Origin: Candidatus Poseidoniaceae archaeon
GTDB lineage: Archaea > Thermoplasmatota > Poseidoniia > Poseidoniales > Poseidoniaceae
Assembly: GCA_938084675.1 (NCBI GenBank)
Contig: CALKGM010000001.1
Location: 22,181 to 86,180 of the forward strand
DNA: 64,000 nt
Direction of reading: 5' to 3'
This document shows, in pieces, positions 1 through 64,000 of the stretch. The notes beneath the pieces were generated by a model. That model was not told the DNA's origin. It made no database searches and worked only from the letters and a program-made list of their open reading frames with translations. Position numbers and translations under genes: made by a program. Positions within the stretch are counted from its first letter, which is position 1. Every line of letters begins with the position of its first letter.

Positions 1-152
1 GACCACTGGCCCTCAACCGAAGTAGTGGAACCTAACCATGACCATAGTAGGCTCCTTAGGAAGTAAATGCATGGTTATCGGTGGAAAATCGACTCAATTT
101 CATCATACAGCAAAGGCGAATGCTTCATGTTCTCCACCGCAGCCCACCACCC

Positions 153-1559
153 ATGACCACTTGGGTTCCAACCGCTTACCGAACGCACACTCTTGGAGAA
201 ATCCAGACTTTGGGCGCCGACCTTATCGACAAAACCGTGACCGTTGCCGGATTCATGGAGGCAAACCGAGGCAAGGGGGCCATTTGTTTTGTTGACCTGC
301 GCGATGGAACTGGAACCACTCAGGTATTTCTCAAGGCGAATACTATCGGTGCTGAATCATTGGATCTTGTTCAACGAATGACCCGAGAGTCAACACTCCA
401 GTTTACAGGTACTGTTTCTCTAAAACGACCGCCTAAGGTCAAGGAGGGTGAACCGACACCCCCTCCTGCTTACGAGGTTCTTGCAACGTCCGTAGAAGTG
501 ATTGCACGAGCAGAGGCGCCACTGCCTCTGGGCGTGACAGACACAGTGAATGTTGAACTTGACACTCGCTTAGACAATCGTTTCCTCGATTTACGTAGAG
601 CACATGTCAACGCAATGTTCAGACTCCGAGGCAAGGTTTTGCAGTTTGGCCGCCAACACCTCATCACTGAGGGATTCATTGAAACCCACACTCCCAAAAT
701 CGTAGCAACCGCAACCGAGGGTGGAACCGACCTCTTCCCAATGCAATACTTTGAAACCCCAGCCTACCTCAATCAGTCGCCACAGTTGTTCAAGCAATTG
801 TGCATGAGCGGAGGTTTGGAACGAGTCTTTGAAATCGGACCCGCTTTCCGAGCCGAAAAACACGACACCTACCGCCACCTCAACGAATTTATTTCCTTTG
901 ATATTGAAGTCAGTTGGGCCAATGATGACGACGTGATGGGAGTGCTTGAACGCATGCTCCACCACATTTGGAAATCTGTTGCCGAAGAAGAGGAATCCCA
1001 AGGACTCATCGCTACGATCAATGCTTATCGCGCCACCCAAGAAGAGGAAGCCATCGAAGTGATCGTACCTGAACTCCCGTTCCCACGTATGGAATACTGC
1101 GATGCGATTCGCATCATCAAGGAAAAAGGAGGAACCATCGAATGGGGAGATGATATTGATGCAGAGAACTCTGACCTTCTGGCGGAAGACCTTCCTCAAT
1201 TTTACTTCCTACCGCGCTGGCCCATGTCTCTCAAACCGTTCTACATTCATCATGTAGAAGGTGAAATTGGCAGTACTGACCAGCAACTTTCACGAGGATT
1301 TGACCTCAACTTTGGTAGGGATGAAATGACCTCTGGCGGCCAACGTGAGCACCGAATTGACGTACTTATTGACAACTTGAAGAACATGGACCTTGACCCC
1401 GAAGAGTTTGAATTCTATGTCGCTGGTTTCCGCCATGGTGTACCTCCACACGCAGGGTGGGGACTCGGAGTAGAGCGAATTTTGATGAAACTCACCGGCG
1501 CTAAGAACGTCCGAGAAACCGTACTGTTCCCACGTGACCGAAAGCGATTCTGTCCTTGA
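153..1559 (+). CDS. aspS: Aspartyl-tRNA synthetase, archaeal type
   Basis: OB-fold start (YRTH..FVDLRDGTG), RLDNRFLDLR, motif 2 FRAEKHDTYRHLNEF, motif 3 PPHAGWGLGVER. Start moved from track GTG 81 to ATG 153, which sits 29 nt after a promoter-like motif. Confidence 0.95.
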   Translation: MTTWVPTAYRTHTLGEIQTLGADLIDKTVTVAGFMEANRGKGAICFVDLRDGTGTTQVFLKANTIGAESLDLVQRMTRESTLQFTGTVSLKRPPKVKEGEPTPPPAYEVLATSVEVIARAEAPLPLGVTDTVNVELDTRLDNRFLDLRRAHVNAMFRLRGKVLQFGRQHLITEGFIETHTPKIVATATEGGTDLFPMQYFETPAYLNQSPQLFKQLCMSGGLERVFEIGPAFRAEKHDTYRHLNEFISFDIEVSWANDDDVMGVLERMLHHIWKSVAEEEESQGLIATINAYRATQEEEAIEVIVPELPFPRMEYCDAIRIIKEKGGTIEWGDDIDAENSDLLAEDLPQFYFLPRWPMSLKPFYIHHVEGEIGSTDQQLSRGFDLNFGRDEMTSGGQREHRIDVLIDNLKNMDLDPEEFEFYVAGFRHGVPPHAGWGLGVERILMKLTGAKNVRETVLFPRDRKRFCP

Positions 1560-1561
1560 CT

Positions 1562-2257
1562 TCAACCAAACAAAAGTAAATACCCGACACCAAATACAAC
1601 GATATCACACAAAGCATGGGTGATGTAGGGCACCCAAATACTACGGTAGTTCATGTAGAGCCAACTGAAGGTTGCTCCACCAATAAACAGCCCGAAACAT
1701 GCGAGAAGATTGGCTTCAATTGCAAAACCGAGGAACCACAGTGCAAAGAAGTGATGGAGGACAAAAATTCCAGCTGAGAGGGACACAGTAGCCCACCCTT
1801 CACCGAAAAAAACTTCTGCTTTCTCAACAATAAACCAGCGAAATACATATTCTTCAAGCACAGAATTACCAACCGTCCAAAAGATGGCTGCTGCGATATA
1901 TGTGCTCTGGACCGTGAGCCCAAAAGGCTCCAATGTTTCACGGAAAGTATCCTGGTCTACTCTTGATTGCCCAATGAAGACCCAAGCGAGTACCATAACG
2001 GCACTGAACAAAACACCTACTCCAAATCCAACACCGAGTCCACCTTGCTTCGGAAGTGACCAAGAAAACGGCTTCTTATCCACATAGAGCATCCAAACCA
2101 GCGGAAGGCCAAGCATCCATGCCTTGGAAGTGACCCATGCAAGTTGCCCTACAAGTCCGTTGCCCGAGCCGAAGGAGGCGAAAATGGAAACCGTAGGGGC
2201 AATCCCTACCAATACTAAGGCAATGAGGGAATTTCGTCGAAAGACATCACTCATCAA
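1562..2257 (-). CDS. CPBP/Abi (CAAX protease-like) intramembrane glutamic endopeptidase
   Basis: Multi-TM protein with EEYVFR, FVLHH and HALCD motifs. Confidence 0.85.
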   Translation of the reverse strand: MMSDVFRRNSLIALVLVGIAPTVSIFASFGSGNGLVGQLAWVTSKAWMLGLPLVWMLYVDKKPFSWSLPKQGGLGVGFGVGVLFSAVMVLAWVFIGQSRVDQDTFRETLEPFGLTVQSTYIAAAIFWTVGNSVLEEYVFRWFIVEKAEVFFGEGWATVSLSAGIFVLHHFFALWFLGFAIEANLLACFGLFIGGATFSWLYMNYRSIWVPYITHALCDIVVFGVGYLLLFG

Positions 2258-2258
2258 A

Positions 2259-5042
2259 TCACACCTTTGGAGGGGGCAAGTATGGATAGTTAGCAGGCCC
2301 TATTGACTCAGCAGGTTCGACTTCTTGGGGGACTGCGGGGGAAAAGGCATCCATTGAAGGAGGGGCAAAAGGTTTCTGTGCATCTGTAAGAAGGGTTTCT
2401 TGATGAACATCGTTGAAAATGTCGATAGAATTTAGACCATCATCGGTTTGAGAACGCTTGTAGTAAAACCCTCCAGCACCGATTAAACCGATGAGAAGCA
2501 GCAATCGGATGATTACATCAAACCATGAATCAAGTGATGCTTGATTTGGAAATGTATCCAAAGCATTTGCAATGCCATCACCATCGGTATCGTACTTTCC
2601 TTGAGCGTCAAAGGGGAATTTATCAGCGTTATCTCCAAGACCGTCTCCATCGGAATCAAGCCATTCGTAGGCACTGTTTGGGAAGGCATCTGCATTGTCT
2701 CCAACACCATCAACATCACTGTCAAGACATTCTGCTGCGTCATTTGGAAACACGTCTCCGTTATCTCCACATCCATCTCCATCGGTGTCAATCCATTCTG
2801 TAGCATCTTCGGGGAAGACATCGGCATTATCTCCTACGCCCTCTCCATCGGTATCGTTCCATTCATTTGGGTCTGAAGGGAAAACATCCCGGTTATCTCC
2901 GTAAGAATCATTGTCTTTGTCAGCCCAATCGGTTGAATCAAATGGGAATAAGTCACTGTTATCACCAACCCCATCCTCATCGGTGTCGTTCCATTCGTTT
3001 GCATCGTTTGGGAAACGGTCATTGGTATCTGCGAAGCCATCTCCGTCACGGTCCGGACAACCGAGCGGATACAACGACAGGCCGTAAAGTAGGAAACATG
3101 CATCTCCATTATCGCCCACTCCGTCGTCATCTGAGTCCATCCATTCATCTTCATCTTCTGGGAAACGGTCTGCGTTGTCACCGTAGCCATCTTTGTCAGA
3201 ATCCAGACACTCAGATTGGTCAAATGGGAACTCATCCCCGTTATCGCCACATCCATCACGGTCAATATCGCTCCACTCGTTTGGGTCAAGTGGGAACATA
3301 TCATTTCCGTCCAAAAAAGAATCACCGTCTGTGTCGGGATTGCGCGGGTCGCTACCAAGTGCTGCTTCAGCGTCATTATCCAAGCCATCTCCGTCAACAT
3401 CACTGTCTTCAAGATCAGAACATCCATCGCCGTCTAAGTCATTGAGATGGGTACCGATGATTCCTTGTGGGCACGTGTCACCAACATCCAATACGCCATC
3501 ATTATCGTCATCGTCGTCCTCAGAGTCTGAACAACCATCAGCATCGTAATCGTTGAGTGAAGGGCTAAACGGGCACGGGTCTACAAAATCATTGAGTCCG
3601 TCTTGATCTGAATCCCGCTGTACTGCTGAACAACCCGTAGCGTTGACACTGTCTCCTGCGGCAGTATTTGGGCATGCATCAATGCCGTTAACAACACCAT
3701 CTGAATCGTCATCCAATTGATTCCAAGAGCAACCTTGTTGATTGGCCTGTTCTGTTTGATCGGTCCAAGGGCATTGGTCAAGTGAGTTCACAATACCGTC
3801 TCCATCTCGGTCAGGAGTGCCAATTGATTCAACGGCATACCTTGCGATGAATTTGTGCATCACTCGAGTTGGGTGTGCTTTGTCAAAAAAGAGGTACTCG
3901 TCTGGATTTGGAACGATCGTACTTGCGCTGTTACATATGGGAAGGGGCAAGAGTGTAGAACCTCCTGAACAAGCTGCATCTTGAGTATTGGTGAGTCCGA
4001 GTGCGTCTTTGTGGAGAACGATATCGTGGAAGATTGACCATGCGTCAATGGTGTGAATCGTCAATCCTAATTCGATACGTAAATCTACCACCAGAGCGTC
4101 TAATTTGGTGTTATAGTCAATCACTTCATCGCGAATGGTGGCTTGTTGTGAGGCACTTCTGCTGAGTATTTCTGGAGTCATCTCTAGAGGTGGTAAATTT
4201 GGAACGATGAGCGTACGTGCACCGGCCCCATGCAATTGTCGGATGTGAGATTCCATATTGGCGGAAATCGTGTTGGCGTTAGCAGTACCGTAGAGAAAAT
4301 CATTTCCTCCCGCCCAAAGTGAAACGACAGCATTGGAAGGTATCGTTGATTGAACGCTACCAAGATAATTTGTGATTTGAGTTCCTACATTTGGAATCAC
4401 AAGATATGCATAACCACTTCCTGTTTGTGCCCCACCAAATGCTCGGTTATCTCCTGCTGAAGTCCCCGAGCCGATGCTCACAGTCGTACCGTAAGCATCG
4501 TCCATGTAGCCAAACCAAACTTCACCGTTTGAGAACCGGCCCTGCCAGTATGGCGGTACATCGGGCGTGTTGAGAAATGAATTTTTCGCGTTACCCATAT
4601 CGGACAATGAGTCCCCAAACGAGAGAAGAGTTGCAACATTTGGTACCATCACGTGTTCAAAAACCATGAATTCAACTGTTGCTTCGCCGATGAGGTTTCC
4701 ATTTTGTGCTCGGATTTCAGTTTCAAATGAATGGAAGTGGGAGCCGCTGTAAAAGGTTGCGAGGTGAACCTCAAACGTGGTGAATGTCCCAGCTGCTTGG
4801 AATTGATGGGTTCCGTTGAGTATTTGAGAACCATCTTCATCCAGAAGAGACCACGAGGCAGTAAGCGCTTGTTGGTAAGGAGCATCTCGTAAAGAATAGT
4901 CAATAATGACGGTTTCATTTGAGAACCAATCGAAACGTTCCAGAGAAACATCGGTGCTCATTGCTCGGCCGCTGCCGCTCGATGCCGCTACCCAAGAGGG
5001 GGACAACAAAACAAAGAGAAGTGCCCAAATGTGCCATCTCAC
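2259..5042 (-). CDS. Secreted, membrane-anchored SGNH/GDSL lipase-esterase with thrombospondin type-3 repeat stalk
   Basis: Signal peptide from GTG 5042 (MRWHIWALLFVLL), FGDSLSD, GRFSNG, WAGGND, FFDKAHPT, many DxDxDGxGDNxD repeats, C-terminal TM. The track start (5204) overlaps the divergent gene. Confidence 0.88.
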   Translation of the reverse strand: MRWHIWALLFVLLSPSWVAASSGSGRAMSTDVSLERFDWFSNETVIIDYSLRDAPYQQALTASWSLLDEDGSQILNGTHQFQAAGTFTTFEVHLATFYSGSHFHSFETEIRAQNGNLIGEATVEFMVFEHVMVPNVATLLSFGDSLSDMGNAKNSFLNTPDVPPYWQGRFSNGEVWFGYMDDAYGTTVSIGSGTSAGDNRAFGGAQTGSGYAYLVIPNVGTQITNYLGSVQSTIPSNAVVSLWAGGNDFLYGTANANTISANMESHIRQLHGAGARTLIVPNLPPLEMTPEILSRSASQQATIRDEVIDYNTKLDALVVDLRIELGLTIHTIDAWSIFHDIVLHKDALGLTNTQDAACSGGSTLLPLPICNSASTIVPNPDEYLFFDKAHPTRVMHKFIARYAVESIGTPDRDGDGIVNSLDQCPWTDQTEQANQQGCSWNQLDDDSDGVVNGIDACPNTAAGDSVNATGCSAVQRDSDQDGLNDFVDPCPFSPSLNDYDADGCSDSEDDDDDNDGVLDVGDTCPQGIIGTHLNDLDGDGCSDLEDSDVDGDGLDNDAEAALGSDPRNPDTDGDSFLDGNDMFPLDPNEWSDIDRDGCGDNGDEFPFDQSECLDSDKDGYGDNADRFPEDEDEWMDSDDDGVGDNGDACFLLYGLSLYPLGCPDRDGDGFADTNDRFPNDANEWNDTDEDGVGDNSDLFPFDSTDWADKDNDSYGDNRDVFPSDPNEWNDTDGEGVGDNADVFPEDATEWIDTDGDGCGDNGDVFPNDAAECLDSDVDGVGDNADAFPNSAYEWLDSDGDGLGDNADKFPFDAQGKYDTDGDGIANALDTFPNQASLDSWFDVIIRLLLLIGLIGAGGFYYKRSQTDDGLNSIDIFNDVHQETLLTDAQKPFAPPSMDAFSPAVPQEVEPAESIGPANYPYLPPPKV
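2560..3815 (-). repeat. Thrombospondin type-3-like Ca-binding repeat region (approximate bounds)
   Basis: Degenerate ~22-aa units such as EWxDxDGDGxGDNxDxFPxD. Confidence 0.85.
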
Positions 5043-5128
5043 GGTGTTGCTAGTTCTTTTTAGTTGAAAGGTCTTCCCACGGCATTCACTTCGCAACAGT
5101 GATAGGGCTGCCTCAGTGAGTCTACCAT

Positions 5129-5875
5129 ATGCCCGTTGACCGTATGCAGTGGGGAGCGGAAGAATGGCAGTACGCTGATCTCTACATGCCTGACGACCCG
5201 TCACCGTTTCAACGAAATGTTGGTGTCCCTTGCATAATGCTGATTCACGGTGGTTTTTGGAAAGAAAAGTACACGCTGGATTTGATGCAGCCCATCGCTG
5301 AAGACTTGGCTGAGGCTGGGGTTGCCGTATGGAACATTGAATTCAAGCGCTGGGCAGATGGCGATGAAGGTGTTTGGATGGACACATTGTCCGACGTATT
5401 GCGTGCGTGGGGACAACTCGCACTCCTCCCTGGAATTGACATCACACGCTCGATGGTGATGGGGCACTCCGCTGGCGGTCAACTCGCACTCATTCTTGCG
5501 GCAAAGGCAGACCGAAAACCATGGCTCGCCATTGCCCAAGCGCCTCTTACTGACCTCGTTGGTGCAGACCATGCTCGTCTTTCGGATGAAGGAGATGCCG
5601 TGCGAAAATGGTTGGGTTGTTCACCCGACGAAAACCCTGAAGCGTGGTCACGATTAAATCCCGTTGACCATCCACCAAAAACCAGCGTTCTGTTGTTTCA
5701 CGGGGAGGAAGATACCGACGTACCTCTTCTCCAATCCGAAACATATGCCCGGATTATGAAGGCAAAAGGTGCCGATGTTCAGAAGGTTTGGCTTCCTGGA
5801 AACCACTATGATATTATTGATGTAGCAAGTGATGATTGGTTGGTTCAGCTCAACGCAATTCTTGATTGGTTGTAG
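5129..5875 (+). CDS. Alpha/beta hydrolase, HGGxW type (arylformamidase/esterase-like)
   Basis: IHGGFW, GHSAGG nucleophile elbow, HGEEDTDVP (Asp), GNHY (His). Confidence 0.8.
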   Translation: MPVDRMQWGAEEWQYADLYMPDDPSPFQRNVGVPCIMLIHGGFWKEKYTLDLMQPIAEDLAEAGVAVWNIEFKRWADGDEGVWMDTLSDVLRAWGQLALLPGIDITRSMVMGHSAGGQLALILAAKADRKPWLAIAQAPLTDLVGADHARLSDEGDAVRKWLGCSPDENPEAWSRLNPVDHPPKTSVLLFHGEEDTDVPLLQSETYARIMKAKGADVQKVWLPGNHYDIIDVASDDWLVQLNAILDWL

Positions 5876-5910
5876 CGAAGGGCTATGACCATCGGCTTCT
5901 TGGGCGAGGT

Positions 5911-6726
5911 ATGGACCTGCTTGGAACAGACTTCCCATATGCCCAAGGCGCCCTTAACGGCAAGCATGCAATGGTTTGTGGAGCCAGTAAAGGAATCGGC
6001 GCTGCTACTGCAAAAATGATGGCAAAGGCTGGTGCAAATGTCACTGTCTGTGCCAGAAATGAAGCGGCTCTCAATAAACTCGTAGAAGAATTGGCCACCC
6101 TCGGCAAGGGAAAACATACTGCGCTCCAACTCGACCTTGAAGACACGGAGAACCTAACCTCTGCCGTCCACTCATTGATTGAATCAAGAGGCCCAGTACA
6201 TATTCTCATCAATAATGCGGGAGGTCCACCGGGGGGCCCTCTCATGAACAACAAGGTCGGTGATTTTGAAGCACCCTTCAGGCGCCACCTTCACGCAGCA
6301 CACACGTTGGTTCAAGCGCTTGCACCTCAAATGGAAGAACAAGGATTCGGCCGCATCATCCAAATCATCTCCACCTCAGTCAAAGAACCGATCCCCAACA
6401 TTGGGCTATCAAACACGCTCCGTGGCGCTATGGCTTCGTGGGCGAAATCTCTGTCAAATGAATTGCACCCCTCAATCACAATCAACAACGTCCTACCTGG
6501 ATTCACCAATACCTCTCGTTTGGATTCACTTGCTCAATCCATTCAAGAGCGAACCGGTAAAACAGCAGATGAAGTTCAAGACACTTGGCTCTCGCAAGTG
6601 CCGATAAAGCGCTTGATTGACCCCCTAGAAACTGCAAGTGCAATCGTCTTCTTGACACTGCCAGCATCAGGCGGCATCCGTGGCGTCAGTCTCGCAGTTG
6701 ATGGCGGTCGACTTCGCTCGATTTGA
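5911..6726 (+). CDS. Short-chain dehydrogenase/reductase with atypical active site
   Basis: CGASKGIG, INNAGG, NNVLPG, VDGG; SNTLR in place of YxxxK. ATG 5911 preferred to TTG 5866. Confidence 0.88.
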   Translation: MDLLGTDFPYAQGALNGKHAMVCGASKGIGAATAKMMAKAGANVTVCARNEAALNKLVEELATLGKGKHTALQLDLEDTENLTSAVHSLIESRGPVHILINNAGGPPGGPLMNNKVGDFEAPFRRHLHAAHTLVQALAPQMEEQGFGRIIQIISTSVKEPIPNIGLSNTLRGAMASWAKSLSNELHPSITINNVLPGFTNTSRLDSLAQSIQERTGKTADEVQDTWLSQVPIKRLIDPLETASAIVFLTLPASGGIRGVSLAVDGGRLRSI

Positions 6727-6735
6727 GGTGAAACC

Positions 6736-7587
6736 ATGGTCAATGAACTGTCTCCCGAACGTGCACGGCAAGTGTTGGACATGCTCACTCATGGCGGAGC
6801 GATGGACGGAATCAATACGTCCCTAGCCCTCCGACTCATACCACTTGCATCAGAACTTGGAGACGATGAACTCGTGAACCGACTCTTAGACCACGCGTCC
6901 GTTGTCGCTGAAGATGATATTGAGCGCGGTTGGGCGCGATTTGAGGGGATGAAGATCATGAAAGCATCAGCAAATACCATGCTTGTCCTTGCTGAAAGTG
7001 CTGAAACAATGGACCTCGGAAATCCACTTGCTGCCGCCGTTCATCATCACGTTGCTTTATTGCACATGTCGGATGGAGCATTGGACGAAGCACGAGCAAT
7101 CGCGACTCGTTCTCTTCGTTTACGAGAGCAACTGCAAGACCTCAATGGCATGGCCTACGGCCTTGCTTTATTGATGGCGATCGCCAAGAAACAAAACGAT
7201 TTTGAAGCCGCTATTGCACTTGGAACGGAGCGCCTGGAATTGGTGACTAAACTCGGAAAACACGTCGTTCAGATGGAAGCCGTTGCAGAACTCGCTCACT
7301 GTAAAGCGACAATCGGTGAATTTGAGGCATCACGAGAACTCTACAACGATTCGCTTGAACAAGCTGTTGAACTTGGAAGTATTTCTGGCCAACTCGTTGC
7401 CCGATGGGGACTTGCTGACCTCGCTGAAATTGGGGAAGATTACGAATCAGCTATGCTGGTTCTCTCCGATTTACTCCACGTGTACATGGCAGAGGGCCTG
7501 CCTGCACCGATGCAAGTAAAAAAGCGCATTGAGGCGCTAACACAACTCAAACCGTCTGCACAAAAAGGGGACGAAGGTTCACAATAA
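6736..7587 (+). CDS. Helical-repeat (TPR-like) protein of unknown function
   Basis: Ala/Leu/Glu-rich TPR-like pattern; GAGGTGA ribosome-binding site upstream. Confidence 0.65.
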   Translation: MVNELSPERARQVLDMLTHGGAMDGINTSLALRLIPLASELGDDELVNRLLDHASVVAEDDIERGWARFEGMKIMKASANTMLVLAESAETMDLGNPLAAAVHHHVALLHMSDGALDEARAIATRSLRLREQLQDLNGMAYGLALLMAIAKKQNDFEAAIALGTERLELVTKLGKHVVQMEAVAELAHCKATIGEFEASRELYNDSLEQAVELGSISGQLVARWGLADLAEIGEDYESAMLVLSDLLHVYMAEGLPAPMQVKKRIEALTQLKPSAQKGDEGSQ

Positions 7588-7637
7588 CGAAACGCACGAA
7601 TTATGAGCCAAGGCGATATGGAAGGAACGGTGGACAA

Positions 7638-8885
7638 ATGGAACATGACATTTTCTTTTCAATCTCTCAAACCCCTGATGAAGAGGGGCACATCCCTTCA
7701 GAAGCAACCATGTTTCAAAATTACTTTCAACAATTAGAATGTGCAGACCGTCTCGGCTTTAACGTCGGGTGGCTCGCACAGGCCCACCTTTCTACCGAGG
7801 AACAAAAATCAAATTCAAGACCGGTAGTCCCACACTGGCAAGGAGAGGTCGGCCTCTGCACTGATTTCCCACAACTTGCTCTTGAGTCATTTCGGCGAAC
7901 TTCAAACATCGAGATGGGGAGCGCAGTCATGGCAATATTGGCCTCCGGCGGACCGATTGCTCAAGCCGAACGAATTGGAAACGTCCTCACCTACCTCGGC
8001 ATGAATCCAGATGAACACCGTAAACTCCACGTTGGCTTTTCTGCTGGTCGGTTTGAATTCATGGCGCGCCCTTACGGAGTTGTTCCACGTAACTCGATCG
8101 AAGAAGCCGCATGGCCTGCGCTACGCGGTCAAGTGTTCATGGAAGCCGCAGAAATATTCCTTCGTTTGTTACGAGGCGACGTGATCAGCACGGAGGACAT
8201 CAACCCGACCATCCTCACACGTGCGAATTTTAGAAGCGATGAGGATTGGGAGGCTGTTCAATCCGCAGCACTTGAATTTGAAGGCCTAACAGACCGTCCG
8301 GAATCCATAGAAATCCCACCCCGTTACACCTTTGAGTCGTTGAAAATCATCCCTCAAGATTTCCGCCGAGAACTTCTCGAACTCATCATTGGGAGCCACG
8401 ACCCAAGGGCACAAACTTTCGTCAATTCAATCTTACCGGTCAAGGTGTTTAACCTCTCAATTACTGCCCCGGAAATCATTGACTCCACCCATCAACGCAT
8501 GGCTGAGGTTTACCACCCTAGCGGGGGCTCATGGCAAAGAAGAGACATGCCTCGAACATCGTTTGTATTCCTCAACGCTGAAGATGGACTTACTCCTGAA
8601 GAACAATCAAAAGCCGCTAAAGAAGAAGCAAAGGTTGCCCTTAACGCATATTGGAACGCCCTTGAAGGAACCATTGACCCTTCAAAAGTTGAGCGTGCCA
8701 CCAATAACGCACTCATTGGGAATGTCGAACAAATCGCTCAACAAATGGTTGACCGTTTCCACCCACAGGACAGGATTATGGCTTGGTTTGATTTCTTCAA
8801 TCACGATTCAGACCGTGTGTGCCGTAACATGACGGCTTACATGGAACAGGTCGTTCCTAAAGTAGAATCAATGCTGAATGAATGA
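7638..8885 (+). CDS. LLM-class (luciferase-like) flavin-dependent oxidoreductase
   Basis: ADRLGFNVGWLAQAH, TSNIEMGSAV, PIAQAERI, LHVGFSAG, ALIGNVEQI follow the LLM pattern. Confidence 0.8.
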   Translation: MEHDIFFSISQTPDEEGHIPSEATMFQNYFQQLECADRLGFNVGWLAQAHLSTEEQKSNSRPVVPHWQGEVGLCTDFPQLALESFRRTSNIEMGSAVMAILASGGPIAQAERIGNVLTYLGMNPDEHRKLHVGFSAGRFEFMARPYGVVPRNSIEEAAWPALRGQVFMEAAEIFLRLLRGDVISTEDINPTILTRANFRSDEDWEAVQSAALEFEGLTDRPESIEIPPRYTFESLKIIPQDFRRELLELIIGSHDPRAQTFVNSILPVKVFNLSITAPEIIDSTHQRMAEVYHPSGGSWQRRDMPRTSFVFLNAEDGLTPEEQSKAAKEEAKVALNAYWNALEGTIDPSKVERATNNALIGNVEQIAQQMVDRFHPQDRIMAWFDFFNHDSDRVCRNMTAYMEQVVPKVESMLNE

Positions 8886-8894
8886 GGGACGAAC

Positions 8895-10010
8895 ATGGGC
8901 ATTCATCACGACACATTCTCCGCCGTCCAACCGGGAAAACCCGGCTCAGCAATGTATCCAACTTCACCTCTTGGTGAGCGAGTAGAAGGAATCCCAACCG
9001 GCCGTGAAGTGGCTTGGGAGCCTCTCGTTGATTACCGACGAAACGGTGTCTCTGAAACCACAATCCACGGAGCAGTCGCTTGGGCGCACGGTGACGAAGT
9101 GATTCACTCCTTTGGCGGAAACGTTCTCTGCTATGGCCGCTCGATGATGAAACCCTTCATGCTCAAAGCCTTCACAGAGGAACTCGCAGATTGCAGTTGG
9201 GAACAAAAAGCCATTGCGGTCGCTTCCCATAACGGCGATACCGAGCACGTCGCTGCAGCACAATCGCTTCTTTCCCAAGCAGAATGGCCCTTGATGCTCA
9301 CTCCACTTGACGTCCCACTCATACAATTTGGACGGCAGGTTCGCCGGCCACGTCGATGGTTCCATACATGTTCTGGAGAACATGCTGCAATTCTTCGTGG
9401 ATGTAAATTGAAGGGTTGGAACAGAGCTGGTTACACCCTTCCTTCTCATGAAGTGTTTGGGGCTTACATGGAACAACTCCGAACCTACCTCGGTCAGAAC
9501 TGGAAGCCTCTCCGCATCGCTAAGGATGGTTGTGGCCTACCCACTGTATCCAATACGGTGTCTGAACTCGCACAAATCTACGCAGGTTTGGTTCGTGACA
9601 AAGATGACGATTGGATTTGGGAGTCCATGATTCGACACCCCGACCTTGTTGGAGGGTTCAACCGATTGGATTCAACTATCCTCAAAGCAGGTGAAGGAAG
9701 AGTCATCGCAAAAGAAGGGGCTGACGGTCTCCTCGGCATGGCGATTGAACATCCCGATTACCCCAAGGGATTGGGTATTGTTGTCAAAATCGCACACGGA
9801 TGGAATTCTCAAGCAACATGGTATGTTGCTCGCGCCCTACTTGGAGTGCTGGGAATTAACTTGAGAAATCCATACCCACTTCACCGTCAAAAAGCGTTCA
9901 TTGTACCTGGAATTGTCCCAGAAGCCTATGTTGACATTCTTGAAACCGTACCAACATGGGATGAATGGGACCCGGACAGAGATCGCTGGAACTACGAAAC
10001 CGAGGTCTGA
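8895..10010 (+). CDS. Class 3 (Rhizobium etli-type) asparaginase-family amidohydrolase
   Basis: RSMMKP, ASHNG, TCSGEH, DGCGLP and AKEGADG motifs. Confidence 0.85.
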   Translation: MGIHHDTFSAVQPGKPGSAMYPTSPLGERVEGIPTGREVAWEPLVDYRRNGVSETTIHGAVAWAHGDEVIHSFGGNVLCYGRSMMKPFMLKAFTEELADCSWEQKAIAVASHNGDTEHVAAAQSLLSQAEWPLMLTPLDVPLIQFGRQVRRPRRWFHTCSGEHAAILRGCKLKGWNRAGYTLPSHEVFGAYMEQLRTYLGQNWKPLRIAKDGCGLPTVSNTVSELAQIYAGLVRDKDDDWIWESMIRHPDLVGGFNRLDSTILKAGEGRVIAKEGADGLLGMAIEHPDYPKGLGIVVKIAHGWNSQATWYVARALLGVLGINLRNPYPLHRQKAFIVPGIVPEAYVDILETVPTWDEWDPDRDRWNYETEV

Positions 10011-10012
10011 AC

Positions 10013-11461
10013 ATGAAGCCACTCCTCAACTACATCGGTGGCTCATTCGTACCGGCTGATTCCGACACCACTCTAGAAAATCTCAACCCAGCCACCAACG
10101 AGGTCATGACCACCATTCCCCGTTCATCATCAACCGATGTCAACAAAGCCACCGTTGCTGCAATTAACGCAGAGGGCGCTTGGAAAGCAACCACATTAGA
10201 GGAGAGAATTCTATGGCTGGACCGTATTGCTGATGCCCTTGAGGCAAAGGCTGAGCAAATCGCCCAACTTGAAACGATGGACACTGGAAAACCAATTTCT
10301 CTTTCCCGACGTGTGGACGCGGCACGATCGGTGAGCAATTTCCGTTTCTTTGCAAACTTTGCAAGAGAACAAGAGCCCATGGAATTTGAAGCCCACGGTG
10401 CCATCAATTACGTCCATCGCTCTCCAGTTGGATGTGTTGGGCTCATCACGCCTTGGAATCTGCCGCTTTATCTCCTTACATGGAAGGTCGCACCTGCCTT
10501 GTTAATGGGAAATACCATCGTAGCCAAACCGTCAGAGATGACACCTATGACAGCGAACTTGCTCGCTGAAACGCTTGATGAGCTCAATTTTCCTGCTGGT
10601 GTATTCAATCTCGTACATGGACTTGGACCCGAAGTAGGGCAAGCCATCGTTGAGCATCCAAACATCAAGGCTATCTCGTTTACAGGAGGCACTGCAACTG
10701 GAAGAATTGTTGCCGCCACTGCTGCACCGATGTTCAAGAAACTCTCACTGGAACTTGGTGGGAAAAATGCTACGATACTCCTTGATGATGCGCCGGTTGA
10801 TGACATCGTTGACGACCTTGTCCGTGCGTCGTTTACAAACTCAGGACAAGTTTGTTTGTGTGGCTCAAGAGTACTCATTCCTCACTCCATGTACGACGAA
10901 GTTTCAGCGAAGTTTGTTGAAGGTGTTGAACGGCTTAAAATTGGAAACCCACTGGATGATGACACTCAAATGGGAGCAGTCATTTCTCTTGCACATCTTG
11001 AGAAAGTTGAATCATATATCAAACTTGGAATTCAAGAAGGTGGAATACTCCTAACAGGTGGTACAAAGGAGCATGCAAGCGTATCTGGAGTTCATCCGGA
11101 CGGAGCATTCCTGCGCCCAACTGTACTTGGAGGACTACCTCATACCGCTCGAACCGCAACTGAGGAAATCTTTGGTCCCGTTGTCACGCTCCATGCCTAC
11201 AAGAATGAAGATGAGGCAATAATGATGGCGAACTGCACGGATTACGGTCTTGCTGGTTCAGTTTGGACGGCTGACATTCAGCGAGGGCGGGCCTTTGCAG
11301 AGCGCTTGGAAACTGGAATTGTATGGGTAAACACATGGCTGAATCGAGACCTAAGGACGCCCTTCGGAGGCGTAAAACAATCAGGCGTTGGGCGAGAAGG
11401 CGGCACATGGTCGATGGGTTTCTTTTCTGAAATGACCAATGTATGCGTCAAGCAACCTTAG
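10013..11461 (+). CDS. Aldehyde dehydrogenase, 2-aminomuconate/2-hydroxymuconate semialdehyde dehydrogenase (ALDH8) type
   Basis: PWNLPLYLLTWK, LELGGKN, NSGQVCLCGSR, EEIFGPV, WLNRDLRTPFGG. ATG 10013 follows the upstream stop by 2 nt. Confidence 0.88.
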   Translation: MKPLLNYIGGSFVPADSDTTLENLNPATNEVMTTIPRSSSTDVNKATVAAINAEGAWKATTLEERILWLDRIADALEAKAEQIAQLETMDTGKPISLSRRVDAARSVSNFRFFANFAREQEPMEFEAHGAINYVHRSPVGCVGLITPWNLPLYLLTWKVAPALLMGNTIVAKPSEMTPMTANLLAETLDELNFPAGVFNLVHGLGPEVGQAIVEHPNIKAISFTGGTATGRIVAATAAPMFKKLSLELGGKNATILLDDAPVDDIVDDLVRASFTNSGQVCLCGSRVLIPHSMYDEVSAKFVEGVERLKIGNPLDDDTQMGAVISLAHLEKVESYIKLGIQEGGILLTGGTKEHASVSGVHPDGAFLRPTVLGGLPHTARTATEEIFGPVVTLHAYKNEDEAIMMANCTDYGLAGSVWTADIQRGRAFAERLETGIVWVNTWLNRDLRTPFGGVKQSGVGREGGTWSMGFFSEMTNVCVKQP

Positions 11462-11533
11462 ACCAATACTGCTAGAATTGTCACCTGAAAGTCAAAGCGA
11501 GGCATTCAAATCAACTGGGCCTGTGGGAGAACC

Positions 11534-12355
11534 ATGTCGGTTCATGGAAAGGCCCGTAAAGTGACGACCAATACGCTCCAAGAAATGATGCGGGCTGGTG
11601 AAAAAATCACCATGCTTACAGCCTATGATTATTCTTTGGCTCGTCTTGTAGACCAAGCAGGAGTTGATGTCATTTTGGTAGGAGATTCAGCATCAAATGT
11701 CATGGCGGGGCAAGCAACAACTGTACCTATGACCCTGGACCACATGATCTACCATGCTCAGTGTGTAGAGCGAGCCGTTGACAGAGCACTCCTGGTGGTT
11801 GACATGCCTTTTGGAACCTATCAAGGAAATTCCAGGAACGCTCTAGAGTCTGCCATCCGCATCATGAAAGAATCAAGCGGCCATGCTGTTAAACTTGAAG
11901 GAGGAGCAGAAATCGTTGAATCCGTTCAACGCATCCTCACCGCCGGTATTCCCGTTATGGGTCACCTCGGGTTAACGCCTCAATCCATTTACAAGTTCGG
12001 AACCTATTCAGTTCGTGCAAAAGAAGATGAAGAAGCTGAGAAACTCATTCAAGATGCTAAAATTCTTGAGGAAGCAGGTTGTTTCGCTATCGTGCTTGAA
12101 AAGATTCCCAGGGAACTCGCAAAGCGAGTTACTGAAGTCATTGACATTCCAACGATTGGAATCGGAGCAGGACCCGACGTTGACGGACAAGTTCTCGTCC
12201 TCCATGATGTCCTTGGAATCACTATGGATTTCTCACCGCGTTTCCTTCGTCGCTATCTCAATCTCGCAGAAGAAATCGATGGGGCATTGAAGTCTTACTG
12301 CAGTGATGTTCGCTCGGGACAGTTCCCGAACGAAGACGAGTCCTACACCTCCTGA
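11534..12355 (+). CDS. panB: 3-methyl-2-oxobutanoate hydroxymethyltransferase
   Basis: [46 protein letters not shown]. Confidence 0.96.
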
Positions 12356-12883
12356 TTAAAGGAAGAGATTGTAGGTCAGCACAGAGCCACCTAATGCACC
12401 GATGTTAACACCCAATGTGTGCCACAAGGCACTTCGGAACGGAGGGAGATTGAACCGCCACCATGAGGTGCACATCCAAATCCACACGATGGAAGCGATA
12501 TACCCTCCACAAAACATACCGGTCAGTCCAGGAACAAACCATATCCCGACGAGATAGGTTATAGGGAGAAGAACGCCGAGGGAATACTGCATCCATTTGG
12601 ATTGTTCATGAGGCGTAAGCCAACGATGGAAAAGAGGAGAAAACAGCAACATTGCGAGCAAGGATGCTTGAACAGGGTTGGGCCAGACAGTGCCCAAATG
12701 AGGCTGGATTTGAAATTGCCAAATCCCACCTACAATCGCTCCAAAGAAGGCGGGAATACCGACATTGGTCCATGTCTCATTCCAATCTGCAGAGGTTGGT
12801 AGGACAGGTTCCCCAGCGACTAGGATTTCAACACCGCTGGTTTCTCCACCAACAGGAGCGTCGCTTTCCCCTACCTCGGACAC
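12356..12883 (-). CDS. Hypothetical multi-pass membrane protein
   Basis: About five hydrophobic segments. GTG 12883 chosen to avoid overlap with the divergent dioxygenase gene. Confidence 0.65.
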   Translation of the reverse strand: MSEVGESDAPVGGETSGVEILVAGEPVLPTSADWNETWTNVGIPAFFGAIVGGIWQFQIQPHLGTVWPNPVQASLLAMLLFSPLFHRWLTPHEQSKWMQYSLGVLLPITYLVGIWFVPGLTGMFCGGYIASIVWIWMCTSWWRFNLPPFRSALWHTLGVNIGALGGSVLTYNLFL

Positions 12884-12982
12884 AAATCTCCGAAATCTTC
12901 GTGGTGTTTGAGACTTGGCTTGTAGAGAGCAAACAGAATGCAAATCCGATGGCCCTTTAGGGCAGTTCAGTGTCGGGGAATC

Positions 12983-13885
12983 ATGGGGAAAGGAAAAATT
13001 GTCGCAGGGTGCCTTGCTCCGCATCCACCGCATTTGGTTTACGCTGAAAATCCACCTCAAAACGAGCCCACTGCTGAAGGCGGTTGGGAACAACTCCGGT
13101 GGGGATATGAGCGTCTTCGTGCGTCGTTAGCCGATGTTGAATACGACGCTATCGTCGTGCTTTCGCCACACTGGCAAACCTATGTCGGAACGCATTTCCT
13201 CGGACTTCCTCATTTTGAAGGACTTTCAGTCGACCCAGTATTTCCAAACCTATTCCGCTATCATTACGATTTGAACATTGATGTTGACCTAACAAAAGCA
13301 ATCCACAATGAAGCACAAGCCTCTGGATTATCTGTCAAACTAATGGAGAATCCCGACTTTAGAGTGGATTATGGAACCATTGTAACTGGACATATGTTTA
13401 ATCCATCTTGGGACAAACCGATGGTCGTCATTTCAAGCAACCGGTCAAGCCAATACTATTCTGTTGAAGTGATGCAAGACATGATGATAGAACTTGGAAA
13501 GGTCACACGGAAGGCAATTGAAGAGAGTGGTAAGAGGGTCGTTGTTATTGCGAGTAACTCTCTTTCACACCGACATTTCACGACCGAATCCGAGGTTCCA
13601 GAAGACATGAGCAAAGAGCACATCACCAGCCACGCCATGCATCTATGGGACATGCGTATGATCGATTATATGGTCAAAGGACAAAGTCAGCGTATCTTGG
13701 ATGAAATGCCTGAATTTACCGAGCAAGCCATTGCAGAGAGCGATGGAGGAGCATTTTCATGGTTACTTTCAGCATTGAATGTACCGGACTACCCTGCGAT
13801 TCTTCACGGATACGGAACCATCATTGGGACTGGAAATGCCATCGTTGAATGGCCTTGTCATGCCCACGAGGAGGGGAGGGAATGA
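12983..13885 (+). CDS. amnB: 2-aminophenol 1,6-dioxygenase beta (catalytic) subunit, LigB-type extradiol dioxygenase
   Basis: LAPHPPHLVYAENPPQNEP..GGWEQLRW, SPHW, SVDPVFPNLFRY, FRVDYGT, LSHRHF, PEDMSKE, GYGTIIGTGNA closely match the recalled AmnB/CnbCb sequence; Fe-ligand His/His/Glu positions are present. Confidence 0.9.
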   Translation: MGKGKIVAGCLAPHPPHLVYAENPPQNEPTAEGGWEQLRWGYERLRASLADVEYDAIVVLSPHWQTYVGTHFLGLPHFEGLSVDPVFPNLFRYHYDLNIDVDLTKAIHNEAQASGLSVKLMENPDFRVDYGTIVTGHMFNPSWDKPMVVISSNRSSQYYSVEVMQDMMIELGKVTRKAIEESGKRVVVIASNSLSHRHFTTESEVPEDMSKEHITSHAMHLWDMRMIDYMVKGQSQRILDEMPEFTEQAIAESDGGAFSWLLSALNVPDYPAILHGYGTIIGTGNAIVEWPCHAHEEGRE

Positions 13886-15294
13886 GCGAAGGTAAGATTG
13901 TAGCCTCTTTCGTTGTCCCAGTACACCCTCATACCGTCCTTGCTCCTGACCAAAACCCGGGATGGAAAAGACTCAGAGAAGCCTTTGACCAAGCAGCCCA
14001 AACCATTCGTGAACTTGATGCAGATTTGATTGTTGTTTACTCAACGACCTGGCCCTCCGTCATCGGTCATCAAATTCAATCAGACCCGAACCCTGAATGG
14101 GTCATGGTTGACCATGATTTCCACGACTTAGGTTCCATCCCATATTCCTTCAATATTGACCAAGAATTTGCTCATGCGTGGGACGATGCGAACAAAGCCA
14201 GAGGTTTGCAAAGTCGTTGCGTCAATTACAAAGGATTTCCAATTGACGTGGGCTCCGTAGTCGCTTTGACGTTACTCAATCCTGACAATAAAATTCCTGC
14301 TGTAATCGTATCGTCCAACGTTTACGCAAACCGTTCAGAGACAACGGTGATGGCCAAAGCATGTCTCGACGTAGTCAAGGCTCAGGGCAAAAAGGTAGTA
14401 GCGGTTACTGCAATGTCACTGTCAAACCGCATGTTCACTGACTTCATTGAACCGTCTGAGGATAAGATTCACTCGCTCAAAGACCATGAATGGAATCAAA
14501 AAATCCTTGAATTCCTTAGGCAAGGGCGCTTGGAAGATGTTGGGCAACTCTCCCGTACCATTCAGCAGCAAATCCGCGTTCAGAAAGTGGTTGCATTCAA
14601 GCCAATGTGGTGGCTTTCTGCCATGAATGGAAACCGCAACGACTTGACTGGAAACGTCATGGCTTACGAAGCAATACACGGAGCAGGTGGAGCAGTCGTC
14701 CACCTTGACCCGACGCCATCTGGTGTTGGAGACAAGGAATACGATGAGGAAGACATTGAATATTTCCACGGTGAGCGTGGAGTTCTAGACGCTGTAGAAG
14801 ATATTCAAGCCGAAGAACTCACACCTGCCACGAATCAGAACAGTGGCCCTGAACTCTGGGAGCCAACCGAAAGAAAGGGTTCTGTCAACACCGATAGCGC
14901 TCCAAAGCCCGTCGGAGCTTATCCACATGCACGGCGGGTTGGTAACATGCTCTATCTCTCTGGTGTTGGCCCTCGCCAACCCGGCACGAACGCAATTCCT
15001 GGTGGTCCAATCCATGATGAAAACGATGAGCCGCTAGATTACGACATTAAGGCTCAAACTCACGCAGTTGTTGAAAACGTTCGCCGAGTTGTTGAAGAAG
15101 CGGGCGGTACAATGGATCAAGTGGTTGATGTCACTACGTTCCTAGTGGACATGAAGCGTGACTTTTCGGGCTACAATGAGGTATGGGCTGAAACACTTGG
15201 AAAGGTGGGCCCCACTCGGACCACATTAGCCATTGATGCGCTACCAACTCCCATTGCAGTTGAGATGAAAGTTATCGTTCATCTTGGAGAATGA
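13882..15294 (+). CDS. amnA: Fusion of 2-aminophenol 1,6-dioxygenase alpha subunit and RidA-family (2-aminomuconate deaminase-like) domain
   Basis: N-part: VYSTTW, VNYKGFPIDVG, SSNVY, EWNQKIL (alpha subunit). C-part from ~14884: APKPVGAYPHARRVG..LSGVGPR..PTRTT..LPTPIAVEMK (RidA). ATGA overlap with the beta-subunit stop. Confidence 0.85.
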   Translation: MSEGKIVASFVVPVHPHTVLAPDQNPGWKRLREAFDQAAQTIRELDADLIVVYSTTWPSVIGHQIQSDPNPEWVMVDHDFHDLGSIPYSFNIDQEFAHAWDDANKARGLQSRCVNYKGFPIDVGSVVALTLLNPDNKIPAVIVSSNVYANRSETTVMAKACLDVVKAQGKKVVAVTAMSLSNRMFTDFIEPSEDKIHSLKDHEWNQKILEFLRQGRLEDVGQLSRTIQQQIRVQKVVAFKPMWWLSAMNGNRNDLTGNVMAYEAIHGAGGAVVHLDPTPSGVGDKEYDEEDIEYFHGERGVLDAVEDIQAEELTPATNQNSGPELWEPTERKGSVNTDSAPKPVGAYPHARRVGNMLYLSGVGPRQPGTNAIPGGPIHDENDEPLDYDIKAQTHAVVENVRRVVEEAGGTMDQVVDVTTFLVDMKRDFSGYNEVWAETLGKVGPTRTTLAIDALPTPIAVEMKVIVHLGE

Positions 15295-15309
15295 TTGGAA
15301 CAACTTGCT

Positions 15310-15729
15310 TCATGACAAGAGCAGGCGAAGCGACTCGAGACTCCGAAGTTCTGCAAGGTAAATTTGCTCAATAGCGTCGTACATTTCTTGGTCGCCGCCA
15401 TCTCCAATGGTACTCATAATTTGACCGTAGACTTCTGCAGCCTTGGTCTCAGTTTCCAGACTTCGCCGAAGCATTTCCTCAAAATTAACGCTGTGAACGA
15501 TTTCATGTGGATTCCTTTCCGTGACTGGAATACCACCTAGCTTGACGACTGCTCGGCGGACGATGTCAGCATGTGTCAAGGATTCGGTGGATTCTGTAGT
15601 GAACATTGGAGAGAGTTGAAGTCGGTGAATTCCTCGGATAGTTGCAGCATAATGTGCGTACATATTCACTGCACGAATTTCCCATCCCAATGCATCGTTT
15701 AGTTGTTCAATCAATCGTTCTTTATCCAT
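15310..15729 (-). CDS. Ferritin-like (bacterioferritin-like) four-helix-bundle protein
   Basis: LNDALGWE..A..MY..YA, ESLTHA..LGGIP, LETE..A..Y pattern. Confidence 0.75.
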   Translation of the reverse strand: MDKERLIEQLNDALGWEIRAVNMYAHYAATIRGIHRLQLSPMFTTESTESLTHADIVRRAVVKLGGIPVTERNPHEIVHSVNFEEMLRRSLETETKAAEVYGQIMSTIGDGGDQEMYDAIEQIYLAELRSLESLRLLLS

Positions 15730-15824
15730 TCAAATCAATCCTAGCGTGATGTTAGCCGCCATCTCTGTCTACCGTGTGAGCGGGTCGGTGTGATAAACCC
15801 ATGTAATCAGAGAATTTATGAAAA

Positions 15825-18431
15825 TTACTCGTGACGAATCCATTCACCTTCGGGTGTGACTTCCCAGTATTGGAGTTCCTCTGAGACATCAACATACCAC
15901 CCCGTCTGTCCTTGCTCTGTTGAAGGAGTGGCTTGCATAACGCCGACCGCTGCGGCCTCTTTCGCTAGTTGGGCAATACCCTCCGGAGACAAGCCGTGGC
16001 GTTCTGTCAACGGCGTGTTATCTTCAGCATCAGAGGATTTTGAAAACTCGTCTTCATCATCCTCATCTTCATCAAAGGCATCATCGACCCAATCATTACC
16101 CTCAACAGAGGAAGCCTTGCGAGCGAGAACGACGAGAACTGCAAGAATAAGACAAAGCAAAAGAGCAGCCATGCTCATTGCAGTATTCGTGGAACCAACT
16201 GCTCCACCAAGAAGGACTTCATCCACGTCAAAGAAGGTTTGAGCAAGTAATCCGTTCCATCGGAGTGTGCAGGTCCGGTCCGTTCCACCATCGTTCAAAC
16301 TGAGTTCCCATGTTCCTTCGGTGACAAACTTAGCACTTCCTGCATTACAATCAATGGAGGCATTTTCCCCTTTAATAGCAACGATGTTTCCAAACTCATC
16401 AATTCCAAAGGCCTCGAGAAGAACGACGTCGCCTTCAGCCATTGTTTCACGATTCAAACTGGCTTGAATACGGATTGGTTCGCCTGCAACAACAGTAAGA
16501 GGAATGACGTGGAGAGCGTCTTCTTCTTGAAGAATCAATTCATATGTTCCGCTTTCTTTTCCAGTAAACTGCCAGAATCCTAAACCGGTAGGTGAGGCTT
16601 CCAGTTCACCAAGGCTAGAGTTTAATGGAGTTGTAACTGAGGTTGCTTCGGCAAGATTCCCATGAATGTCAACCACTTGCACGAAGAGGTCAGTGGGTTC
16701 TCCAGCCTTTACGAGAAGCCCAGAATCCATGTCAGTAACAAGCCCGTGGGCCGTTCCTGCGGTCACTGTAATTCGGATCGTTGCAAAGACACCATCTGCA
16801 TTAACTCGTATCTCATGGCCTCCAACAGACGTTGCAACCCAGCGGTTGGAATTAAGTATCATCTCGAGTGTCATATCAGAGTCATCAATGGTCCAATTTG
16901 ATTCAATATCAGCGAGTTGATTCCCATATGCATCATAAAACTGAGGACTGAGGTCAATTTCACCGTCTGCAGGAACCTGCTCTCCATCCCCGGGAAGCAT
17001 GATGAAAGCTAACCGACCTGGTTGTACATCAAAGCCGTATGTTGCTACAAACATTGACCCAGTTTCGTTGTCAAACCAATTTCCCTCAAAGTACCATGAT
17101 TGAATCGTCGTAGCTTGTATCAGTTGATAGGTCCCCATGTCCGAAATTTGTGAAGCATTCCCCATATTCATATTGATAGTACCGTTAACGACCCAAGTAT
17201 TTCCCTTTACATCAAGAGCATTGAGAACAATCGCGACTTGATCACCAGCAAACGCAACGGCTGGTTCAACCATCATGACCAATTCAATGGCTTGTCCGTG
17301 CACGACTTCAACAACAAGCTGAGTCGACACGGTACCATCAGTCCCTGTGAGCGTTGCCGTGCCTACTTCCGAAGGACTCCAGTACACATGACCGTCATCG
17401 GTTGACAAACCTCCTGAATCTGTTGACAATGAACCAATTTCAGGAGTTACAAAGCCGATGTATCCATTCTCATCTCTTCGGTCAAAAACAACTTCATATC
17501 GCTCTCCAGCAACAAAGGATTCTGGGTCATTAACAAACTTGAGTTCGGAAGCAACCGCATCGCCAGGAATCACATCAATGAAGCCATTTCCTGTAATGTT
17601 CCCCGAGGTTGCGCTGATGGCCCACCGGCCAGTATTGGTTGCTGAGTACTCGCCTTGAGCATTGAATGAGCCGTTCTCAGCGTACCATCCAATCGATGGG
17701 GTCAACGACAGCGGCATTTCATACCCGTTTTGGTCAATTAATGTTGGTTGTATAAGCGTGATTGTCCCAGCACGAACTTGCAGGTTTGGGCTGAAAACAA
17801 ATTCATGTGGAGACCCCGCAGATACTGTCGCTGTAGCAGAATCTTCAAGTTGATTAAACCGTACTTTCAATTCCAATGGCGAGGTTGTTTCAGGAGTAAA
17901 TATAGGCGTACCTTGGCCGAAATACATACCGTTTAGGTCCCATACCATCCCTTCACTACCTGCCATACGATTTCCACGTCCGTCGATTAAATCAGCCGTT
18001 AGTGGAGAGCCTTCTTTTGCTAAGAATTGTGTGCTCGTCACTTCAATTGATGTCGCAACACCCGGCGTCACTGTAATGTTAATACTGCCTTCCACACCTT
18101 CGTGTTCGGCTGTAATTTCAACCGTTCCAGAAGACCAAGGATAAAACCACCCGTCATCACTAATCGTCCCGTTTGAGACGGACCAATTCACATCTCCAAC
18201 GATGACAGTATTTACTGCATCATAGATAATGGCTTCAAACTGAATGACTTCGTCGGCGGACACATCTGGTGGTGAACCGTCTACGACCACTCTGTCGGTC
18301 GGGCCTGCGTGAGCAGGAAAATTGGAGCGTTCAAGTTCTGTGGGTGAATTCAGATGAAGGGAAGGAACAATCATCGTTGCGGTAATTAGCAACACAATCA
18401 AGACGTTCTTACACTGCATCGAAGTTCCCAC
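15825..18431 (-). CDS. Secreted, C-terminally anchored surface protein with tandem Ig-like repeats
   Basis: Signal peptide; repeats with TPG/AG..DxxGN motifs; TM segment; acidic tail ending in a Trp-rich motif. Confidence 0.8.
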   Translation of the reverse strand: MGTSMQCKNVLIVLLITATMIVPSLHLNSPTELERSNFPAHAGPTDRVVVDGSPPDVSADEVIQFEAIIYDAVNTVIVGDVNWSVSNGTISDDGWFYPWSSGTVEITAEHEGVEGSINITVTPGVATSIEVTSTQFLAKEGSPLTADLIDGRGNRMAGSEGMVWDLNGMYFGQGTPIFTPETTSPLELKVRFNQLEDSATATVSAGSPHEFVFSPNLQVRAGTITLIQPTLIDQNGYEMPLSLTPSIGWYAENGSFNAQGEYSATNTGRWAISATSGNITGNGFIDVIPGDAVASELKFVNDPESFVAGERYEVVFDRRDENGYIGFVTPEIGSLSTDSGGLSTDDGHVYWSPSEVGTATLTGTDGTVSTQLVVEVVHGQAIELVMMVEPAVAFAGDQVAIVLNALDVKGNTWVVNGTINMNMGNASQISDMGTYQLIQATTIQSWYFEGNWFDNETGSMFVATYGFDVQPGRLAFIMLPGDGEQVPADGEIDLSPQFYDAYGNQLADIESNWTIDDSDMTLEMILNSNRWVATSVGGHEIRVNADGVFATIRITVTAGTAHGLVTDMDSGLLVKAGEPTDLFVQVVDIHGNLAEATSVTTPLNSSLGELEASPTGLGFWQFTGKESGTYELILQEEDALHVIPLTVVAGEPIRIQASLNRETMAEGDVVLLEAFGIDEFGNIVAIKGENASIDCNAGSAKFVTEGTWELSLNDGGTDRTCTLRWNGLLAQTFFDVDEVLLGGAVGSTNTAMSMAALLLCLILAVLVVLARKASSVEGNDWVDDAFDEDEDDEDEFSKSSDAEDNTPLTERHGLSPEGIAQLAKEAAAVGVMQATPSTEQGQTGWYVDVSEELQYWEVTPEGEWIRHE

Positions 18432-18435
18432 CTAG

Positions 18436-21400
18436 TTATTCTGTCCATTCTTCCCATTCTTCTTGGCCTGAAAGTCGGAACCACCACGTGCCTTCCTCAT
18501 CTTCCCACCATTCGGTACCATCTTCGTCAACACGATAACTGTCATCATCTTCAACGGATGATTCAGCTTCAGTTACCTCTTCGACTTCTGGTTCAGCAAC
18601 ACTTGGTGCCGGACCGCTTGGACCTGGCGCTGGGCCGCTTGGACCTGGTGCTGGGCCGCTCGGACCTGGCGCTGGACCGCTTGGGCCAGATGCTAGGCCG
18701 CTTGGACGTGATTTTGGTGATTCGTCTTCATCCTCATCATCGTAATCGTCTTCATCCCAGCCTTCATTTCCGGAACGCATGAACATGACCAACAAGACCA
18801 GCAACACAATTGCTACAAGTCCAAGAAGACCTGCTCCAACGTAATACAATGTTCCGCCTGCTTCAAAGAAACCTGCTGTTGTTCCAGTCACTTCAATATT
18901 GGAATCAACACGAACTGAACCCACATTGACACTGATTGTTTGGGGGCCATCATCTAAGGTAGTGACGGTCCAAACCTCTGAACTGATCATGGTAACAGTT
19001 GCACGTCCTGAAGCATCAACCTTGATGCTTGGAGGTACTGCGATTTCGTTGTTAAATGCGTCAAATGCCCGTATGTTAACCTCCAATGTTGCGAGTTGGT
19101 CCAATGTTGTCTTCGTCAAGTTGACTTCGAGTCGATTGACCAAACTCTGAGCGGAAACATTGATTTCCAAGACCGACTCAACATTGGTGTTAACACGATA
19201 AACAAGAGTGTGGATGCCTGCGACTTCAGCAGCGTAGGTGTATGCACCGTCCGTTTCGTCGTCTGCTATCAATCCAGATACTTCTCCTTCGTTCTCTGTC
19301 CACTGCACGTTCTGAGAGAATACGTTCCCGTATTGGTCTGTACCGTTGACATAAAATTGGATGAAATCACCAGCGGTTGGGTTTGAGTTTGTAACCGAGG
19401 CCATGACCGTTGTCGGCACACCATGGTACACGGTGAAACTCACTGAATCCGAGATATTGTATCCAGTTCCACTAATGCTGAAAGCAGTCACGGTATAGGT
19501 GCCTACATTCTCTGGGATCCAACTCATATCACTAAGCAGTAAATCCGTTGTTGCATCTATGGTTTCGCCATTTGGCAGGTCTACGAGCCAAGTTAGTTCG
19601 CTTGCATCAATTCTATTGTTGTCCAAATCGTAAAGTTCAGCCATGAAATCAACACCGTAATCTGCGGTCATGTCAAAGTTCGCACCTGAAGTTTGTTGGG
19701 GGTTGGTTGCAGTTGCTGTCATGGATACGGTATGAAGGAAGCCGTGATCAACTGTGATGTTAATTGAAACAGCATGTGAAACGGTTCCGTCAAAGTAGGC
19801 TGCCGTCATGATGTAGGCATCATCGCTAGCGAAGTAAGGAGTGAATACTGTGGAGTCGCCAAGTGCCTTTTCAAGGAATGAAGAGGATTCTCCCATTGTA
19901 GGATGATCCAGGCTCCAATTAGCTTGGACATCCCACTTGTTGCCTTTAGCATCAATAGCGCGTATCTTCGCCTCGATCGTCTCGTCTGCTGTGAGGTCAA
20001 AGGTTTCCCAAGTTGACTCCACATCATCAACGACGATAATCAAGGTCTGAATTTTACCTTCAACAACTGTGATGACAACCTCTGAAAGCGTTGATTCATA
20101 GCGTGCTTCAATGGTTTTCGCACCTCGCGAAACAGGATCCCAAATTGCAGGAGAACCAGGAGTCAACTGGCCATCTGCTTTCTTGGTCCAATTATCCGAA
20201 GGTAAAATCACCGATAGGCGATTGCCACGGACGTCGACTCGAGTTGTGTTGATGTATACTCTATCATCAGCAGTCACAGATGTCGATGAAGTATTGAGTT
20301 CCAAGAACTGAATCTCTCCATGACCGACGGTGATCATCAATTCATCCGCAGCACCGGAAACAGATGTCAAATTGAGCCACCAAGTTCCAACATGGTCAGG
20401 GAAGTATTGCTGGTTCAATTCCGAATAGTTACCGTTTGTGGTCGTCCATGTCAAATTACCAGCTTCTGCAAGGTCAAGTTGGTTACCAAACTGATCGAAT
20501 ACTTCTGCAGTAATGTCACACCATACGCCAGCAGGCACAGTGCCTGTACAACCATTGAGTTCAAAGTACGCTGGAGCACCACTGGTAACTGTAATGCTGA
20601 CATCAACGAATGCACCTCCAGTAACTGCATGACGAACCTGAACGATGTGTGTTCCCGTCGAGAATGGTTGGAATACGTTCGGAGTTACTGCATTCATGCT
20701 TCCGTTTGTTGGCGTGTAAATGATGGGTTCGCCGGGAACTGCGTTTCCGTGTTGGTCGACCATTTCAGCGGTGATAGCAAGCGTTTCATCAGCCGAAATT
20801 GTCGCGGTTAGCGGTGAGACGACGAGTGTCACAGGCGCACCTGGTGTTACGGAGATGTTCTGGACGCCACATACCAAACCGAAGCATGCCTGAACTTGAT
20901 GAGTTCCTGCCGTGGACGGAGTGAACAACCCGTTAAGACCAATGGATCCTGATGTCGAAGTCCAAAGAACTGGCGGTGATTGAACCATGCTCAAATGGTC
21001 GTATGCTACTGAATTGAAGTTGACTGTAGTATCTGCATCCGTACTCACGGAGCCTGTTGGGGCAATATCAATCGAAGTAACATTTGTGGTATTGAGCAGC
21101 ATCTTAGGACGATTTTCAGCAGCAAGGGATTCACTTGATGAGAACGACGCATGTGCGTGTCCTGCATTGGCGGTACCAATCATAATCCATGTGTGGCGAC
21201 TGTTAACGGTCATCCCTTCAACTCCAATATCGAACCATGCCCATCCTGTGCTGTCTACGTTGAGAACGGTAGTAGAGATCGGTGATGTTGCGTAATCAAG
21301 ACCAGATTGCATACCCGGAGCACCCCAATTAATACCCGAAGTAGAACCGTTCCATGTTGCCGAGGTATGTGTCCAATTTGGATTCAAAACTTCATGAATT

Positions 21401-24400
21401 GAGAATGAAACTGATGTTGCCCCACCTGCGGAAGTCCAACCGTCGACGTACAATCCAAGCGATGCAGAGTGTACTTGTTGATAGACAGGGAAAGGAATTT
21501 GCCCGGTATCAAGCGACAGAGTAGCACGGCATTCGGCCGTCCACAATACTCCACAGAAGGTCCCCACTGCCAGAGCAGAGTCGCCACCAAAATTGTCGCC
21601 TCCAGACTCGGAATACAAACTGGTATCTTGGATGTTAGTATGTCCATAGGCTTCCACTTCGTTTCCTGTCTGGAAGGTATATGTGAATGTCAAATCATTA
21701 TTATCAACATGGTTTGGGGAACCAATGGCAAAACTCCATCTGGACGATGAAGGCCCAGGAATGGACTGATTGACACCTTGAACCCACCACGTAAATACGG
21801 ACCCTGCGCTCAAATTGTCGTTAAAGCGGAAGGTTGTATTGGTGATTTCAGAATCTTCCCAAGATTTGTATTTGTAGACACCGGATTCATTGGCCACGGT
21901 GAGAATGTAACCTGTAGCTCCAATGAGTGGAGACCATGACAGAATTGGACTCTGTAGAGGCGAGAGCACACCACCAGACTCCGAGTAGAGCACAGTTCCG
22001 TCAAGTGGTCCAATCTGTACCGGCTGGCTTGGAGGAATGATTCCAGCAACGTTATCGATGTATTCCAGTACGAGCGTTGGTCGCTGACTTGAGGTTGATG
22101 CGTCGGATGAATCAAAGACCAATGTTGCGGATGATGTACCCACTCGCTTGAGCATAACGGTCATGGTTGTGTTTCCATTGGCAATGTTGCTCTGAGCAAG
22201 ACTGGTAAGGTCCCAATCAACCCATCCGCTAGGAGACAATGCTGGAATTGTTGTCCGTGTGATCTCAGAAGAAGAACATGTAGGTGCGTTGGCCCAAACC
22301 GTTGAAGATTCGCTGAATGGACTGCATGCATGAGCAGAAACGGTTGTGGATACGCTTCCACTGAATGTGTTTTGATACAATCGCATGACCATTGAAGTTG
22401 GCGTCATGGCCGCAGGCCAAGGAAGGCTTGATAGGTCGTACTCGATCAAAATACGGCTTTCACCCGCACCAGCAACAGGAGTTCCTAGAATGAGATTCGC
22501 AGAACCTCCGTTGTTAACAGTGGCTTGTGAATCAATCGAAAGGTCTGGAACAGCAGGCACGACACTCGTGTCCGTGAAGATGGTTCCACGTTGAAGGGTT
22601 ATTGAATGATTACCATCGCCATCACCGGTCCCGAAATCGTCTGGATTTCGGTACTTTTGTGTTGCTGACCATTCGCCAATACGTTCATTTTGGTCTGAGC
22701 GCATACGCCAGAATACCCATTCATCGCCTTGTTCCATTGCAGAGTTAGTGACGGTATTGTTTTGAGCGTCGTAACTGGCGTTGTCGACTGAACCATTGAG
22801 TAACTCAGCGGTAGAGTAGCATTCTAAGTCCTCAGTAAACCGAGCGTTAGAAGCGAAACAGGCAACCATTTGCGATTGATTTGTGATCGTGCTATTCCAT
22901 GAGAAATCGGTTTCATTTTGTCCGGATGGACGAGGTTGTGTAGTATCCCAGAGGGTTGCACCGTCAACCGGTTGAAGGCCGGTTGGTGCAACGACAAGGA
23001 ATGGATTGGTAATCCTGTAGGTGATGTTCAGACGTGGCCGAAGATCAACACTCGGGTGTTCGCTGCTCGCAAGAGTAAGACGACCGTTTACAATCGAGTT
23101 GACCTCTTCAGGCTGCAAAATCACATTGATTCCGTTTTGCCCTCCAGCAAGAGCGTGTTGAACGAGTGCGGTGACATTGGCTGCAAATGAACCGGTAGTA
23201 TTGACCCAAAATCCACTGTTAAACGGCGCTTCAGAATCTGCCGAGTGGTATGCACCAGGACCAGCCCAGGAGGTTGTGTTTCCAGCGGGGTATGCCCAAA
23301 CCGATGATTCACTCCAAGAAGTTGTCATTTCTGAAACGGTCATGAAGACAAACCCATTAGAACTCAAAACATCCATTTCAAGGGTTGCATCCAACACTTC
23401 ATATGTTCCTGGCATCGGTAAATTTGAGAAATCAATGTCGATCAATGAACTCGTTCGCAATGCGGTATTGCTGTATGATAACTGGCTTCGACCAACAGAA
23501 AGGATGGTGTCACTACCCTTGTTGCTGAAGGTATTTCCGCTGTCTAAATACGTGTCCTGCATAACTGCAGGATACGCAAGGTCAGACACATATGCTCCTT
23601 CTTGAATCGAAAGAGTTGCATCGGTAGAGTTTATTTCCGACCCAAGTTCTTCAGGAATGAAGAAGTTTGTTGAAGAACTTCGGGGACCGAGCATTCCGTT
23701 GTTGAGGGGTTGAACCATCCACCGAATTTCTTGAGTGAAATCCAAGTCATTTGGTGGAGTAAAGGTAAGGTTCGTGAGATCAAACGAAGAAGTGTCAATT
23801 CGTGAATCATAGGTTTCTAGACCGGACATATCATCATCAGCATCTGCGAGAATGAATAGTCGCCAATCGGTAACTGTTGACTGGCCGGTATAGTTCCAAG
23901 AAAAGATGGGTTGGAACTCGGGCGTAAGTGCATGTGATGTTTGGTCCCAAACGATACTATTGGCTGCTGGCGCAACGTTTTGACCTGCTGTCACTGGAGT
24001 TGCAACCAATCCGTTTTCCCAAGTCAATGTGAGGTAGGGGCGTTCTGATGCGCTCCCTTGTGCCGAAGTGAATTTAACTAAATCTGCGGTAGGAGTGTAT
24101 GAACTGTAAACCATCAACGAAAGATGGGTTTGTCCGTTAGCGAGTGCTCCTTGAACTGCTTCAGTAACATCAAAATCCATCCAATCGTCACTTACGCTGT
24201 CCATGATGTCAACGTAACTGCCGATATCCACGCCAATGTCCCGACCACCACGGAGGGACCAGTTATTGACGCCGTCATAGGTTGTTGCATTTGCGCTCGT
24301 TGTCCAATTCTGTAACACTGGACGAATTGCTACTGGTTCGTCTTCAACAGAATCATATTCAGCGAAAAGGCTGAGTTCAGCACCACTGACCCGGGAATTA

Positions 24401-27400
24401 GCTGGCTGAGGCACCTCGCTTAGAGGAATGCGAATGAGGGCTGCGGATTGGAAACCGGAACTCGTTTCTCCAACCAGCAAGTTGGTAGCATTTTCATGAG
24501 TTGAGTCGGAACCACTGCCGTTCTCAATGACATAGGTGTCGACAAAGTTTGGAAGGTTGAGATGCGGGAGTGCTCCGTGGTGACGTAGTTCCACTGAAGC
24601 TTTTGTAGAATTGTAAACCGTTGTCGTGAGGTCTGGTATTTGGAAGTGGTATACATTGGACCAGTTTCCAATTTGGTTTGTTGCTGAAACTGCACGAACT
24701 CGCCAATACCAGGTACTTCCATTGTCCAAGTCAGATGCTGGGGTGTAGGTGAGGTTGGTTGTATCAAACCCAACATTGTTCCAAGAAGTAACTGTCAAGG
24801 AGTTAAGTGAATTGAAATCAGATTGAGTATCTAGCTGGACCAAATATCCACCGATATTCATATTTCCTGAGAACGACCAGTTCAGGGTTGGCCGAGTAAT
24901 CGGAGTCATGTCCACACCAGTTCCAATTGACCAAGACCCGTTGAGAGGGAGGACAAGCGAGGGGTTTGATGGCACAGCGTCTGAACCCGGAACATAAACA
25001 AACGAAAGTTCCGGTCGGTCGCTCATATCTGCTTCTGCGGCATAAAAGTAAGCAGTTCGTGAACTGCCTGAACCGACTCCAAGCATGCCTGCGACAAAGT
25101 CAACTCTGCGATCTTCTCGCATGGCGTTTTGTACTGCAAGAGTGACGTTCCAATCCACACGGTCGCCTTCGCTGTACGTTGATCCAATCGAAGCACTGGC
25201 GAGGAGTGAGCCTCGTTCTGCACCTTTAGCTCCAGCGGTTGCCCACGAAGTGGAACCATCTAAACTGGACCAGGTAGCATCATCATCGGACCAGTTGTTT
25301 TGATTGCTTTCCCACAGGCCAACATTTGGAGAATTAAATGGGGACGAACTCAGCATCATACTAAGATGAGCAGATTCAACTGCATATCCGTCAGGAAGGA
25401 GGTTGGATACGAGATTGCATCCAAGCAAAATAGTTGTTTCAGAAGGCAGTGTGTTATAATCCACAATAAGTTCCTCATCTCCATTGTAGTTGTCATTTAC
25501 AGCACCGCTATCGATGTAGGTATCCATACATTCCGGATATTGGTTATCATTAGTACCGTTTCCATGCTTGAGTCGGAATTCGTAGCGATCGTTGCCCAAG
25601 TGAATGCTTTCAAGGTTGGAAATCAAGAAACTAGAACTTACCCATTCGCCGTAATGGTCGTCGCTGTCCACGGTTGACATCCGCCAGAAGTACATGTTTC
25701 CAAGGTCAAGCGTGTTCGCCCCCGTCATGTTCAGCGTTCCATCGGTTGCTGAGAAGTCGCTGTCCGTCCTGGTGTCAACACGCCATGTTCGGAGGCGGAA
25801 GTCTTGGTCAGTTGCCAACTCAAAGATGATGTCATCGCCGGAAGAGGGTTGTGTCCAATTGAGGGAAGGTTGTGTGTTAGCCGACAAGTTATGTCCAGAT
25901 TTGTTCCAAATTGCAAGACCGTCAACTGGTGCAGTGAGTTGGACTGGAGCGGGGGGGGTTCCGTTACCCCACTTGTAAGTAAGTGAAAAGGACGGCATAT
26001 CTGCTGAGTTTGCTGCTTCAGTGGAGTGGAACAGAATGCTCTCGCCGTTGGTATAACTCTGGTACTTTCCACGGACTGCAAGCATCATATCAAGGGGTAA
26101 TTCATCCCCGTTGTCAAGGTAGTTTTGGACGGCTTGAGTGACATCAAAGGAAAAGGACGATGATGTTTGATTACCGTCAGCAAGTGCAACGGTTGCTGTC
26201 CCATTCCCACGACCTCCATCGTACCAAGTAATACCGGCATCGGACATCTGATTCCATGTGATTTCTTCTTCATCCCAAAGGCCTGAATCCTCCATGCCGT
26301 GCAGTGAAACAACTGGATCTCCAGAATAACTCGAGCGAGTCAACTCCATCTTTGCTGTAACGATGGTGAGATTATCATGCAGTCCAAGTTGGTCAAGTGA
26401 AGCTCGCATGTGGATTAATCGCTCTTTGTCCGAAGTCATGCTTGATTCAAGGGTTGTCAAGTCACCATAAGCAATAGATTTCGCAGTTTGACTTACCGTA
26501 GAATCTTGAATGAAATCCTCTGAAAGACCCACGGAAGACGGGTCCAACGTCATGGACGCCGTACCGTCTGCATTGTCATAAACATCGAGAGAAGGAAGGA
26601 GGAAACTTGTGACATCCCATGCCCCAATCTGACCTGTTGAGTCGATGGAACGAACACGCATGTGCATCGTAGATCCGTTCGTGAGTGATAACGAGGAGGG
26701 AAGGGTGTAGTAACCAGATGTACCGGTAGACCCAAATGTGGTTGAGAGGGTGGAGAAGAACCATTCTTGGTCGGTCGCAGAACGCCAATCATCGCTGTTG
26801 CTCAATTGGATTTCAACATCTGAACCTGTGTTATTGTCATAGGAAAGCGAGGGGGTACTCACTGGCGTGAGGAGGAAATCACTTTCCATCCAAGGGGCGC
26901 CGTTAGGTACCGGCAAGTCCGTTTCAACTGTAGGGTTAGCGTTTGGAGCGCCGCTGGTGGTGTTCAACACAAGCTCTGGGCGGTTGGAGGCAGAGGTTGT
27001 TTCCGAGAAATGGCATTCATACAGAGCACCAAGTGAGGACACGATGACTGAAAGGTTACCCATGTTGTTACGGGCTGCTGTTTGGGCAATAGAAGTCACG
27101 TTGAGTGCTACGGTTCCGTTTCCAGTAACGTGAACAGGAGGCTCCCAAACGCCGCGGTCGGATGAGCCATCTGCACCTAAATCACCCCACGCTGCGTTGC
27201 TAGCAAAAACGGCCCAGGACGCAAATGAGCCGTTCCAAGACCGCTTCATTTCTCCGGCGAAAACTGACATATCAGAAAAACCGATACTATCTGTTGTGCA
27301 TTGCAGATTTAGGGTTGCGCTGTGAATCGTATCGGACGATGTGTAGTTCATGGGGAACCGCAGAAGTAGTCTTGAATCCGCCATCACTCCAGAGGAGAGT

Positions 27401-27621
27401 ATACCGGACGCAGAGGTATTGTAAGTGTTACTCGGATTGGCCAAACTGATGTAGGTATCTGCCGTTGGGCTATGAGTGGAAACAACGTGCTGCGGGGATA
27501 TTTCATCTTCAAGTTCAGTCCACCCCTCAAGAGTTTGGGGGAGAAGAAGGTCTGCAAGAAGGAACATCAGAACAAGGACGAGCGCAGTACTGCTGCGAGT
27601 GTTTGACGGAATACGACTCAT
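18436..27621 (-). CDS. Giant (3061 aa) surface protein: ~7 DNRLRE-like modules alternating with FN3-like modules, Ig-like stalk, TM, Pro/Gly and Trp-rich tail
   Basis: Signal peptide; repeated DTYI..A.L.L..W..ATW..W..DVT..VQ..RPxLxL units separated by PxxG..PxxxW..WxWRV..GxWS units; TM near the C-terminus. Confidence 0.85.
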   Translation of the reverse strand: MSRIPSNTRSSTALVLVLMFLLADLLLPQTLEGWTELEDEISPQHVVSTHSPTADTYISLANPSNTYNTSASGILSSGVMADSRLLLRFPMNYTSSDTIHSATLNLQCTTDSIGFSDMSVFAGEMKRSWNGSFASWAVFASNAAWGDLGADGSSDRGVWEPPVHVTGNGTVALNVTSIAQTAARNNMGNLSVIVSSLGALYECHFSETTSASNRPELVLNTTSGAPNANPTVETDLPVPNGAPWMESDFLLTPVSTPSLSYDNNTGSDVEIQLSNSDDWRSATDQEWFFSTLSTTFGSTGTSGYYTLPSSLSLTNGSTMHMRVRSIDSTGQIGAWDVTSFLLPSLDVYDNADGTASMTLDPSSVGLSEDFIQDSTVSQTAKSIAYGDLTTLESSMTSDKERLIHMRASLDQLGLHDNLTIVTAKMELTRSSYSGDPVVSLHGMEDSGLWDEEEITWNQMSDAGITWYDGGRGNGTATVALADGNQTSSSFSFDVTQAVQNYLDNGDELPLDMMLAVRGKYQSYTNGESILFHSTEAANSADMPSFSLTYKWGNGTPPAPVQLTAPVDGLAIWNKSGHNLSANTQPSLNWTQPSSGDDIIFELATDQDFRLRTWRVDTRTDSDFSATDGTLNMTGANTLDLGNMYFWRMSTVDSDDHYGEWVSSSFLISNLESIHLGNDRYEFRLKHGNGTNDNQYPECMDTYIDSGAVNDNYNGDEELIVDYNTLPSETTILLGCNLVSNLLPDGYAVESAHLSMMLSSSPFNSPNVGLWESNQNNWSDDDATWSSLDGSTSWATAGAKGAERGSLLASASIGSTYSEGDRVDWNVTLAVQNAMREDRRVDFVAGMLGVGSGSSRTAYFYAAEADMSDRPELSFVYVPGSDAVPSNPSLVLPLNGSWSIGTGVDMTPITRPTLNWSFSGNMNIGGYLVQLDTQSDFNSLNSLTVTSWNNVGFDTTNLTYTPASDLDNGSTWYWRVRAVSATNQIGNWSNVYHFQIPDLTTTVYNSTKASVELRHHGALPHLNLPNFVDTYVIENGSGSDSTHENATNLLVGETSSGFQSAALIRIPLSEVPQPANSRVSGAELSLFAEYDSVEDEPVAIRPVLQNWTTSANATTYDGVNNWSLRGGRDIGVDIGSYVDIMDSVSDDWMDFDVTEAVQGALANGQTHLSLMVYSSYTPTADLVKFTSAQGSASERPYLTLTWENGLVATPVTAGQNVAPAANSIVWDQTSHALTPEFQPIFSWNYTGQSTVTDWRLFILADADDDMSGLETYDSRIDTSSFDLTNLTFTPPNDLDFTQEIRWMVQPLNNGMLGPRSSSTNFFIPEELGSEINSTDATLSIQEGAYVSDLAYPAVMQDTYLDSGNTFSNKGSDTILSVGRSQLSYSNTALRTSSLIDIDFSNLPMPGTYEVLDATLEMDVLSSNGFVFMTVSEMTTSWSESSVWAYPAGNTTSWAGPGAYHSADSEAPFNSGFWVNTTGSFAANVTALVQHALAGGQNGINVILQPEEVNSIVNGRLTLASSEHPSVDLRPRLNITYRITNPFLVVAPTGLQPVDGATLWDTTQPRPSGQNETDFSWNSTITNQSQMVACFASNARFTEDLECYSTAELLNGSVDNASYDAQNNTVTNSAMEQGDEWVFWRMRSDQNERIGEWSATQKYRNPDDFGTGDGDGNHSITLQRGTIFTDTSVVPAVPDLSIDSQATVNNGGSANLILGTPVAGAGESRILIEYDLSSLPWPAAMTPTSMVMRLYQNTFSGSVSTTVSAHACSPFSESSTVWANAPTCSSSEITRTTIPALSPSGWVDWDLTSLAQSNIANGNTTMTVMLKRVGTSSATLVFDSSDASTSSQRPTLVLEYIDNVAGIIPPSQPVQIGPLDGTVLYSESGGVLSPLQSPILSWSPLIGATGYILTVANESGVYKYKSWEDSEITNTTFRFNDNLSAGSVFTWWVQGVNQSIPGPSSSRWSFAIGSPNHVDNNDLTFTYTFQTGNEVEAYGHTNIQDTSLYSESGGDNFGGDSALAVGTFCGVLWTAECRATLSLDTGQIPFPVYQQVHSASLGLYVDGWTSAGGATSVSFSIHEVLNPNWTHTSATWNGSTSGINWGAPGMQSGLDYATSPISTTVLNVDSTGWAWFDIGVEGMTVNSRHTWIMIGTANAGHAHASFSSSESLAAENRPKMLLNTTNVTSIDIAPTGSVSTDADTTVNFNSVAYDHLSMVQSPPVLWTSTSGSIGLNGLFTPSTAGTHQVQACFGLVCGVQNISVTPGAPVTLVVSPLTATISADETLAITAEMVDQHGNAVPGEPIIYTPTNGSMNAVTPNVFQPFSTGTHIVQVRHAVTGGAFVDVSITVTSGAPAYFELNGCTGTVPAGVWCDITAEVFDQFGNQLDLAEAGNLTWTTTNGNYSELNQQYFPDHVGTWWLNLTSVSGAADELMITVGHGEIQFLELNTSSTSVTADDRVYINTTRVDVRGNRLSVILPSDNWTKKADGQLTPGSPAIWDPVSRGAKTIEARYESTLSEVVITVVEGKIQTLIIVVDDVESTWETFDLTADETIEAKIRAIDAKGNKWDVQANWSLDHPTMGESSSFLEKALGDSTVFTPYFASDDAYIMTAAYFDGTVSHAVSINITVDHGFLHTVSMTATATNPQQTSGANFDMTADYGVDFMAELYDLDNNRIDASELTWLVDLPNGETIDATTDLLLSDMSWIPENVGTYTVTAFSISGTGYNISDSVSFTVYHGVPTTVMASVTNSNPTAGDFIQFYVNGTDQYGNVFSQNVQWTENEGEVSGLIADDETDGAYTYAAEVAGIHTLVYRVNTNVESVLEINVSAQSLVNRLEVNLTKTTLDQLATLEVNIRAFDAFNNEIAVPPSIKVDASGRATVTMISSEVWTVTTLDDGPQTISVNVGSVRVDSNIEVTGTTAGFFEAGGTLYYVGAGLLGLVAIVLLVLLVMFMRSGNEGWDEDDYDDEDEDESPKSRPSGLASGPSGPAPGPSGPAPGPSGPAPGPSGPAPSVAEPEVEEVTEAESSVEDDDSYRVDEDGTEWWEDEEGTWWFRLSGQEEWEEWTE
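18604..18687 (-). repeat. 4 x 21-bp tandem repeat encoding GPSGPAP
   Basis: In-frame GPSGPAP x4 with synonymous variation, in the predicted cytoplasmic tail. Confidence 0.9.
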
Positions 27622-27770
27622 GGGACTCGTCCCTTACACGACTCTCCGTTATACGGTCTTTTCCCTCCCAAGCCATGGATGTCGTCTCCAAAAACATGAA
27701 ATTCTTAGCGTGATTTCATTCCAAAGTTAATGCGAATGTTGAAGGATGCTCGTCGCCGAGAGGCTACAGC

Positions 27771-28727
27771 ATGAGTGAACTTTGGGTCGAAAAACACCGC
27801 CCGCAATCGGTTGACCAAATTCGTGGCCAAGCGGCGGTGGTTCAGCGACTAGGAACCTATGCTGGAACCAAGAATTTCCCGCATCTTCTTTTCGCTGGCC
27901 CTCCGGGGACGGGTAAAACCACCGCAGCGATGGCCTTGACCAAGGATATCTTCGGCTCAGACTACCGACAAAATCTTCTTGAGATGAACGCATCTGATGA
28001 GCGGAAATTGGAGAGTATTCGTACGAAAGTCAAACAATTTGCTCGCACTCAACCCTATGGCGGAGCAGCCTTCAAAATCATCTTTCTCGACGAGGCTGAT
28101 GCGTTGACCAATGATGCCCAAGGAGCATTGCGTCGAATCATGGAGCAGTACGCAGAAACGTGCCGGTTTATTCTTTCTTGCAATTATTCGTCCAAGATTA
28201 TTGAGCCGATTCAATCTCGTTGTGCAGTGTTCAGATTTCGCCCCCTCGCTGACGCTGATGTCTCTTCACAAGTTGCCCATGTTGCTCAACTTGAAGGGTT
28301 GACGATGGAAGATGGCTCGGTGGAGGCATTAACCCGAATTTCCCAAGGCGACCTTAGAAAAGCACTCACTGCACTCCAGGTTGCTGCAGCACTCAATACA
28401 ACCGTCAACAGAGATTTGGTCTATGAGACATCAGCCACAGCACCGCCAGAAGCCCTCCATGCCTACCTCATGTCATGCCGTGACGATGGCTTCCATGTAG
28501 CACGGCGCAGGCTTAGAGAACTTCTGGACCAATTCGGTTTGGCAGGTACTGATTTTGTCAATCAACTCCACAGGGAATTATACAGTGCGGACTTTCTTGA
28601 GGAACGCTCCAAGCTCGAGTTGACGGAATGGATGGCTGAAATTGATTATCGTTTGGTAGAGGGTGGAGGCGAACAGATTCAACTCGATGCATTAACGGCT
28701 CAAATTGTTAAGCATCTCGCTGCGTGA
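27771..28727 (+). CDS. rfcS: Replication factor C small subunit
   Basis: LWVEKHRP, GPPGTGKT, EMNASDER, LDEADALT, IQSRC; no intein. Confidence 0.96.
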   Translation: MSELWVEKHRPQSVDQIRGQAAVVQRLGTYAGTKNFPHLLFAGPPGTGKTTAAMALTKDIFGSDYRQNLLEMNASDERKLESIRTKVKQFARTQPYGGAAFKIIFLDEADALTNDAQGALRRIMEQYAETCRFILSCNYSSKIIEPIQSRCAVFRFRPLADADVSSQVAHVAQLEGLTMEDGSVEALTRISQGDLRKALTALQVAAALNTTVNRDLVYETSATAPPEALHAYLMSCRDDGFHVARRRLRELLDQFGLAGTDFVNQLHRELYSADFLEERSKLELTEWMAEIDYRLVEGGGEQIQLDALTAQIVKHLAA

Positions 28728-28957
28728 TTTCAGTTTCACTTTTCGCATGGGGCCTAAGAAAACAATGTATCTCAAGACCGCTTGCAGAAAACATGAATCA
28801 CTTATCCGAGCGAATTGGAGACGCCCTTTGCTACACTGCATTTGCACCAGTCGTTCGATGGCTCAGACGGAGACATCAAGCCATACTGGCTCGTGAGCAG
28901 TACGATTACCGACGTATTGATTCAATTCTGAATCAAATCATGATGGTCCATAGCGAC

Positions 28958-29875
28958 TTACTCAGCTGAGGAATCAGGCGCTAGGATAGAAAACGTCCAC
29001 TCGTAAACCCGGGTGTTGACCCATGGGTCCCCTTGTTCTGTGATTTCTACCGTGAAGGTGTGATCTCCAACAGCCAATGATTCACCAATATTGAGTGCGA
29101 ATGGTTGGTCTTGTTCCCCATGTGGAAGAAGAATCGGAGCACTGCGATTGTTCACTCTTTTCCAGGTGCCCACTTCATCACCGTATTCAGTCCAAAAGGT
29201 CGTATTTGCTTCTACGGTAGTGTCGGTTGTTTGGAACCGGTGAGACACCGTAACGTTAGCGTCTTCATCCCCCACGTTATCAGCCAAACCGAATAGCAAC
29301 CATACACTTCCATCAAGGTATTCTCCATCGGTCAGTTGCCAGGATAGAAGGTTGTCTTTTCCGCTACCATCTGCAAACGTAAAATTATCTCCATTGTCTA
29401 CTGCGATTGCCCAATCGTTGGACACTTGAGGAGCAACGATATCTCCGAACGGAGGATTGACAAGAAGGAAGGACAGGGAAAGGAAGGTAAACGTGTAGAG
29501 AAAGGCAGCTCTAAACCAAGTTCCTTTCGTGTAATGCTCGTGAAATCGCTCGGGCATGACGGTCCTGTGGATTTGTGGAATGAGAATTATCATGACCAAA
29601 GGCAACATGTAGAGGATGTCAGTTTTATCCATGGTGGTGGACGGCATGAGAACATAACGCATCAAGGCAGTCACAGTAAAAGCGAATAAAATCACCAGCC
29701 ACATCGATGAGGTATCCGCCTTTTCTTTGTTCACATATTTCACCGGGTCAAAGGGCTCAATACCTAAATCCGAACCAGAACGCCGTTTCTTTTTCTCATC
29801 AGCGGCCCCTCGTCCATCTCTGGACCTACGGTCGGATGCTTGAGCCGCGGCCATGGCTGTTTGGAGGTCCACCAT
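28958..29875 (-). CDS. Hypothetical membrane protein (three TM segments plus C-terminal beta-rich domain)
   Basis: Basic N-terminus, three hydrophobic helices ending NPPF, acidic beta-strand-like C-domain. Confidence 0.7.
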   Translation of the reverse strand: MVDLQTAMAAAQASDRRSRDGRGAADEKKKRRSGSDLGIEPFDPVKYVNKEKADTSSMWLVILFAFTVTALMRYVLMPSTTMDKTDILYMLPLVMIILIPQIHRTVMPERFHEHYTKGTWFRAAFLYTFTFLSLSFLLVNPPFGDIVAPQVSNDWAIAVDNGDNFTFADGSGKDNLLSWQLTDGEYLDGSVWLLFGLADNVGDEDANVTVSHRFQTTDTTVEANTTFWTEYGDEVGTWKRVNNRSAPILLPHGEQDQPFALNIGESLAVGDHTFTVEITEQGDPWVNTRVYEWTFSILAPDSSAE

Positions 29876-30005
29876 ACCCCGTCGGGAGACGAGGGGGTGT
29901 TAGAACACTACGGTAAGGCGGCATCAAAAATTTACCTCTTTTCAGGGCGATTGGGAAGATTGGCTTCCGATTTCTTCAAAGAGGGAAGGGCTCAGCGCAG
30001 GTTAA

Positions 30006-30135
30006 GCCGGGGTGGCGTAGTTGGTAGCGCGTCGGACTCATAGGGCAGCCATCAAGGCGATCGTATGACGTGCAAGCCCCTTGTGGTGTCTGAGACATCC
30101 GAAGGTCGCGGGTTCGAGCCCCGCTCCCGGCACCA
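30006..30135 (+). tRNA. Elongator tRNA-Met(CAU) with a 54-nt intron at 37/38 (30043-30096) and encoded CCA
   Basis: Acceptor GCCGGGG/TCCCGGC+A+CCA, anticodon stem TCGGA/TCCGA, CAT at 30039-41, T-arm GCGGG-TTCGAGC-CCCGC, bulge-helix-bulge CTCA-TAG...TGAG-ACA. Confidence 0.93.
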
Positions 30136-30207
30136 CTGATGCATTCACTGCGTACGACATGACCTAACATTCAAGAGCGTTTCACGGGCAGTCGAGAGAC
30201 CTAATCA

Positions 30208-30240
30208 TTAAATTAGACCAGCCGGTCGGACCGACTGGTC
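30208..30240 (+). promoter_or_regulatory. TATA-like TTAAAT followed by a 25-bp palindromic operator (putative TetR autoregulatory site)
   Basis: GACCAGCCGGTC-G-GACCGACTGGTC (30216-30240) is an inverted repeat with one mismatch, ending 2 nt before the TetR ATG. Confidence 0.75.
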
Positions 30241-30242
30241 CA

Positions 30243-30869
30243 ATGCCTCTCACACGCTATGAGTCCATTGATGAAACCCTCAAGGCGAGGATTCTTGATG
30301 TATCCAAACAAGAGTTTGCCACGCATGGCTATGAAGGGGCTTCATACAACAAAATCATTCAAAAAATCGGTATCTCAAAAGGTTCAATGTACTATTACTT
30401 TGAAAACAAAGAAGATCTGTTCGTCACGTGTTTTCTAGATGCGTTTGCACGTGCAACTGGAAGTTTTGATTTTGCAAAGGCTTCATTCCCCTTGACGGAG
30501 GACAAACCCACATATTGGAATTCAATCAAAGCGATGTCATCAAGGCAGTGGAATGATGTGTTTCAGCACCCGGTCTTAATGCCCCTCATGCGCCACTTGG
30601 TTTCACTGGGAACGGATCACCCCATTTTCAATAAGTTGAACGCAGAATGTGAGGGCTTGAGAGAGTATGGTGACATAATGGCCCTTCTTGAACATGGAGT
30701 GCATATTGGGGCAATACGTGATGATGTCCCCCTCCATGTGCTCATTCGCATGAACACCGAATATGAGGTATGGCTGTTGAAAGAAATGCAGGAAGGCCGC
30801 TTGAATGAACAACAAGTGGTTGACAAATTCTTTGAGATGTTTAAACAACTCTTTGAAGCAAGAAGGTGA
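30243..30869 (+). CDS. TetR/AcrR family transcriptional regulator
   Basis: F..HGYEGAS...I....GISKGSMYYYFENKEDL helix-turn-helix. Confidence 0.93.
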   Translation: MPLTRYESIDETLKARILDVSKQEFATHGYEGASYNKIIQKIGISKGSMYYYFENKEDLFVTCFLDAFARATGSFDFAKASFPLTEDKPTYWNSIKAMSSRQWNDVFQHPVLMPLMRHLVSLGTDHPIFNKLNAECEGLREYGDIMALLEHGVHIGAIRDDVPLHVLIRMNTEYEVWLLKEMQEGRLNEQQVVDKFFEMFKQLFEARR

Positions 30870-30874
30870 AATAA

Positions 30875-31588
30875 ATGAAAAAATTATTGCAAATGGAAAA
30901 CCTAGAACGACATTACGAAACGCCTGCAGGCGTTGTCAAAGCGCTTGATGGCGTGACGTTTGAAATCCATGAGGGTGAGCGTGTCATTCTCCTTGGCCCG
31001 TCCGGCTCAGGAAAAACCACGCTCCTCAATTGTCTTTCAGCTCTTGACAGCCCAACCGGGGGCGAGTACACGTTCATGTCAAATCAAACGGATGCACTGG
31101 ATGCAGTTCCCCGTAACAGTTCGGAGAAAATGACATCTTTCCGAAGAGATAATATTGGCTATGTGTTCCAATTTTTTAATCTCCTGCAAGACCTTACGGT
31201 TCTAGAGAACATCCTCCTCATACAGGAACTGGCTGGCAAGAAAGACCCTGCAAGAGCAAAAGAGTTGTTGAAACTCGTCGGCCTTCAATCTGAAATTAAC
31301 CGTTTCCCGGGTGAAATTAGCGGTGGACAACAGCAGCGAGTAGCCATTGCACGAAGCATTGCAAAGCGTCCAACTCTTCTGCTGGGTGACGAACTCACTG
31401 GTAACCTTGACACAGAGACTTCAAACAAAGTCATGGAAGCCTTGGTGAGTGCCTGCAAGCAAGAAAACATCACTTCTGTGTTCGTCACTCACGACGAAGG
31501 TTTGGTCAAGTATGCGACAAGAGTGATTCGAATAGACAGTGGGAAAATTGTTTCCGATGAGCATACGAACAACGATTCTTCTGAGTGA
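30875..31588 (+). CDS. ABC transporter ATPase, MacB/LolD type
   Basis: [43 protein letters not shown]. Confidence 0.93.
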
Positions 31589-31597
31589 GGTTTTACA

Positions 31598-34045
31598 ATG
31601 TCTGCCCTTCTCAACAAACGCTTAGCCCGAAGTTTGTGGCGAACCAAACTCCGACTTTCCGCTGTCATCCTCATGGTGTTCGTCGGCGTTTTTGCCGGCA
31701 TCACCTTTGGCGGCTATGCATACAACCTCGGAGGCATGTACGATACCATGCAAGCCGATGATGAACGTGGTGCAAATCTTGCGGACCTTTGGATTGACAA
31801 CCGTAGTGCTGCATGGACTCCCGAACAGGTCAATACCTTCTGCGATGCTTTGGGAGCCGCTTGGGATTCGTCAACGGTTTCTCAATCCCTTGATTCATGT
31901 GAAGGGCGTAGCGTGACCCAAGGTGCGATGTTCCACACCAACACTACCGGTGAACACATCATCAATTCACTATGGCACGGCATTCCTGACGGCGCCAATG
32001 CAGACCGCGTATGGATGCCTGAAGGTCACTCTGAAGGCCGAACGGCAGTTGCTGCCGATGAGATTGTCATCGATGCTCACGTCACTGCAGCGCTTGAACT
32101 CAGCCTTGGAGACACGGTAAGTATTGGAGCAGGAAATGCTACCGCAGATTTCACTCTTGTTGGAATGGGATACCATCCTCTGCACGTACTCATGGCCCCT
32201 GAGGGCACACTGTTTCCTCCTGAATCTGGAGAATACGTGGTAGGCTATCTCTCACATGCTGGAATGGCCCGCTTAACCGGCGAAGTCATCGGAACCAGCA
32301 ACATCATCATGTTGGATGTTGAAGGGACACCATCCTTTGACCTACCCGACACCAGTGAGTATGAAGGAGAGGACATTGACGCTGTGAAGGGGTTGGTGGA
32401 TACCGCCCTTACTGAATCGGAACTCGATGCCAGAGTGCGAGACCGCGGACAGAATGAACCCGTTGAGGTCATGCGACAGGACCTCAAAGGAACTGAGCGG
32501 ACAACCGTCCCGTTTACCGTTATGATCGCATCAATTGCAGCAATTACGATTGTTTTGAGTCTACAGCGCTTGGTCCAAAGCCAGGCGAAGGAGATCGCAG
32601 TACTGCGAACACTTGGAGTCAAGCGCTCATCGCTTATGACCGGCTATCTCATTGCTCCGTTGGTGATTGGTGGCATTGGCTGTTTACTCGGAGTGTTAGC
32701 AGGGCCGAGTGGCATGAATGGAATGTTGGATTTCTACCAGGATTTAGTAGGCGTTCCAATTGTTGAACGCTCAGTACCACCATCAATTATCGGCACAGTC
32801 GTGAGTTCAACTATGATTGTTGTGTTCTTTTCAGGGGCATTTCCTGCCTGGAAGGCAAGCCGCCTTGACCCTTTGGCTGTTCTTAGCGGTCAAAACGAAA
32901 TGCGAGTTGGCTCAAATCTCCTTCGCAAATTGACATCATGGATGCCAACGACGCTCGGGCTCTCGATTCGTTCGAGCATGCGTAAGCCGATTCGTCTGGC
33001 GATGACTTTTGTCGCAGTAGGAATCTCATTGATGCTTTTCGGTTCGATTCAAATGATGTCCGCAGGACTCCAAGATACGATGGTTGGAAGTCTAGAAGAC
33101 GACCAAACATGGGATGCACAAGTCTACATTATGCCGGAGGCGGAAGGTCCTGTTGTTGATTGGGCAGACAGCAATGGTGCATCGTATGAGATGATTATTG
33201 AAATGCCACTTGGTTCAGTGGCGGATGGCGATGGAGTTGACAGAGTGTTCACTCTTGTAGGCCTCGACTCATATGATGAAGGCATGCGTTCAGTTTCTGT
33301 CCTAGAAGGAGGCACGCCAACCGCAAACGCTGCCGTCCCCAAAGTCATGATGGACGAAGGCAGCATGAACTTCCTTGACTGGCAGGTCGGTGACCAGCAC
33401 ACAGTGAACATCAATGGGGCGGAACATGAAGTAGAAATTGTTGGCACCTCGGCCGCAGAATTGGCCCGTACGATGTATTTTGTTCGTGACGACCTGAGCG
33501 GTATTCTTGGCGTTAATACCACTTCGATTTACCTTGATTTGCCTTCGGGAGTTGAGGTCAACTCTGCTCTAGGCGAGGTGTCGGTAGGAATTGTCGAGCG
33601 GCAAACACTCCTCAACGGAATCAACAGTTTAATCGACCAACAGACTCAAATCTTCCAGACAATGATGTATCTTGGACTTCTTTTCACGGTCGTAGTCATG
33701 TTCAATACCATGATCATGAACGTAGCCGAGCGAGACTTTGAACTCGCAACGCTTCGTGTCCTCGGTGCGTCAACCCGCAGCCTTGGGACGATGCTTCTGT
33801 TCGAAAGCCTCTTGATTGGTGTTATCGGTGGCATCGTTGGCGTCTTGTTTGCCTATGGCGGGGCTGTTGGGCTTGCTGCCTCGTTCTCTTCGTGGCAGTT
33901 CTTCGTTCCTGTGACGATTGTCCCGAGTGTTGCATGGCAACTTATGTCTGGAATCATTCTCATCGCTGTAGCAATGACGCCATTCGGTGTTTGGCGATTG
34001 AGAAAAATGAATCTCGTTGAGAAAATCAAAGACCTATCTCAGTGA
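31598..34045 (+). CDS. FtsX/MacB-like ABC permease with duplicated modules
   Basis: Two FtsX-type C-domains (KEIAVLRTLG; FELATLRVLGAS) with large extracellular loops. Confidence 0.9.
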   Translation: MSALLNKRLARSLWRTKLRLSAVILMVFVGVFAGITFGGYAYNLGGMYDTMQADDERGANLADLWIDNRSAAWTPEQVNTFCDALGAAWDSSTVSQSLDSCEGRSVTQGAMFHTNTTGEHIINSLWHGIPDGANADRVWMPEGHSEGRTAVAADEIVIDAHVTAALELSLGDTVSIGAGNATADFTLVGMGYHPLHVLMAPEGTLFPPESGEYVVGYLSHAGMARLTGEVIGTSNIIMLDVEGTPSFDLPDTSEYEGEDIDAVKGLVDTALTESELDARVRDRGQNEPVEVMRQDLKGTERTTVPFTVMIASIAAITIVLSLQRLVQSQAKEIAVLRTLGVKRSSLMTGYLIAPLVIGGIGCLLGVLAGPSGMNGMLDFYQDLVGVPIVERSVPPSIIGTVVSSTMIVVFFSGAFPAWKASRLDPLAVLSGQNEMRVGSNLLRKLTSWMPTTLGLSIRSSMRKPIRLAMTFVAVGISLMLFGSIQMMSAGLQDTMVGSLEDDQTWDAQVYIMPEAEGPVVDWADSNGASYEMIIEMPLGSVADGDGVDRVFTLVGLDSYDEGMRSVSVLEGGTPTANAAVPKVMMDEGSMNFLDWQVGDQHTVNINGAEHEVEIVGTSAAELARTMYFVRDDLSGILGVNTTSIYLDLPSGVEVNSALGEVSVGIVERQTLLNGINSLIDQQTQIFQTMMYLGLLFTVVVMFNTMIMNVAERDFELATLRVLGASTRSLGTMLLFESLLIGVIGGIVGVLFAYGGAVGLAASFSSWQFFVPVTIVPSVAWQLMSGIILIAVAMTPFGVWRLRKMNLVEKIKDLSQ

Positions 34046-34083
34046 AGCGAACCTTTCATGTGGCGTCTTGACCTCCAACGGCT

Positions 34084-35439
34084 ATGGAAGGCCTCCCGAA
34101 ACCCGGTGAACGCATCATTGCTACCGTCAAGACGCTAAACGGCGAAGCCACTCACGGGGGTTTGGTCTTACCTTCACCTGCACCCCGCCACATTTCAATC
34201 AAACTTGACAACGGTTACAATGTCAACTATCCTCAAGAAAACATCATCTCTTGGGAGTATGCGCCATCGGCCCAAACAGCACCATCACCAACCCTCAATG
34301 CCCCAGCGGCTTCATCCGACCTGCCCAAAGTACGACTTATTCACACAGGTGGAACCATTGCATCGAAAGTTGATTATGCCACAGGTGCCGTTGATGCTCG
34401 GTTTGAACCAGAGGAACTTCTTGATGCCATTCCCGAACTCGCATCAATTGCACAACTTGACGCCCTCAAAATTGGGAACATGTTCAGCGATGACATACGT
34501 CCACAACACTGGAACTTGATGTCAGAGGCTTGCGCAGCAGCCTTTGCTGACGGCTGCCGTGGTGTTGTCATCTCTCATGGAACCGATACCATGCACATTA
34601 CTGCCTCTGCCGTAGGGTTTGCCTTTGCTGGAAAAGGAGAAACGCCTCCCGGACCCATAGCGATGGTTGGCTCCCAGCGGTCAAGCGACCGTGGGTCATC
34701 CGACGCAACTGAAAATCTGCTTGCTGCCGTACATTGGGCAGCCTATGGCCCTGAGCCTACTGGCGAAGCTGGCGATGCATGCGTCGTTGTCATGCACGAT
34801 TCTCAAAGCGACGGTACAATGGCTGTTCATTCTGGGTTTGCCGTTAGAAAGATGCACTCATCGAGACGCGATGCTTTTCAAGCAATCAACGGCAAGCCGC
34901 TAGCCCATGTCTCCATCACCTCTGAGGGCATTGAAACAAAACTGAATCCAGACTACCTCAAGATGCAAGAAAACAATCCAAGAAGACCCAAGACTCAACG
35001 CCCTACTAAGTTCGAGCAGGGTCAGCGCATTGCACAGTTCATGGCGGGACCGTGGCTTCACGCAGAGCATATTGAAGCCGTCATAGCCACAGGCGTACAA
35101 GGTGTCGTCATCCATGGAACCGGACTCGGACACCTCCCCATTGAGGACCCACAGAAAGACGCCCCTGAAAACATACAGTTGTGGCGAGTATTGACGCGCT
35201 GTATGAATCGGGAACTTCCAGTGGTTGTCGTGAATCAATGTATTCACGGCCCAGTCGACATGAATGTCTATTCGAAAGGACGGAAACAAATCGACATGGG
35301 AATACTCGGGCATGGCATCAGTTCTACTCCTGAGGCGATTACTGTCAAAACCCACTGGTGCTTGTCTCAAGGACTTGATCTCAAACAGACCCTGGCGAAA
35401 AATCTCTGTGGAGAACACCGCGATAACCTGTTTGAATGA
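34084..35439 (+). CDS. gatD: Glu-tRNA(Gln) amidotransferase subunit D
   Basis: IKLDNGYNV, HTGGTIASKVDYATGAV, HGTDTM, VGSQRSSDRGSSDA, RKMHSSRRDAF, GTGLGH. Confidence 0.96.
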   Translation: MEGLPKPGERIIATVKTLNGEATHGGLVLPSPAPRHISIKLDNGYNVNYPQENIISWEYAPSAQTAPSPTLNAPAASSDLPKVRLIHTGGTIASKVDYATGAVDARFEPEELLDAIPELASIAQLDALKIGNMFSDDIRPQHWNLMSEACAAAFADGCRGVVISHGTDTMHITASAVGFAFAGKGETPPGPIAMVGSQRSSDRGSSDATENLLAAVHWAAYGPEPTGEAGDACVVVMHDSQSDGTMAVHSGFAVRKMHSSRRDAFQAINGKPLAHVSITSEGIETKLNPDYLKMQENNPRRPKTQRPTKFEQGQRIAQFMAGPWLHAEHIEAVIATGVQGVVIHGTGLGHLPIEDPQKDAPENIQLWRVLTRCMNRELPVVVVNQCIHGPVDMNVYSKGRKQIDMGILGHGISSTPEAITVKTHWCLSQGLDLKQTLAKNLCGEHRDNLFE

Positions 35440-35476
35440 GCGCACCAATCAAAAACCGACAAGGAGTGGAAGGTTC

Positions 35477-37039
35477 ATGCAGGGGGATTCGGCACATCGG
35501 CTTGAAGACCTCAAGGCAAAGCAAGAAGCTGCCCGTCTTGGTGGCGGATTGAAGCGACAAGAAGCAATACGCTCATCGGGAAGGGGGACGGCAAGAGACC
35601 GTCTTGGAATGCTCCTCGATGAAGGTTCATTTCTTGAAATAGATGCTTTTGTCACGCACCGTACTGATGACCACAATATGTTCCTTCACAAAACCCTCGG
35701 CGATGGAGTTGTTGCGGGACAAGGCACCATCGACGGACGTAGGATCTACTGTTTTGCACAAGATTTCAGTGTCCATGGCGGTAGCATGGGCGAGATGCAC
35801 GCCCTCAAAATTGCAAAAATCGTGGAGATGGCAGAACGTGCAAAGGCTCCTCTTATCGCCATGTGGGATGGAGGGGGGCAACGCGCCCAAGATGGTGTCA
35901 ATGCACTTGCTGGAACCGGCGAATTGTTGGACCGCTTGGTTCAATGCAGTGGAAGAATCCCTACGATTAGCATCGTACTGGGACCGGTAGTGGGTGCCTC
36001 AGCCCTCGCGGCATCGCTTTCTGACTTCACAATCCTCGGTGAAGAAAACGGCCAATTGTTCCTTTCATCCCCTCTAGAAACGCCCGAAGTGATCAACGGT
36101 GAAGTTGATGCGGCAGGATTGGGTGGTGCAAACCTCCATGCGTCCCGTTCTGGAATTGCATCCTTGATTGCTGACGATGAAGAAGACGCATGTGATTTAG
36201 CATGCATGCTCCTATCCTATCTCCCCGACCATAACATGGCGGACCCTCCTTTTGTACCAACAGCGGACCCAATCGAACGCTCGAATGAGGTTTTGCAGGA
36301 TGTTGTCCCCGACAATCCAAACAAACCCTATGACATGGTCACCGTAGTGGAAGAAGTCGTGGATGATGGTATGTTCATGGAACTCTTTTCCGCATATGCA
36401 GATAACATCATCATTGGATTTGCGCGCCTCAATGGAATGCCAATTGGAGTTGTTGGAAATCAGCCAAAGGTGCTTGCTGGGTGTCTTGATATTGACGCCT
36501 CGATCAAGGCGGCTCGATTTATTCGCATGTGTGACGCATTCAATATTCCCCTCGTCACCTTTGAAGACGTACCGGGATTCCTTCCAGGCGTGGTTCAAGA
36601 ATGGGGTGGAATCATCCGGCATGGTGCCAAATTGCTGTTTGCCTACGCAGAGGCAACCGTACCAAAATTGACTCTCGTTACACGCAAGGCTTACGGAGGC
36701 GCTTACCTGGCAATGTCCTGCAAGCATTTACAGAGCGATTACAACGTTGCATGGCCAACTGCTGAACTGGCAGTCATGGGGGCAGAAGGCGCAGTGAACA
36801 TCATTCACCGGAGAGAAATTCAAGCTGTTGAGGATGATGAAAAAGAAAACGTACGGCTTCGACTTGTTGATGAGTACAAGGCAAAGTTTGGCGACCCCTA
36901 TGTCGCTGCTCGCAATGGATGGCTTGATGACGTCATAGAGCCAGCGGAAAGCAGATTACGACTCATACGGGCCTTGAACATCCTAAAGAGCAAGCGGGAA
37001 TGGTCACCGCCAAAGAAGCATGGAAACATTCCTTTGTGA
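35477..37039 (+). CDS. Acyl-CoA carboxylase carboxyltransferase (PccB-like) subunit
   Basis: GDGVVAGQGTIDGR, QDFSVHGGSMG, DVPGFLPG, RKAYGGAY, KKHGNIPL. Start at ATG 35477. Confidence 0.9.
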   Translation: MQGDSAHRLEDLKAKQEAARLGGGLKRQEAIRSSGRGTARDRLGMLLDEGSFLEIDAFVTHRTDDHNMFLHKTLGDGVVAGQGTIDGRRIYCFAQDFSVHGGSMGEMHALKIAKIVEMAERAKAPLIAMWDGGGQRAQDGVNALAGTGELLDRLVQCSGRIPTISIVLGPVVGASALAASLSDFTILGEENGQLFLSSPLETPEVINGEVDAAGLGGANLHASRSGIASLIADDEEDACDLACMLLSYLPDHNMADPPFVPTADPIERSNEVLQDVVPDNPNKPYDMVTVVEEVVDDGMFMELFSAYADNIIIGFARLNGMPIGVVGNQPKVLAGCLDIDASIKAARFIRMCDAFNIPLVTFEDVPGFLPGVVQEWGGIIRHGAKLLFAYAEATVPKLTLVTRKAYGGAYLAMSCKHLQSDYNVAWPTAELAVMGAEGAVNIIHRREIQAVEDDEKENVRLRLVDEYKAKFGDPYVAARNGWLDDVIEPAESRLRLIRALNILKSKREWSPPKKHGNIPL

Positions 37040-37040
37040 T

Positions 37041-39806
37041 TCATCGGAGTCGATTCACTCGTGCAAGGAGTCCACTCGGTTCTTCATCGGCCTGTATCTC
37101 AACTTCCACTTCAGGCTCGGCAGGGGCTACTCCGCTTTGATGAGCAGCACCTGTGCTCCGGGAACGAACCGCATACACGAGAAGGCTCGCCAAAATGGCT
37201 AGAAGAACTCCTGCAGTGAGCAGGCTCGTCTGCACATTAATTGAAGAGCCCGTAGACTCTTCATCCTGTGAGTTGGTATCGGCCGTTGACGTCGTCAAAT
37301 CAAGGGCGTAAGTGGCCACTACGTCTCGGTCTAATTCGTCATCATGAACCTTAAGTTTCACCATTACAATATCGCCCACATCTGATGAGATTGGGATTAA
37401 TGTCACGCATTGAGCAGTAGAAGTTCCTTCATTCAAACATGAATGGCTGACGTCAACCTCTTGCTCGCCTAAGAATACCGTTGCATTGGTATTCAGAACT
37501 CCATCAACATCTGAAACACTCCATTGCATTGTTGCAGTGTTGCTATCAGTAACACGTTGTATGCTCGTCACCGTTGCAAAAGGAAGGTCCCCTACTGGCG
37601 TTACTGTGATTGTTAGCGGATGAGTGTAGGAGGTTGTTCCGTCTGTGACATTGATCCAAACCATTTCAAATTGGCCATTGAAATCTTGCTGCGGAGTAAT
37701 GAGAAATTCATTCAAAACCCGTTGAACTGACAGTTCTGAATGGCCATGGGATGATGACCAAGAAAGGACATCTCCATCAATATCGTAGGCCATCAAGGTG
37801 AGGTTGAGAACGTGAGTTGAATCTTCATCCATTGTGATATTAGCCCAAGCAGATTCGTTGATGGTTATTGGGTCGTCCACCGACTCTACAAGAACTGGAA
37901 TCTCCAACTCAATCCCGGGCGTCGTGCCATCACCTACCAACGCGTCCAGAACTACAGCTCCGTATTGGTTAGGAAGGGGTGATAAGGTGAGAATGCCGTT
38001 TTCCACCGAGAACATTACGGGACCCTCTGCTCCTGAATTTGCTCCGTTGACCGATACGAGAAGTGATTGTCCTTCGGGGTCGAGAACCACGTCGCTGAAA
38101 TCAAAATCAAGATTGAATCCATCTTCAAACAGGACCTGTTGAGGGACTGTCCCGATTTGAACTACCGGGTCGTCAACCGGGGAAAGAAATACACGAAGCG
38201 TGATGTTCTGTTCGTCAACAACTCCACCATCACTTCTTAGTTTCAACTCAAGTGAACATTCACCTAGCCATTCTTCTTCTATTGCGTGATTGACTTCAAC
38301 AGTGAGTCCATCTCCACCTAATGTCACCCCGAAGTGGGATGAATTGGGGCCGAACAACGTTGCATCAACCGCACGGACAAGTGTACCGTCAGAGTCGGTT
38401 GCAGCGTCGGCAATATTGAAAATTGTACTTCCATGTTGAGGTAAATAAATCGTTGGAGGTGGAGTTGTAACAATCATAGGAGTGTTGGTCCTTGCGACCA
38501 TGAACTCTACTGTTGAAGGAGCACCTTCCACCGAAATACGCATCCAAGCCTTGTGAGACCCAGGAGCTACGGGGGCCATAGGAAATTCACACAACGCCGT
38601 ACCGTTGACTGCAAGTGAACCGTTCGCCGGCCATGATTCATCAACCCAACCGCAATCGACACTCACATCGTAATTCCCTGGCAGTTCTGTGTAGTTCACA
38701 CCGTCCCGTAACGTCCAATTGCTTTGTATCACAAATGTTTGTGTTGCATTCAGGGCATTTTGGGTATCAGGTGAAAAGGTCGTGTTGTTGAGAATAATGA
38801 AAGAACTTTGCTCAAGATTTTCGTCAACATAGGCATTTTGATCACTCACAATATGGGCTCCTTCAGCCCGATTAAACGCATCACGAAAACGGTCAATTTC
38901 ACCGTATAATACTGCATCAAGGTAAGCGATAACATGTTGAGAACTCAATTCAATTTGGGCACTTTGGCTCATCGTTGCATCCCCGTCGCTTTCAAAGAAT
39001 GACTGAGAATCTTGAAACTGGTAGTGATTTGCACCCAAAAGATGCATCCAGTGCCAACCGTACCCTCCTGCATCCTCAAGCCGCTCCATTGTAACTGTGG
39101 ATGGAGCCACTTCATCTACAGTTCCGGTGATAAAGAATCCAGTGTTTGGTGAAGGGAAAACAGGAGAATATGATGGATTGAACCAGTCGTTATTTGAATT
39201 GAAACCATCCAAATCAAGACCAAGGCCGAACAAACTTCGAGGAGGTTGAACAGTATCTGCACGTTGACTTAGATTGAAGTAAGGAATCGCAACGTAAGCC
39301 GCCGCAGCACCCTTCCCATGACCGCCTACACCCCAATGGTCCACGTCGATATTGCCTGCACTCCCCATTACACGGAGATTGGTTTGGTTTTGAGATTCCA
39401 TGACCTCTATGATGTCGGTGAGTAGGCTCAATGTTTCTTCAACATCGGTCTCGTCTTGCATCGGTTGTGTCACGACAACGATGAAACCACGCTTGGCTAA
39501 TTCTTCAACAAAAAGCGTGTAAGCATCTATGTTTTCCCCGGAATCTCCAATAAATACCGTCCAAGGAAATGGCCCGTTACCAGCCATATCCTTATCTTCC
39601 CCATCATTCATTGCCGGATATACCATTCTCACTTCAGGTGAAAACACTCCGTCAAGGCGAAATTCAGTCCAACCAACTGGAAAATCTACTCCATCGTGGC
39701 GCTCTTCGAAATTGGGATTCTCCGTCAAGAGAGCCGAACAAGGTGCTGCAAACATCAGCACGGCTAATACTATCCCGACCCAACGTTGGGGAATCATCGG
39801 CACCAT
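37041..39806 (-). CDS. Secreted alpha/beta-hydrolase-fold protein with cadherin-like (tandem-95-like) repeats and C-terminal TM
   Basis: Signal peptide, GPFPW..LAKRGFIVV, GGHGKGA elbow, GANHYQF, PVDDP/SVDDP/PVGDLP repeats, TM. Start 39806 or 39797. Confidence 0.75.
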   Translation of the reverse strand: MVPMIPQRWVGIVLAVLMFAAPCSALLTENPNFEERHDGVDFPVGWTEFRLDGVFSPEVRMVYPAMNDGEDKDMAGNGPFPWTVFIGDSGENIDAYTLFVEELAKRGFIVVVTQPMQDETDVEETLSLLTDIIEVMESQNQTNLRVMGSAGNIDVDHWGVGGHGKGAAAAYVAIPYFNLSQRADTVQPPRSLFGLGLDLDGFNSNNDWFNPSYSPVFPSPNTGFFITGTVDEVAPSTVTMERLEDAGGYGWHWMHLLGANHYQFQDSQSFFESDGDATMSQSAQIELSSQHVIAYLDAVLYGEIDRFRDAFNRAEGAHIVSDQNAYVDENLEQSSFIILNNTTFSPDTQNALNATQTFVIQSNWTLRDGVNYTELPGNYDVSVDCGWVDESWPANGSLAVNGTALCEFPMAPVAPGSHKAWMRISVEGAPSTVEFMVARTNTPMIVTTPPPTIYLPQHGSTIFNIADAATDSDGTLVRAVDATLFGPNSSHFGVTLGGDGLTVEVNHAIEEEWLGECSLELKLRSDGGVVDEQNITLRVFLSPVDDPVVQIGTVPQQVLFEDGFNLDFDFSDVVLDPEGQSLLVSVNGANSGAEGPVMFSVENGILTLSPLPNQYGAVVLDALVGDGTTPGIELEIPVLVESVDDPITINESAWANITMDEDSTHVLNLTLMAYDIDGDVLSWSSSHGHSELSVQRVLNEFLITPQQDFNGQFEMVWINVTDGTTSYTHPLTITVTPVGDLPFATVTSIQRVTDSNTATMQWSVSDVDGVLNTNATVFLGEQEVDVSHSCLNEGTSTAQCVTLIPISSDVGDIVMVKLKVHDDELDRDVVATYALDLTTSTADTNSQDEESTGSSINVQTSLLTAGVLLAILASLLVYAVRSRSTGAAHQSGVAPAEPEVEVEIQADEEPSGLLARVNRLR

Positions 39807-39852
39807 ATTCACGTCTTCCCCCTTTTGTTCCCTCTCCTTAGAGGCTTCGCTG

Positions 39853-40860
39853 TCATGCATATTCACTTAGAGTGGTTTCGGCGACAATCAATCGATTCAA
39901 CAACAACTCAAGAGAAGGAAGGTCGGCTTTTCGCTCAGGTGCCCAAAGGTGCTTCCAACACGCAAGATGTTGAGCAACGAGCAACCATCGCCCGTCCAAA
40001 GGCATCGCAAGTATTCGATCAACTCGTTCGTCCAACTCACCTCCCATGGCAGAATAAGAAGCATGGAGAAGCACATCTACATCAAAAACAGGCGTCCCAG
40101 ATTCAAAATTCACAACAACATCAGGTTCTTGGGATGTTAACGAATCCACCCACGGACCGTCTCCGAGTTCACGTTTACCCCCCAAAAGATGGATCTGCCC
40201 TCCATTTTGGGACCAAGCGAGAGCTGTTGAACGCGCAGCACCTCCACCACCCAGTAATCCGAGAACGTTACCGCGAGGATGAAATCCATGATGCGCCATA
40301 ACATTGCAAAGCCCGAGACCGTCAAAACCAGCACTCCACCAGCCTTTTCCGTCCCACCGAAGAGCATTGATACTCTTGATTTCCCGCGAGTGATCAACGC
40401 AAATCACAGCCCCGGAGTCCAATTGATGTTTGAGTGGTGAGGTCAAATTCATCCAAATCTCGTTTTCAAACATCCGGGTTGGAAGGTTTTGAGCATGCTT
40501 GGGAGGAACTTGGCCAACAAACACCTCGCCTTTAGGGGCAAGCGCGGCTGCAGGAATTTTCACTGCTCGTGCCGCGGCAACTGCTTTGTCCAAAAGAGCA
40601 GTTGTTCTAAATGTTCCAAAAACGGCTTGTGTCAGGTCCCACTCTTGAGGATGAGGTACCGAACCCGCGTACCCCCAAGCCAAAGCGTCTGAAATAGAAG
40701 GAACGTCCACAAGTTCCATCTTGAGCATCATTGAACGCCCTGACAAATGGAGATGGTCGCATACCAATGACATCAACAGCGGAGACAAACTGTGCCTGAT
40801 GGGCGAACCCGCAATCCCATACCGGATTTCGCCCATGATTCCCCGATTACTTTCGGTCAT
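39853..40860 (-). CDS. Divergent shikimate dehydrogenase (AroE)-like protein
   Basis: GSPIRHSLSP, NLTSPLK, SINAL, GFDGLG, LGGGGAARS, DGRWLLVAQ. Confidence 0.75.
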   Translation of the reverse strand: MTESNRGIMGEIRYGIAGSPIRHSLSPLLMSLVCDHLHLSGRSMMLKMELVDVPSISDALAWGYAGSVPHPQEWDLTQAVFGTFRTTALLDKAVAAARAVKIPAAALAPKGEVFVGQVPPKHAQNLPTRMFENEIWMNLTSPLKHQLDSGAVICVDHSREIKSINALRWDGKGWWSAGFDGLGLCNVMAHHGFHPRGNVLGLLGGGGAARSTALAWSQNGGQIHLLGGKRELGDGPWVDSLTSQEPDVVVNFESGTPVFDVDVLLHASYSAMGGELDERVDRILAMPLDGRWLLVAQHLACWKHLWAPERKADLPSLELLLNRLIVAETTLSEYA

Positions 40861-40958
40861 TTCAACTCATTCATGCTGTTTGACGAACAGTGAATTGGAA
40901 TTCTTGTTCAGCGATTACGGGAGAACATTAAAAGGAGAGCCCCCGTTCAAAAAACAGC

Positions 40959-41336
40959 ATGGACACCCTCATCTCCCAGGCGAATAAGCAATCCAAATTT
41001 GGACAATTGATGTTTGGGCTCCTCAGCATGTACCTCTCGTTGGCCAGCTACCAGCAATTTGAGAAAGCACTCGGAGATGTATTTGGAGCCGCACCAGCCG
41101 TCATCATAGGAACCATTTTGCTTGCAGGCTATCAAATCATCAAAATCGATAAGAAAAATGAGCTGGAGGGTGGTTATATCACCAACCCATACACTCAAAT
41201 CATCAAGAATAACTTGGGTACTTACGAAGTGATAGAGACCAATCAAGAGCAACAACGATCATCAAAATTAGGGATGCTTATTACAGTCGGATTCATCATT
41301 TGGGCTTGTGAGCGAACATGGGCAAACGTACTGTGA
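40959..41336 (+). CDS. Small hypothetical membrane protein
   Basis: Three hydrophobic segments; first gene of the run leading to flotillin. Confidence 0.6.
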   Translation: MDTLISQANKQSKFGQLMFGLLSMYLSLASYQQFEKALGDVFGAAPAVIIGTILLAGYQIIKIDKKNELEGGYITNPYTQIIKNNLGTYEVIETNQEQQRSSKLGMLITVGFIIWACERTWANVL

Positions 41337-41614
41337 TGACAATGAGCGGCCTTGGAGACGTCTTTCTCATGAAAGACAAAGTGAATGAAGGTACAAACAT
41401 CTATGCGATGGTCCTTGAAAAGGCTTCAATTCTCCTTTCGCTACTCATTGTCCTCGCCACTGCCTGGGCACTCAATCTACCAGCATGGGGAATAGGTCTA
41501 GCAGTAGGCTTTTCTCTGGGACCAATTGTTTACGGCCATTACTACGTCCTCTACATACGTCCCGCTATAAAAGCGGGCAAAGTATCAAAGCGTAACACTG
41601 ACTCGCAAGACTAA
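41336..41614 (+). CDS. Small hypothetical membrane protein
   Basis: Two TM segments; TGATG stop/start coupling at 41334-41338. Confidence 0.6.
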   Translation: MTMSGLGDVFLMKDKVNEGTNIYAMVLEKASILLSLLIVLATAWALNLPAWGIGLAVGFSLGPIVYGHYYVLYIRPAIKAGKVSKRNTDSQD

Positions 41615-41623
41615 GGTGAACCG

Positions 41624-42247
41624 ATGCTCGACTCAATTCTCGGTTTTTTCGGTCTTGAAGGAATCACAGGCGTTGATGTTCTTTTCGCAGCATGTGCCAT
41701 CATTGGGACCATCCTGTTCCTGCTCTACTTCGTGATCGTGATGCTTACGGGAGCCGCAGATGGAATGCTTGAAGTCGCTGGTTTTGACTTTGAAATGGAC
41801 GCTGCTGGCGTATTCCACATGTTTACCCTCCAAGGCTTACTGAGTTTCATCATGATGTTTGGGATTTTTGGACTCGCAGTATCCCAATCCGGCAATAACA
41901 CCAGTGCGGTTTTAGCCGTATTAGCAGGTACCGCTGCTGGAACAGCCTCAATGTACCTCGTTGCAAAAGTATTCCAGGCCATGCAAAGTTTGGAGTCTGA
42001 TGGAACCGTTGTCCATAACAAAGCCCTTGGCGCTAGAGGAACCGTATACCGTCGCATCGACCCGAACAAACCAGGGCAAGTACAAGTTGAATTCCAGGGT
42101 GCGCTGCGCACCATGTCTGCTCGTTCAGACGACGATGCAGCAACCCTTGAAACCGGGTCATTGATTGAGGTTGTGGATACGATCGGAGAAATTCTTATCG
42201 TAGCACCCCTTGACCGAAAGGCCCCCACAAGAAAAGAAGAGGAATAA
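41624..42247 (+). CDS. NfeD-like (YuaF/YqiJ-type) membrane protein with C-terminal OB fold
   Basis: TM N-part; LGARGTVYRRI..PGQVQV..QG..TG..IEVV; directly upstream of flotillin; AGGTGA RBS. Confidence 0.82.
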   Translation: MLDSILGFFGLEGITGVDVLFAACAIIGTILFLLYFVIVMLTGAADGMLEVAGFDFEMDAAGVFHMFTLQGLLSFIMMFGIFGLAVSQSGNNTSAVLAVLAGTAAGTASMYLVAKVFQAMQSLESDGTVVHNKALGARGTVYRRIDPNKPGQVQVEFQGALRTMSARSDDDAATLETGSLIEVVDTIGEILIVAPLDRKAPTRKEEE

Positions 42248-42249
42248 TT

Positions 42250-43644
42250 ATGGCAGACATTGTTGGAACATTGATACTTATCGGAACTGGACTTTTTGTT
42301 TTCGTGTTGCTTGCAACCGTTTACATCGCAGCAAACAGATACAAACTCGCACCTTCAGATAAAATTCTGGTCGTTTACGGTAACGTCAAAGGATCAGGCG
42401 CAGCAGCATGTTACCACGGTGGTGGTCGAATTGTGTGGCCGCTGATTCAAAATTATGCCATGCTTGACTTGAAGCCCCTCACCATCAACATCAATTTGGA
42501 ACACGCCCTTTCTCAGCAAAACATTCGTATCAACGTTCCATCTACCTTTACCATCGGTATCTCAACAGAACCGTCCATTATGCAAAACGCTGCAGAACGT
42601 TTGCTCAACCTCCCGCCCCAACAAATAGAAGACATGGCCAAGGAAATTATCTTTGGACAACTCCGTCTAACGGTTGCGTCGTTAACCATTGAAGAAATCA
42701 ATCAAGACCGTGAAGCATTCCTTTCGTTGGTTGCTAACAACGTGGACACAGAATTGCACAAGATTGGACTTTACCTCATCAACGTCAACATCACCGACAT
42801 TACTGATGAGGCTGACTACATCAAGTCCATCGGTGCCAAGGCAGCAGCCGAAGCGATTGCAGCGGCAGATGTTGACCGTGCAAACGCAACTCGGCAAGGT
42901 GCAGTTGGACAAGCCGTCGCAAACCGAGAGCGTGAGATTGAAGTCGCCAAGAACCAAGCTGCCTCTGACAAGGGTCAGAAGTCCGCTGAATCCGACCGTC
43001 GTATTTTCGTACAGCAACAAGAAGCACAAGCGGTCGAAGGAGAGAACATATCTCGTGCTGACATCGCATCCTACAACGCAGACCTCGCCGAGCGCGAGGC
43101 ATCAGCCTACCAACGTTCTGAAGTTGCAAAGCGTGTTGCCCAAGTTGAAATTGAGAAGGCTCAATATGAGTTTGAAGGACAGCGTCTTCGTGCTGAAGAA
43201 ATTGCTCGTGAAGAAGTTTCCAAGCAACAGATAGAGATTGCTGCTGAAGCCGAAGCCGAACGCCAACGCCGAATTGCAAGAGGTCTTGCTGACGCAACCC
43301 TCGCAGCATACAATGCTGAAGCAGAAGGACAGCGAGCGGTACTTGAAGCGAAAGCCGAAGGATATGCAAAGTTGGTCAAGAGTGCTGGCGGCGATGCAAA
43401 GGCAGCGGCAACCCTACTCATGGTTGAGAAGATCGAAGAATTGGTCGCTCGCCAAACTGAAGCAATTGCAAACTTGAAGATTGACAAGATCACTGTTTGG
43501 GACTCAGGCAACAACAGCGAAGGAGGCGGCTCAACATCCAACTTCGTGTCATCGTTGATGCAAAGCCTACCTCCTGTTCATGACGTCGCCAAGATGGCTG
43601 GCATTGAACTGCCTGAATATCTGGGCGCAATGAAGGACGAATGA
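42250..43644 (+). CDS. Flotillin (SPFH domain plus Ala/Glu coiled coil)
   Basis: N-terminal TM, SPFH (AAERLL..GQLR..LTIEEINQDR..INVNITDITD), EAEAE repeats, KIDKITVWD. Confidence 0.93.
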   Translation: MADIVGTLILIGTGLFVFVLLATVYIAANRYKLAPSDKILVVYGNVKGSGAAACYHGGGRIVWPLIQNYAMLDLKPLTININLEHALSQQNIRINVPSTFTIGISTEPSIMQNAAERLLNLPPQQIEDMAKEIIFGQLRLTVASLTIEEINQDREAFLSLVANNVDTELHKIGLYLINVNITDITDEADYIKSIGAKAAAEAIAAADVDRANATRQGAVGQAVANREREIEVAKNQAASDKGQKSAESDRRIFVQQQEAQAVEGENISRADIASYNADLAEREASAYQRSEVAKRVAQVEIEKAQYEFEGQRLRAEEIAREEVSKQQIEIAAEAEAERQRRIARGLADATLAAYNAEAEGQRAVLEAKAEGYAKLVKSAGGDAKAAATLLMVEKIEELVARQTEAIANLKIDKITVWDSGNNSEGGGSTSNFVSSLMQSLPPVHDVAKMAGIELPEYLGAMKDE

Positions 43645-43738
43645 AGTCCATCCGCAGGCTTGACTGGGCTGGAAAATCGCCCTTGAACCACGAGATGAAG
43701 CGACGGCTTCAAAGGCTTAACGATACGCAAAGGCGTTC

Positions 43739-45454
43739 ATGACCAGTGACCTTGAGATTGCACGAGCGGCAAAAATGGAACCCATTGAAGCCATCGCTTG
43801 GAAATTAGGTATCTCTTCGCACGAGATTTTCCCGATGAGCCAAGGCGTGGCCAAAATCACGTGGGACGCCCTAAAAAGTCGATTTAACAAGGCTCAAGGA
43901 AACTTGATCCTCGTGACATCAGTCAACCCGACTCCGTTTGGGGAAGGAAAAACCGTAACAACGATTGGACTGACTCAGGCTCTCTGCCACATAGGACAAT
44001 CCGCTACATGCGTGATTCGTGAACCTTCCATGGGACCCGTGTTTGGAATCAAAGGAGGCGCTGCTGGAGGCGGTCATGCTCAGGTACTCCCCATGGAGGA
44101 CATCAACCTCCACCTTACTGGAGATTTACACGCCGTCACCTCTGCACATAATCTTCTTTCAGCATTAATTGATAATCACCTCAAACACGGAAATGAATCC
44201 AAACTCGACCCTTCCCGAATCTCGTGGCCCCGTGTCATTGACATGAACGACCGTTCACTTCGCCAAGTGACAGTTGGCCTTGGTGGACCTGCGAACGGTT
44301 TGGTCCGAGAAGACCGTTTTGACATCACTGCTGCAAGCGAAGTTATGGCCATCTTGGTATTAGCAAGCGACTATGCAGACTTGAGAAAGCGTCTCGGAGA
44401 AATCGTAGTCGGAACGTCCACAGAGGGGAATCCTGTCAAAGCTAACCAGATTGGTGGTGCTGGGGCAATGGCTCTCCTGCTCCGTCAAGCATTCCTACCC
44501 AACCTCGCCCAAACGCTTGAAGGGAATCCTGCATTTATTCACGGCGGTCCTTTTGCAAACATAGCTCATGGAAACTCAAGCATCATTGCGGACAGAATGG
44601 CCCTCGCAAGTGCAGATTTCGTTGTAACAGAGGCCGGTTTTGGTTCTGACATGGGTGCAGAGAAATTCATGCACATTAAGGCAGCAACTTCTGGGAAAGC
44701 ACCCGATTGTGTCGTCATGAACGTTACCGTTCGCTCGATGAAACTTCATGGAGGGGCATTTGGCGATAGAGGTGGAATTCGCCCTGATAAGGCAACTCTA
44801 GAAGCAGAGAATGTCAAAGCGACCGTTACAGGTGCTCGGACAAATCTTGACCGTCATATCCGAAACATGGCAGCATTTGGCATACCTGTAGTGGTCTCAA
44901 TTAACAAATTCGCATCCGATACAGACGCAGAAATAAGTGCAATCCGTGATGCAGCACATGAAAGTGGAGCAACTTCTGTTTGCATTACTGAGGTACATGC
45001 GAATGGTGGAGAAGGAGGTAAAGAACTCGCTCAAGCCGTTGTTAAGGCTGTGCAGAACCACATCGCATCCGGTCGGCCGTTCGTACCGTTGTTTGAACCT
45101 GAGGTTGATGTTTTGGAGAAAGCAACTGCTATAGCAACTCGCATGTACAAAGCAAATGGAATTTCAATGACGGCAAAAGCAAAGCGTGAACTTGACCGAA
45201 TTCGTTCGTGGGGATATGGAAACTTGCCCGTCTGCATGGCAAAGACCCAATATTCGTTTTCTCATGATGCAGGTTTACTCGGCGCCCCAACTGGATTTAC
45301 CGTTCCAATAGGAGAATTCCGACTTAATGCAGGCGCTGGATTCATTGTCGCTGTCCTAGGCAACATGATGACCATGCCGGGCCTACCCAAGCGTCCAGCA
45401 GCACTTGACATGGACATGGATGAAAACGGCAACCTCTTGGGTGTATTTGGGTGA
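43739..45454 (+). CDS. fhs: Formate--tetrahydrofolate ligase
   Basis: PTPFGEGKT, REPSMGPVFGIKGGAAGGG, HGGPFANIAHG, TEAGFGSDMGAEKF, MTMPGLP. Confidence 0.97.
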   Translation: MTSDLEIARAAKMEPIEAIAWKLGISSHEIFPMSQGVAKITWDALKSRFNKAQGNLILVTSVNPTPFGEGKTVTTIGLTQALCHIGQSATCVIREPSMGPVFGIKGGAAGGGHAQVLPMEDINLHLTGDLHAVTSAHNLLSALIDNHLKHGNESKLDPSRISWPRVIDMNDRSLRQVTVGLGGPANGLVREDRFDITAASEVMAILVLASDYADLRKRLGEIVVGTSTEGNPVKANQIGGAGAMALLLRQAFLPNLAQTLEGNPAFIHGGPFANIAHGNSSIIADRMALASADFVVTEAGFGSDMGAEKFMHIKAATSGKAPDCVVMNVTVRSMKLHGGAFGDRGGIRPDKATLEAENVKATVTGARTNLDRHIRNMAAFGIPVVVSINKFASDTDAEISAIRDAAHESGATSVCITEVHANGGEGGKELAQAVVKAVQNHIASGRPFVPLFEPEVDVLEKATAIATRMYKANGISMTAKAKRELDRIRSWGYGNLPVCMAKTQYSFSHDAGLLGAPTGFTVPIGEFRLNAGAGFIVAVLGNMMTMPGLPKRPAALDMDMDENGNLLGVFG

Positions 45455-45458
45455 AGCA

Positions 45459-46523
45459 ATGAACGTTCTCAAGCGGGATCAGCACGAGTGGAAACTACGT
45501 GTCGAGTCGGTTGATGACATGTGGGTCTTGGCCAGATTGATTCGCCCTGGGTATTCGTTTGCAATGCTTGGAGAACGCAGAGACCAAACAACCGGAGGTG
45601 AAGAAGGCGGTCGCTCCAAACAATCAGAGCGGAAGAAAATGTGGATTCAACTCCAGGTACAATCCGTTGAGCATCAAACATTTTCAGATACACTGCGTGT
45701 CCACGGAATCATTCAACAGGCCCCGCTTGATGTTGGACTCCACCACACACATTTGGTTGAAATCAGGGATGATGTTGTCCTTCATGCACCCAAAGGGTTC
45801 AGTTCAATGGACGTTGAATTACTGTCTGAAGCCGTATCTGCATCCAAACGAGGCCAAGTGGCATTGCTGGTTGTTGAAGGTGATGAAATGATTCTGTACT
45901 TCGTCACAGGACGAGGACTACGGGAAAGTGCCACCTGGACAATGCGGGGTGGTGGAAAGCGAGGCGACCTGCGACAAAATGAAGGCATTGCTCAACAGTT
46001 TCGTGCAACGGTCGTCAACGGGTTGACACAACAATTAGCCGATGAGTTACCGTTGGTAATTTGCGGCCCAGGACACAATCGTGACCGAATGATGGCGGAC
46101 CTCAAAGCAGCAGGACACAAGCGCACTATGGTCTCAATTGCAACCAGCATGGGAGGCCGGAGTGCAGCAAATGAAGTATTGCGGGAAGGTCTTGCAGGGT
46201 CACTGCTCTCCGAGCACCAGATGGTGAAGGAAATCACACTTCTTGAGGAAGCGTGGAAACGAATTTCAACCAATGGAGCGGTTGCATATGGCAGCATGAA
46301 TTTGATTAAAGCCATGAATGAAGGGGCAATTGACACACTTTTAATTTCAGCAGACCTACTGAGAGACGAGACTGCCCGAATCAATGGCAAGAGTTGGGAA
46401 CAGTGGGTCTCAAAACTCAAACGTCTTGGTGGAACACTGGTTCAGTGCTCAACAGACCATGATGACGGTGGCCAATTGGATGGAATGGGCGGTGCAATTG
46501 CCCTGCTAAGGTATCGGATGTGA
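45459..46523 (+). CDS. pelA: Pelota ribosome-rescue factor
   Basis: ESVDDMWVL, LRVHGII..GLHHT, GPG, VAYG..GAIDTLLIS, GGAIALLRY. Start at ATG 45459. Confidence 0.92.
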   Translation: MNVLKRDQHEWKLRVESVDDMWVLARLIRPGYSFAMLGERRDQTTGGEEGGRSKQSERKKMWIQLQVQSVEHQTFSDTLRVHGIIQQAPLDVGLHHTHLVEIRDDVVLHAPKGFSSMDVELLSEAVSASKRGQVALLVVEGDEMILYFVTGRGLRESATWTMRGGGKRGDLRQNEGIAQQFRATVVNGLTQQLADELPLVICGPGHNRDRMMADLKAAGHKRTMVSIATSMGGRSAANEVLREGLAGSLLSEHQMVKEITLLEEAWKRISTNGAVAYGSMNLIKAMNEGAIDTLLISADLLRDETARINGKSWEQWVSKLKRLGGTLVQCSTDHDDGGQLDGMGGAIALLRYRM

Positions 46524-46527
46524 AATA

Positions 46528-46833
46528 TTGGAAGTGATACATTTTGCAGACCTTGGAGACGCTCCGCGAGATGCACTTCAAGGAAAACGATGGCTCATCG
46601 TAAAAGTTGAGGAACTCCATCAAGCATCAGGTGCACTGATGTTCAGTGAATTAGAAGATGTCCTCGTAGCCGTTGACCATAGAGGTTCTACTCCTGAAGA
46701 AGGACTTTGGATGAGAGCAGTACACCTCCTCCTCGTTGATGAAAACACGGATGCTGAACTGCTTCAGCAACAATCAGGCATAACCAAAGTTATCGCTCAA
46801 AACACAGACGAAATCAAGCAATTTTTGTGGTAG
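46528..46833 (+). CDS. Small hypothetical protein
   Basis: Fills the gap between pelota and tRNA-Val; TTG start; globular composition. Confidence 0.6.
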   Translation: MEVIHFADLGDAPRDALQGKRWLIVKVEELHQASGALMFSELEDVLVAVDHRGSTPEEGLWMRAVHLLLVDENTDAELLQQQSGITKVIAQNTDEIKQFLW

Positions 46834-46906
46834 TGGGACTGGAGGGACTCGAACCCTCGATCAACTCCGTGTAAGGGAGGTGTCATAGCCACTAGACCAC
46901 AGACCC
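46834..46906 (-). tRNA. tRNA-Val(UAC), CCA not encoded
   Basis: Minus strand GGGTCTG TGGTCTAGTGGCTATGACA CCTCC-CTTACAC-GGAGT TGATC GAGGG-TTCGAGT-CCCTC CAGTCCC A. Confidence 0.9.
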
Positions 46907-46987
46907 ATACAGCCCTGTTGGACTTCCTTTTTCAAGAGTCCGTTCAAAGGGTTAACCTCAAAACCGTTCGGCACTGAGGGTGAATCA

Positions 46988-47680
46988 ATGGATGACAATA
47001 TCCGAACGTCGGCTGCACGCCTTGTTCGACGACTCAAAGAAGGAAGTCACACCATCACTGTAGCCGAGTCGTGCACTGGTGGTTTGCTAGCGAGTACGCT
47101 GACCGACATTGCTGGGGCAAGCGAGTGGTTCAAGAAATCCTGGGTGACCTACGCTAATGATGCGAAAGTCAGTGAACTTGGTGTTGAAGAAGAAGTTCTC
47201 AACACTAAAGGAGCGGTTTCTGCACGAGTAGCGATTCAGATGGCTCAAGGGGCACGAGAACGTGCAGAAGCATCCATTGCCATTGCTATCACCGGAATCG
47301 CAGGGCCCAATAACGATGGTTCTGCAAAACCAGTAGGAACAGTGTATGTCGGAATTGCATCACGAACATGGGCCAATGCCTTGCACACCCAAATCGGAGG
47401 AACGCGAGCCGAAAATAAATCTGGATTTGTTCAATTTGCCCTGCAAACTGCAATTCATTGCTGGGACGAAGCAATGGTGCAAGCGAAAGAAGCAGAAGCA
47501 AAAGAGATTATTGCAATTGAAGAGGCTATGAAGAGGGAAGAAGAACGCCTTGAGGAACTTGAGCGCCGAGATGCTGCTGCTCGGGAAACTGCTCCATGGC
47601 AGGATGATGCATGGTCCGAAAAAGAAGAAACCTCCGATAAGGAAATGGGTTCTTATGTTGAATGGTCAGAAGAGGAATGA
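46988..47680 (+). CDS. CinA C-terminal / NMN amidohydrolase (PncC) family protein with charged C-terminal extension
   Basis: TVAESCTGG, VTYANDAK, GAVS..A..MA.GA, ITGIAGP, KPVGTV. Confidence 0.9.
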   Translation: MDDNIRTSAARLVRRLKEGSHTITVAESCTGGLLASTLTDIAGASEWFKKSWVTYANDAKVSELGVEEEVLNTKGAVSARVAIQMAQGARERAEASIAIAITGIAGPNNDGSAKPVGTVYVGIASRTWANALHTQIGGTRAENKSGFVQFALQTAIHCWDEAMVQAKEAEAKEIIAIEEAMKREEERLEELERRDAAARETAPWQDDAWSEKEETSDKEMGSYVEWSEEE

Positions 47681-47746
47681 GTTTTCTCTTAAACTTCATC
47701 AATCTCCATCACACACCTTTTGAAGCGTCGTCGTACAAGAGCAACC

Positions 47747-49396
47747 ATGGGTGAGAGATGGGCCGAAATCGCTGCCCTGCTCAAACAGCACAAATTGTTG
47801 GCAATGACTTCTATTAAGAGCCAAATCATGGCACTTGATAACCCAATGGAAGTGATTGCAGCCGCTGGACCATTGAATTATTCTTCAACCGTCCTAAACG
47901 ATACAATGCTATCCGCTATGATTAATCATGTCGGCAGCACAATGGGGAATCCAACCCCTTCAAATCAACCGACACCTGCTGCCGTCATGGCTCCTCCGCC
48001 ACAATCAATGCCAAATCAGGTAGTTAGCCAAACGCCCACAGACCTCGCTAGAACCGTTGCCCCGATTGAAGAGCCAAAACCGCTGGACATCAAATTTAGA
48101 AATAACCTACCTGATTGGAATCAATCCGATTTTTCCACTCATGCTAGCGATGTCAGTTCAGACATTACCGTCCATTTTGACATCACTGGAAACTCTGTAA
48201 CTGAAGGTAAAATGTCCGATATTACAGCTTGCTTCAATGACCGATTGAAAAGTATTCGAAAACTCATCGTTCAAAATTCCAATCTTCCCCGCAAACACCA
48301 AGAAATTGCACGCTTACTTGCAGAAATAAGCCGTTATCAAGGCCATGAAAACAAGGCTGCTGCCATTGGACTCGTCAACGAACCGAGGTATACCAAGAAC
48401 GGACACCTCATTTGGGGTCTGGAAGATGAGACTGGAGAGATGACTTGCCTTCTCACGAAGCGGAAGGGCGAGGATAGGGACAGAGCCCATGAAGCAATCC
48501 TTGAAGCAGGATTAATGCCGGATGATGTTCTTGGGGTCTCGGGGACCTTTAGCCAAACTGGCGATTTATTTTACGTCGATGACCTCCATTTCCCATTGGA
48601 GTCACGCCACCAGAAAGTAAGTGCTGAACAAGGCGTAAGTGTGGCGTTTCTCTCCGACATCCACGTAGGTTCGAAAACCTTCCTTGAGGCACAGTGGCAC
48701 AAGATGGTTCGTTGGTTCCATTCTGACCCTCTCGCTAAGACGATCAAGTACCTCATCCTGTCTGGAGACTGTGTTGATGGGGTCGGAATCTATCCCGGAC
48801 AAGACAAGGAACTGGCCATCCCTGACTTGTTTGCCCAATACACGGAATTTGCAAGGCTGTTAGAATTACTTCCCGATTGGGTAGAGTGTGTCATGCTTCC
48901 AGGGAACCATGATGCAGTTCGACCTGCTGAACCACAACCAACATTTGAGAAAGACATTCAGCAAGACTACAACACGACTACCTTTGTTGGAAATCCATGT
49001 GACTTTTCGCTCCATGATGTGCGATTGCTTTCCTACCACGGCAAGTCCATCGACGATTTCGTAGCTGGCCTCAGAACCGTGACCTATGCTGACCCCGTTG
49101 AAGCAATGCGAGAAATGTTGCGTCGTCGTCATTTAGCCCCTCAATGGGGTGGAAAAACACCATTATCTCCAGAACCCGAAGACGGGTTGGTGATTCGCGA
49201 AGTCCCTGACATTTTTGTCACGGGCCACGTCCATGGTCACGAATGCGTGGATTTCAGAGGTACAACACTGGTTTGTTCCAGTACATGGCAAGACCAAACA
49301 TCCTACCAGCGTATGCTTGGGTTCCAACCAAAGCCATGTATGTTGACGATCATCAATCTAAAGAGTCACAAGTCAATATCAATTCCATTCGCTTGA
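47747..49396 (+). CDS. polB: DNA polymerase D small subunit DP1 (proofreading exonuclease)
   Basis: OB fold (TKNGH..LEDETG), SDIHVGS, GDCVDGVGIYPGQ, PGNHDA, YHGKS, RRHLAP, GHVH. Start at ATG 47747. Confidence 0.95.
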   Translation: MGERWAEIAALLKQHKLLAMTSIKSQIMALDNPMEVIAAAGPLNYSSTVLNDTMLSAMINHVGSTMGNPTPSNQPTPAAVMAPPPQSMPNQVVSQTPTDLARTVAPIEEPKPLDIKFRNNLPDWNQSDFSTHASDVSSDITVHFDITGNSVTEGKMSDITACFNDRLKSIRKLIVQNSNLPRKHQEIARLLAEISRYQGHENKAAAIGLVNEPRYTKNGHLIWGLEDETGEMTCLLTKRKGEDRDRAHEAILEAGLMPDDVLGVSGTFSQTGDLFYVDDLHFPLESRHQKVSAEQGVSVAFLSDIHVGSKTFLEAQWHKMVRWFHSDPLAKTIKYLILSGDCVDGVGIYPGQDKELAIPDLFAQYTEFARLLELLPDWVECVMLPGNHDAVRPAEPQPTFEKDIQQDYNTTTFVGNPCDFSLHDVRLLSYHGKSIDDFVAGLRTVTYADPVEAMREMLRRRHLAPQWGGKTPLSPEPEDGLVIREVPDIFVTGHVHGHECVDFRGTTLVCSSTWQDQTSYQRMLGFQPKPCMLTIINLKSHKSISIPFA

Positions 49397-49401
49397 TAAA
49401 A

Positions 49402-50082
49402 TCAAGCCATTCCCAAATGTGGCAGAATATCCCTGAGGTCTTTAGTATTCACAACCGGGACCTCAGCCTCCTCAAATGCAGCATGGGATGAATCTCGTGT
49501 CGGGTTAAACCCGATGAAACGACTACCTTCTACTTGCATGGAGAGGTCCATTTCAGAATCACCGACCGAAACACACTGTTCGGGCTTGAAACCATTCATG
49601 TCCAACAACCGCTGGATGACTTCGTCCTTGCCAGTTGCATGAAGCCGACAAACACCTTCATCGGTGAGAAAGCCCTCGTCGTCAAAGACAAATCCATTTG
49701 CGATCCAATCGTCAACTTTCAGAATACCAGCGATGGAACTCACAAAAATATCGACGCCTGCACTGACAATGGCAACAAATACACCATCTGCCAGGAGTTT
49801 CTCAACAACCTCACGTGCACCAGGCATAAGTTTCACACCTGCATAGGCACGGAACAACTCGTCTCTGTGAATGGGATCTTGGACTTCCTTCCACATTTGG
49901 ATGTCAGAACGCATGAACTCAACATCGCTGAGTTCACCGCGAATAAACCGGTTCAGGTTCAACGCATTGTCCGTACCAAATGCATCGTGAAGTGTTCTCC
50001 ATGAGCTCACTGCATCGACAAGCACACCATCGCAATCAAAGACCACGATTCCTGGTTTGACGTCCCCATTCTCTTGAACCAT
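49402..50082 (-). CDS. HAD-IB family phosphatase (phosphoserine phosphatase-like)
   Basis: FDCDGVL, IVSAG, K, VGDSEMD motifs. Start ATG 50082 or GTG 50088. Confidence 0.88.
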   Translation of the reverse strand: MVQENGDVKPGIVVFDCDGVLVDAVSSWRTLHDAFGTDNALNLNRFIRGELSDVEFMRSDIQMWKEVQDPIHRDELFRAYAGVKLMPGAREVVEKLLADGVFVAIVSAGVDIFVSSIAGILKVDDWIANGFVFDDEGFLTDEGVCRLHATGKDEVIQRLLDMNGFKPEQCVSVGDSEMDLSMQVEGSRFIGFNPTRDSSHAAFEEAEVPVVNTKDLRDILPHLGMA

Positions 50083-50130
50083 GTCCACACCAAGGAACTC
50101 CAGTTTGAAAGGGTTCGCTTTTGGCTAGGG

Positions 50131-50227
50131 GTAGCCCAAGGCAGGGAGCCCTGTTAGGGGCTCCCCGCTGGGATACAGCCTCACGGCTGCAGACACCTGC
50201 TTTCAGGTGAAGTATTGTCGTAACAAC
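50131..50227 (-). other. Cluster of four RNA hairpins immediately 3' of the giant gene (structured 3' UTR or terminator-like element)
   Basis: Minus strand: GUUGU-UACG-ACAAU; CACCUG-AAAG-CAGGUG; UGCAGCC-GUGA-GGCUGUA; GCGGGGAGCCC-CUAACA-GGGCUCCCUGC. Confidence 0.7.
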
Positions 50228-50239
50228 TCAACTGAGGCT

Positions 50240-53200
50240 TCAAGCCTTCTTGTTGAAAGCCAAGTTCGACCACTTTGTCAATTCTGCACCGTTGCCGTTA
50301 GGCGGAGCATAGGTGATGGTGATCGTGACACCGGTGAGTGGTGTACCGTCAGGTGCGTGGGTGCGAACGAAGATTGTATCTCCAGAGTTGAAGGTCGAGA
50401 TTGACCGATTACCGTCTCTGTCAACAGAATCAACGAACGTTACAAACGCATCACTGTTGGCCGGATTGAATCCGTACACACCAGCGCTTTCAGCAAGATT
50501 GACTGTAACCACACTCTGACCGCCAGTTGAATTCTGATAGATCACACGGACTTCAACAGCTTGTGTTGCAAGTGCTGTTTGTGCGTTCATAACAGAGATT
50601 CTCCAGTGACCTTCATCAGCGTCTACACCGTTCACATCTTCCATTTGGAAGGTGATACGAGGAACGCCCTTGACGTCGGTCTCAGCAAGCGATGATGCCC
50701 AGACATAGATGACACCTGAGAGAACCACTGTGATTGCAACCATAAGGATGGTAGCGATTACAGGGCTGACTGCAGTTTCATCTTCCTCGATACGTTCCAC
50801 AACTTCTTCATCTTCTTCATCAGCACGGCGGCTGGAGAAGGTGAGTAGGCTCACGAAGAGACCAGCCATAGCCACAGCGATGATGCTTGGGGCAAAGGAT
50901 GGAACTGCGCTTGCACCGACAGTGTCGACAACTGTTGGGATGTCTTGTGCGGTTGCAAGGAACGTAGTGTCAGCGGTATCTTGGTCTGCTGCGTTACATG
51001 GGTCTGCTGTTGGAAGCGAGGTCATGACGTTGTTACACCAGTTGCTGTCTTCAAGCAATGGACGACGGATAGAGGATGCTGTTGCATCTTGTCCATATCG
51101 GCCAGGTGCAGACCATGGCTCATCGGATTGAACACCGTTGATCACACGGTAGTGCGATGCTGGGTTGTCAGCGATGAATCGTTCTGTTGTCGATTTCGTC
51201 AAGTCACATGGGTTGTCCAAACAGGTTAGTACATCCATTTCTACCCAAACATGTGTGGTATCTCTGGTGACGTAAACGTCCTCAGTGAGTTTCACAGCGG
51301 AGTTGTAGTCAGGTACATCGTAATAACGAGTTTGTTCAATGTCTGTGTGTCCATCTGAGTGGTAGGTCACAGCAAGCATGTGGTCGTAGCGGTAAGGTCC
51401 TGGATCACCAGCGCCGTCGATTGTAACGGTGACTGGGATGTAGGTTCCTGTCATGACGTTGGTAACTCCGTTGAAGCTGAATCCTGTCACACCATCAAAG
51501 GCATAGTCTGGGACTTGCTCAGGGACGTTCGTAACCTTCACACCGATGGTCTTGGTTGCAACACCTTGCTCGTATGCCGCAATTGGCATCAAAGCAGTAT
51601 CGTAGTTAGGGATATGTGTGTTGTATTCGCCATCAACGATAGGTGCTGTTGGTGTGTCACGTAGAACTAGAGTGATCTCACAGTATGAGCTGCCGGTTGG
51701 TGGGATTTGGTGAATACCACCGTTGTTGAGGTAGTCTCGCTGTTCGTTTGGAACATCCGTTGCAGCATCTTCAATCAGGTCAAAGACGAGGTCGTCTCCG
51801 ATGATGGTGGTTGTGAAGTAGTTCGAGTATGTGCATTGGTCAGTAGATTCAACGGTCCAAAGAAGGTCATCCATATCGTGGTCAACATCGGCCTTGATAG
51901 CTGAGAGGTCAAACGTTAGGTTGTCTTCGTTGGTATCGTCTTCTGTCATGACAAGCTTCCAGGCCTGGTTGATAGGCAGGTTAGCTTTGTTGACAATCGT
52001 TGTACCGTTTGCTGCATCCCAATTACGGATCACAGGTGCATCGTTGACTGGTGATACTGAGAAAGCAACATCAAAGGTCTCTGCATCGGTGTTCTCTGCT
52101 CCATCATCAGATAGAGAGAGTGTTACCATACATGTGCCACCCTTTTCGTTTGCTGTGTTCTCGGTAATGGTCAATTCGTTGTTGACAACATCAACTGTGA
52201 ATGCTTCACAGGTTGAAGGGATGCTTGCGCCCCATGTGTAGGTTTGACGGCTTGGCGATTGCTCGTTAGCCATGTCCCGGATGTAGGAGCGTGTAGCGTT
52301 GGATACATCACCAAGGAACTTGGTGTGTGTTCCAAACCCTTCAGGCAGGATGTTGTTGAATGAACCATCTTCGGAGATGATCGGCATACAGTCTGTTGCG
52401 ACTCGGTCATTGTTACAGATAACTGGCTTGTCGTTCACATTGTTCACCGTGTAGGTGATGTTGTGGCTGTCGCTTAGTCCGTTGCTGTCTGTCACTTCAA
52501 AGGAGAAGACAACTGTTCCGAATTGGTCAGCGAGCGGCGTGATGGTAACATCTTGGCCGTTCTGAGCCCAATCAATGAGGACGTTGTCAAAGGCCACAAG
52601 GGTTCCTTCGGTAACGACCCAATCAAGGTCAATTTCAGCATCTTGAACATCGTCCACAAGGTTTGTGAGACTGAATGTGAATGCCGAAGAGTCTTCGTCC
52701 TTGTCAAACGAGGATAGACCATCAGATGGAGCAGTTGTTGCTTCAGTATCAATAACAGGACATGCACGTTGGATGTCAACGGTTGCTCGGACATCTGTTG
52801 TGTCTCCGGCTCCAGCAGTGTAACTGTCGTCAAATGCTACGTTAGTAGCCATTGAAACATCTTCGATGGTAGCCCAGTCGTAAGCACATTCAGCAGGTGT
52901 CTTCAGCATGATGTCGTAGTTCTTAGCTGCACCAGCAGTTGCAACACCCTTGTAGGAGCGGTATACCAAGACTTCATCGTTCAGGTTTCCAGTCATCAAA
53001 TCATCATGGTCCAATTCAACGGTCATGAACTTGGTCAAGTTCTGAAGCGTTGCGGTCTGGTCCAAAGTTTGGGACGGGTGAACGGTTGTGATATCTGCAG
53101 TGGTTTCTTGTTGAACAATTGCGACGATGTCGATTTGGCTCGGCATTCCACCAATACGGCTCCATGGGATGGAGATTTCACCAAGTGAAGTGGAGAAGTC

Positions 53201-56200
53201 CGCATCAATGTTGGCTGTGCTCAAAGTAGAGCGAGACCAACCGAGGAAACCGTAGCTGTAGAGGTCGTATGAGGAATCACTGTCTGCCCATAGCACGTAG
53301 TTAGCGCTGAATGGGAGGTTGTGAGCTCCACCAAGTCCATTGTATCCAACATCAGATCCACTTCCGTCAACACTGATGTAAATCAGTACGTCAGAGGAAG
53401 TCAAGTCCGATCCGGTCATACCCATGTATAGGCTGTCACCTTCGACATAGGTTACCAAGAAATCATCGGTTCCGTCTCCGCTCATCTTACCAGGCATTGC
53501 ATAGCCAGATGGGTTGAGGGCGTTTCCGCCGACCCAGTCCTCGTTACTTCCGTCCACTGACATAGTTTCAGGTTGGAAGGATGTCGAGACATAGGATGCA
53601 CGCTCATCGTCAGTTGATGTAACGAGAAGTGCAACTTCGTCTTGTGGAAGGTCACCGAGGTGAGTCGTTTCAATAGACAAGAGGTTGGCTTCGTCAATCA
53701 CTGAAGTTGAATCAATGGTAATTGCACTGCTCAGCAGAGTGTTACCGATTGAAGTCACGTGGGAGCGAGGTCCGGCGTTGATTTGCGTGGTTGATGCAGA
53801 CCAAGTTAGGTTCTCGACGCTTCCGATTGAATCTTCAACGTAGATAGCTGTTGTAGCATCCGAAGTACCACCGTCCCAGCGGAACGGTGTGTTATCGATG
53901 TGTACACCGATAAGGCCAGATGCGTCCATTGGGTAAACCCAAACATCGCTGCTGTCTACAACATAGAGACCAGTTCCAGTAGAACCACCATCAACGGCTG
54001 CATTGATTGCAGTAACGGATGTGGATTCCACATGAACACCGTAGTCGGTTCCAGTGATATCGGTTCCACCAATCATGCTGAGGTCACCGTTTTCCTTGGT
54101 AAGTCCAATTGCGTATCCACTGATTGTTGTTCCATCAAGGTTGAGGAATCTGTTCGTGTCATCTGCAACGATACCGATAGTGGAGGTATCTCCGCTTCCG
54201 ATAAGTGTTGAACCTTCATCGCTGAAGTCACAGTCATCGATGACAATTGCATTGTCACCAAGTGTGATGGTGTTCGTTCCAGATAGGATGGTCACACCAT
54301 CGCAACTTAGAGCTGTAATTCCAACTGCATTAGGAGAGACTCGGCCTGCGGAGAGACCAACGGTGTTTCCACTAATGTCAGGGCCAGCGTATCCTGATGA
54401 ACCGCCGGTTGATTCCAAGACATTGATGGTTGCACCACCGTCACCGTAGGAATCTCGCACGGTAAGTGTGTAAGCCCCAGCATCGCTGTAGGATTTCAAA
54501 GGCAGATATTCAGTGTTACTACTGAAGGAGTAGGTACCCCATGTATCGGTTGAACCGTCTGGCTTGTCAATGGTGATACTGATCTCGTATCCCCAGTTGT
54601 CAGTTCCCAAATTGACGTCAGCTGATTTCCCAGATGCAATGTTAAACGTACAACTGTCAGAGGTCCTATATCCGCTGCTGCTGATTGAGCACAAGGAATT
54701 CGTAGGCGCAGGTGGAGACCTCATTTCACTGAGATAAATTCCGCCATCAGCGTCTACGAGGGTGTTGTTGGTAACATCACCAGTACTCTTGAACACTTGG
54801 ATACCTGTGGAACTTGGATCACTGATACCGCCAATTGTGTTGTTGTGGACGGTAAAGTTGCTAACGGTGTTAATGCTGATAGCATTCTTACTACCAACGA
54901 TCGTATTGTCTTGAATCAGCAGGTCAGTGACCTTTCCACTGTAGACCGAAACCGCTCTTCCACCGTTGGGGTTAAACTCATTGTTGGTGATGATGGTTCC
55001 GTCAGCCTGACTTGATGAATACAGCCAAACATCAGCAATTTCCCCACCGTCGTAGAACTTGTTGCTATCGATGGTAACGTTATCTGCTCCAAGTTCACTT
55101 GCAGTGTGCGAGTAATAGTACGGTGAGCGTTCGAGTTGGATTGCAGATCCACAGTCGTAGAAGGTATTGTTGTAGATAAGGCTCTCTTCTCCACCGTTCA
55201 ATTGAACGCAGATGTCTGTGTTTTGAATCGCGTTGGTCAGCGCGGTGTACCCCTTGAAGTGAGTTAACGTGCTGTTAGTGATCCTGAAGTGATCCAATTC
55301 GTGTTCATTGTAAGTCCCGTATCCGATTGTACCCCAAATGCTAGCAACTCCTGAGATTGTACTTCGATCCATGTCAAGGTTCATGCTGTAATATTGGTAT
55401 CCGATCTGGAATCCTTGCATTTCCCCTTGGTCACTTACAGCCGTAGCGGTGACATTGGTATTGTGCATCCAAAGGTTGACCTCTTGGTTGTAACGTGGGT
55501 AGAATCGGTTTGCGTTGTCAAAGGTGTATGAAGAGGTTGAGATGATATTCGTTCCGTTCCAGTTGTGTGTACCACCTTGAAGATAGATGAATGGTGTATC
55601 AAACATGACCGTGTCACCTGCAATATCGTTTCCACTTATTGTGTAATAATATCCGTATTCCACAAGACCATTACTGTATGTACGTGTACTTCCGGTACCC
55701 AGGGTCGAACAAGCGTTCTGCTGGATGTACGAAGTACTGGTGTAACGATAACAGATGCGTGAGTCAAACGTTTCAACGAGATCAATTGAGTCTGTGTTTC
55801 CTGGAGTGTTCGTCAAGGTCATAGGCTCAAAGGCATAACGGAAGTCTGCGTTGTCGGCGGAACTGGTGTAAAAGTAGTCAATTGTGGCTACAGTTACAGC
55901 CGTGTATCCAGATAGACTTAGATTGCACACTGCCGAACAGGATCCAGCATCAACATTTTGGGTTACAAATGTCAGATCCGATGCAACACCATTGGTATCA
56001 GTTTCAGCCATTCCTGTGACAACGCCATCGCCATCCTTCAGAACAACGTTCGTTCCACTAACATCTTCGGTGGTGGTTGTGCCTCCAGAAGTAACATTTG
56101 CGGTTACTGTGATGTCAACCTCACGCATTCGTGAGAACAAACCAGTTCCAGTAACCTCAACAGTTGAAACGTTCAGATCACCCTCAATGAAGTCCATGGT

Positions 56201-59200
56201 TGATGAACCACTGATAACAACGTCTTTTGTGTTGTTCAATTCAACATCCTTCAGCACAAAGTTGCTTGAACCCAAGGATTCAATTCCAACTCCGTTTTGT
56301 CCGATGGATAGACCAGACAATGCAATGTCACGGTTTGTGTTTAGTCCGTACTTCAAAGCTGGTCCTTGAGCACCAGTGATGGTTCCAGAGAACGCCGTGT
56401 TCAAATCCTTGAGGTAGTAAATACCAGCAAGATTCTGGTTTTCAAAGTCTACATTCTGTAGATCGAATCGGCCTGAAGCACTTGTTCCAGCAAGGACCCC
56501 GTAATCTCCACCTGTCACGTTAATGTTCGAGGATGAAGCCGCAGATGAACCGGTAACGTAGACACCAGCTGTCGTTGGAGCGGTGATATCGATGTTCTCG
56601 AATACACCAGCAGCGTATCCACCACCAATGTCAATTCCTACATCAGAACCAATAATCTGTCCGTTCTTAAACAGAGCAGTTCCTGATTCACGAACGTATT
56701 CGCCAAGGGAGGCTGGGTTGTTACCTGAACGAGCGACGAAGTCATATCGGTCTTGGTAGTTGTCAGCACCCTTGTGGAGGACGTCAATCCAAAGTGAAAC
56801 CTTGGAGATGTTTCCGCCGTTAGCGGTCGCACCGGAGATGTCAACGATAGGGTAGGTAACTCGAGCACCTTGTCCTGCGTTAACGTAGGGTGTGTAAACG
56901 TAATCACTGCAAACACCGTAGTTGTTAGGATATCCAGTTGAAGCATAACTTGGTGGGTTTCCGGCTCCGACCCATCCACTTTGTCCATTACTTCCTTCAG
57001 GAGGAGAGTAGACACCTTGGAATTGGCTGGCAGGGGAATAGTCTCCCCAATACTTGTACGGGTAGCGGGATTGATAGTATCCAGTTGGGGATACATCTTC
57101 GATGCTTTCCCAACGGAAACCAAATTCTTCAGGTTGTTCGTATCGGTCGAAACCACTTGTCTGACCCAGCCAATATCGATACATGTAGTAGTAGTATCCG
57201 TCTTGGTTCTGGTAGTTAGGGCCATAGTCGTAGCCGTAGTAGTTGCAATGCCATGAAGGAGCGCCACCAACACCACCGCTGTAGCTTCCAACATCAGAAT
57301 TGCTGTTGATAGCAGGGTCGCTACTGGAGTAAGGGTAGTACCCTTTCTGGTCTCCGTCCGTGATGTTCCATGAATTACCACTGTCGTCAGTGAACTGAAT
57401 GTTCATTCGGTCTGTGATGAAGTAATCCTTGGAATAGTAGGAGTTGTAAACCGGGTGAGCATTTCCACCGCCGTAAATTGAGTTTGCACCAACTTGGAGG
57501 TAGTTACCAGTTCCAAGATAGGTCGACAAGTCAATTTCATAGGTTTCCCAACCTGCAGACATTCCTGAAAGGATTGTACTTCGGTAAATGGTTGGTAGTG
57601 ACATTCCACCGTAAGCACTCACACCAATGGTGTTCCCGTTGGCGGTGAAACCATCTACTTGAGGAGCGCCATTGTAGGCTTGAATTCCAACTGCGGCATT
57701 TTTCACAGTAATACCATTGATTGATCCACCAGAATTTTGTACCCACAGGGCAGTTCCAGTTTGTCCGTTGTTGATGATTGAAGAACTGTCAATGTTGACC
57801 GTTCCACCGTCAATTTTCACGGTAGCCATTTCGTCAGACGTTGCAGTGGAACCGTAAATAGTTCCGCTGTCCATCATTTGTAGTGTGGCTCCATTTCCAA
57901 TCATTAAGCATCCCATAGTGGTTGTATCGCAAGCGAGGTCTCGGAGAACACCGTTGTCAAGAACAAGAGATCCATCTTGGATGTCCATGTTCAATCCGTA
58001 TGTAGGTGACACTGCACGAATAGTTCCGGGAGTGGCTTTTGTACCGTCATTTGTAACGGTCAATGAGCCCCCACTTTTGATGGTGATCACTGGTGTATTG
58101 GTGGATGTGCTTTGAACACGAAGGACACCGCCATCCATGCGGAGGTGACATCCATCAATCATGATATTTTCAGTGATTGTAATCTTGGTGTCGTCCCAAG
58201 CAAAGGTATCTGTTGATGGCGTGTAGGCACCAGACAGATTGACGTTGTTTCGCATGGCGTTACAGTCAGTAGCAGGATCGTTGAACGTAATTGGAGCAGG
58301 CTCCAATTGGAGGTCCATGTGAGTTCCAAGCGTGAATCCTGCGCTGGGGTACCAAGCGCTTGCTAGAGTTGCGTCTGGGAAATTGTCCGGGTAGGTCTCA
58401 TTCTGACCAGCAGACCCGAATGCACGGATGATGTGGTCCTCGAAGAGGGTGTTATCACTGTCACCGCGAACAACCCAAACGCTGGAATTACCCAAATCGC
58501 TTGTTACTGCGCTGGTCCTGTGAAGTCCGACCTGGAACACTTCGTTCAAACTGGCGTCAACCAAAGAAGTGGTCACAACGTGGTTCGCTTTGTATGCGGG
58601 ATTATTGGATGCATCCAATCGGAACACACGAACTGAGGCAAGTCCACCAAAGTAAACCATTGACGGATTGGAGCTCGATGATGAAACATCGATTGAACAA
58701 CTTCCTGTGTTTCCGCTAGCGCCTGAACAATCGTTTCCGTTCAAATCACTCGCAATCAAAACAATGTTGGTTCCAGAACGAGCCTTAGCCACATAGGGTC
58801 CAGAGGACGATGCACTTGTACTCGAGATGGACGACTCTCCAACTGTTATGTGGGAGTTACGACCGTCGATTACGTGCTCCGTTGAAGAGCCGTGAGTGAA
58901 GGTTGCATCGCTCACCGTCATTGTGTTCTTGGAATTAGCACAGGAGGCAGAACTCTTGACTCGGTCAAGAGTTGGTGCAACCATGTCTACGCTCCATCCA
59001 CAGCCTGTTAGAGTGAAGGAATCAGCGTCAAAGTCGTTCATTGTCAATACTTCAGAAGTGATGTAGTTTCCAGTGAGGGTGACTACATTTGCAGTAATCT
59101 CATCAAAGACACCTGGGTGAATCCTCTTCATTGTGAGGTCACCGCTGTTGATATCCATCATCTTCATGCTCGTACTCGAAGGACCGTTGCCGGTCTGTGA

Positions 59201-62200
59201 GTTACCACCAGGAATAATGTCCAGTGATGTTGTCATGAGGTCCAAGCCATCAATGTGAATTGATTCCATTGCTGCGATTGTTGCGCTGGCGTATGCTTGT
59301 CCAGAGAACACCACGTTGTTGATGTAGACATCACTGTCAACACCCGCATCCGAGGTGATTGCACTTCCTGCAGTCGAACCCGATGTTGTTGGGGAAGTGA
59401 CTGTGACGTTACTTAGGAAGAGGTCTTCCAAGTCAACATCAACGAAGTTCACGTACGAATTGGTGAAACTCATGTTCTCCATGTGAAGGAGACCTGAACT
59501 TGAACCAGGAACGCTCATTACTGCACCATCGGTTAGAGTACCGGCGGTGTTACAGTTGGTCACAGTTCCTTCTTTCAATACGGCGATTGTGTTTTCAGCG
59601 AAGTCGAAACATGAACCTGTAACACCGCTTACGGTGAAGTCATTCATGGTGACTGCTGTACCTTGTCCACTTCCGTGAGTGAAGACGGATCCTACGTTTT
59701 CAAAGGTCACATCACTCATGGTGAAGTTCCCAGTGTTACAGTCTGCGGTAGCTGAACCACAGGATGGTCCCGTTCCATCATGGCGACTTCCAGAGCGGAA
59801 GACTGAGTCGGTTGTGTTGTTGAAGTTTACATTCTTGAACACGTGGCGGTTATCGGTTCCACCGGTGGTGGTACAATCGTTTGTGAACGCCATTCCGAGC
59901 CAATCCGCACCGTTAATTCCGGTGAAGTTGATCGGAGCAGTTGCACTTCCGTTAGCAAAGAACTTGGTACATGCACCGTCAAAGGAAATACCCTTTCCGG
60001 ATGCAATCTGAATTTCCACACCAGGCTCGATGGTCAAATCTGAGCTGACTACAAGATACTTGTTGGATGGATTAATTCGGATAGGGCTGTCAGTAAGGTC
60101 CCAATGCGGGTCTGCAGTAATATCAGCAGAGACATCGGTTCCCTTTCCTTCGTACGGCATAATACGGTAGTAGGTGGAACAATCTTGGTTGGATGTTACG
60201 AAGCAGTAGTAGTTGTTGTAAACAGTGTTGAACGGTGCAATCAAACCACCACGGGCATATGTACTTCCTTTGTAAGGTAGTTCTGGTTGATGCCATGTCC
60301 AAAGTGTTCGTTGTGTGTTTGTGTTACCGTTGTCAAGGAAGAACATTGATCCTTGTCGGTTGATTTGCACACGGTCGTTGCTGTCGTCGCCGTCGTAAGT
60401 AGTTCCGAAGTAATCGAACTCAAATCCAGCAGGAATGTCGATGTTAGCGGAACACTGGTTTTGGTAACTGGTAAAGTAATACCAGCAGTAGTATGCATAT
60501 GGTCGGCCATTCGAGGAGCCACTGAGTGCAGTGTTAGCGTTGGCCAATTCGACAAGTCCCTTATCGAAGGTCTCCCAACCGTCAGAGGTAGCACTTGTAT
60601 GGATTCGGAAGTTACTGGTCGTTGGCGTGTAGCCTTGGCTGCTGTAACTGCCTGCCTTGTTCGAAATACTGTCACCCTTGTTACGGGTTTGGTCCATATA
60701 TCCGATTTCCCACGATTCGTAGTTAGCAGAACATCCTGAATCATACTTGAATTCAATCTCGTTGGTGACATCGTAGAAGAGAGCCTGAACAGTACAATCG
60801 TAACCGTAGGTGTAGTAGCTCATGTCATGCCATTCAACAGCGAAGATCTTGTTAGGGTCGCCTCGCTCAAATGAGTACGTTGAGGAAGTGTTGATGTTGA
60901 TTCCAGCGGAGACCGTAGAAACGTCACGAGCGGTGAAGTAGTATTCGACCGAGTCGTTAACTTCCAGATCTTCAATGTCAGCAGTCCATGTGCATTGCTT
61001 CAACGAACAATCTGCGCGAGCGTTACCTGCTTCATGGTCCATGACCGTTGAAACCCAGGTGCCTGCAGAGCCGCCGTCAGGCGTGATACGGTGATAGAGC
61101 GTTGGCCCAACACCGGGGTCAATACTGGTATTTACTCCACTTGCTGGGTCGCCACCATCAATGATGCCTACAGAGACCGTGCGTATCTTCGAGTGGGAGT
61201 CCGACATTCCGCTGTGAGTAAAGGTAGGCTTGTACGTGTCAGGCGTAGGTGCGACATTACCAACCTTGTAGGTGATATCGCCTGTACTGGCTTGACGCCC
61301 GTAATAGCCGCTACCCATTGCGAAGCCGCTCCAACGGTACGAGTTCTTGTTACCGTAGATCATGTAGTAAGCAGGAGTACATCGGTCGTAGCTGGTTGCT
61401 CGGTAGAAGTAGTACCAACCGTTTGTAGTGACACACATTCGGTTAGCGGTTGTGGAACTTCCAGTGCTGTTGAAATTAAACATTCCAAAGTCACCGGTGA
61501 TGTCGCCAGGGATTGCAAACTTGTACGCCTTGGTGTAGGAACCGTAGGAGTACGAGAGTGTTGCGGATGAACCACCGGTCAACGGTGCCTCAATTCCTGT
61601 CTCTGTACCAATACCTACAGTTGCCCATGCGTTGTCTGCACTGTCGTAAAGCATAACGAGGTTCATTCCAGGTCCGTTTTTAGCACCAACCTGAAGGTAT
61701 CCGTTACCGTTGTTGTTCCATAGGTTTTGGTCACCCTTGTTGGTGTAGGCGTTCATTCCCCAGTAGCCGTAGGCTGGCTTATCGCTCCATCGAGCGAGCC
61801 AGTTTCCGTAGGTCGTGCTCGTTCCAGTGTAGAAACAAGAGGAAGTGCCTGTACCACATGCTGAAGTATCAAATTCAAAGTAATACTCATCATTGTCTGA
61901 GAAATAAGTCAATTGGCGGTCAAAGAATCCACCAGCGTTCCAAGAACTGTAAGCCGTAACGTCAGTTGTCAAAACGGTCATTTTCTTTGAAGTGGTTGGA
62001 GCATTTGCAGGATCAACAACGTCAAACTGGTAAGGAGTTGGTATGGATTGAGCTCCTGTTCGTGCAGGTTCGTATCCAACGTTTGCTCCGTTGCTTCCGG
62101 TGTTCAGGTCTTGATACTTCCAATAGTACCGGAAGTCATCTCCAAACTCCACATTAGGAGTTCGGGCCTTGAAACGGCAATCTGTTGTTGTAGAACTGCA

Positions 62201-64000
62201 TGTACCAATTGAAACAAGTTCACCTGCATCAAATTGATTGTTGGAACCAAGACCATAGGATGTTGAAGCCCATGAAGTCCCTGCGTCAGTCGAGTAGTAC
62301 AACTTGGGAGCGTTGGATGAGGTCGTATCAATTCCGGACATATCTGACAACGAGATGAAGAATGTTCGCTCTCCTTCAAGGTATGAGTCAATTCCTGTGT
62401 AAGGCACATAATCGGAGGTTGGGGCATCCGCATCTGTACCGCCAGTGTAGACGATTGCAAGATGGTAAACGTTCGATCCGCTAGAGTATCCGTATCGCAA
62501 GAGGCGGGAACCTGTGTAGGTTTCACCAATTCCGACGGATCCGCTTGAGGTCCCAGCGTTTCCAATAGCCGAGTTAATCAAGCCAATTCCACCGGTTGTT
62601 GAAGAACAAGCGGTAGCAGAGTTACAAAGTGTACCTGTCTTCCATCCAGTTCCACCAACCGAGATGGTCCCGGCTGTTGGAGAGTTCCAGATTGAAGAAA
62701 TCACGGAACGCGCAGCTGTTCCACCGTAGTTTTGAGTTACATAACTCGGATTGATAGCGCTGGAACTGCAACTTCGTGTATTGATGTTAGAATTGTATCT
62801 GTTGTCAAGTCCACATGATTGCATGACCTTGATGTTAACGCTAGCGCTGGAAGAGGCATAGGCGTAGTAGGAAATGTGTTCCTTCCATTGCATGCTCTGA
62901 ATTGCAGCGCCCGTAGGGAGGGCGTTACTTGATGTAAAGGAAACCTTATGCCAAGGGAGATAGTAGATGCTACTGTAATATTTGTACAAGTATCGAAGTG
63001 TGTTGTTGTAACAATATCCATAGTAGATATAACAGTATCCACCCGTGCCGACATTGACCTTGAGCGTTGGATCAATTCCAACAGGGTAAACTCGGTCTTC
63101 AGAAAGGAGCCATGATGTCTCTACAACAGTAGTGAGGATGACATCGGGGCCATAGACTTGAACGAAGAAGGTCCCGATGTATGGGTCTCCACCGCTCGCA
63201 TCAATGATAACTGGAGTAGGGAGTTCCAAGAGAACTTCTCCGGTTTCGATGTTTCGGATGTGAAGTGCTTCGCTGGTTTGGAACACGTCTTCACCCAACT
63301 GGGTTTCGCCAGAGTAAAGGGCGTAGCCAGTAGGAATGCGAAGGCCTTCTGAAAGACCAAACCAAACTGCATTTTCATGGAGTACTGGTGCTTCTCGGAC
63401 GACGAGGTTCTGCTTGACTTGCGTTGAGTCAACAGTGTAATCCAAGTCAAATCCTTCAGCGAGAGGGTATCGGATGACGTTTCCACCAACTTCAATTGCG
63501 CTCGTACTTGGAGCGGAGAAGTAAGGTTCCGGAGCAGTTCCTGTCTCATCAAGGGTCACCAGCATTGGATTCAATCCTGAAATTACTGGATCGACGCCCT
63601 GGTTAACTTGAACCATGATACCGCTACCGGCTTCAGGTCCAAAATGAGTCACAAAGGTGTTCTCGGTAACACTCCAGCCTTCTGGCATTGCCTTGATGTT
63701 AAGATCAATGTTTTCCCAGGTGTTGTCACTGCTACGGTAGTGCACTGGCTCTGTGGCAATCAATTGTGCAATGTTACCGTCCTCAGTAAGGTAGGCTTTG
63801 GTTTTCTCGTCTCTCATCCCTTGTAGTTCAAGCGATGGGTCATATTCGTAGTTGATCTCTTCGATTTTATCGGGGAGGCGGAAGAAGTCTTCCTCTCCAG
63901 TTGTGCTTGATTCAACAAACTCAACATCTACACTGTCGTTGCTCATGTATCCACTCATTGGCATGAGTGCCATCAAAGCGCACAATAGCAGTGCAATTCC
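50240..64000 (-). CDS. Giant (>4580 aa, 5'-truncated) surface protein with beta-helix, NIDO-like, DOMON-like and cadherin-like regions, an internal VPxxxP-TM-RR motif and a C-terminal archaeal type IV pilin-like domain
   Basis: Frame is open to the window edge, where it reads GIALLLCALMALMP (signal-peptide core). LTIEPGV and IxNN beta-helix repeats, VNDKP/VNDAP repeats, then VPSFAP-TM-RR and AVSPVIATILMVAITVVL. Confidence 0.88.
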   Translation of the reverse strand, partial: GIALLLCALMALMPMSGYMSNDSVDVEFVESSTTGEEDFFRLPDKIEEINYEYDPSLELQGMRDEKTKAYLTEDGNIAQLIATEPVHYRSSDNTWENIDLNIKAMPEGWSVTENTFVTHFGPEAGSGIMVQVNQGVDPVISGLNPMLVTLDETGTAPEPYFSAPSTSAIEVGGNVIRYPLAEGFDLDYTVDSTQVKQNLVVREAPVLHENAVWFGLSEGLRIPTGYALYSGETQLGEDVFQTSEALHIRNIETGEVLLELPTPVIIDASGGDPYIGTFFVQVYGPDVILTTVVETSWLLSEDRVYPVGIDPTLKVNVGTGGYCYIYYGYCYNNTLRYLYKYYSSIYYLPWHKVSFTSSNALPTGAAIQSMQWKEHISYYAYASSSASVNIKVMQSCGLDNRYNSNINTRSCSSSAINPSYVTQNYGGTAARSVISSIWNSPTAGTISVGGTGWKTGTLCNSATACSSTTGGIGLINSAIGNAGTSSGSVGIGETYTGSRLLRYGYSSGSNVYHLAIVYTGGTDADAPTSDYVPYTGIDSYLEGERTFFISLSDMSGIDTTSSNAPKLYYSTDAGTSWASTSYGLGSNNQFDAGELVSIGTCSSTTTDCRFKARTPNVEFGDDFRYYWKYQDLNTGSNGANVGYEPARTGAQSIPTPYQFDVVDPANAPTTSKKMTVLTTDVTAYSSWNAGGFFDRQLTYFSDNDEYYFEFDTSACGTGTSSCFYTGTSTTYGNWLARWSDKPAYGYWGMNAYTNKGDQNLWNNNGNGYLQVGAKNGPGMNLVMLYDSADNAWATVGIGTETGIEAPLTGGSSATLSYSYGSYTKAYKFAIPGDITGDFGMFNFNSTGSSTTANRMCVTTNGWYYFYRATSYDRCTPAYYMIYGNKNSYRWSGFAMGSGYYGRQASTGDITYKVGNVAPTPDTYKPTFTHSGMSDSHSKIRTVSVGIIDGGDPASGVNTSIDPGVGPTLYHRITPDGGSAGTWVSTVMDHEAGNARADCSLKQCTWTADIEDLEVNDSVEYYFTARDVSTVSAGININTSSTYSFERGDPNKIFAVEWHDMSYYTYGYDCTVQALFYDVTNEIEFKYDSGCSANYESWEIGYMDQTRNKGDSISNKAGSYSSQGYTPTTSNFRIHTSATSDGWETFDKGLVELANANTALSGSSNGRPYAYYCWYYFTSYQNQCSANIDIPAGFEFDYFGTTYDGDDSNDRVQINRQGSMFFLDNGNTNTQRTLWTWHQPELPYKGSTYARGGLIAPFNTVYNNYYCFVTSNQDCSTYYRIMPYEGKGTDVSADITADPHWDLTDSPIRINPSNKYLVVSSDLTIEPGVEIQIASGKGISFDGACTKFFANGSATAPINFTGINGADWLGMAFTNDCTTTGGTDNRHVFKNVNFNNTTDSVFRSGSRHDGTGPSCGSATADCNTGNFTMSDVTFENVGSVFTHGSGQGTAVTMNDFTVSGVTGSCFDFAENTIAVLKEGTVTNCNTAGTLTDGAVMSVPGSSSGLLHMENMSFTNSYVNFVDVDLEDLFLSNVTVTSPTTSGSTAGSAITSDAGVDSDVYINNVVFSGQAYASATIAAMESIHIDGLDLMTTSLDIIPGGNSQTGNGPSSTSMKMMDINSGDLTMKRIHPGVFDEITANVVTLTGNYITSEVLTMNDFDADSFTLTGCGWSVDMVAPTLDRVKSSASCANSKNTMTVSDATFTHGSSTEHVIDGRNSHITVGESSISSTSASSSGPYVAKARSGTNIVLIASDLNGNDCSGASGNTGSCSIDVSSSSSNPSMVYFGGLASVRVFRLDASNNPAYKANHVVTTSLVDASLNEVFQVGLHRTSAVTSDLGNSSVWVVRGDSDNTLFEDHIIRAFGSAGQNETYPDNFPDATLASAWYPSAGFTLGTHMDLQLEPAPITFNDPATDCNAMRNNVNLSGAYTPSTDTFAWDDTKITITENIMIDGCHLRMDGGVLRVQSTSTNTPVITIKSGGSLTVTNDGTKATPGTIRAVSPTYGLNMDIQDGSLVLDNGVLRDLACDTTTMGCLMIGNGATLQMMDSGTIYGSTATSDEMATVKIDGGTVNIDSSSIINNGQTGTALWVQNSGGSINGITVKNAAVGIQAYNGAPQVDGFTANGNTIGVSAYGGMSLPTIYRSTILSGMSAGWETYEIDLSTYLGTGNYLQVGANSIYGGGNAHPVYNSYYSKDYFITDRMNIQFTDDSGNSWNITDGDQKGYYPYSSSDPAINSNSDVGSYSGGVGGAPSWHCNYYGYDYGPNYQNQDGYYYYMYRYWLGQTSGFDRYEQPEEFGFRWESIEDVSPTGYYQSRYPYKYWGDYSPASQFQGVYSPPEGSNGQSGWVGAGNPPSYASTGYPNNYGVCSDYVYTPYVNAGQGARVTYPIVDISGATANGGNISKVSLWIDVLHKGADNYQDRYDFVARSGNNPASLGEYVRESGTALFKNGQIIGSDVGIDIGGGYAAGVFENIDITAPTTAGVYVTGSSAASSSNINVTGGDYGVLAGTSASGRFDLQNVDFENQNLAGIYYLKDLNTAFSGTITGAQGPALKYGLNTNRDIALSGLSIGQNGVGIESLGSSNFVLKDVELNNTKDVVISGSSTMDFIEGDLNVSTVEVTGTGLFSRMREVDITVTANVTSGGTTTTEDVSGTNVVLKDGDGVVTGMAETDTNGVASDLTFVTQNVDAGSCSAVCNLSLSGYTAVTVATIDYFYTSSADNADFRYAFEPMTLTNTPGNTDSIDLVETFDSRICYRYTSTSYIQQNACSTLGTGSTRTYSNGLVEYGYYYTISGNDIAGDTVMFDTPFIYLQGGTHNWNGTNIISTSSYTFDNANRFYPRYNQEVNLWMHNTNVTATAVSDQGEMQGFQIGYQYYSMNLDMDRSTISGVASIWGTIGYGTYNEHELDHFRITNSTLTHFKGYTALTNAIQNTDICVQLNGGEESLIYNNTFYDCGSAIQLERSPYYYSHTASELGADNVTIDSNKFYDGGEIADVWLYSSSQADGTIITNNEFNPNGGRAVSVYSGKVTDLLIQDNTIVGSKNAISINTVSNFTVHNNTIGGISDPSSTGIQVFKSTGDVTNNTLVDADGGIYLSEMRSPPAPTNSLCSISSSGYRTSDSCTFNIASGKSADVNLGTDNWGYEISITIDKPDGSTDTWGTYSFSSNTEYLPLKSYSDAGAYTLTVRDSYGDGGATINVLESTGGSSGYAGPDISGNTVGLSAGRVSPNAVGITALSCDGVTILSGTNTITLGDNAIVIDDCDFSDEGSTLIGSGDTSTIGIVADDTNRFLNLDGTTISGYAIGLTKENGDLSMIGGTDITGTDYGVHVESTSVTAINAAVDGGSTGTGLYVVDSSDVWVYPMDASGLIGVHIDNTPFRWDGGTSDATTAIYVEDSIGSVENLTWSASTTQINAGPRSHVTSIGNTLLSSAITIDSTSVIDEANLLSIETTHLGDLPQDEVALLVTSTDDERASYVSTSFQPETMSVDGSNEDWVGGNALNPSGYAMPGKMSGDGTDDFLVTYVEGDSLYMGMTGSDLTSSDVLIYISVDGSGSDVGYNGLGGAHNLPFSANYVLWADSDSSYDLYSYGFLGWSRSTLSTANIDADFSTSLGEISIPWSRIGGMPSQIDIVAIVQQETTADITTVHPSQTLDQTATLQNLTKFMTVELDHDDLMTGNLNDEVLVYRSYKGVATAGAAKNYDIMLKTPAECAYDWATIEDVSMATNVAFDDSYTAGAGDTTDVRATVDIQRACPVIDTEATTAPSDGLSSFDKDEDSSAFTFSLTNLVDDVQDAEIDLDWVVTEGTLVAFDNVLIDWAQNGQDVTITPLADQFGTVVFSFEVTDSNGLSDSHNITYTVNNVNDKPVICNNDRVATDCMPIISEDGSFNNILPEGFGTHTKFLGDVSNATRSYIRDMANEQSPSRQTYTWGASIPSTCEAFTVDVVNNELTITENTANEKGGTCMVTLSLSDDGAENTDAETFDVAFSVSPVNDAPVIRNWDAANGTTIVNKANLPINQAWKLVMTEDDTNEDNLTFDLSAIKADVDHDMDDLLWTVESTDQCTYSNYFTTTIIGDDLVFDLIEDAATDVPNEQRDYLNNGGIHQIPPTGSSYCEITLVLRDTPTAPIVDGEYNTHIPNYDTALMPIAAYEQGVATKTIGVKVTNVPEQVPDYAFDGVTGFSFNGVTNVMTGTYIPVTVTIDGAGDPGPYRYDHMLAVTYHSDGHTDIEQTRYYDVPDYNSAVKLTEDVYVTRDTTHVWVEMDVLTCLDNPCDLTKSTTERFIADNPASHYRVINGVQSDEPWSAPGRYGQDATASSIRRPLLEDSNWCNNVMTSLPTADPCNAADQDTADTTFLATAQDIPTVVDTVGASAVPSFAPSIIAVAMAGLFVSLLTFSSRRADEEDEEVVERIEEDETAVSPVIATILMVAITVVLSGVIYVWASSLAETDVKGVPRITFQMEDVNGVDADEGHWRISVMNAQTALATQAVEVRVIYQNSTGGQSVVTVNLAESAGVYGFNPANSDAFVTFVDSVDRDGNRSISTFNSGDTIFVRTHAPDGTPLTGVTITITYAPPNGNGAELTKWSNLAFNKKA

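Follow-up and report, generated by a model that had tools for sequence, protein, structure and literature searches.

An internal type IV pilin element ends a giant surface protein of a marine Group II archaeon: a candidate adhesin and pilin precursor

Among the archaea of surface oceans, marine Group II is one of the most abundant groups, and it is still uncultured. It has been proposed that its filament genes are used to attach cells to particles and not to swim (Rinke 2019, PMC6461757). The locus described here raises the question of why a giant surface protein of such an archaeon should end in what looks like a type IV pilin, and whether one gene can supply two surface products. The protein has 4,602 aa and is encoded on the minus strand by a single uninterrupted frame that runs from 50240 to past 64000, the end of the window (the whole stretch of DNA that was analysed, 64,000 nt), and the gene is one of the largest of marine Group II archaea. 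Its start codon and first 16 codons lie about 48 nt past the window end; the open frame in the whole contig has 4,603 codons, and counting from the first ATG gives the 4,602 aa, with the N-terminus MLGNKKNQNKTVFGGIGIALLLCALMALM. Three hydrophobic regions can be found with a 19-residue Kyte-Doolittle scan: residues 11-29, which form the N-terminal signal or anchor, residues 4385-4403 (two overlapping windows, 4377-4395 and 4385-4403) and residues 4430-4448. A Pfam scan of 4,581 aa of the protein returned only Pilin_N and a weak Cadherin_5 match, and no other long frame covers the module region.

The end of the protein can be divided into a series of elements, all on the minus strand. A membrane-proximal ectodomain (approximately residues 4179-4377; 50918 to 51514), recognizable by the landmarks VPDYAFD..YIPVTV..HMLAVTYHSDGH..VEMDVLTCLDNPCD..IPTVVDTV, is kept in orthologues. 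It is followed by the VPSFAPS motif (residues 4382-4388; 50885 to 50905), a sorting-signal-like signature on the predicted outer face of TM1, and by TM1 itself (residues 4389-4404; 50837 to 50884; hydropathy peak 2.06), a putative stop-transfer helix. On the presumed cytoplasmic side of TM1 come the basic cluster RR (residues 4407-4408; 50825 to 50830) and an acidic linker of 18 aa (50771 to 50824), which ends E-T-A and may represent the class III leader, with A at -1. The pilin alpha1 or H-domain, VSPVIATILMVAITVVLSGVIYVWASS (residues 4427-4453; 50690 to 50770), corresponds to TM2, and the gene closes with a pilin head of 149 aa, beta-rich by its sequence pattern (50243 to 50689), and a stop codon at 50240-50242. 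Written in order, the C-terminus is VPSFAPS-TM-RR, the 18-aa acidic linker, A↓VSPVIATILMVAITV and the 149-aa beta-rich head, the arrow marking the putative cut. A preliminary description of this DNA had given the same architecture, and it proved exact to the base: VPSFAP-SIIAVAMAGLFVSLLTFSS-RR occupies 50905-50825, the linker ADEEDEEVVERIEEDETA occupies 50824-50771, the V of VSPVIATILMVAITVVLSGVIYVW stands at 50770, and both the translation of 50240-51439(-) and the DNA give 176 aa from this V to the stop. The topology proposed with it, out-TM-in-linker-TM-out, is consistent with the hydropathy and with the RR after TM1.

The hydrophobic segment after the linker had also been recognized as a class III prepilin signal, and matches above cut-off to both Pilin_N (PF07790; 33.7-34.7 bits, cut-off 25.2, E 3e-8 to 7e-8) and TIGR02537 (34-36.4 bits, cut-off 20) mark it as a bona fide element of this kind. 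When a profile of the module is compared with solved structures, the best match is the type IV pilus subunit of Haloferax volcanii (8FJ5, E 7.6e-17), in whose precursor DDSA precedes VSPVIG; alpha1 also matches 8GI2, 9MYG, 8REY and 5KYH, with the 8REY match reaching query position 154. Over the head, free-standing pilins of 179-215 aa can be aligned as far as query position 199-204 of 221 (identity 31-37%, E values from 1e-7 to 2e-14), and alignments were also obtained with P0043, P0045, P0067, P0109, P0114, P0120 and P0135; on this sequence evidence, the head is a candidate pilin-type domain. For the homologue P0004, the nearest ESM Atlas clusters by features are Thermoplasmatota Pilin_N clusters (0.96), which does not count as independent evidence. 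Alpha1 is near-identical to that of the genome's own free-standing pilin, MKNENRNEEA↓VSPVIATILMVAITVVLAGVLYVWASSLAE. A free-standing pilin at the end of contig C10 was considered as part of a fla-like operon at the end of contig C1 and rejected: in the relative G034 it adjoins the same C10 genes, not the operon.

PilA1-6 of H. volcanii (Pilin_N/DUF1628; pilus structure 8FJ5) share with this element the H-domain (D/E)-x-A↓VSPVI(A/G)xILMVAITV followed by a small beta-rich head. Processing sites given in Table 1 of a review (PMC4371748) include DAVS, DSAV and RAVS, and the same review describes the pilA1-6 genes as not linked to assembly genes, as is also the case here. In contrast to these pilins, which have a short leader, the signal here is internal (V at +1 is residue 4427 of 4602): it is embedded in a Sec-targeted protein, behind 4,426 residues that include another TM helix and with Thr at -2, and the 'leader' is an entire adhesin. 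We know of no class III site that works 4,426 residues from an N-terminus.

The element upstream of the linker can be read as a sorting signal, although not under the name first given to it. The preliminary description had called it a VPXXXP-CTERM signal, a label that has to be withdrawn: in the HMM scan neither VPXXXP-CTERM nor PGF-CTERM models recognized the motif, TIGR04143 (cut-off 30 bits) has no match there up to E 10, and the sole TIGR04143 match in the genome (16.6 bits) lies elsewhere, on contig C23. ArtB was likewise not found in the genome, with best TIGR04144 scores of 15.9 and 12.7 bits against a cut-off of 150. The conserved core of the motif is (P/A/T)SFAP. SFAP is present in 38 of 39 orthologues and SFIP in one, and the first P is not conserved outside the family, where VASFAP and VTSFAP (family f3) and, in distant copies, TPSFAP, TPGFDP and TPAFVP are seen. 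The idea of a sorting signal survives because VPSFAPS-TM-basic ends another secreted protein and a second archaeosortase is present. In that other protein VPSFAPS-TM-QRKTRD-stop forms a true C-terminus, with 27 aa from motif to stop, both in this genome and at the loci of 21 relatives (22 genomes). The preliminary description had suggested looking for archaeosortase genes. One of those present is ArtA (TIGR04125, 96.4 bits against a cut-off of 75); the other, at 33.1 bits (cut-off 23), is an unclassified member of the family. VPSFAPS-CTERM emerges as a candidate, unclassified archaeosortase signal. PF09721 gave no exosortase, but its control matched only in M. jannaschii, and TIGR04178 was used in its place. 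Protein ends of the PGF-TM-basic type also exist in the genome. Genome searches found no direct link between the second archaeosortase and the motif; a VPSFAP-coding match 2.4 kb from an archaeosortase in the relative G016 is out of frame with the local ORFs and was discarded as chance. The giant protein thus has the generic tripartite layout (VPSFAPS, a 16-aa helix, then RR) known from PGF-CTERM/ArtA and VPXXXP-CTERM/ArtB. Its signal differs in being internal, with 194 residues following, and would be near-terminal, with an 18-aa tail, only after the proposed peptidase cut.

The reading that we favour, at a probability of roughly 55%, is that the gene encodes the precursor of two surface products, a polyprotein cut by a class III peptidase. 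The N-terminal signal would direct an adhesin-like passenger of about 4,380 residues through the membrane, and transfer would be halted by TM1, right after VPSFAPS, with the short loop staying in the cytoplasm. The pilin H-domain would re-insert N-in/C-out like any prepilin, placing the 149-aa head outside, beside the last domain of the passenger. A class III signal peptidase, for which G000:C1:7166-8158 is the candidate, could cut ..E-T-A↓V-S-P on the cytoplasmic face and free a mature type IV pilin, which may join a type IV filament or pilin platform as a structural subunit. The new end of the passenger would be VPSFAPS-TM-RR followed by an acidic tail. Archaeosortases process tripartite signals of this kind, and the second, unclassified archaeosortase is the candidate enzyme. 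The pilin head would probably remain near the membrane-proximal domain of the passenger, and adhesin and filament may be coupled.

Such a scheme calls for pilus machinery, and the genome encodes what the preliminary description had named: a candidate prepilin peptidase, secretion ATPases and a platform protein. The peptidase candidate is of a divergent A24 type: Arc_PepC_II matches it at 32.4 bits (cut-off 29.9), its homologues carry the name "A24 family peptidase C-terminal domain", and we read its DHNDRRVPN and GGADAK as the two-Asp motifs. PF01478 does not match it in this genome (E 3), a phmmer search against PDB sequences gave chance matches only, and NCBIfam gave none for its orthologue. 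The ATPases are represented by four T2SSE matches and the platform by a T2SSF match of 48.7 bits. Among 60 relatives compared by genus, the module is confined to genera that also have pilins, the peptidase and the second archaeosortase (g1, g2, g3, g4, g9 and g12) and is absent from g5-g8 and g10, a co-occurrence that is confounded by descent; the second archaeosortase tracks the module by genus except in g11.

Comparison across genomes can be used to ask how the fusion has been kept. Full-module matches were found in 40 of 61 related genomes, from three families of the order, and none of the 42 matches has a stop; orthologues thus keep the pilin joined to TM-RR. Frames of 4,227-5,055 aa hold 27 of these matches, and the other open frames are 228-3,763 aa long, several of them beginning less than 200 nt from a contig end. 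All 30 sampled genomes of the family have a match, in frames of up to 5,515 aa, and in the metagenome cluster representatives P0002, P0007, P0008, P0015, P0018 and P0025 (4,372-5,559 aa) the module is the last part of the protein. Judging from these comparisons, the fusion is under selection. The stretch was also found in 20 public runs, which come from 13 studies and of which 7 may be the source; in the four runs examined, a read check at the junction gave no insertions or deletions. A DNA contig that may be the source covers 50100-51600. An RNA-library contig covers 50503-50932 with zero differences, although such contigs neither prove transcription nor separate one transcript from two.

Conservation is uneven along the module. 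Between the genus and other families, identity is 0.88 in alpha1, 0.40 in TM1, 0.35 in the linker and 0.30 in the head, and it is 0.77 in VPSFAPS versus 0.20 in the preceding 30 aa. The linker, including basic residues, is 18-31 aa in orthologues and invariably in frame. Position -1 is A and position -3 is D or E in all 39 orthologues, while -2 is Thr in this genome, and this gene and four others read (D/E)-T-A-V. A charged residue at -2 is described as critical for archaeal prepilin peptidases, with G, A or S at -1, in the review cited above (PMC4371748); the 13 distant copies all have the canonical register [DERK][GA]↓[AV], as do 34 of the 39 orthologues. In other families the linker is basic instead of acidic, yet it ends DEDG↓VSP, KEEA↓VSP, NEKA↓VSP or DREA↓VSP, with distant-family endings of the form (D/E)(D/E)G or xEA. 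All 39 orthologues and the 13 distant copies retain a small residue at -1 and an acidic one at -2 or -3, even as the charge of the remaining loop changes sign. By this pattern, the constraint sits where a processed pilin would need it.

The cassette can also be found on unrelated passengers in other Thermoplasmatota families. For example, genome G138 has nine complete paralogues, with a textbook DEDG↓V site, in which a pilin of 161 aa is 98.4% identical in protein and 90% in DNA (dN 0.009, dS 0.68, ratio 0.013 over 36 pairs), and the 90 aa upstream of the pilin are 69% identical. A pilin that is near-invariant across nine copies reads as the signature of one shared structural subunit. Kept across the phylum, the architecture suggests that one gene yields an adhesin and a pilus subunit.

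The alternative that survives best is that the hairpin is never cut. TM1 and the pilin-derived helix would then form a two-pass anchor, the head would be the last extracellular domain, packed on the membrane-proximal one, and the class III features would be inherited from a captured pilin gene. We regard this as somewhat unlikely, although several observations agree with it. In the homologues P0031, P0036, P0039, P0051 and P0038, which have no hairpin and use another C-terminal anchor, SSGLPSIG-TM-RRE, the conserved membrane-proximal ectodomain is fused directly to the pilin head. Since the head is covalently joined to the passenger in these proteins, it can function without being a free pilin. 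With Thr at -2, the site in this genome does not follow the FlaFind rule, and no pilus genes adjoin the giant gene: neither assembly genes nor an archaeosortase were found beside it or beside the G138 copies, and in distant carriers archaeosortases and ATPases are not adjacent to the cassette genes. Elsewhere in the window, surface proteins have a plain type I anchor and a cytoplasmic tail, which is in keeping with an anchor here as well. However, a mere anchor should drift as TM1 does, and alpha1 does not. The small -1 and acidic -2 or -3 residues have outlasted the charge flip of the loop, the G138 copies combine their canonical site with a head under strong constraint over nine passengers, and a peptidase of broad specificity would need to be kept off an exposed canonical site.

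A second alternative, which we consider improbable, is that the pilin is made mainly from a start codon in the linker, a relic of a once separate pilin gene, with the read-through fusion as a by-product. The preliminary description had raised internal initiation as a caveat because of a GTG in the linker; the GTG is indeed there, in frame, at -10 relative to V. Of the 39 orthologues, 32 have an ATG in frame at -7, from which a 7-aa leader M-x-(D/E)-D-(D/E)-x-A would result, and GAGGA-like purine runs lie 8-14 nt upstream. The layout as a whole resembles an upstream gene with a C-terminal signal fused to a downstream pilin gene. Internal initiation is nevertheless not a general explanation, because the ATG at -7 is absent here and in six others, where Ile or Leu takes its place; six of the 39 orthologues have no in-frame start in the linker at all, and distant carriers mostly have none. 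Purine runs are expected from Asp and Glu codons anyway, and a by-product would not require that all 42 matches be free of stops or that changes in linker length keep the frame. Finally, a lost stop or an assembly frameshift joining two genes is refuted, since independent assemblies show the same join in 40 of 61 genomes and it recurs in metagenome clusters of several origins and in contigs of public runs, with neither insertions nor deletions in the four runs and no difference in the RNA-library contig.

If the polyprotein reading is taken further, a wider route of surface display in Thermoplasmatota can be sketched, which as a whole is speculative and unlikely to hold in every part. Many large adhesin precursors would carry the same cassette of PSFAP signal, TM, cytoplasmic loop and class III pilin. 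The peptidase would cut the loop, identical pilins from different adhesin tails would polymerise, an archaeosortase would free the adhesin from its helix, and the head, in contact with the last domain of the adhesin, would carry or position it on the filament. If true, this would be the first internal class III signal and the first polyprotein source of pilins, as well as a functional link between archaeosortase and type IV filament systems.

Known systems offer partial parallels. The modular pilins of Streptococcus sanguinis have an additional module behind the pilin, to which it remains covalently joined. PilY1, a pilus-tip adhesin that acts with minor pilins, is encoded by a separate gene (see also Makarova 2016, PMC4858521). 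What both share with the giant protein is a functional tie between a type IV pilin and a large adhesive module, but here the adhesin comes before the pilin, and the cut that matures the pilin would itself separate the two. The substrate-binding proteins of the Sulfolobus bindosome, mentioned in the review (PMC4371748), bear class III signals, which serve to mount functional surface proteins and not only filament subunits; there, however, the signal is N-terminal and the functional domain comes after it. In the full-text literature searched, which included PMC13705601, PMC4858521, PMC6461757, PMC6864105 and PMC6336850, neither an internal class III signal nor a pilin ending a giant protein was found to be described; the pilin/T4P family tables of Makarova 2016 and of the 2026 T4F survey could list such proteins.

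The giant protein physically ties an adhesin to the pilin system. Cleavage at the internal site would overturn the N-terminal-only rule for class III signals that is built into FlaFind-type predictors and would reveal pilins hidden at the ends of large proteins. Recurrence on other passengers and the extreme purifying selection on the pilin make this a general mechanism worth testing, not a curiosity of one gene. In current annotation, such proteins are labelled only "pilin N-terminal domain-containing" or "flagellin".

The giant surface protein is encoded on the minus strand in a frame that runs from window position 50240 past the window end; in the contig the open frame comprises 4,603 codons and, from the first ATG, specifies 4,602 aa beginning MLGNKKNQNKTVFGGIGIALLLCALMALM. 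Its last 221 residues (the module) are exactly as the preliminary description gave them, as both translation and DNA confirm: VPSFAPS (residues 4382-4388), a 16-residue helix (TM1) followed by SS-RR, the linker ADEEDEEVVERIEEDETA, the pilin alpha1 segment VSPVIATILMVAITVVLSGVIYVWASS and a head of 149 residues that ends at the stop. A hydropathy scan of the whole protein finds three hydrophobic regions (residues 11-29, 4385-4403 and 4430-4448). The protein has a net charge of about -322, is rich in Ser, Thr, Gly, Asn and Asp, and in Pfam matches Pilin_N and a sub-threshold cadherin-like domain, nothing else. Flanking genes are archaeal, with that for the PolD small subunit adjoining, and a housekeeping-type membrane protein has its closest named homologues in Candidatus Poseidonia; the source organism is therefore, going by the homologue names on which the taxon names are based, a Marine Group II (Poseidoniales) archaeon. 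Its genome (G000) measures 1.94 Mb in 49 contigs and is 91.6% complete.

Profile matches indicate that the internal pilin signal is real. The module scores 33.7-34.7 bits with PF07790 (cut-off 25.2) and 34-36 bits with TIGR02537 (cut-off 20), and annotation pipelines already flag the domain, with fused forms labelled, for instance, "FlaG/FlaF family flagellin" in source records. A profile built from a 32-row alignment of the module (A1) matched 8FJ5, a Haloferax volcanii type IV pilus subunit, at E 7.6e-17, as well as Natrinema PilA2 8GI2 (9e-13), 9MYG (1e-12), Iho670 (1.7e-4) and, to query position 154, the Cuniculiplasma filament subunit 8REY (2.9e-6); the identities of 8FJ5 and 8REY are those stated in passages of PMC10334743 and PMC12448462. 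Free-standing pilins of 179-215 aa from related genomes align over alpha1 and most of the head at 31-37% identity, reaching query positions 199-204 of 221. The source genome itself encodes the free-standing pilins MKNENRNEEA↓VSPVIATILMVAITVVLAGVLYVWASSLAE, ...RDDEA↓VSPVIATVLLLAITV and ...REEQA↓VSEVLGVV (↓, presumed cut), and the internal alpha1 helix is nearly identical to that of the first.

We favour, with a probability of roughly 55%, the reading that the giant protein is a precursor cut in its cytoplasmic loop by a class III (prepilin) peptidase, which fits the architecture, the topology and the distribution of constraint. Such a cut would release a mature pilin and would leave a passenger ending in an archaeosortase-type signal. 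Mean identity between the genus and other families is 0.88 for the alpha1 helix, 0.77 for VPSFAPS and 0.54 for residues -3 to -1 (counted back from V4427, which opens alpha1), then 0.40 for TM1, 0.35 for the rest of the linker, 0.30 for the head and 0.20 for the 30 residues preceding VPSFAPS. Among 39 aligned loci, position -1 is always Ala; -3 is Asp (29) or Glu (10), and -2 is Ala (26), Thr (5, the source genome among them), Glu (4), Gly (3) or Arg (1). Taken to start at the first basic residue that follows TM1 and to close with the Ala at -1, the linker is in frame in all 39 and spans 18 aa in 27 loci, 19 in two, 20 in five, 21 in two, 22 in two and 31 in one. Cleavage is favoured because the site is conserved while the loop varies in length and charge, because alpha1 is held at pilin-grade conservation against ordinary drift in TM1, and because the pilin is near-identical across paralogues.

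These same three observations weigh against the strongest alternative, an uncleaved hairpin, which we regard as unlikely although several points speak for it. One is the Thr at -2, which had been raised as a caveat beforehand; it stands, but is mild. Passages of a review (PMC4371748) state that it matters to archaeal peptidases for -1 to be Gly, Ala or Ser and for -2 to be charged, and its Table 1 gives DAVS, DSAV and RAVS for the PilA sites of H. volcanii. With two adjacent registers allowed, [DERK][GA]↓[AV] is present in 34 of the 39 orthologues; the source gene, like four others, reads (D/E)-T-A-V. Precedent also counts against cleavage: the main texts of the literature searched yielded no account of a class III signal inside a protein or of a giant adhesin that terminates in a pilin. 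Were both the internal cut and the archaeosortase link shown, the mechanism would be categorically new. Finally, in five homologues among the metagenome representatives (P0031, P0036, P0039, P0051 and the fragment P0038) the giant protein's membrane-proximal domain is joined directly to a pilin-type head, with VPSFAPS, TM1, loop and alpha1 all missing, so that a covalently attached head evidently works. These Sec-secreted proteins of 416-707 aa carry TSP3-like Asp-rich repeats after the head and an anchor, SSGLPSIG-TM-RRE, that differs from that of the giant protein. Their direct join implies that the two ectodomains are neighbours and that the hairpin of about 75 residues is a cassette placed between them. 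A further metagenome representative of 199 aa (P0128) has two hydrophobic segments followed by ...KDEAA↓VSPVVGVILMVAI, another, small-scale case of a class III-type site that is not N-terminal.

The cassette, from VPSFAPS through the head, also occurs on other passengers. Proteins of 1,167-2,360 aa end in it and have internal Pilin_N matches that exceed the cut-off; among 250 genomes drawn from across the phylum, such forms were found in families f36, f45 and f46. The distant pattern reads (T/S)P(S/G/A)F(A/D/V)P-TM-basic loop-(D/E)x(A/G)↓VSP(V/I)(I/V)(A/G)... plus head. An ALK/LTK-type glycine-rich domain is above cut-off in the passenger of P0099 and below it in that of P0070, and the passenger of P0150 has a sub-threshold CARDB match. 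One Thermoplasmatota genome (G138) holds ten cassette genes (loci L104-L113; C26:8020-35729, plus C15, C37, C2 and C1) in frames of 1,498-2,424 aa, five of them in tandem on one contig. Its nine complete copies share a 161-aa pilin with 98.4% protein identity and 90% DNA identity, with mean dN 0.009, dS 0.68 and a ratio of 0.013 (36 pairs); these values reject recent conversion among the copies, and the similarity is, by this measure, the product of long-standing purifying selection, as would be expected if the copies supply a common structural subunit. Upstream, where the passengers have diverged, identity over 90 residues is 69%, and the downstream DNA is unrelated. The site is a canonical (D/E)(D/E)DG↓V, with DKDG in one copy, and the loop is basic, not acidic.

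A second alternative, that the pilin arises mainly by internal initiation, we consider improbable. The GTG suspected earlier does exist, at -10, and is the sole candidate start in the source linker; it lacks a good Shine-Dalgarno sequence. An in-frame ATG lies at -7 in 32 of 39 loci; the other seven have Ile or Leu, including the source genome (ATC, window 50789-50791), and a hydrophobic residue is thus retained throughout. A start at -7 cannot be the general way of making the pilin, and the ATG is probably a fossil start codon of a formerly separate pilin gene.

That two genes were falsely joined is a negligible prospect, and the fusion of passenger and pilin is real. Searching 60 relatives and the source genome with the 221-aa query gave 42 whole-module matches in 40 of the 61 genomes, none with an internal stop; 27 sit in open frames of 4,227-5,055 aa, and the remaining frames are shorter, possibly truncated in part by contig ends. 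Two further families of the order have the module at 44-52% identity. When 250 genomes were sampled evenly across the phylum, all 30 that belong to the family contained it, with frames reaching 5,515 aa. A library of 1.84 billion proteins returned 563 matches; in the fused forms, of 4,372-5,559 aa, the match lies at the extreme end. The junction stretch is contained in 20 public runs from 13 studies (7 of the 20 may be source data), and four runs compared had no insertions or deletions there. A DNA contig, possibly from the source, covers 50100-51600 with two substitutions, and a 430-nt RNA-library contig covers 50503-50932 with zero differences.

The proposal that VPSFAPS marks an archaeosortase target survives in part. 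The VPXXXP-CTERM label is rejected: TIGR04143 has no match on the motif (its sole match in the genome, 16.6 bits, is elsewhere), ArtB is absent from the source genome (best 15.9 bits, cut-off 150), and the first proline varies among orthologues and distant copies. The same tripartite end does, however, recur on a second secreted protein of about 600 aa, with a signal peptide and an OmpL47-type barrel domain (58 bits), which ends ...GASLDAPG(L/T)VPSFAPS, a 16-17-aa helix and QRKTRD-stop. It is found in the source genome, where a contig end cuts the gene (G000:C7 end, about 37350-37430, minus strand, outside the window), and at 21 loci of relatives (full-length at L088:9345-11204, minus strand). 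No NCBIfam sorting-signal model matches this end, apparently a C-terminal sorting signal that has not been described. The source genome encodes ArtA (96.4 bits, cut-off 75), along with PGF-TM-basic protein ends, and another member of the archaeosortase family, which falls outside the named subtypes; the latter (G000:C37:14088-15134) is perhaps the enzyme for the VPSFAPS signal. It occurs in genera g1 (34 of 36), g2, g3, g4, g9, g11 and g12 but is absent from g5-g8 and g10, and the module is in the same genera minus g11, a co-occurrence that lends weak support to a tie between them, the counts being confounded by kinship of the genera.

PF01478 found no peptidase in the source genome, even at E 10; weak matches in 8 of the 61 relatives led to a 331-aa polytopic protein with an orthologue in the source (G000:C1:7166-8158, minus strand, outside the window). 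This candidate scores 32.4 bits with Arc_PepC_II (cut-off 29.9), reaches E 3 with PF01478 and matches no NCBIfam model. Its homologues bear names of the type A24 family peptidase C-terminal domain protein. It contains DHNDRRVPN and GGADAK, which we read as two aspartyl motifs, and is distributed over the pilin-bearing genera plus g10. It is likely the class III signal peptidase of Poseidoniales. Because only Arc_PepC_II recognises it, a survey that relied on Peptidase_A24 would count the enzyme as missing from these genomes. The source genome also has four T2SSE ATPases and a fla-like operon that includes a T2SSF platform; the operon lies at C1:108.6-115.4 kb, 22 kb away from the giant gene.

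Other surface proteins are encoded on the minus strand of the window. In a second giant of 3,061 aa (18436-27621), six CBM96 modules (175 bits) are accompanied by a tract of PSGPAPG repeats and by a tail that is acidic and Trp-rich and lacks a TM anchor; the 868-aa protein after it (15825-18431) resembles it in its tail and matches nothing in Pfam. A 941-aa cadherin-like protein (37041-39866) and a 981-aa GDSL lipase with TSP3 repeats (2259-5204) are each held by one C-terminal TM helix, behind which lie a basic cluster and a long tail in the cytoplasm; this is the plain anchoring form in this genome.
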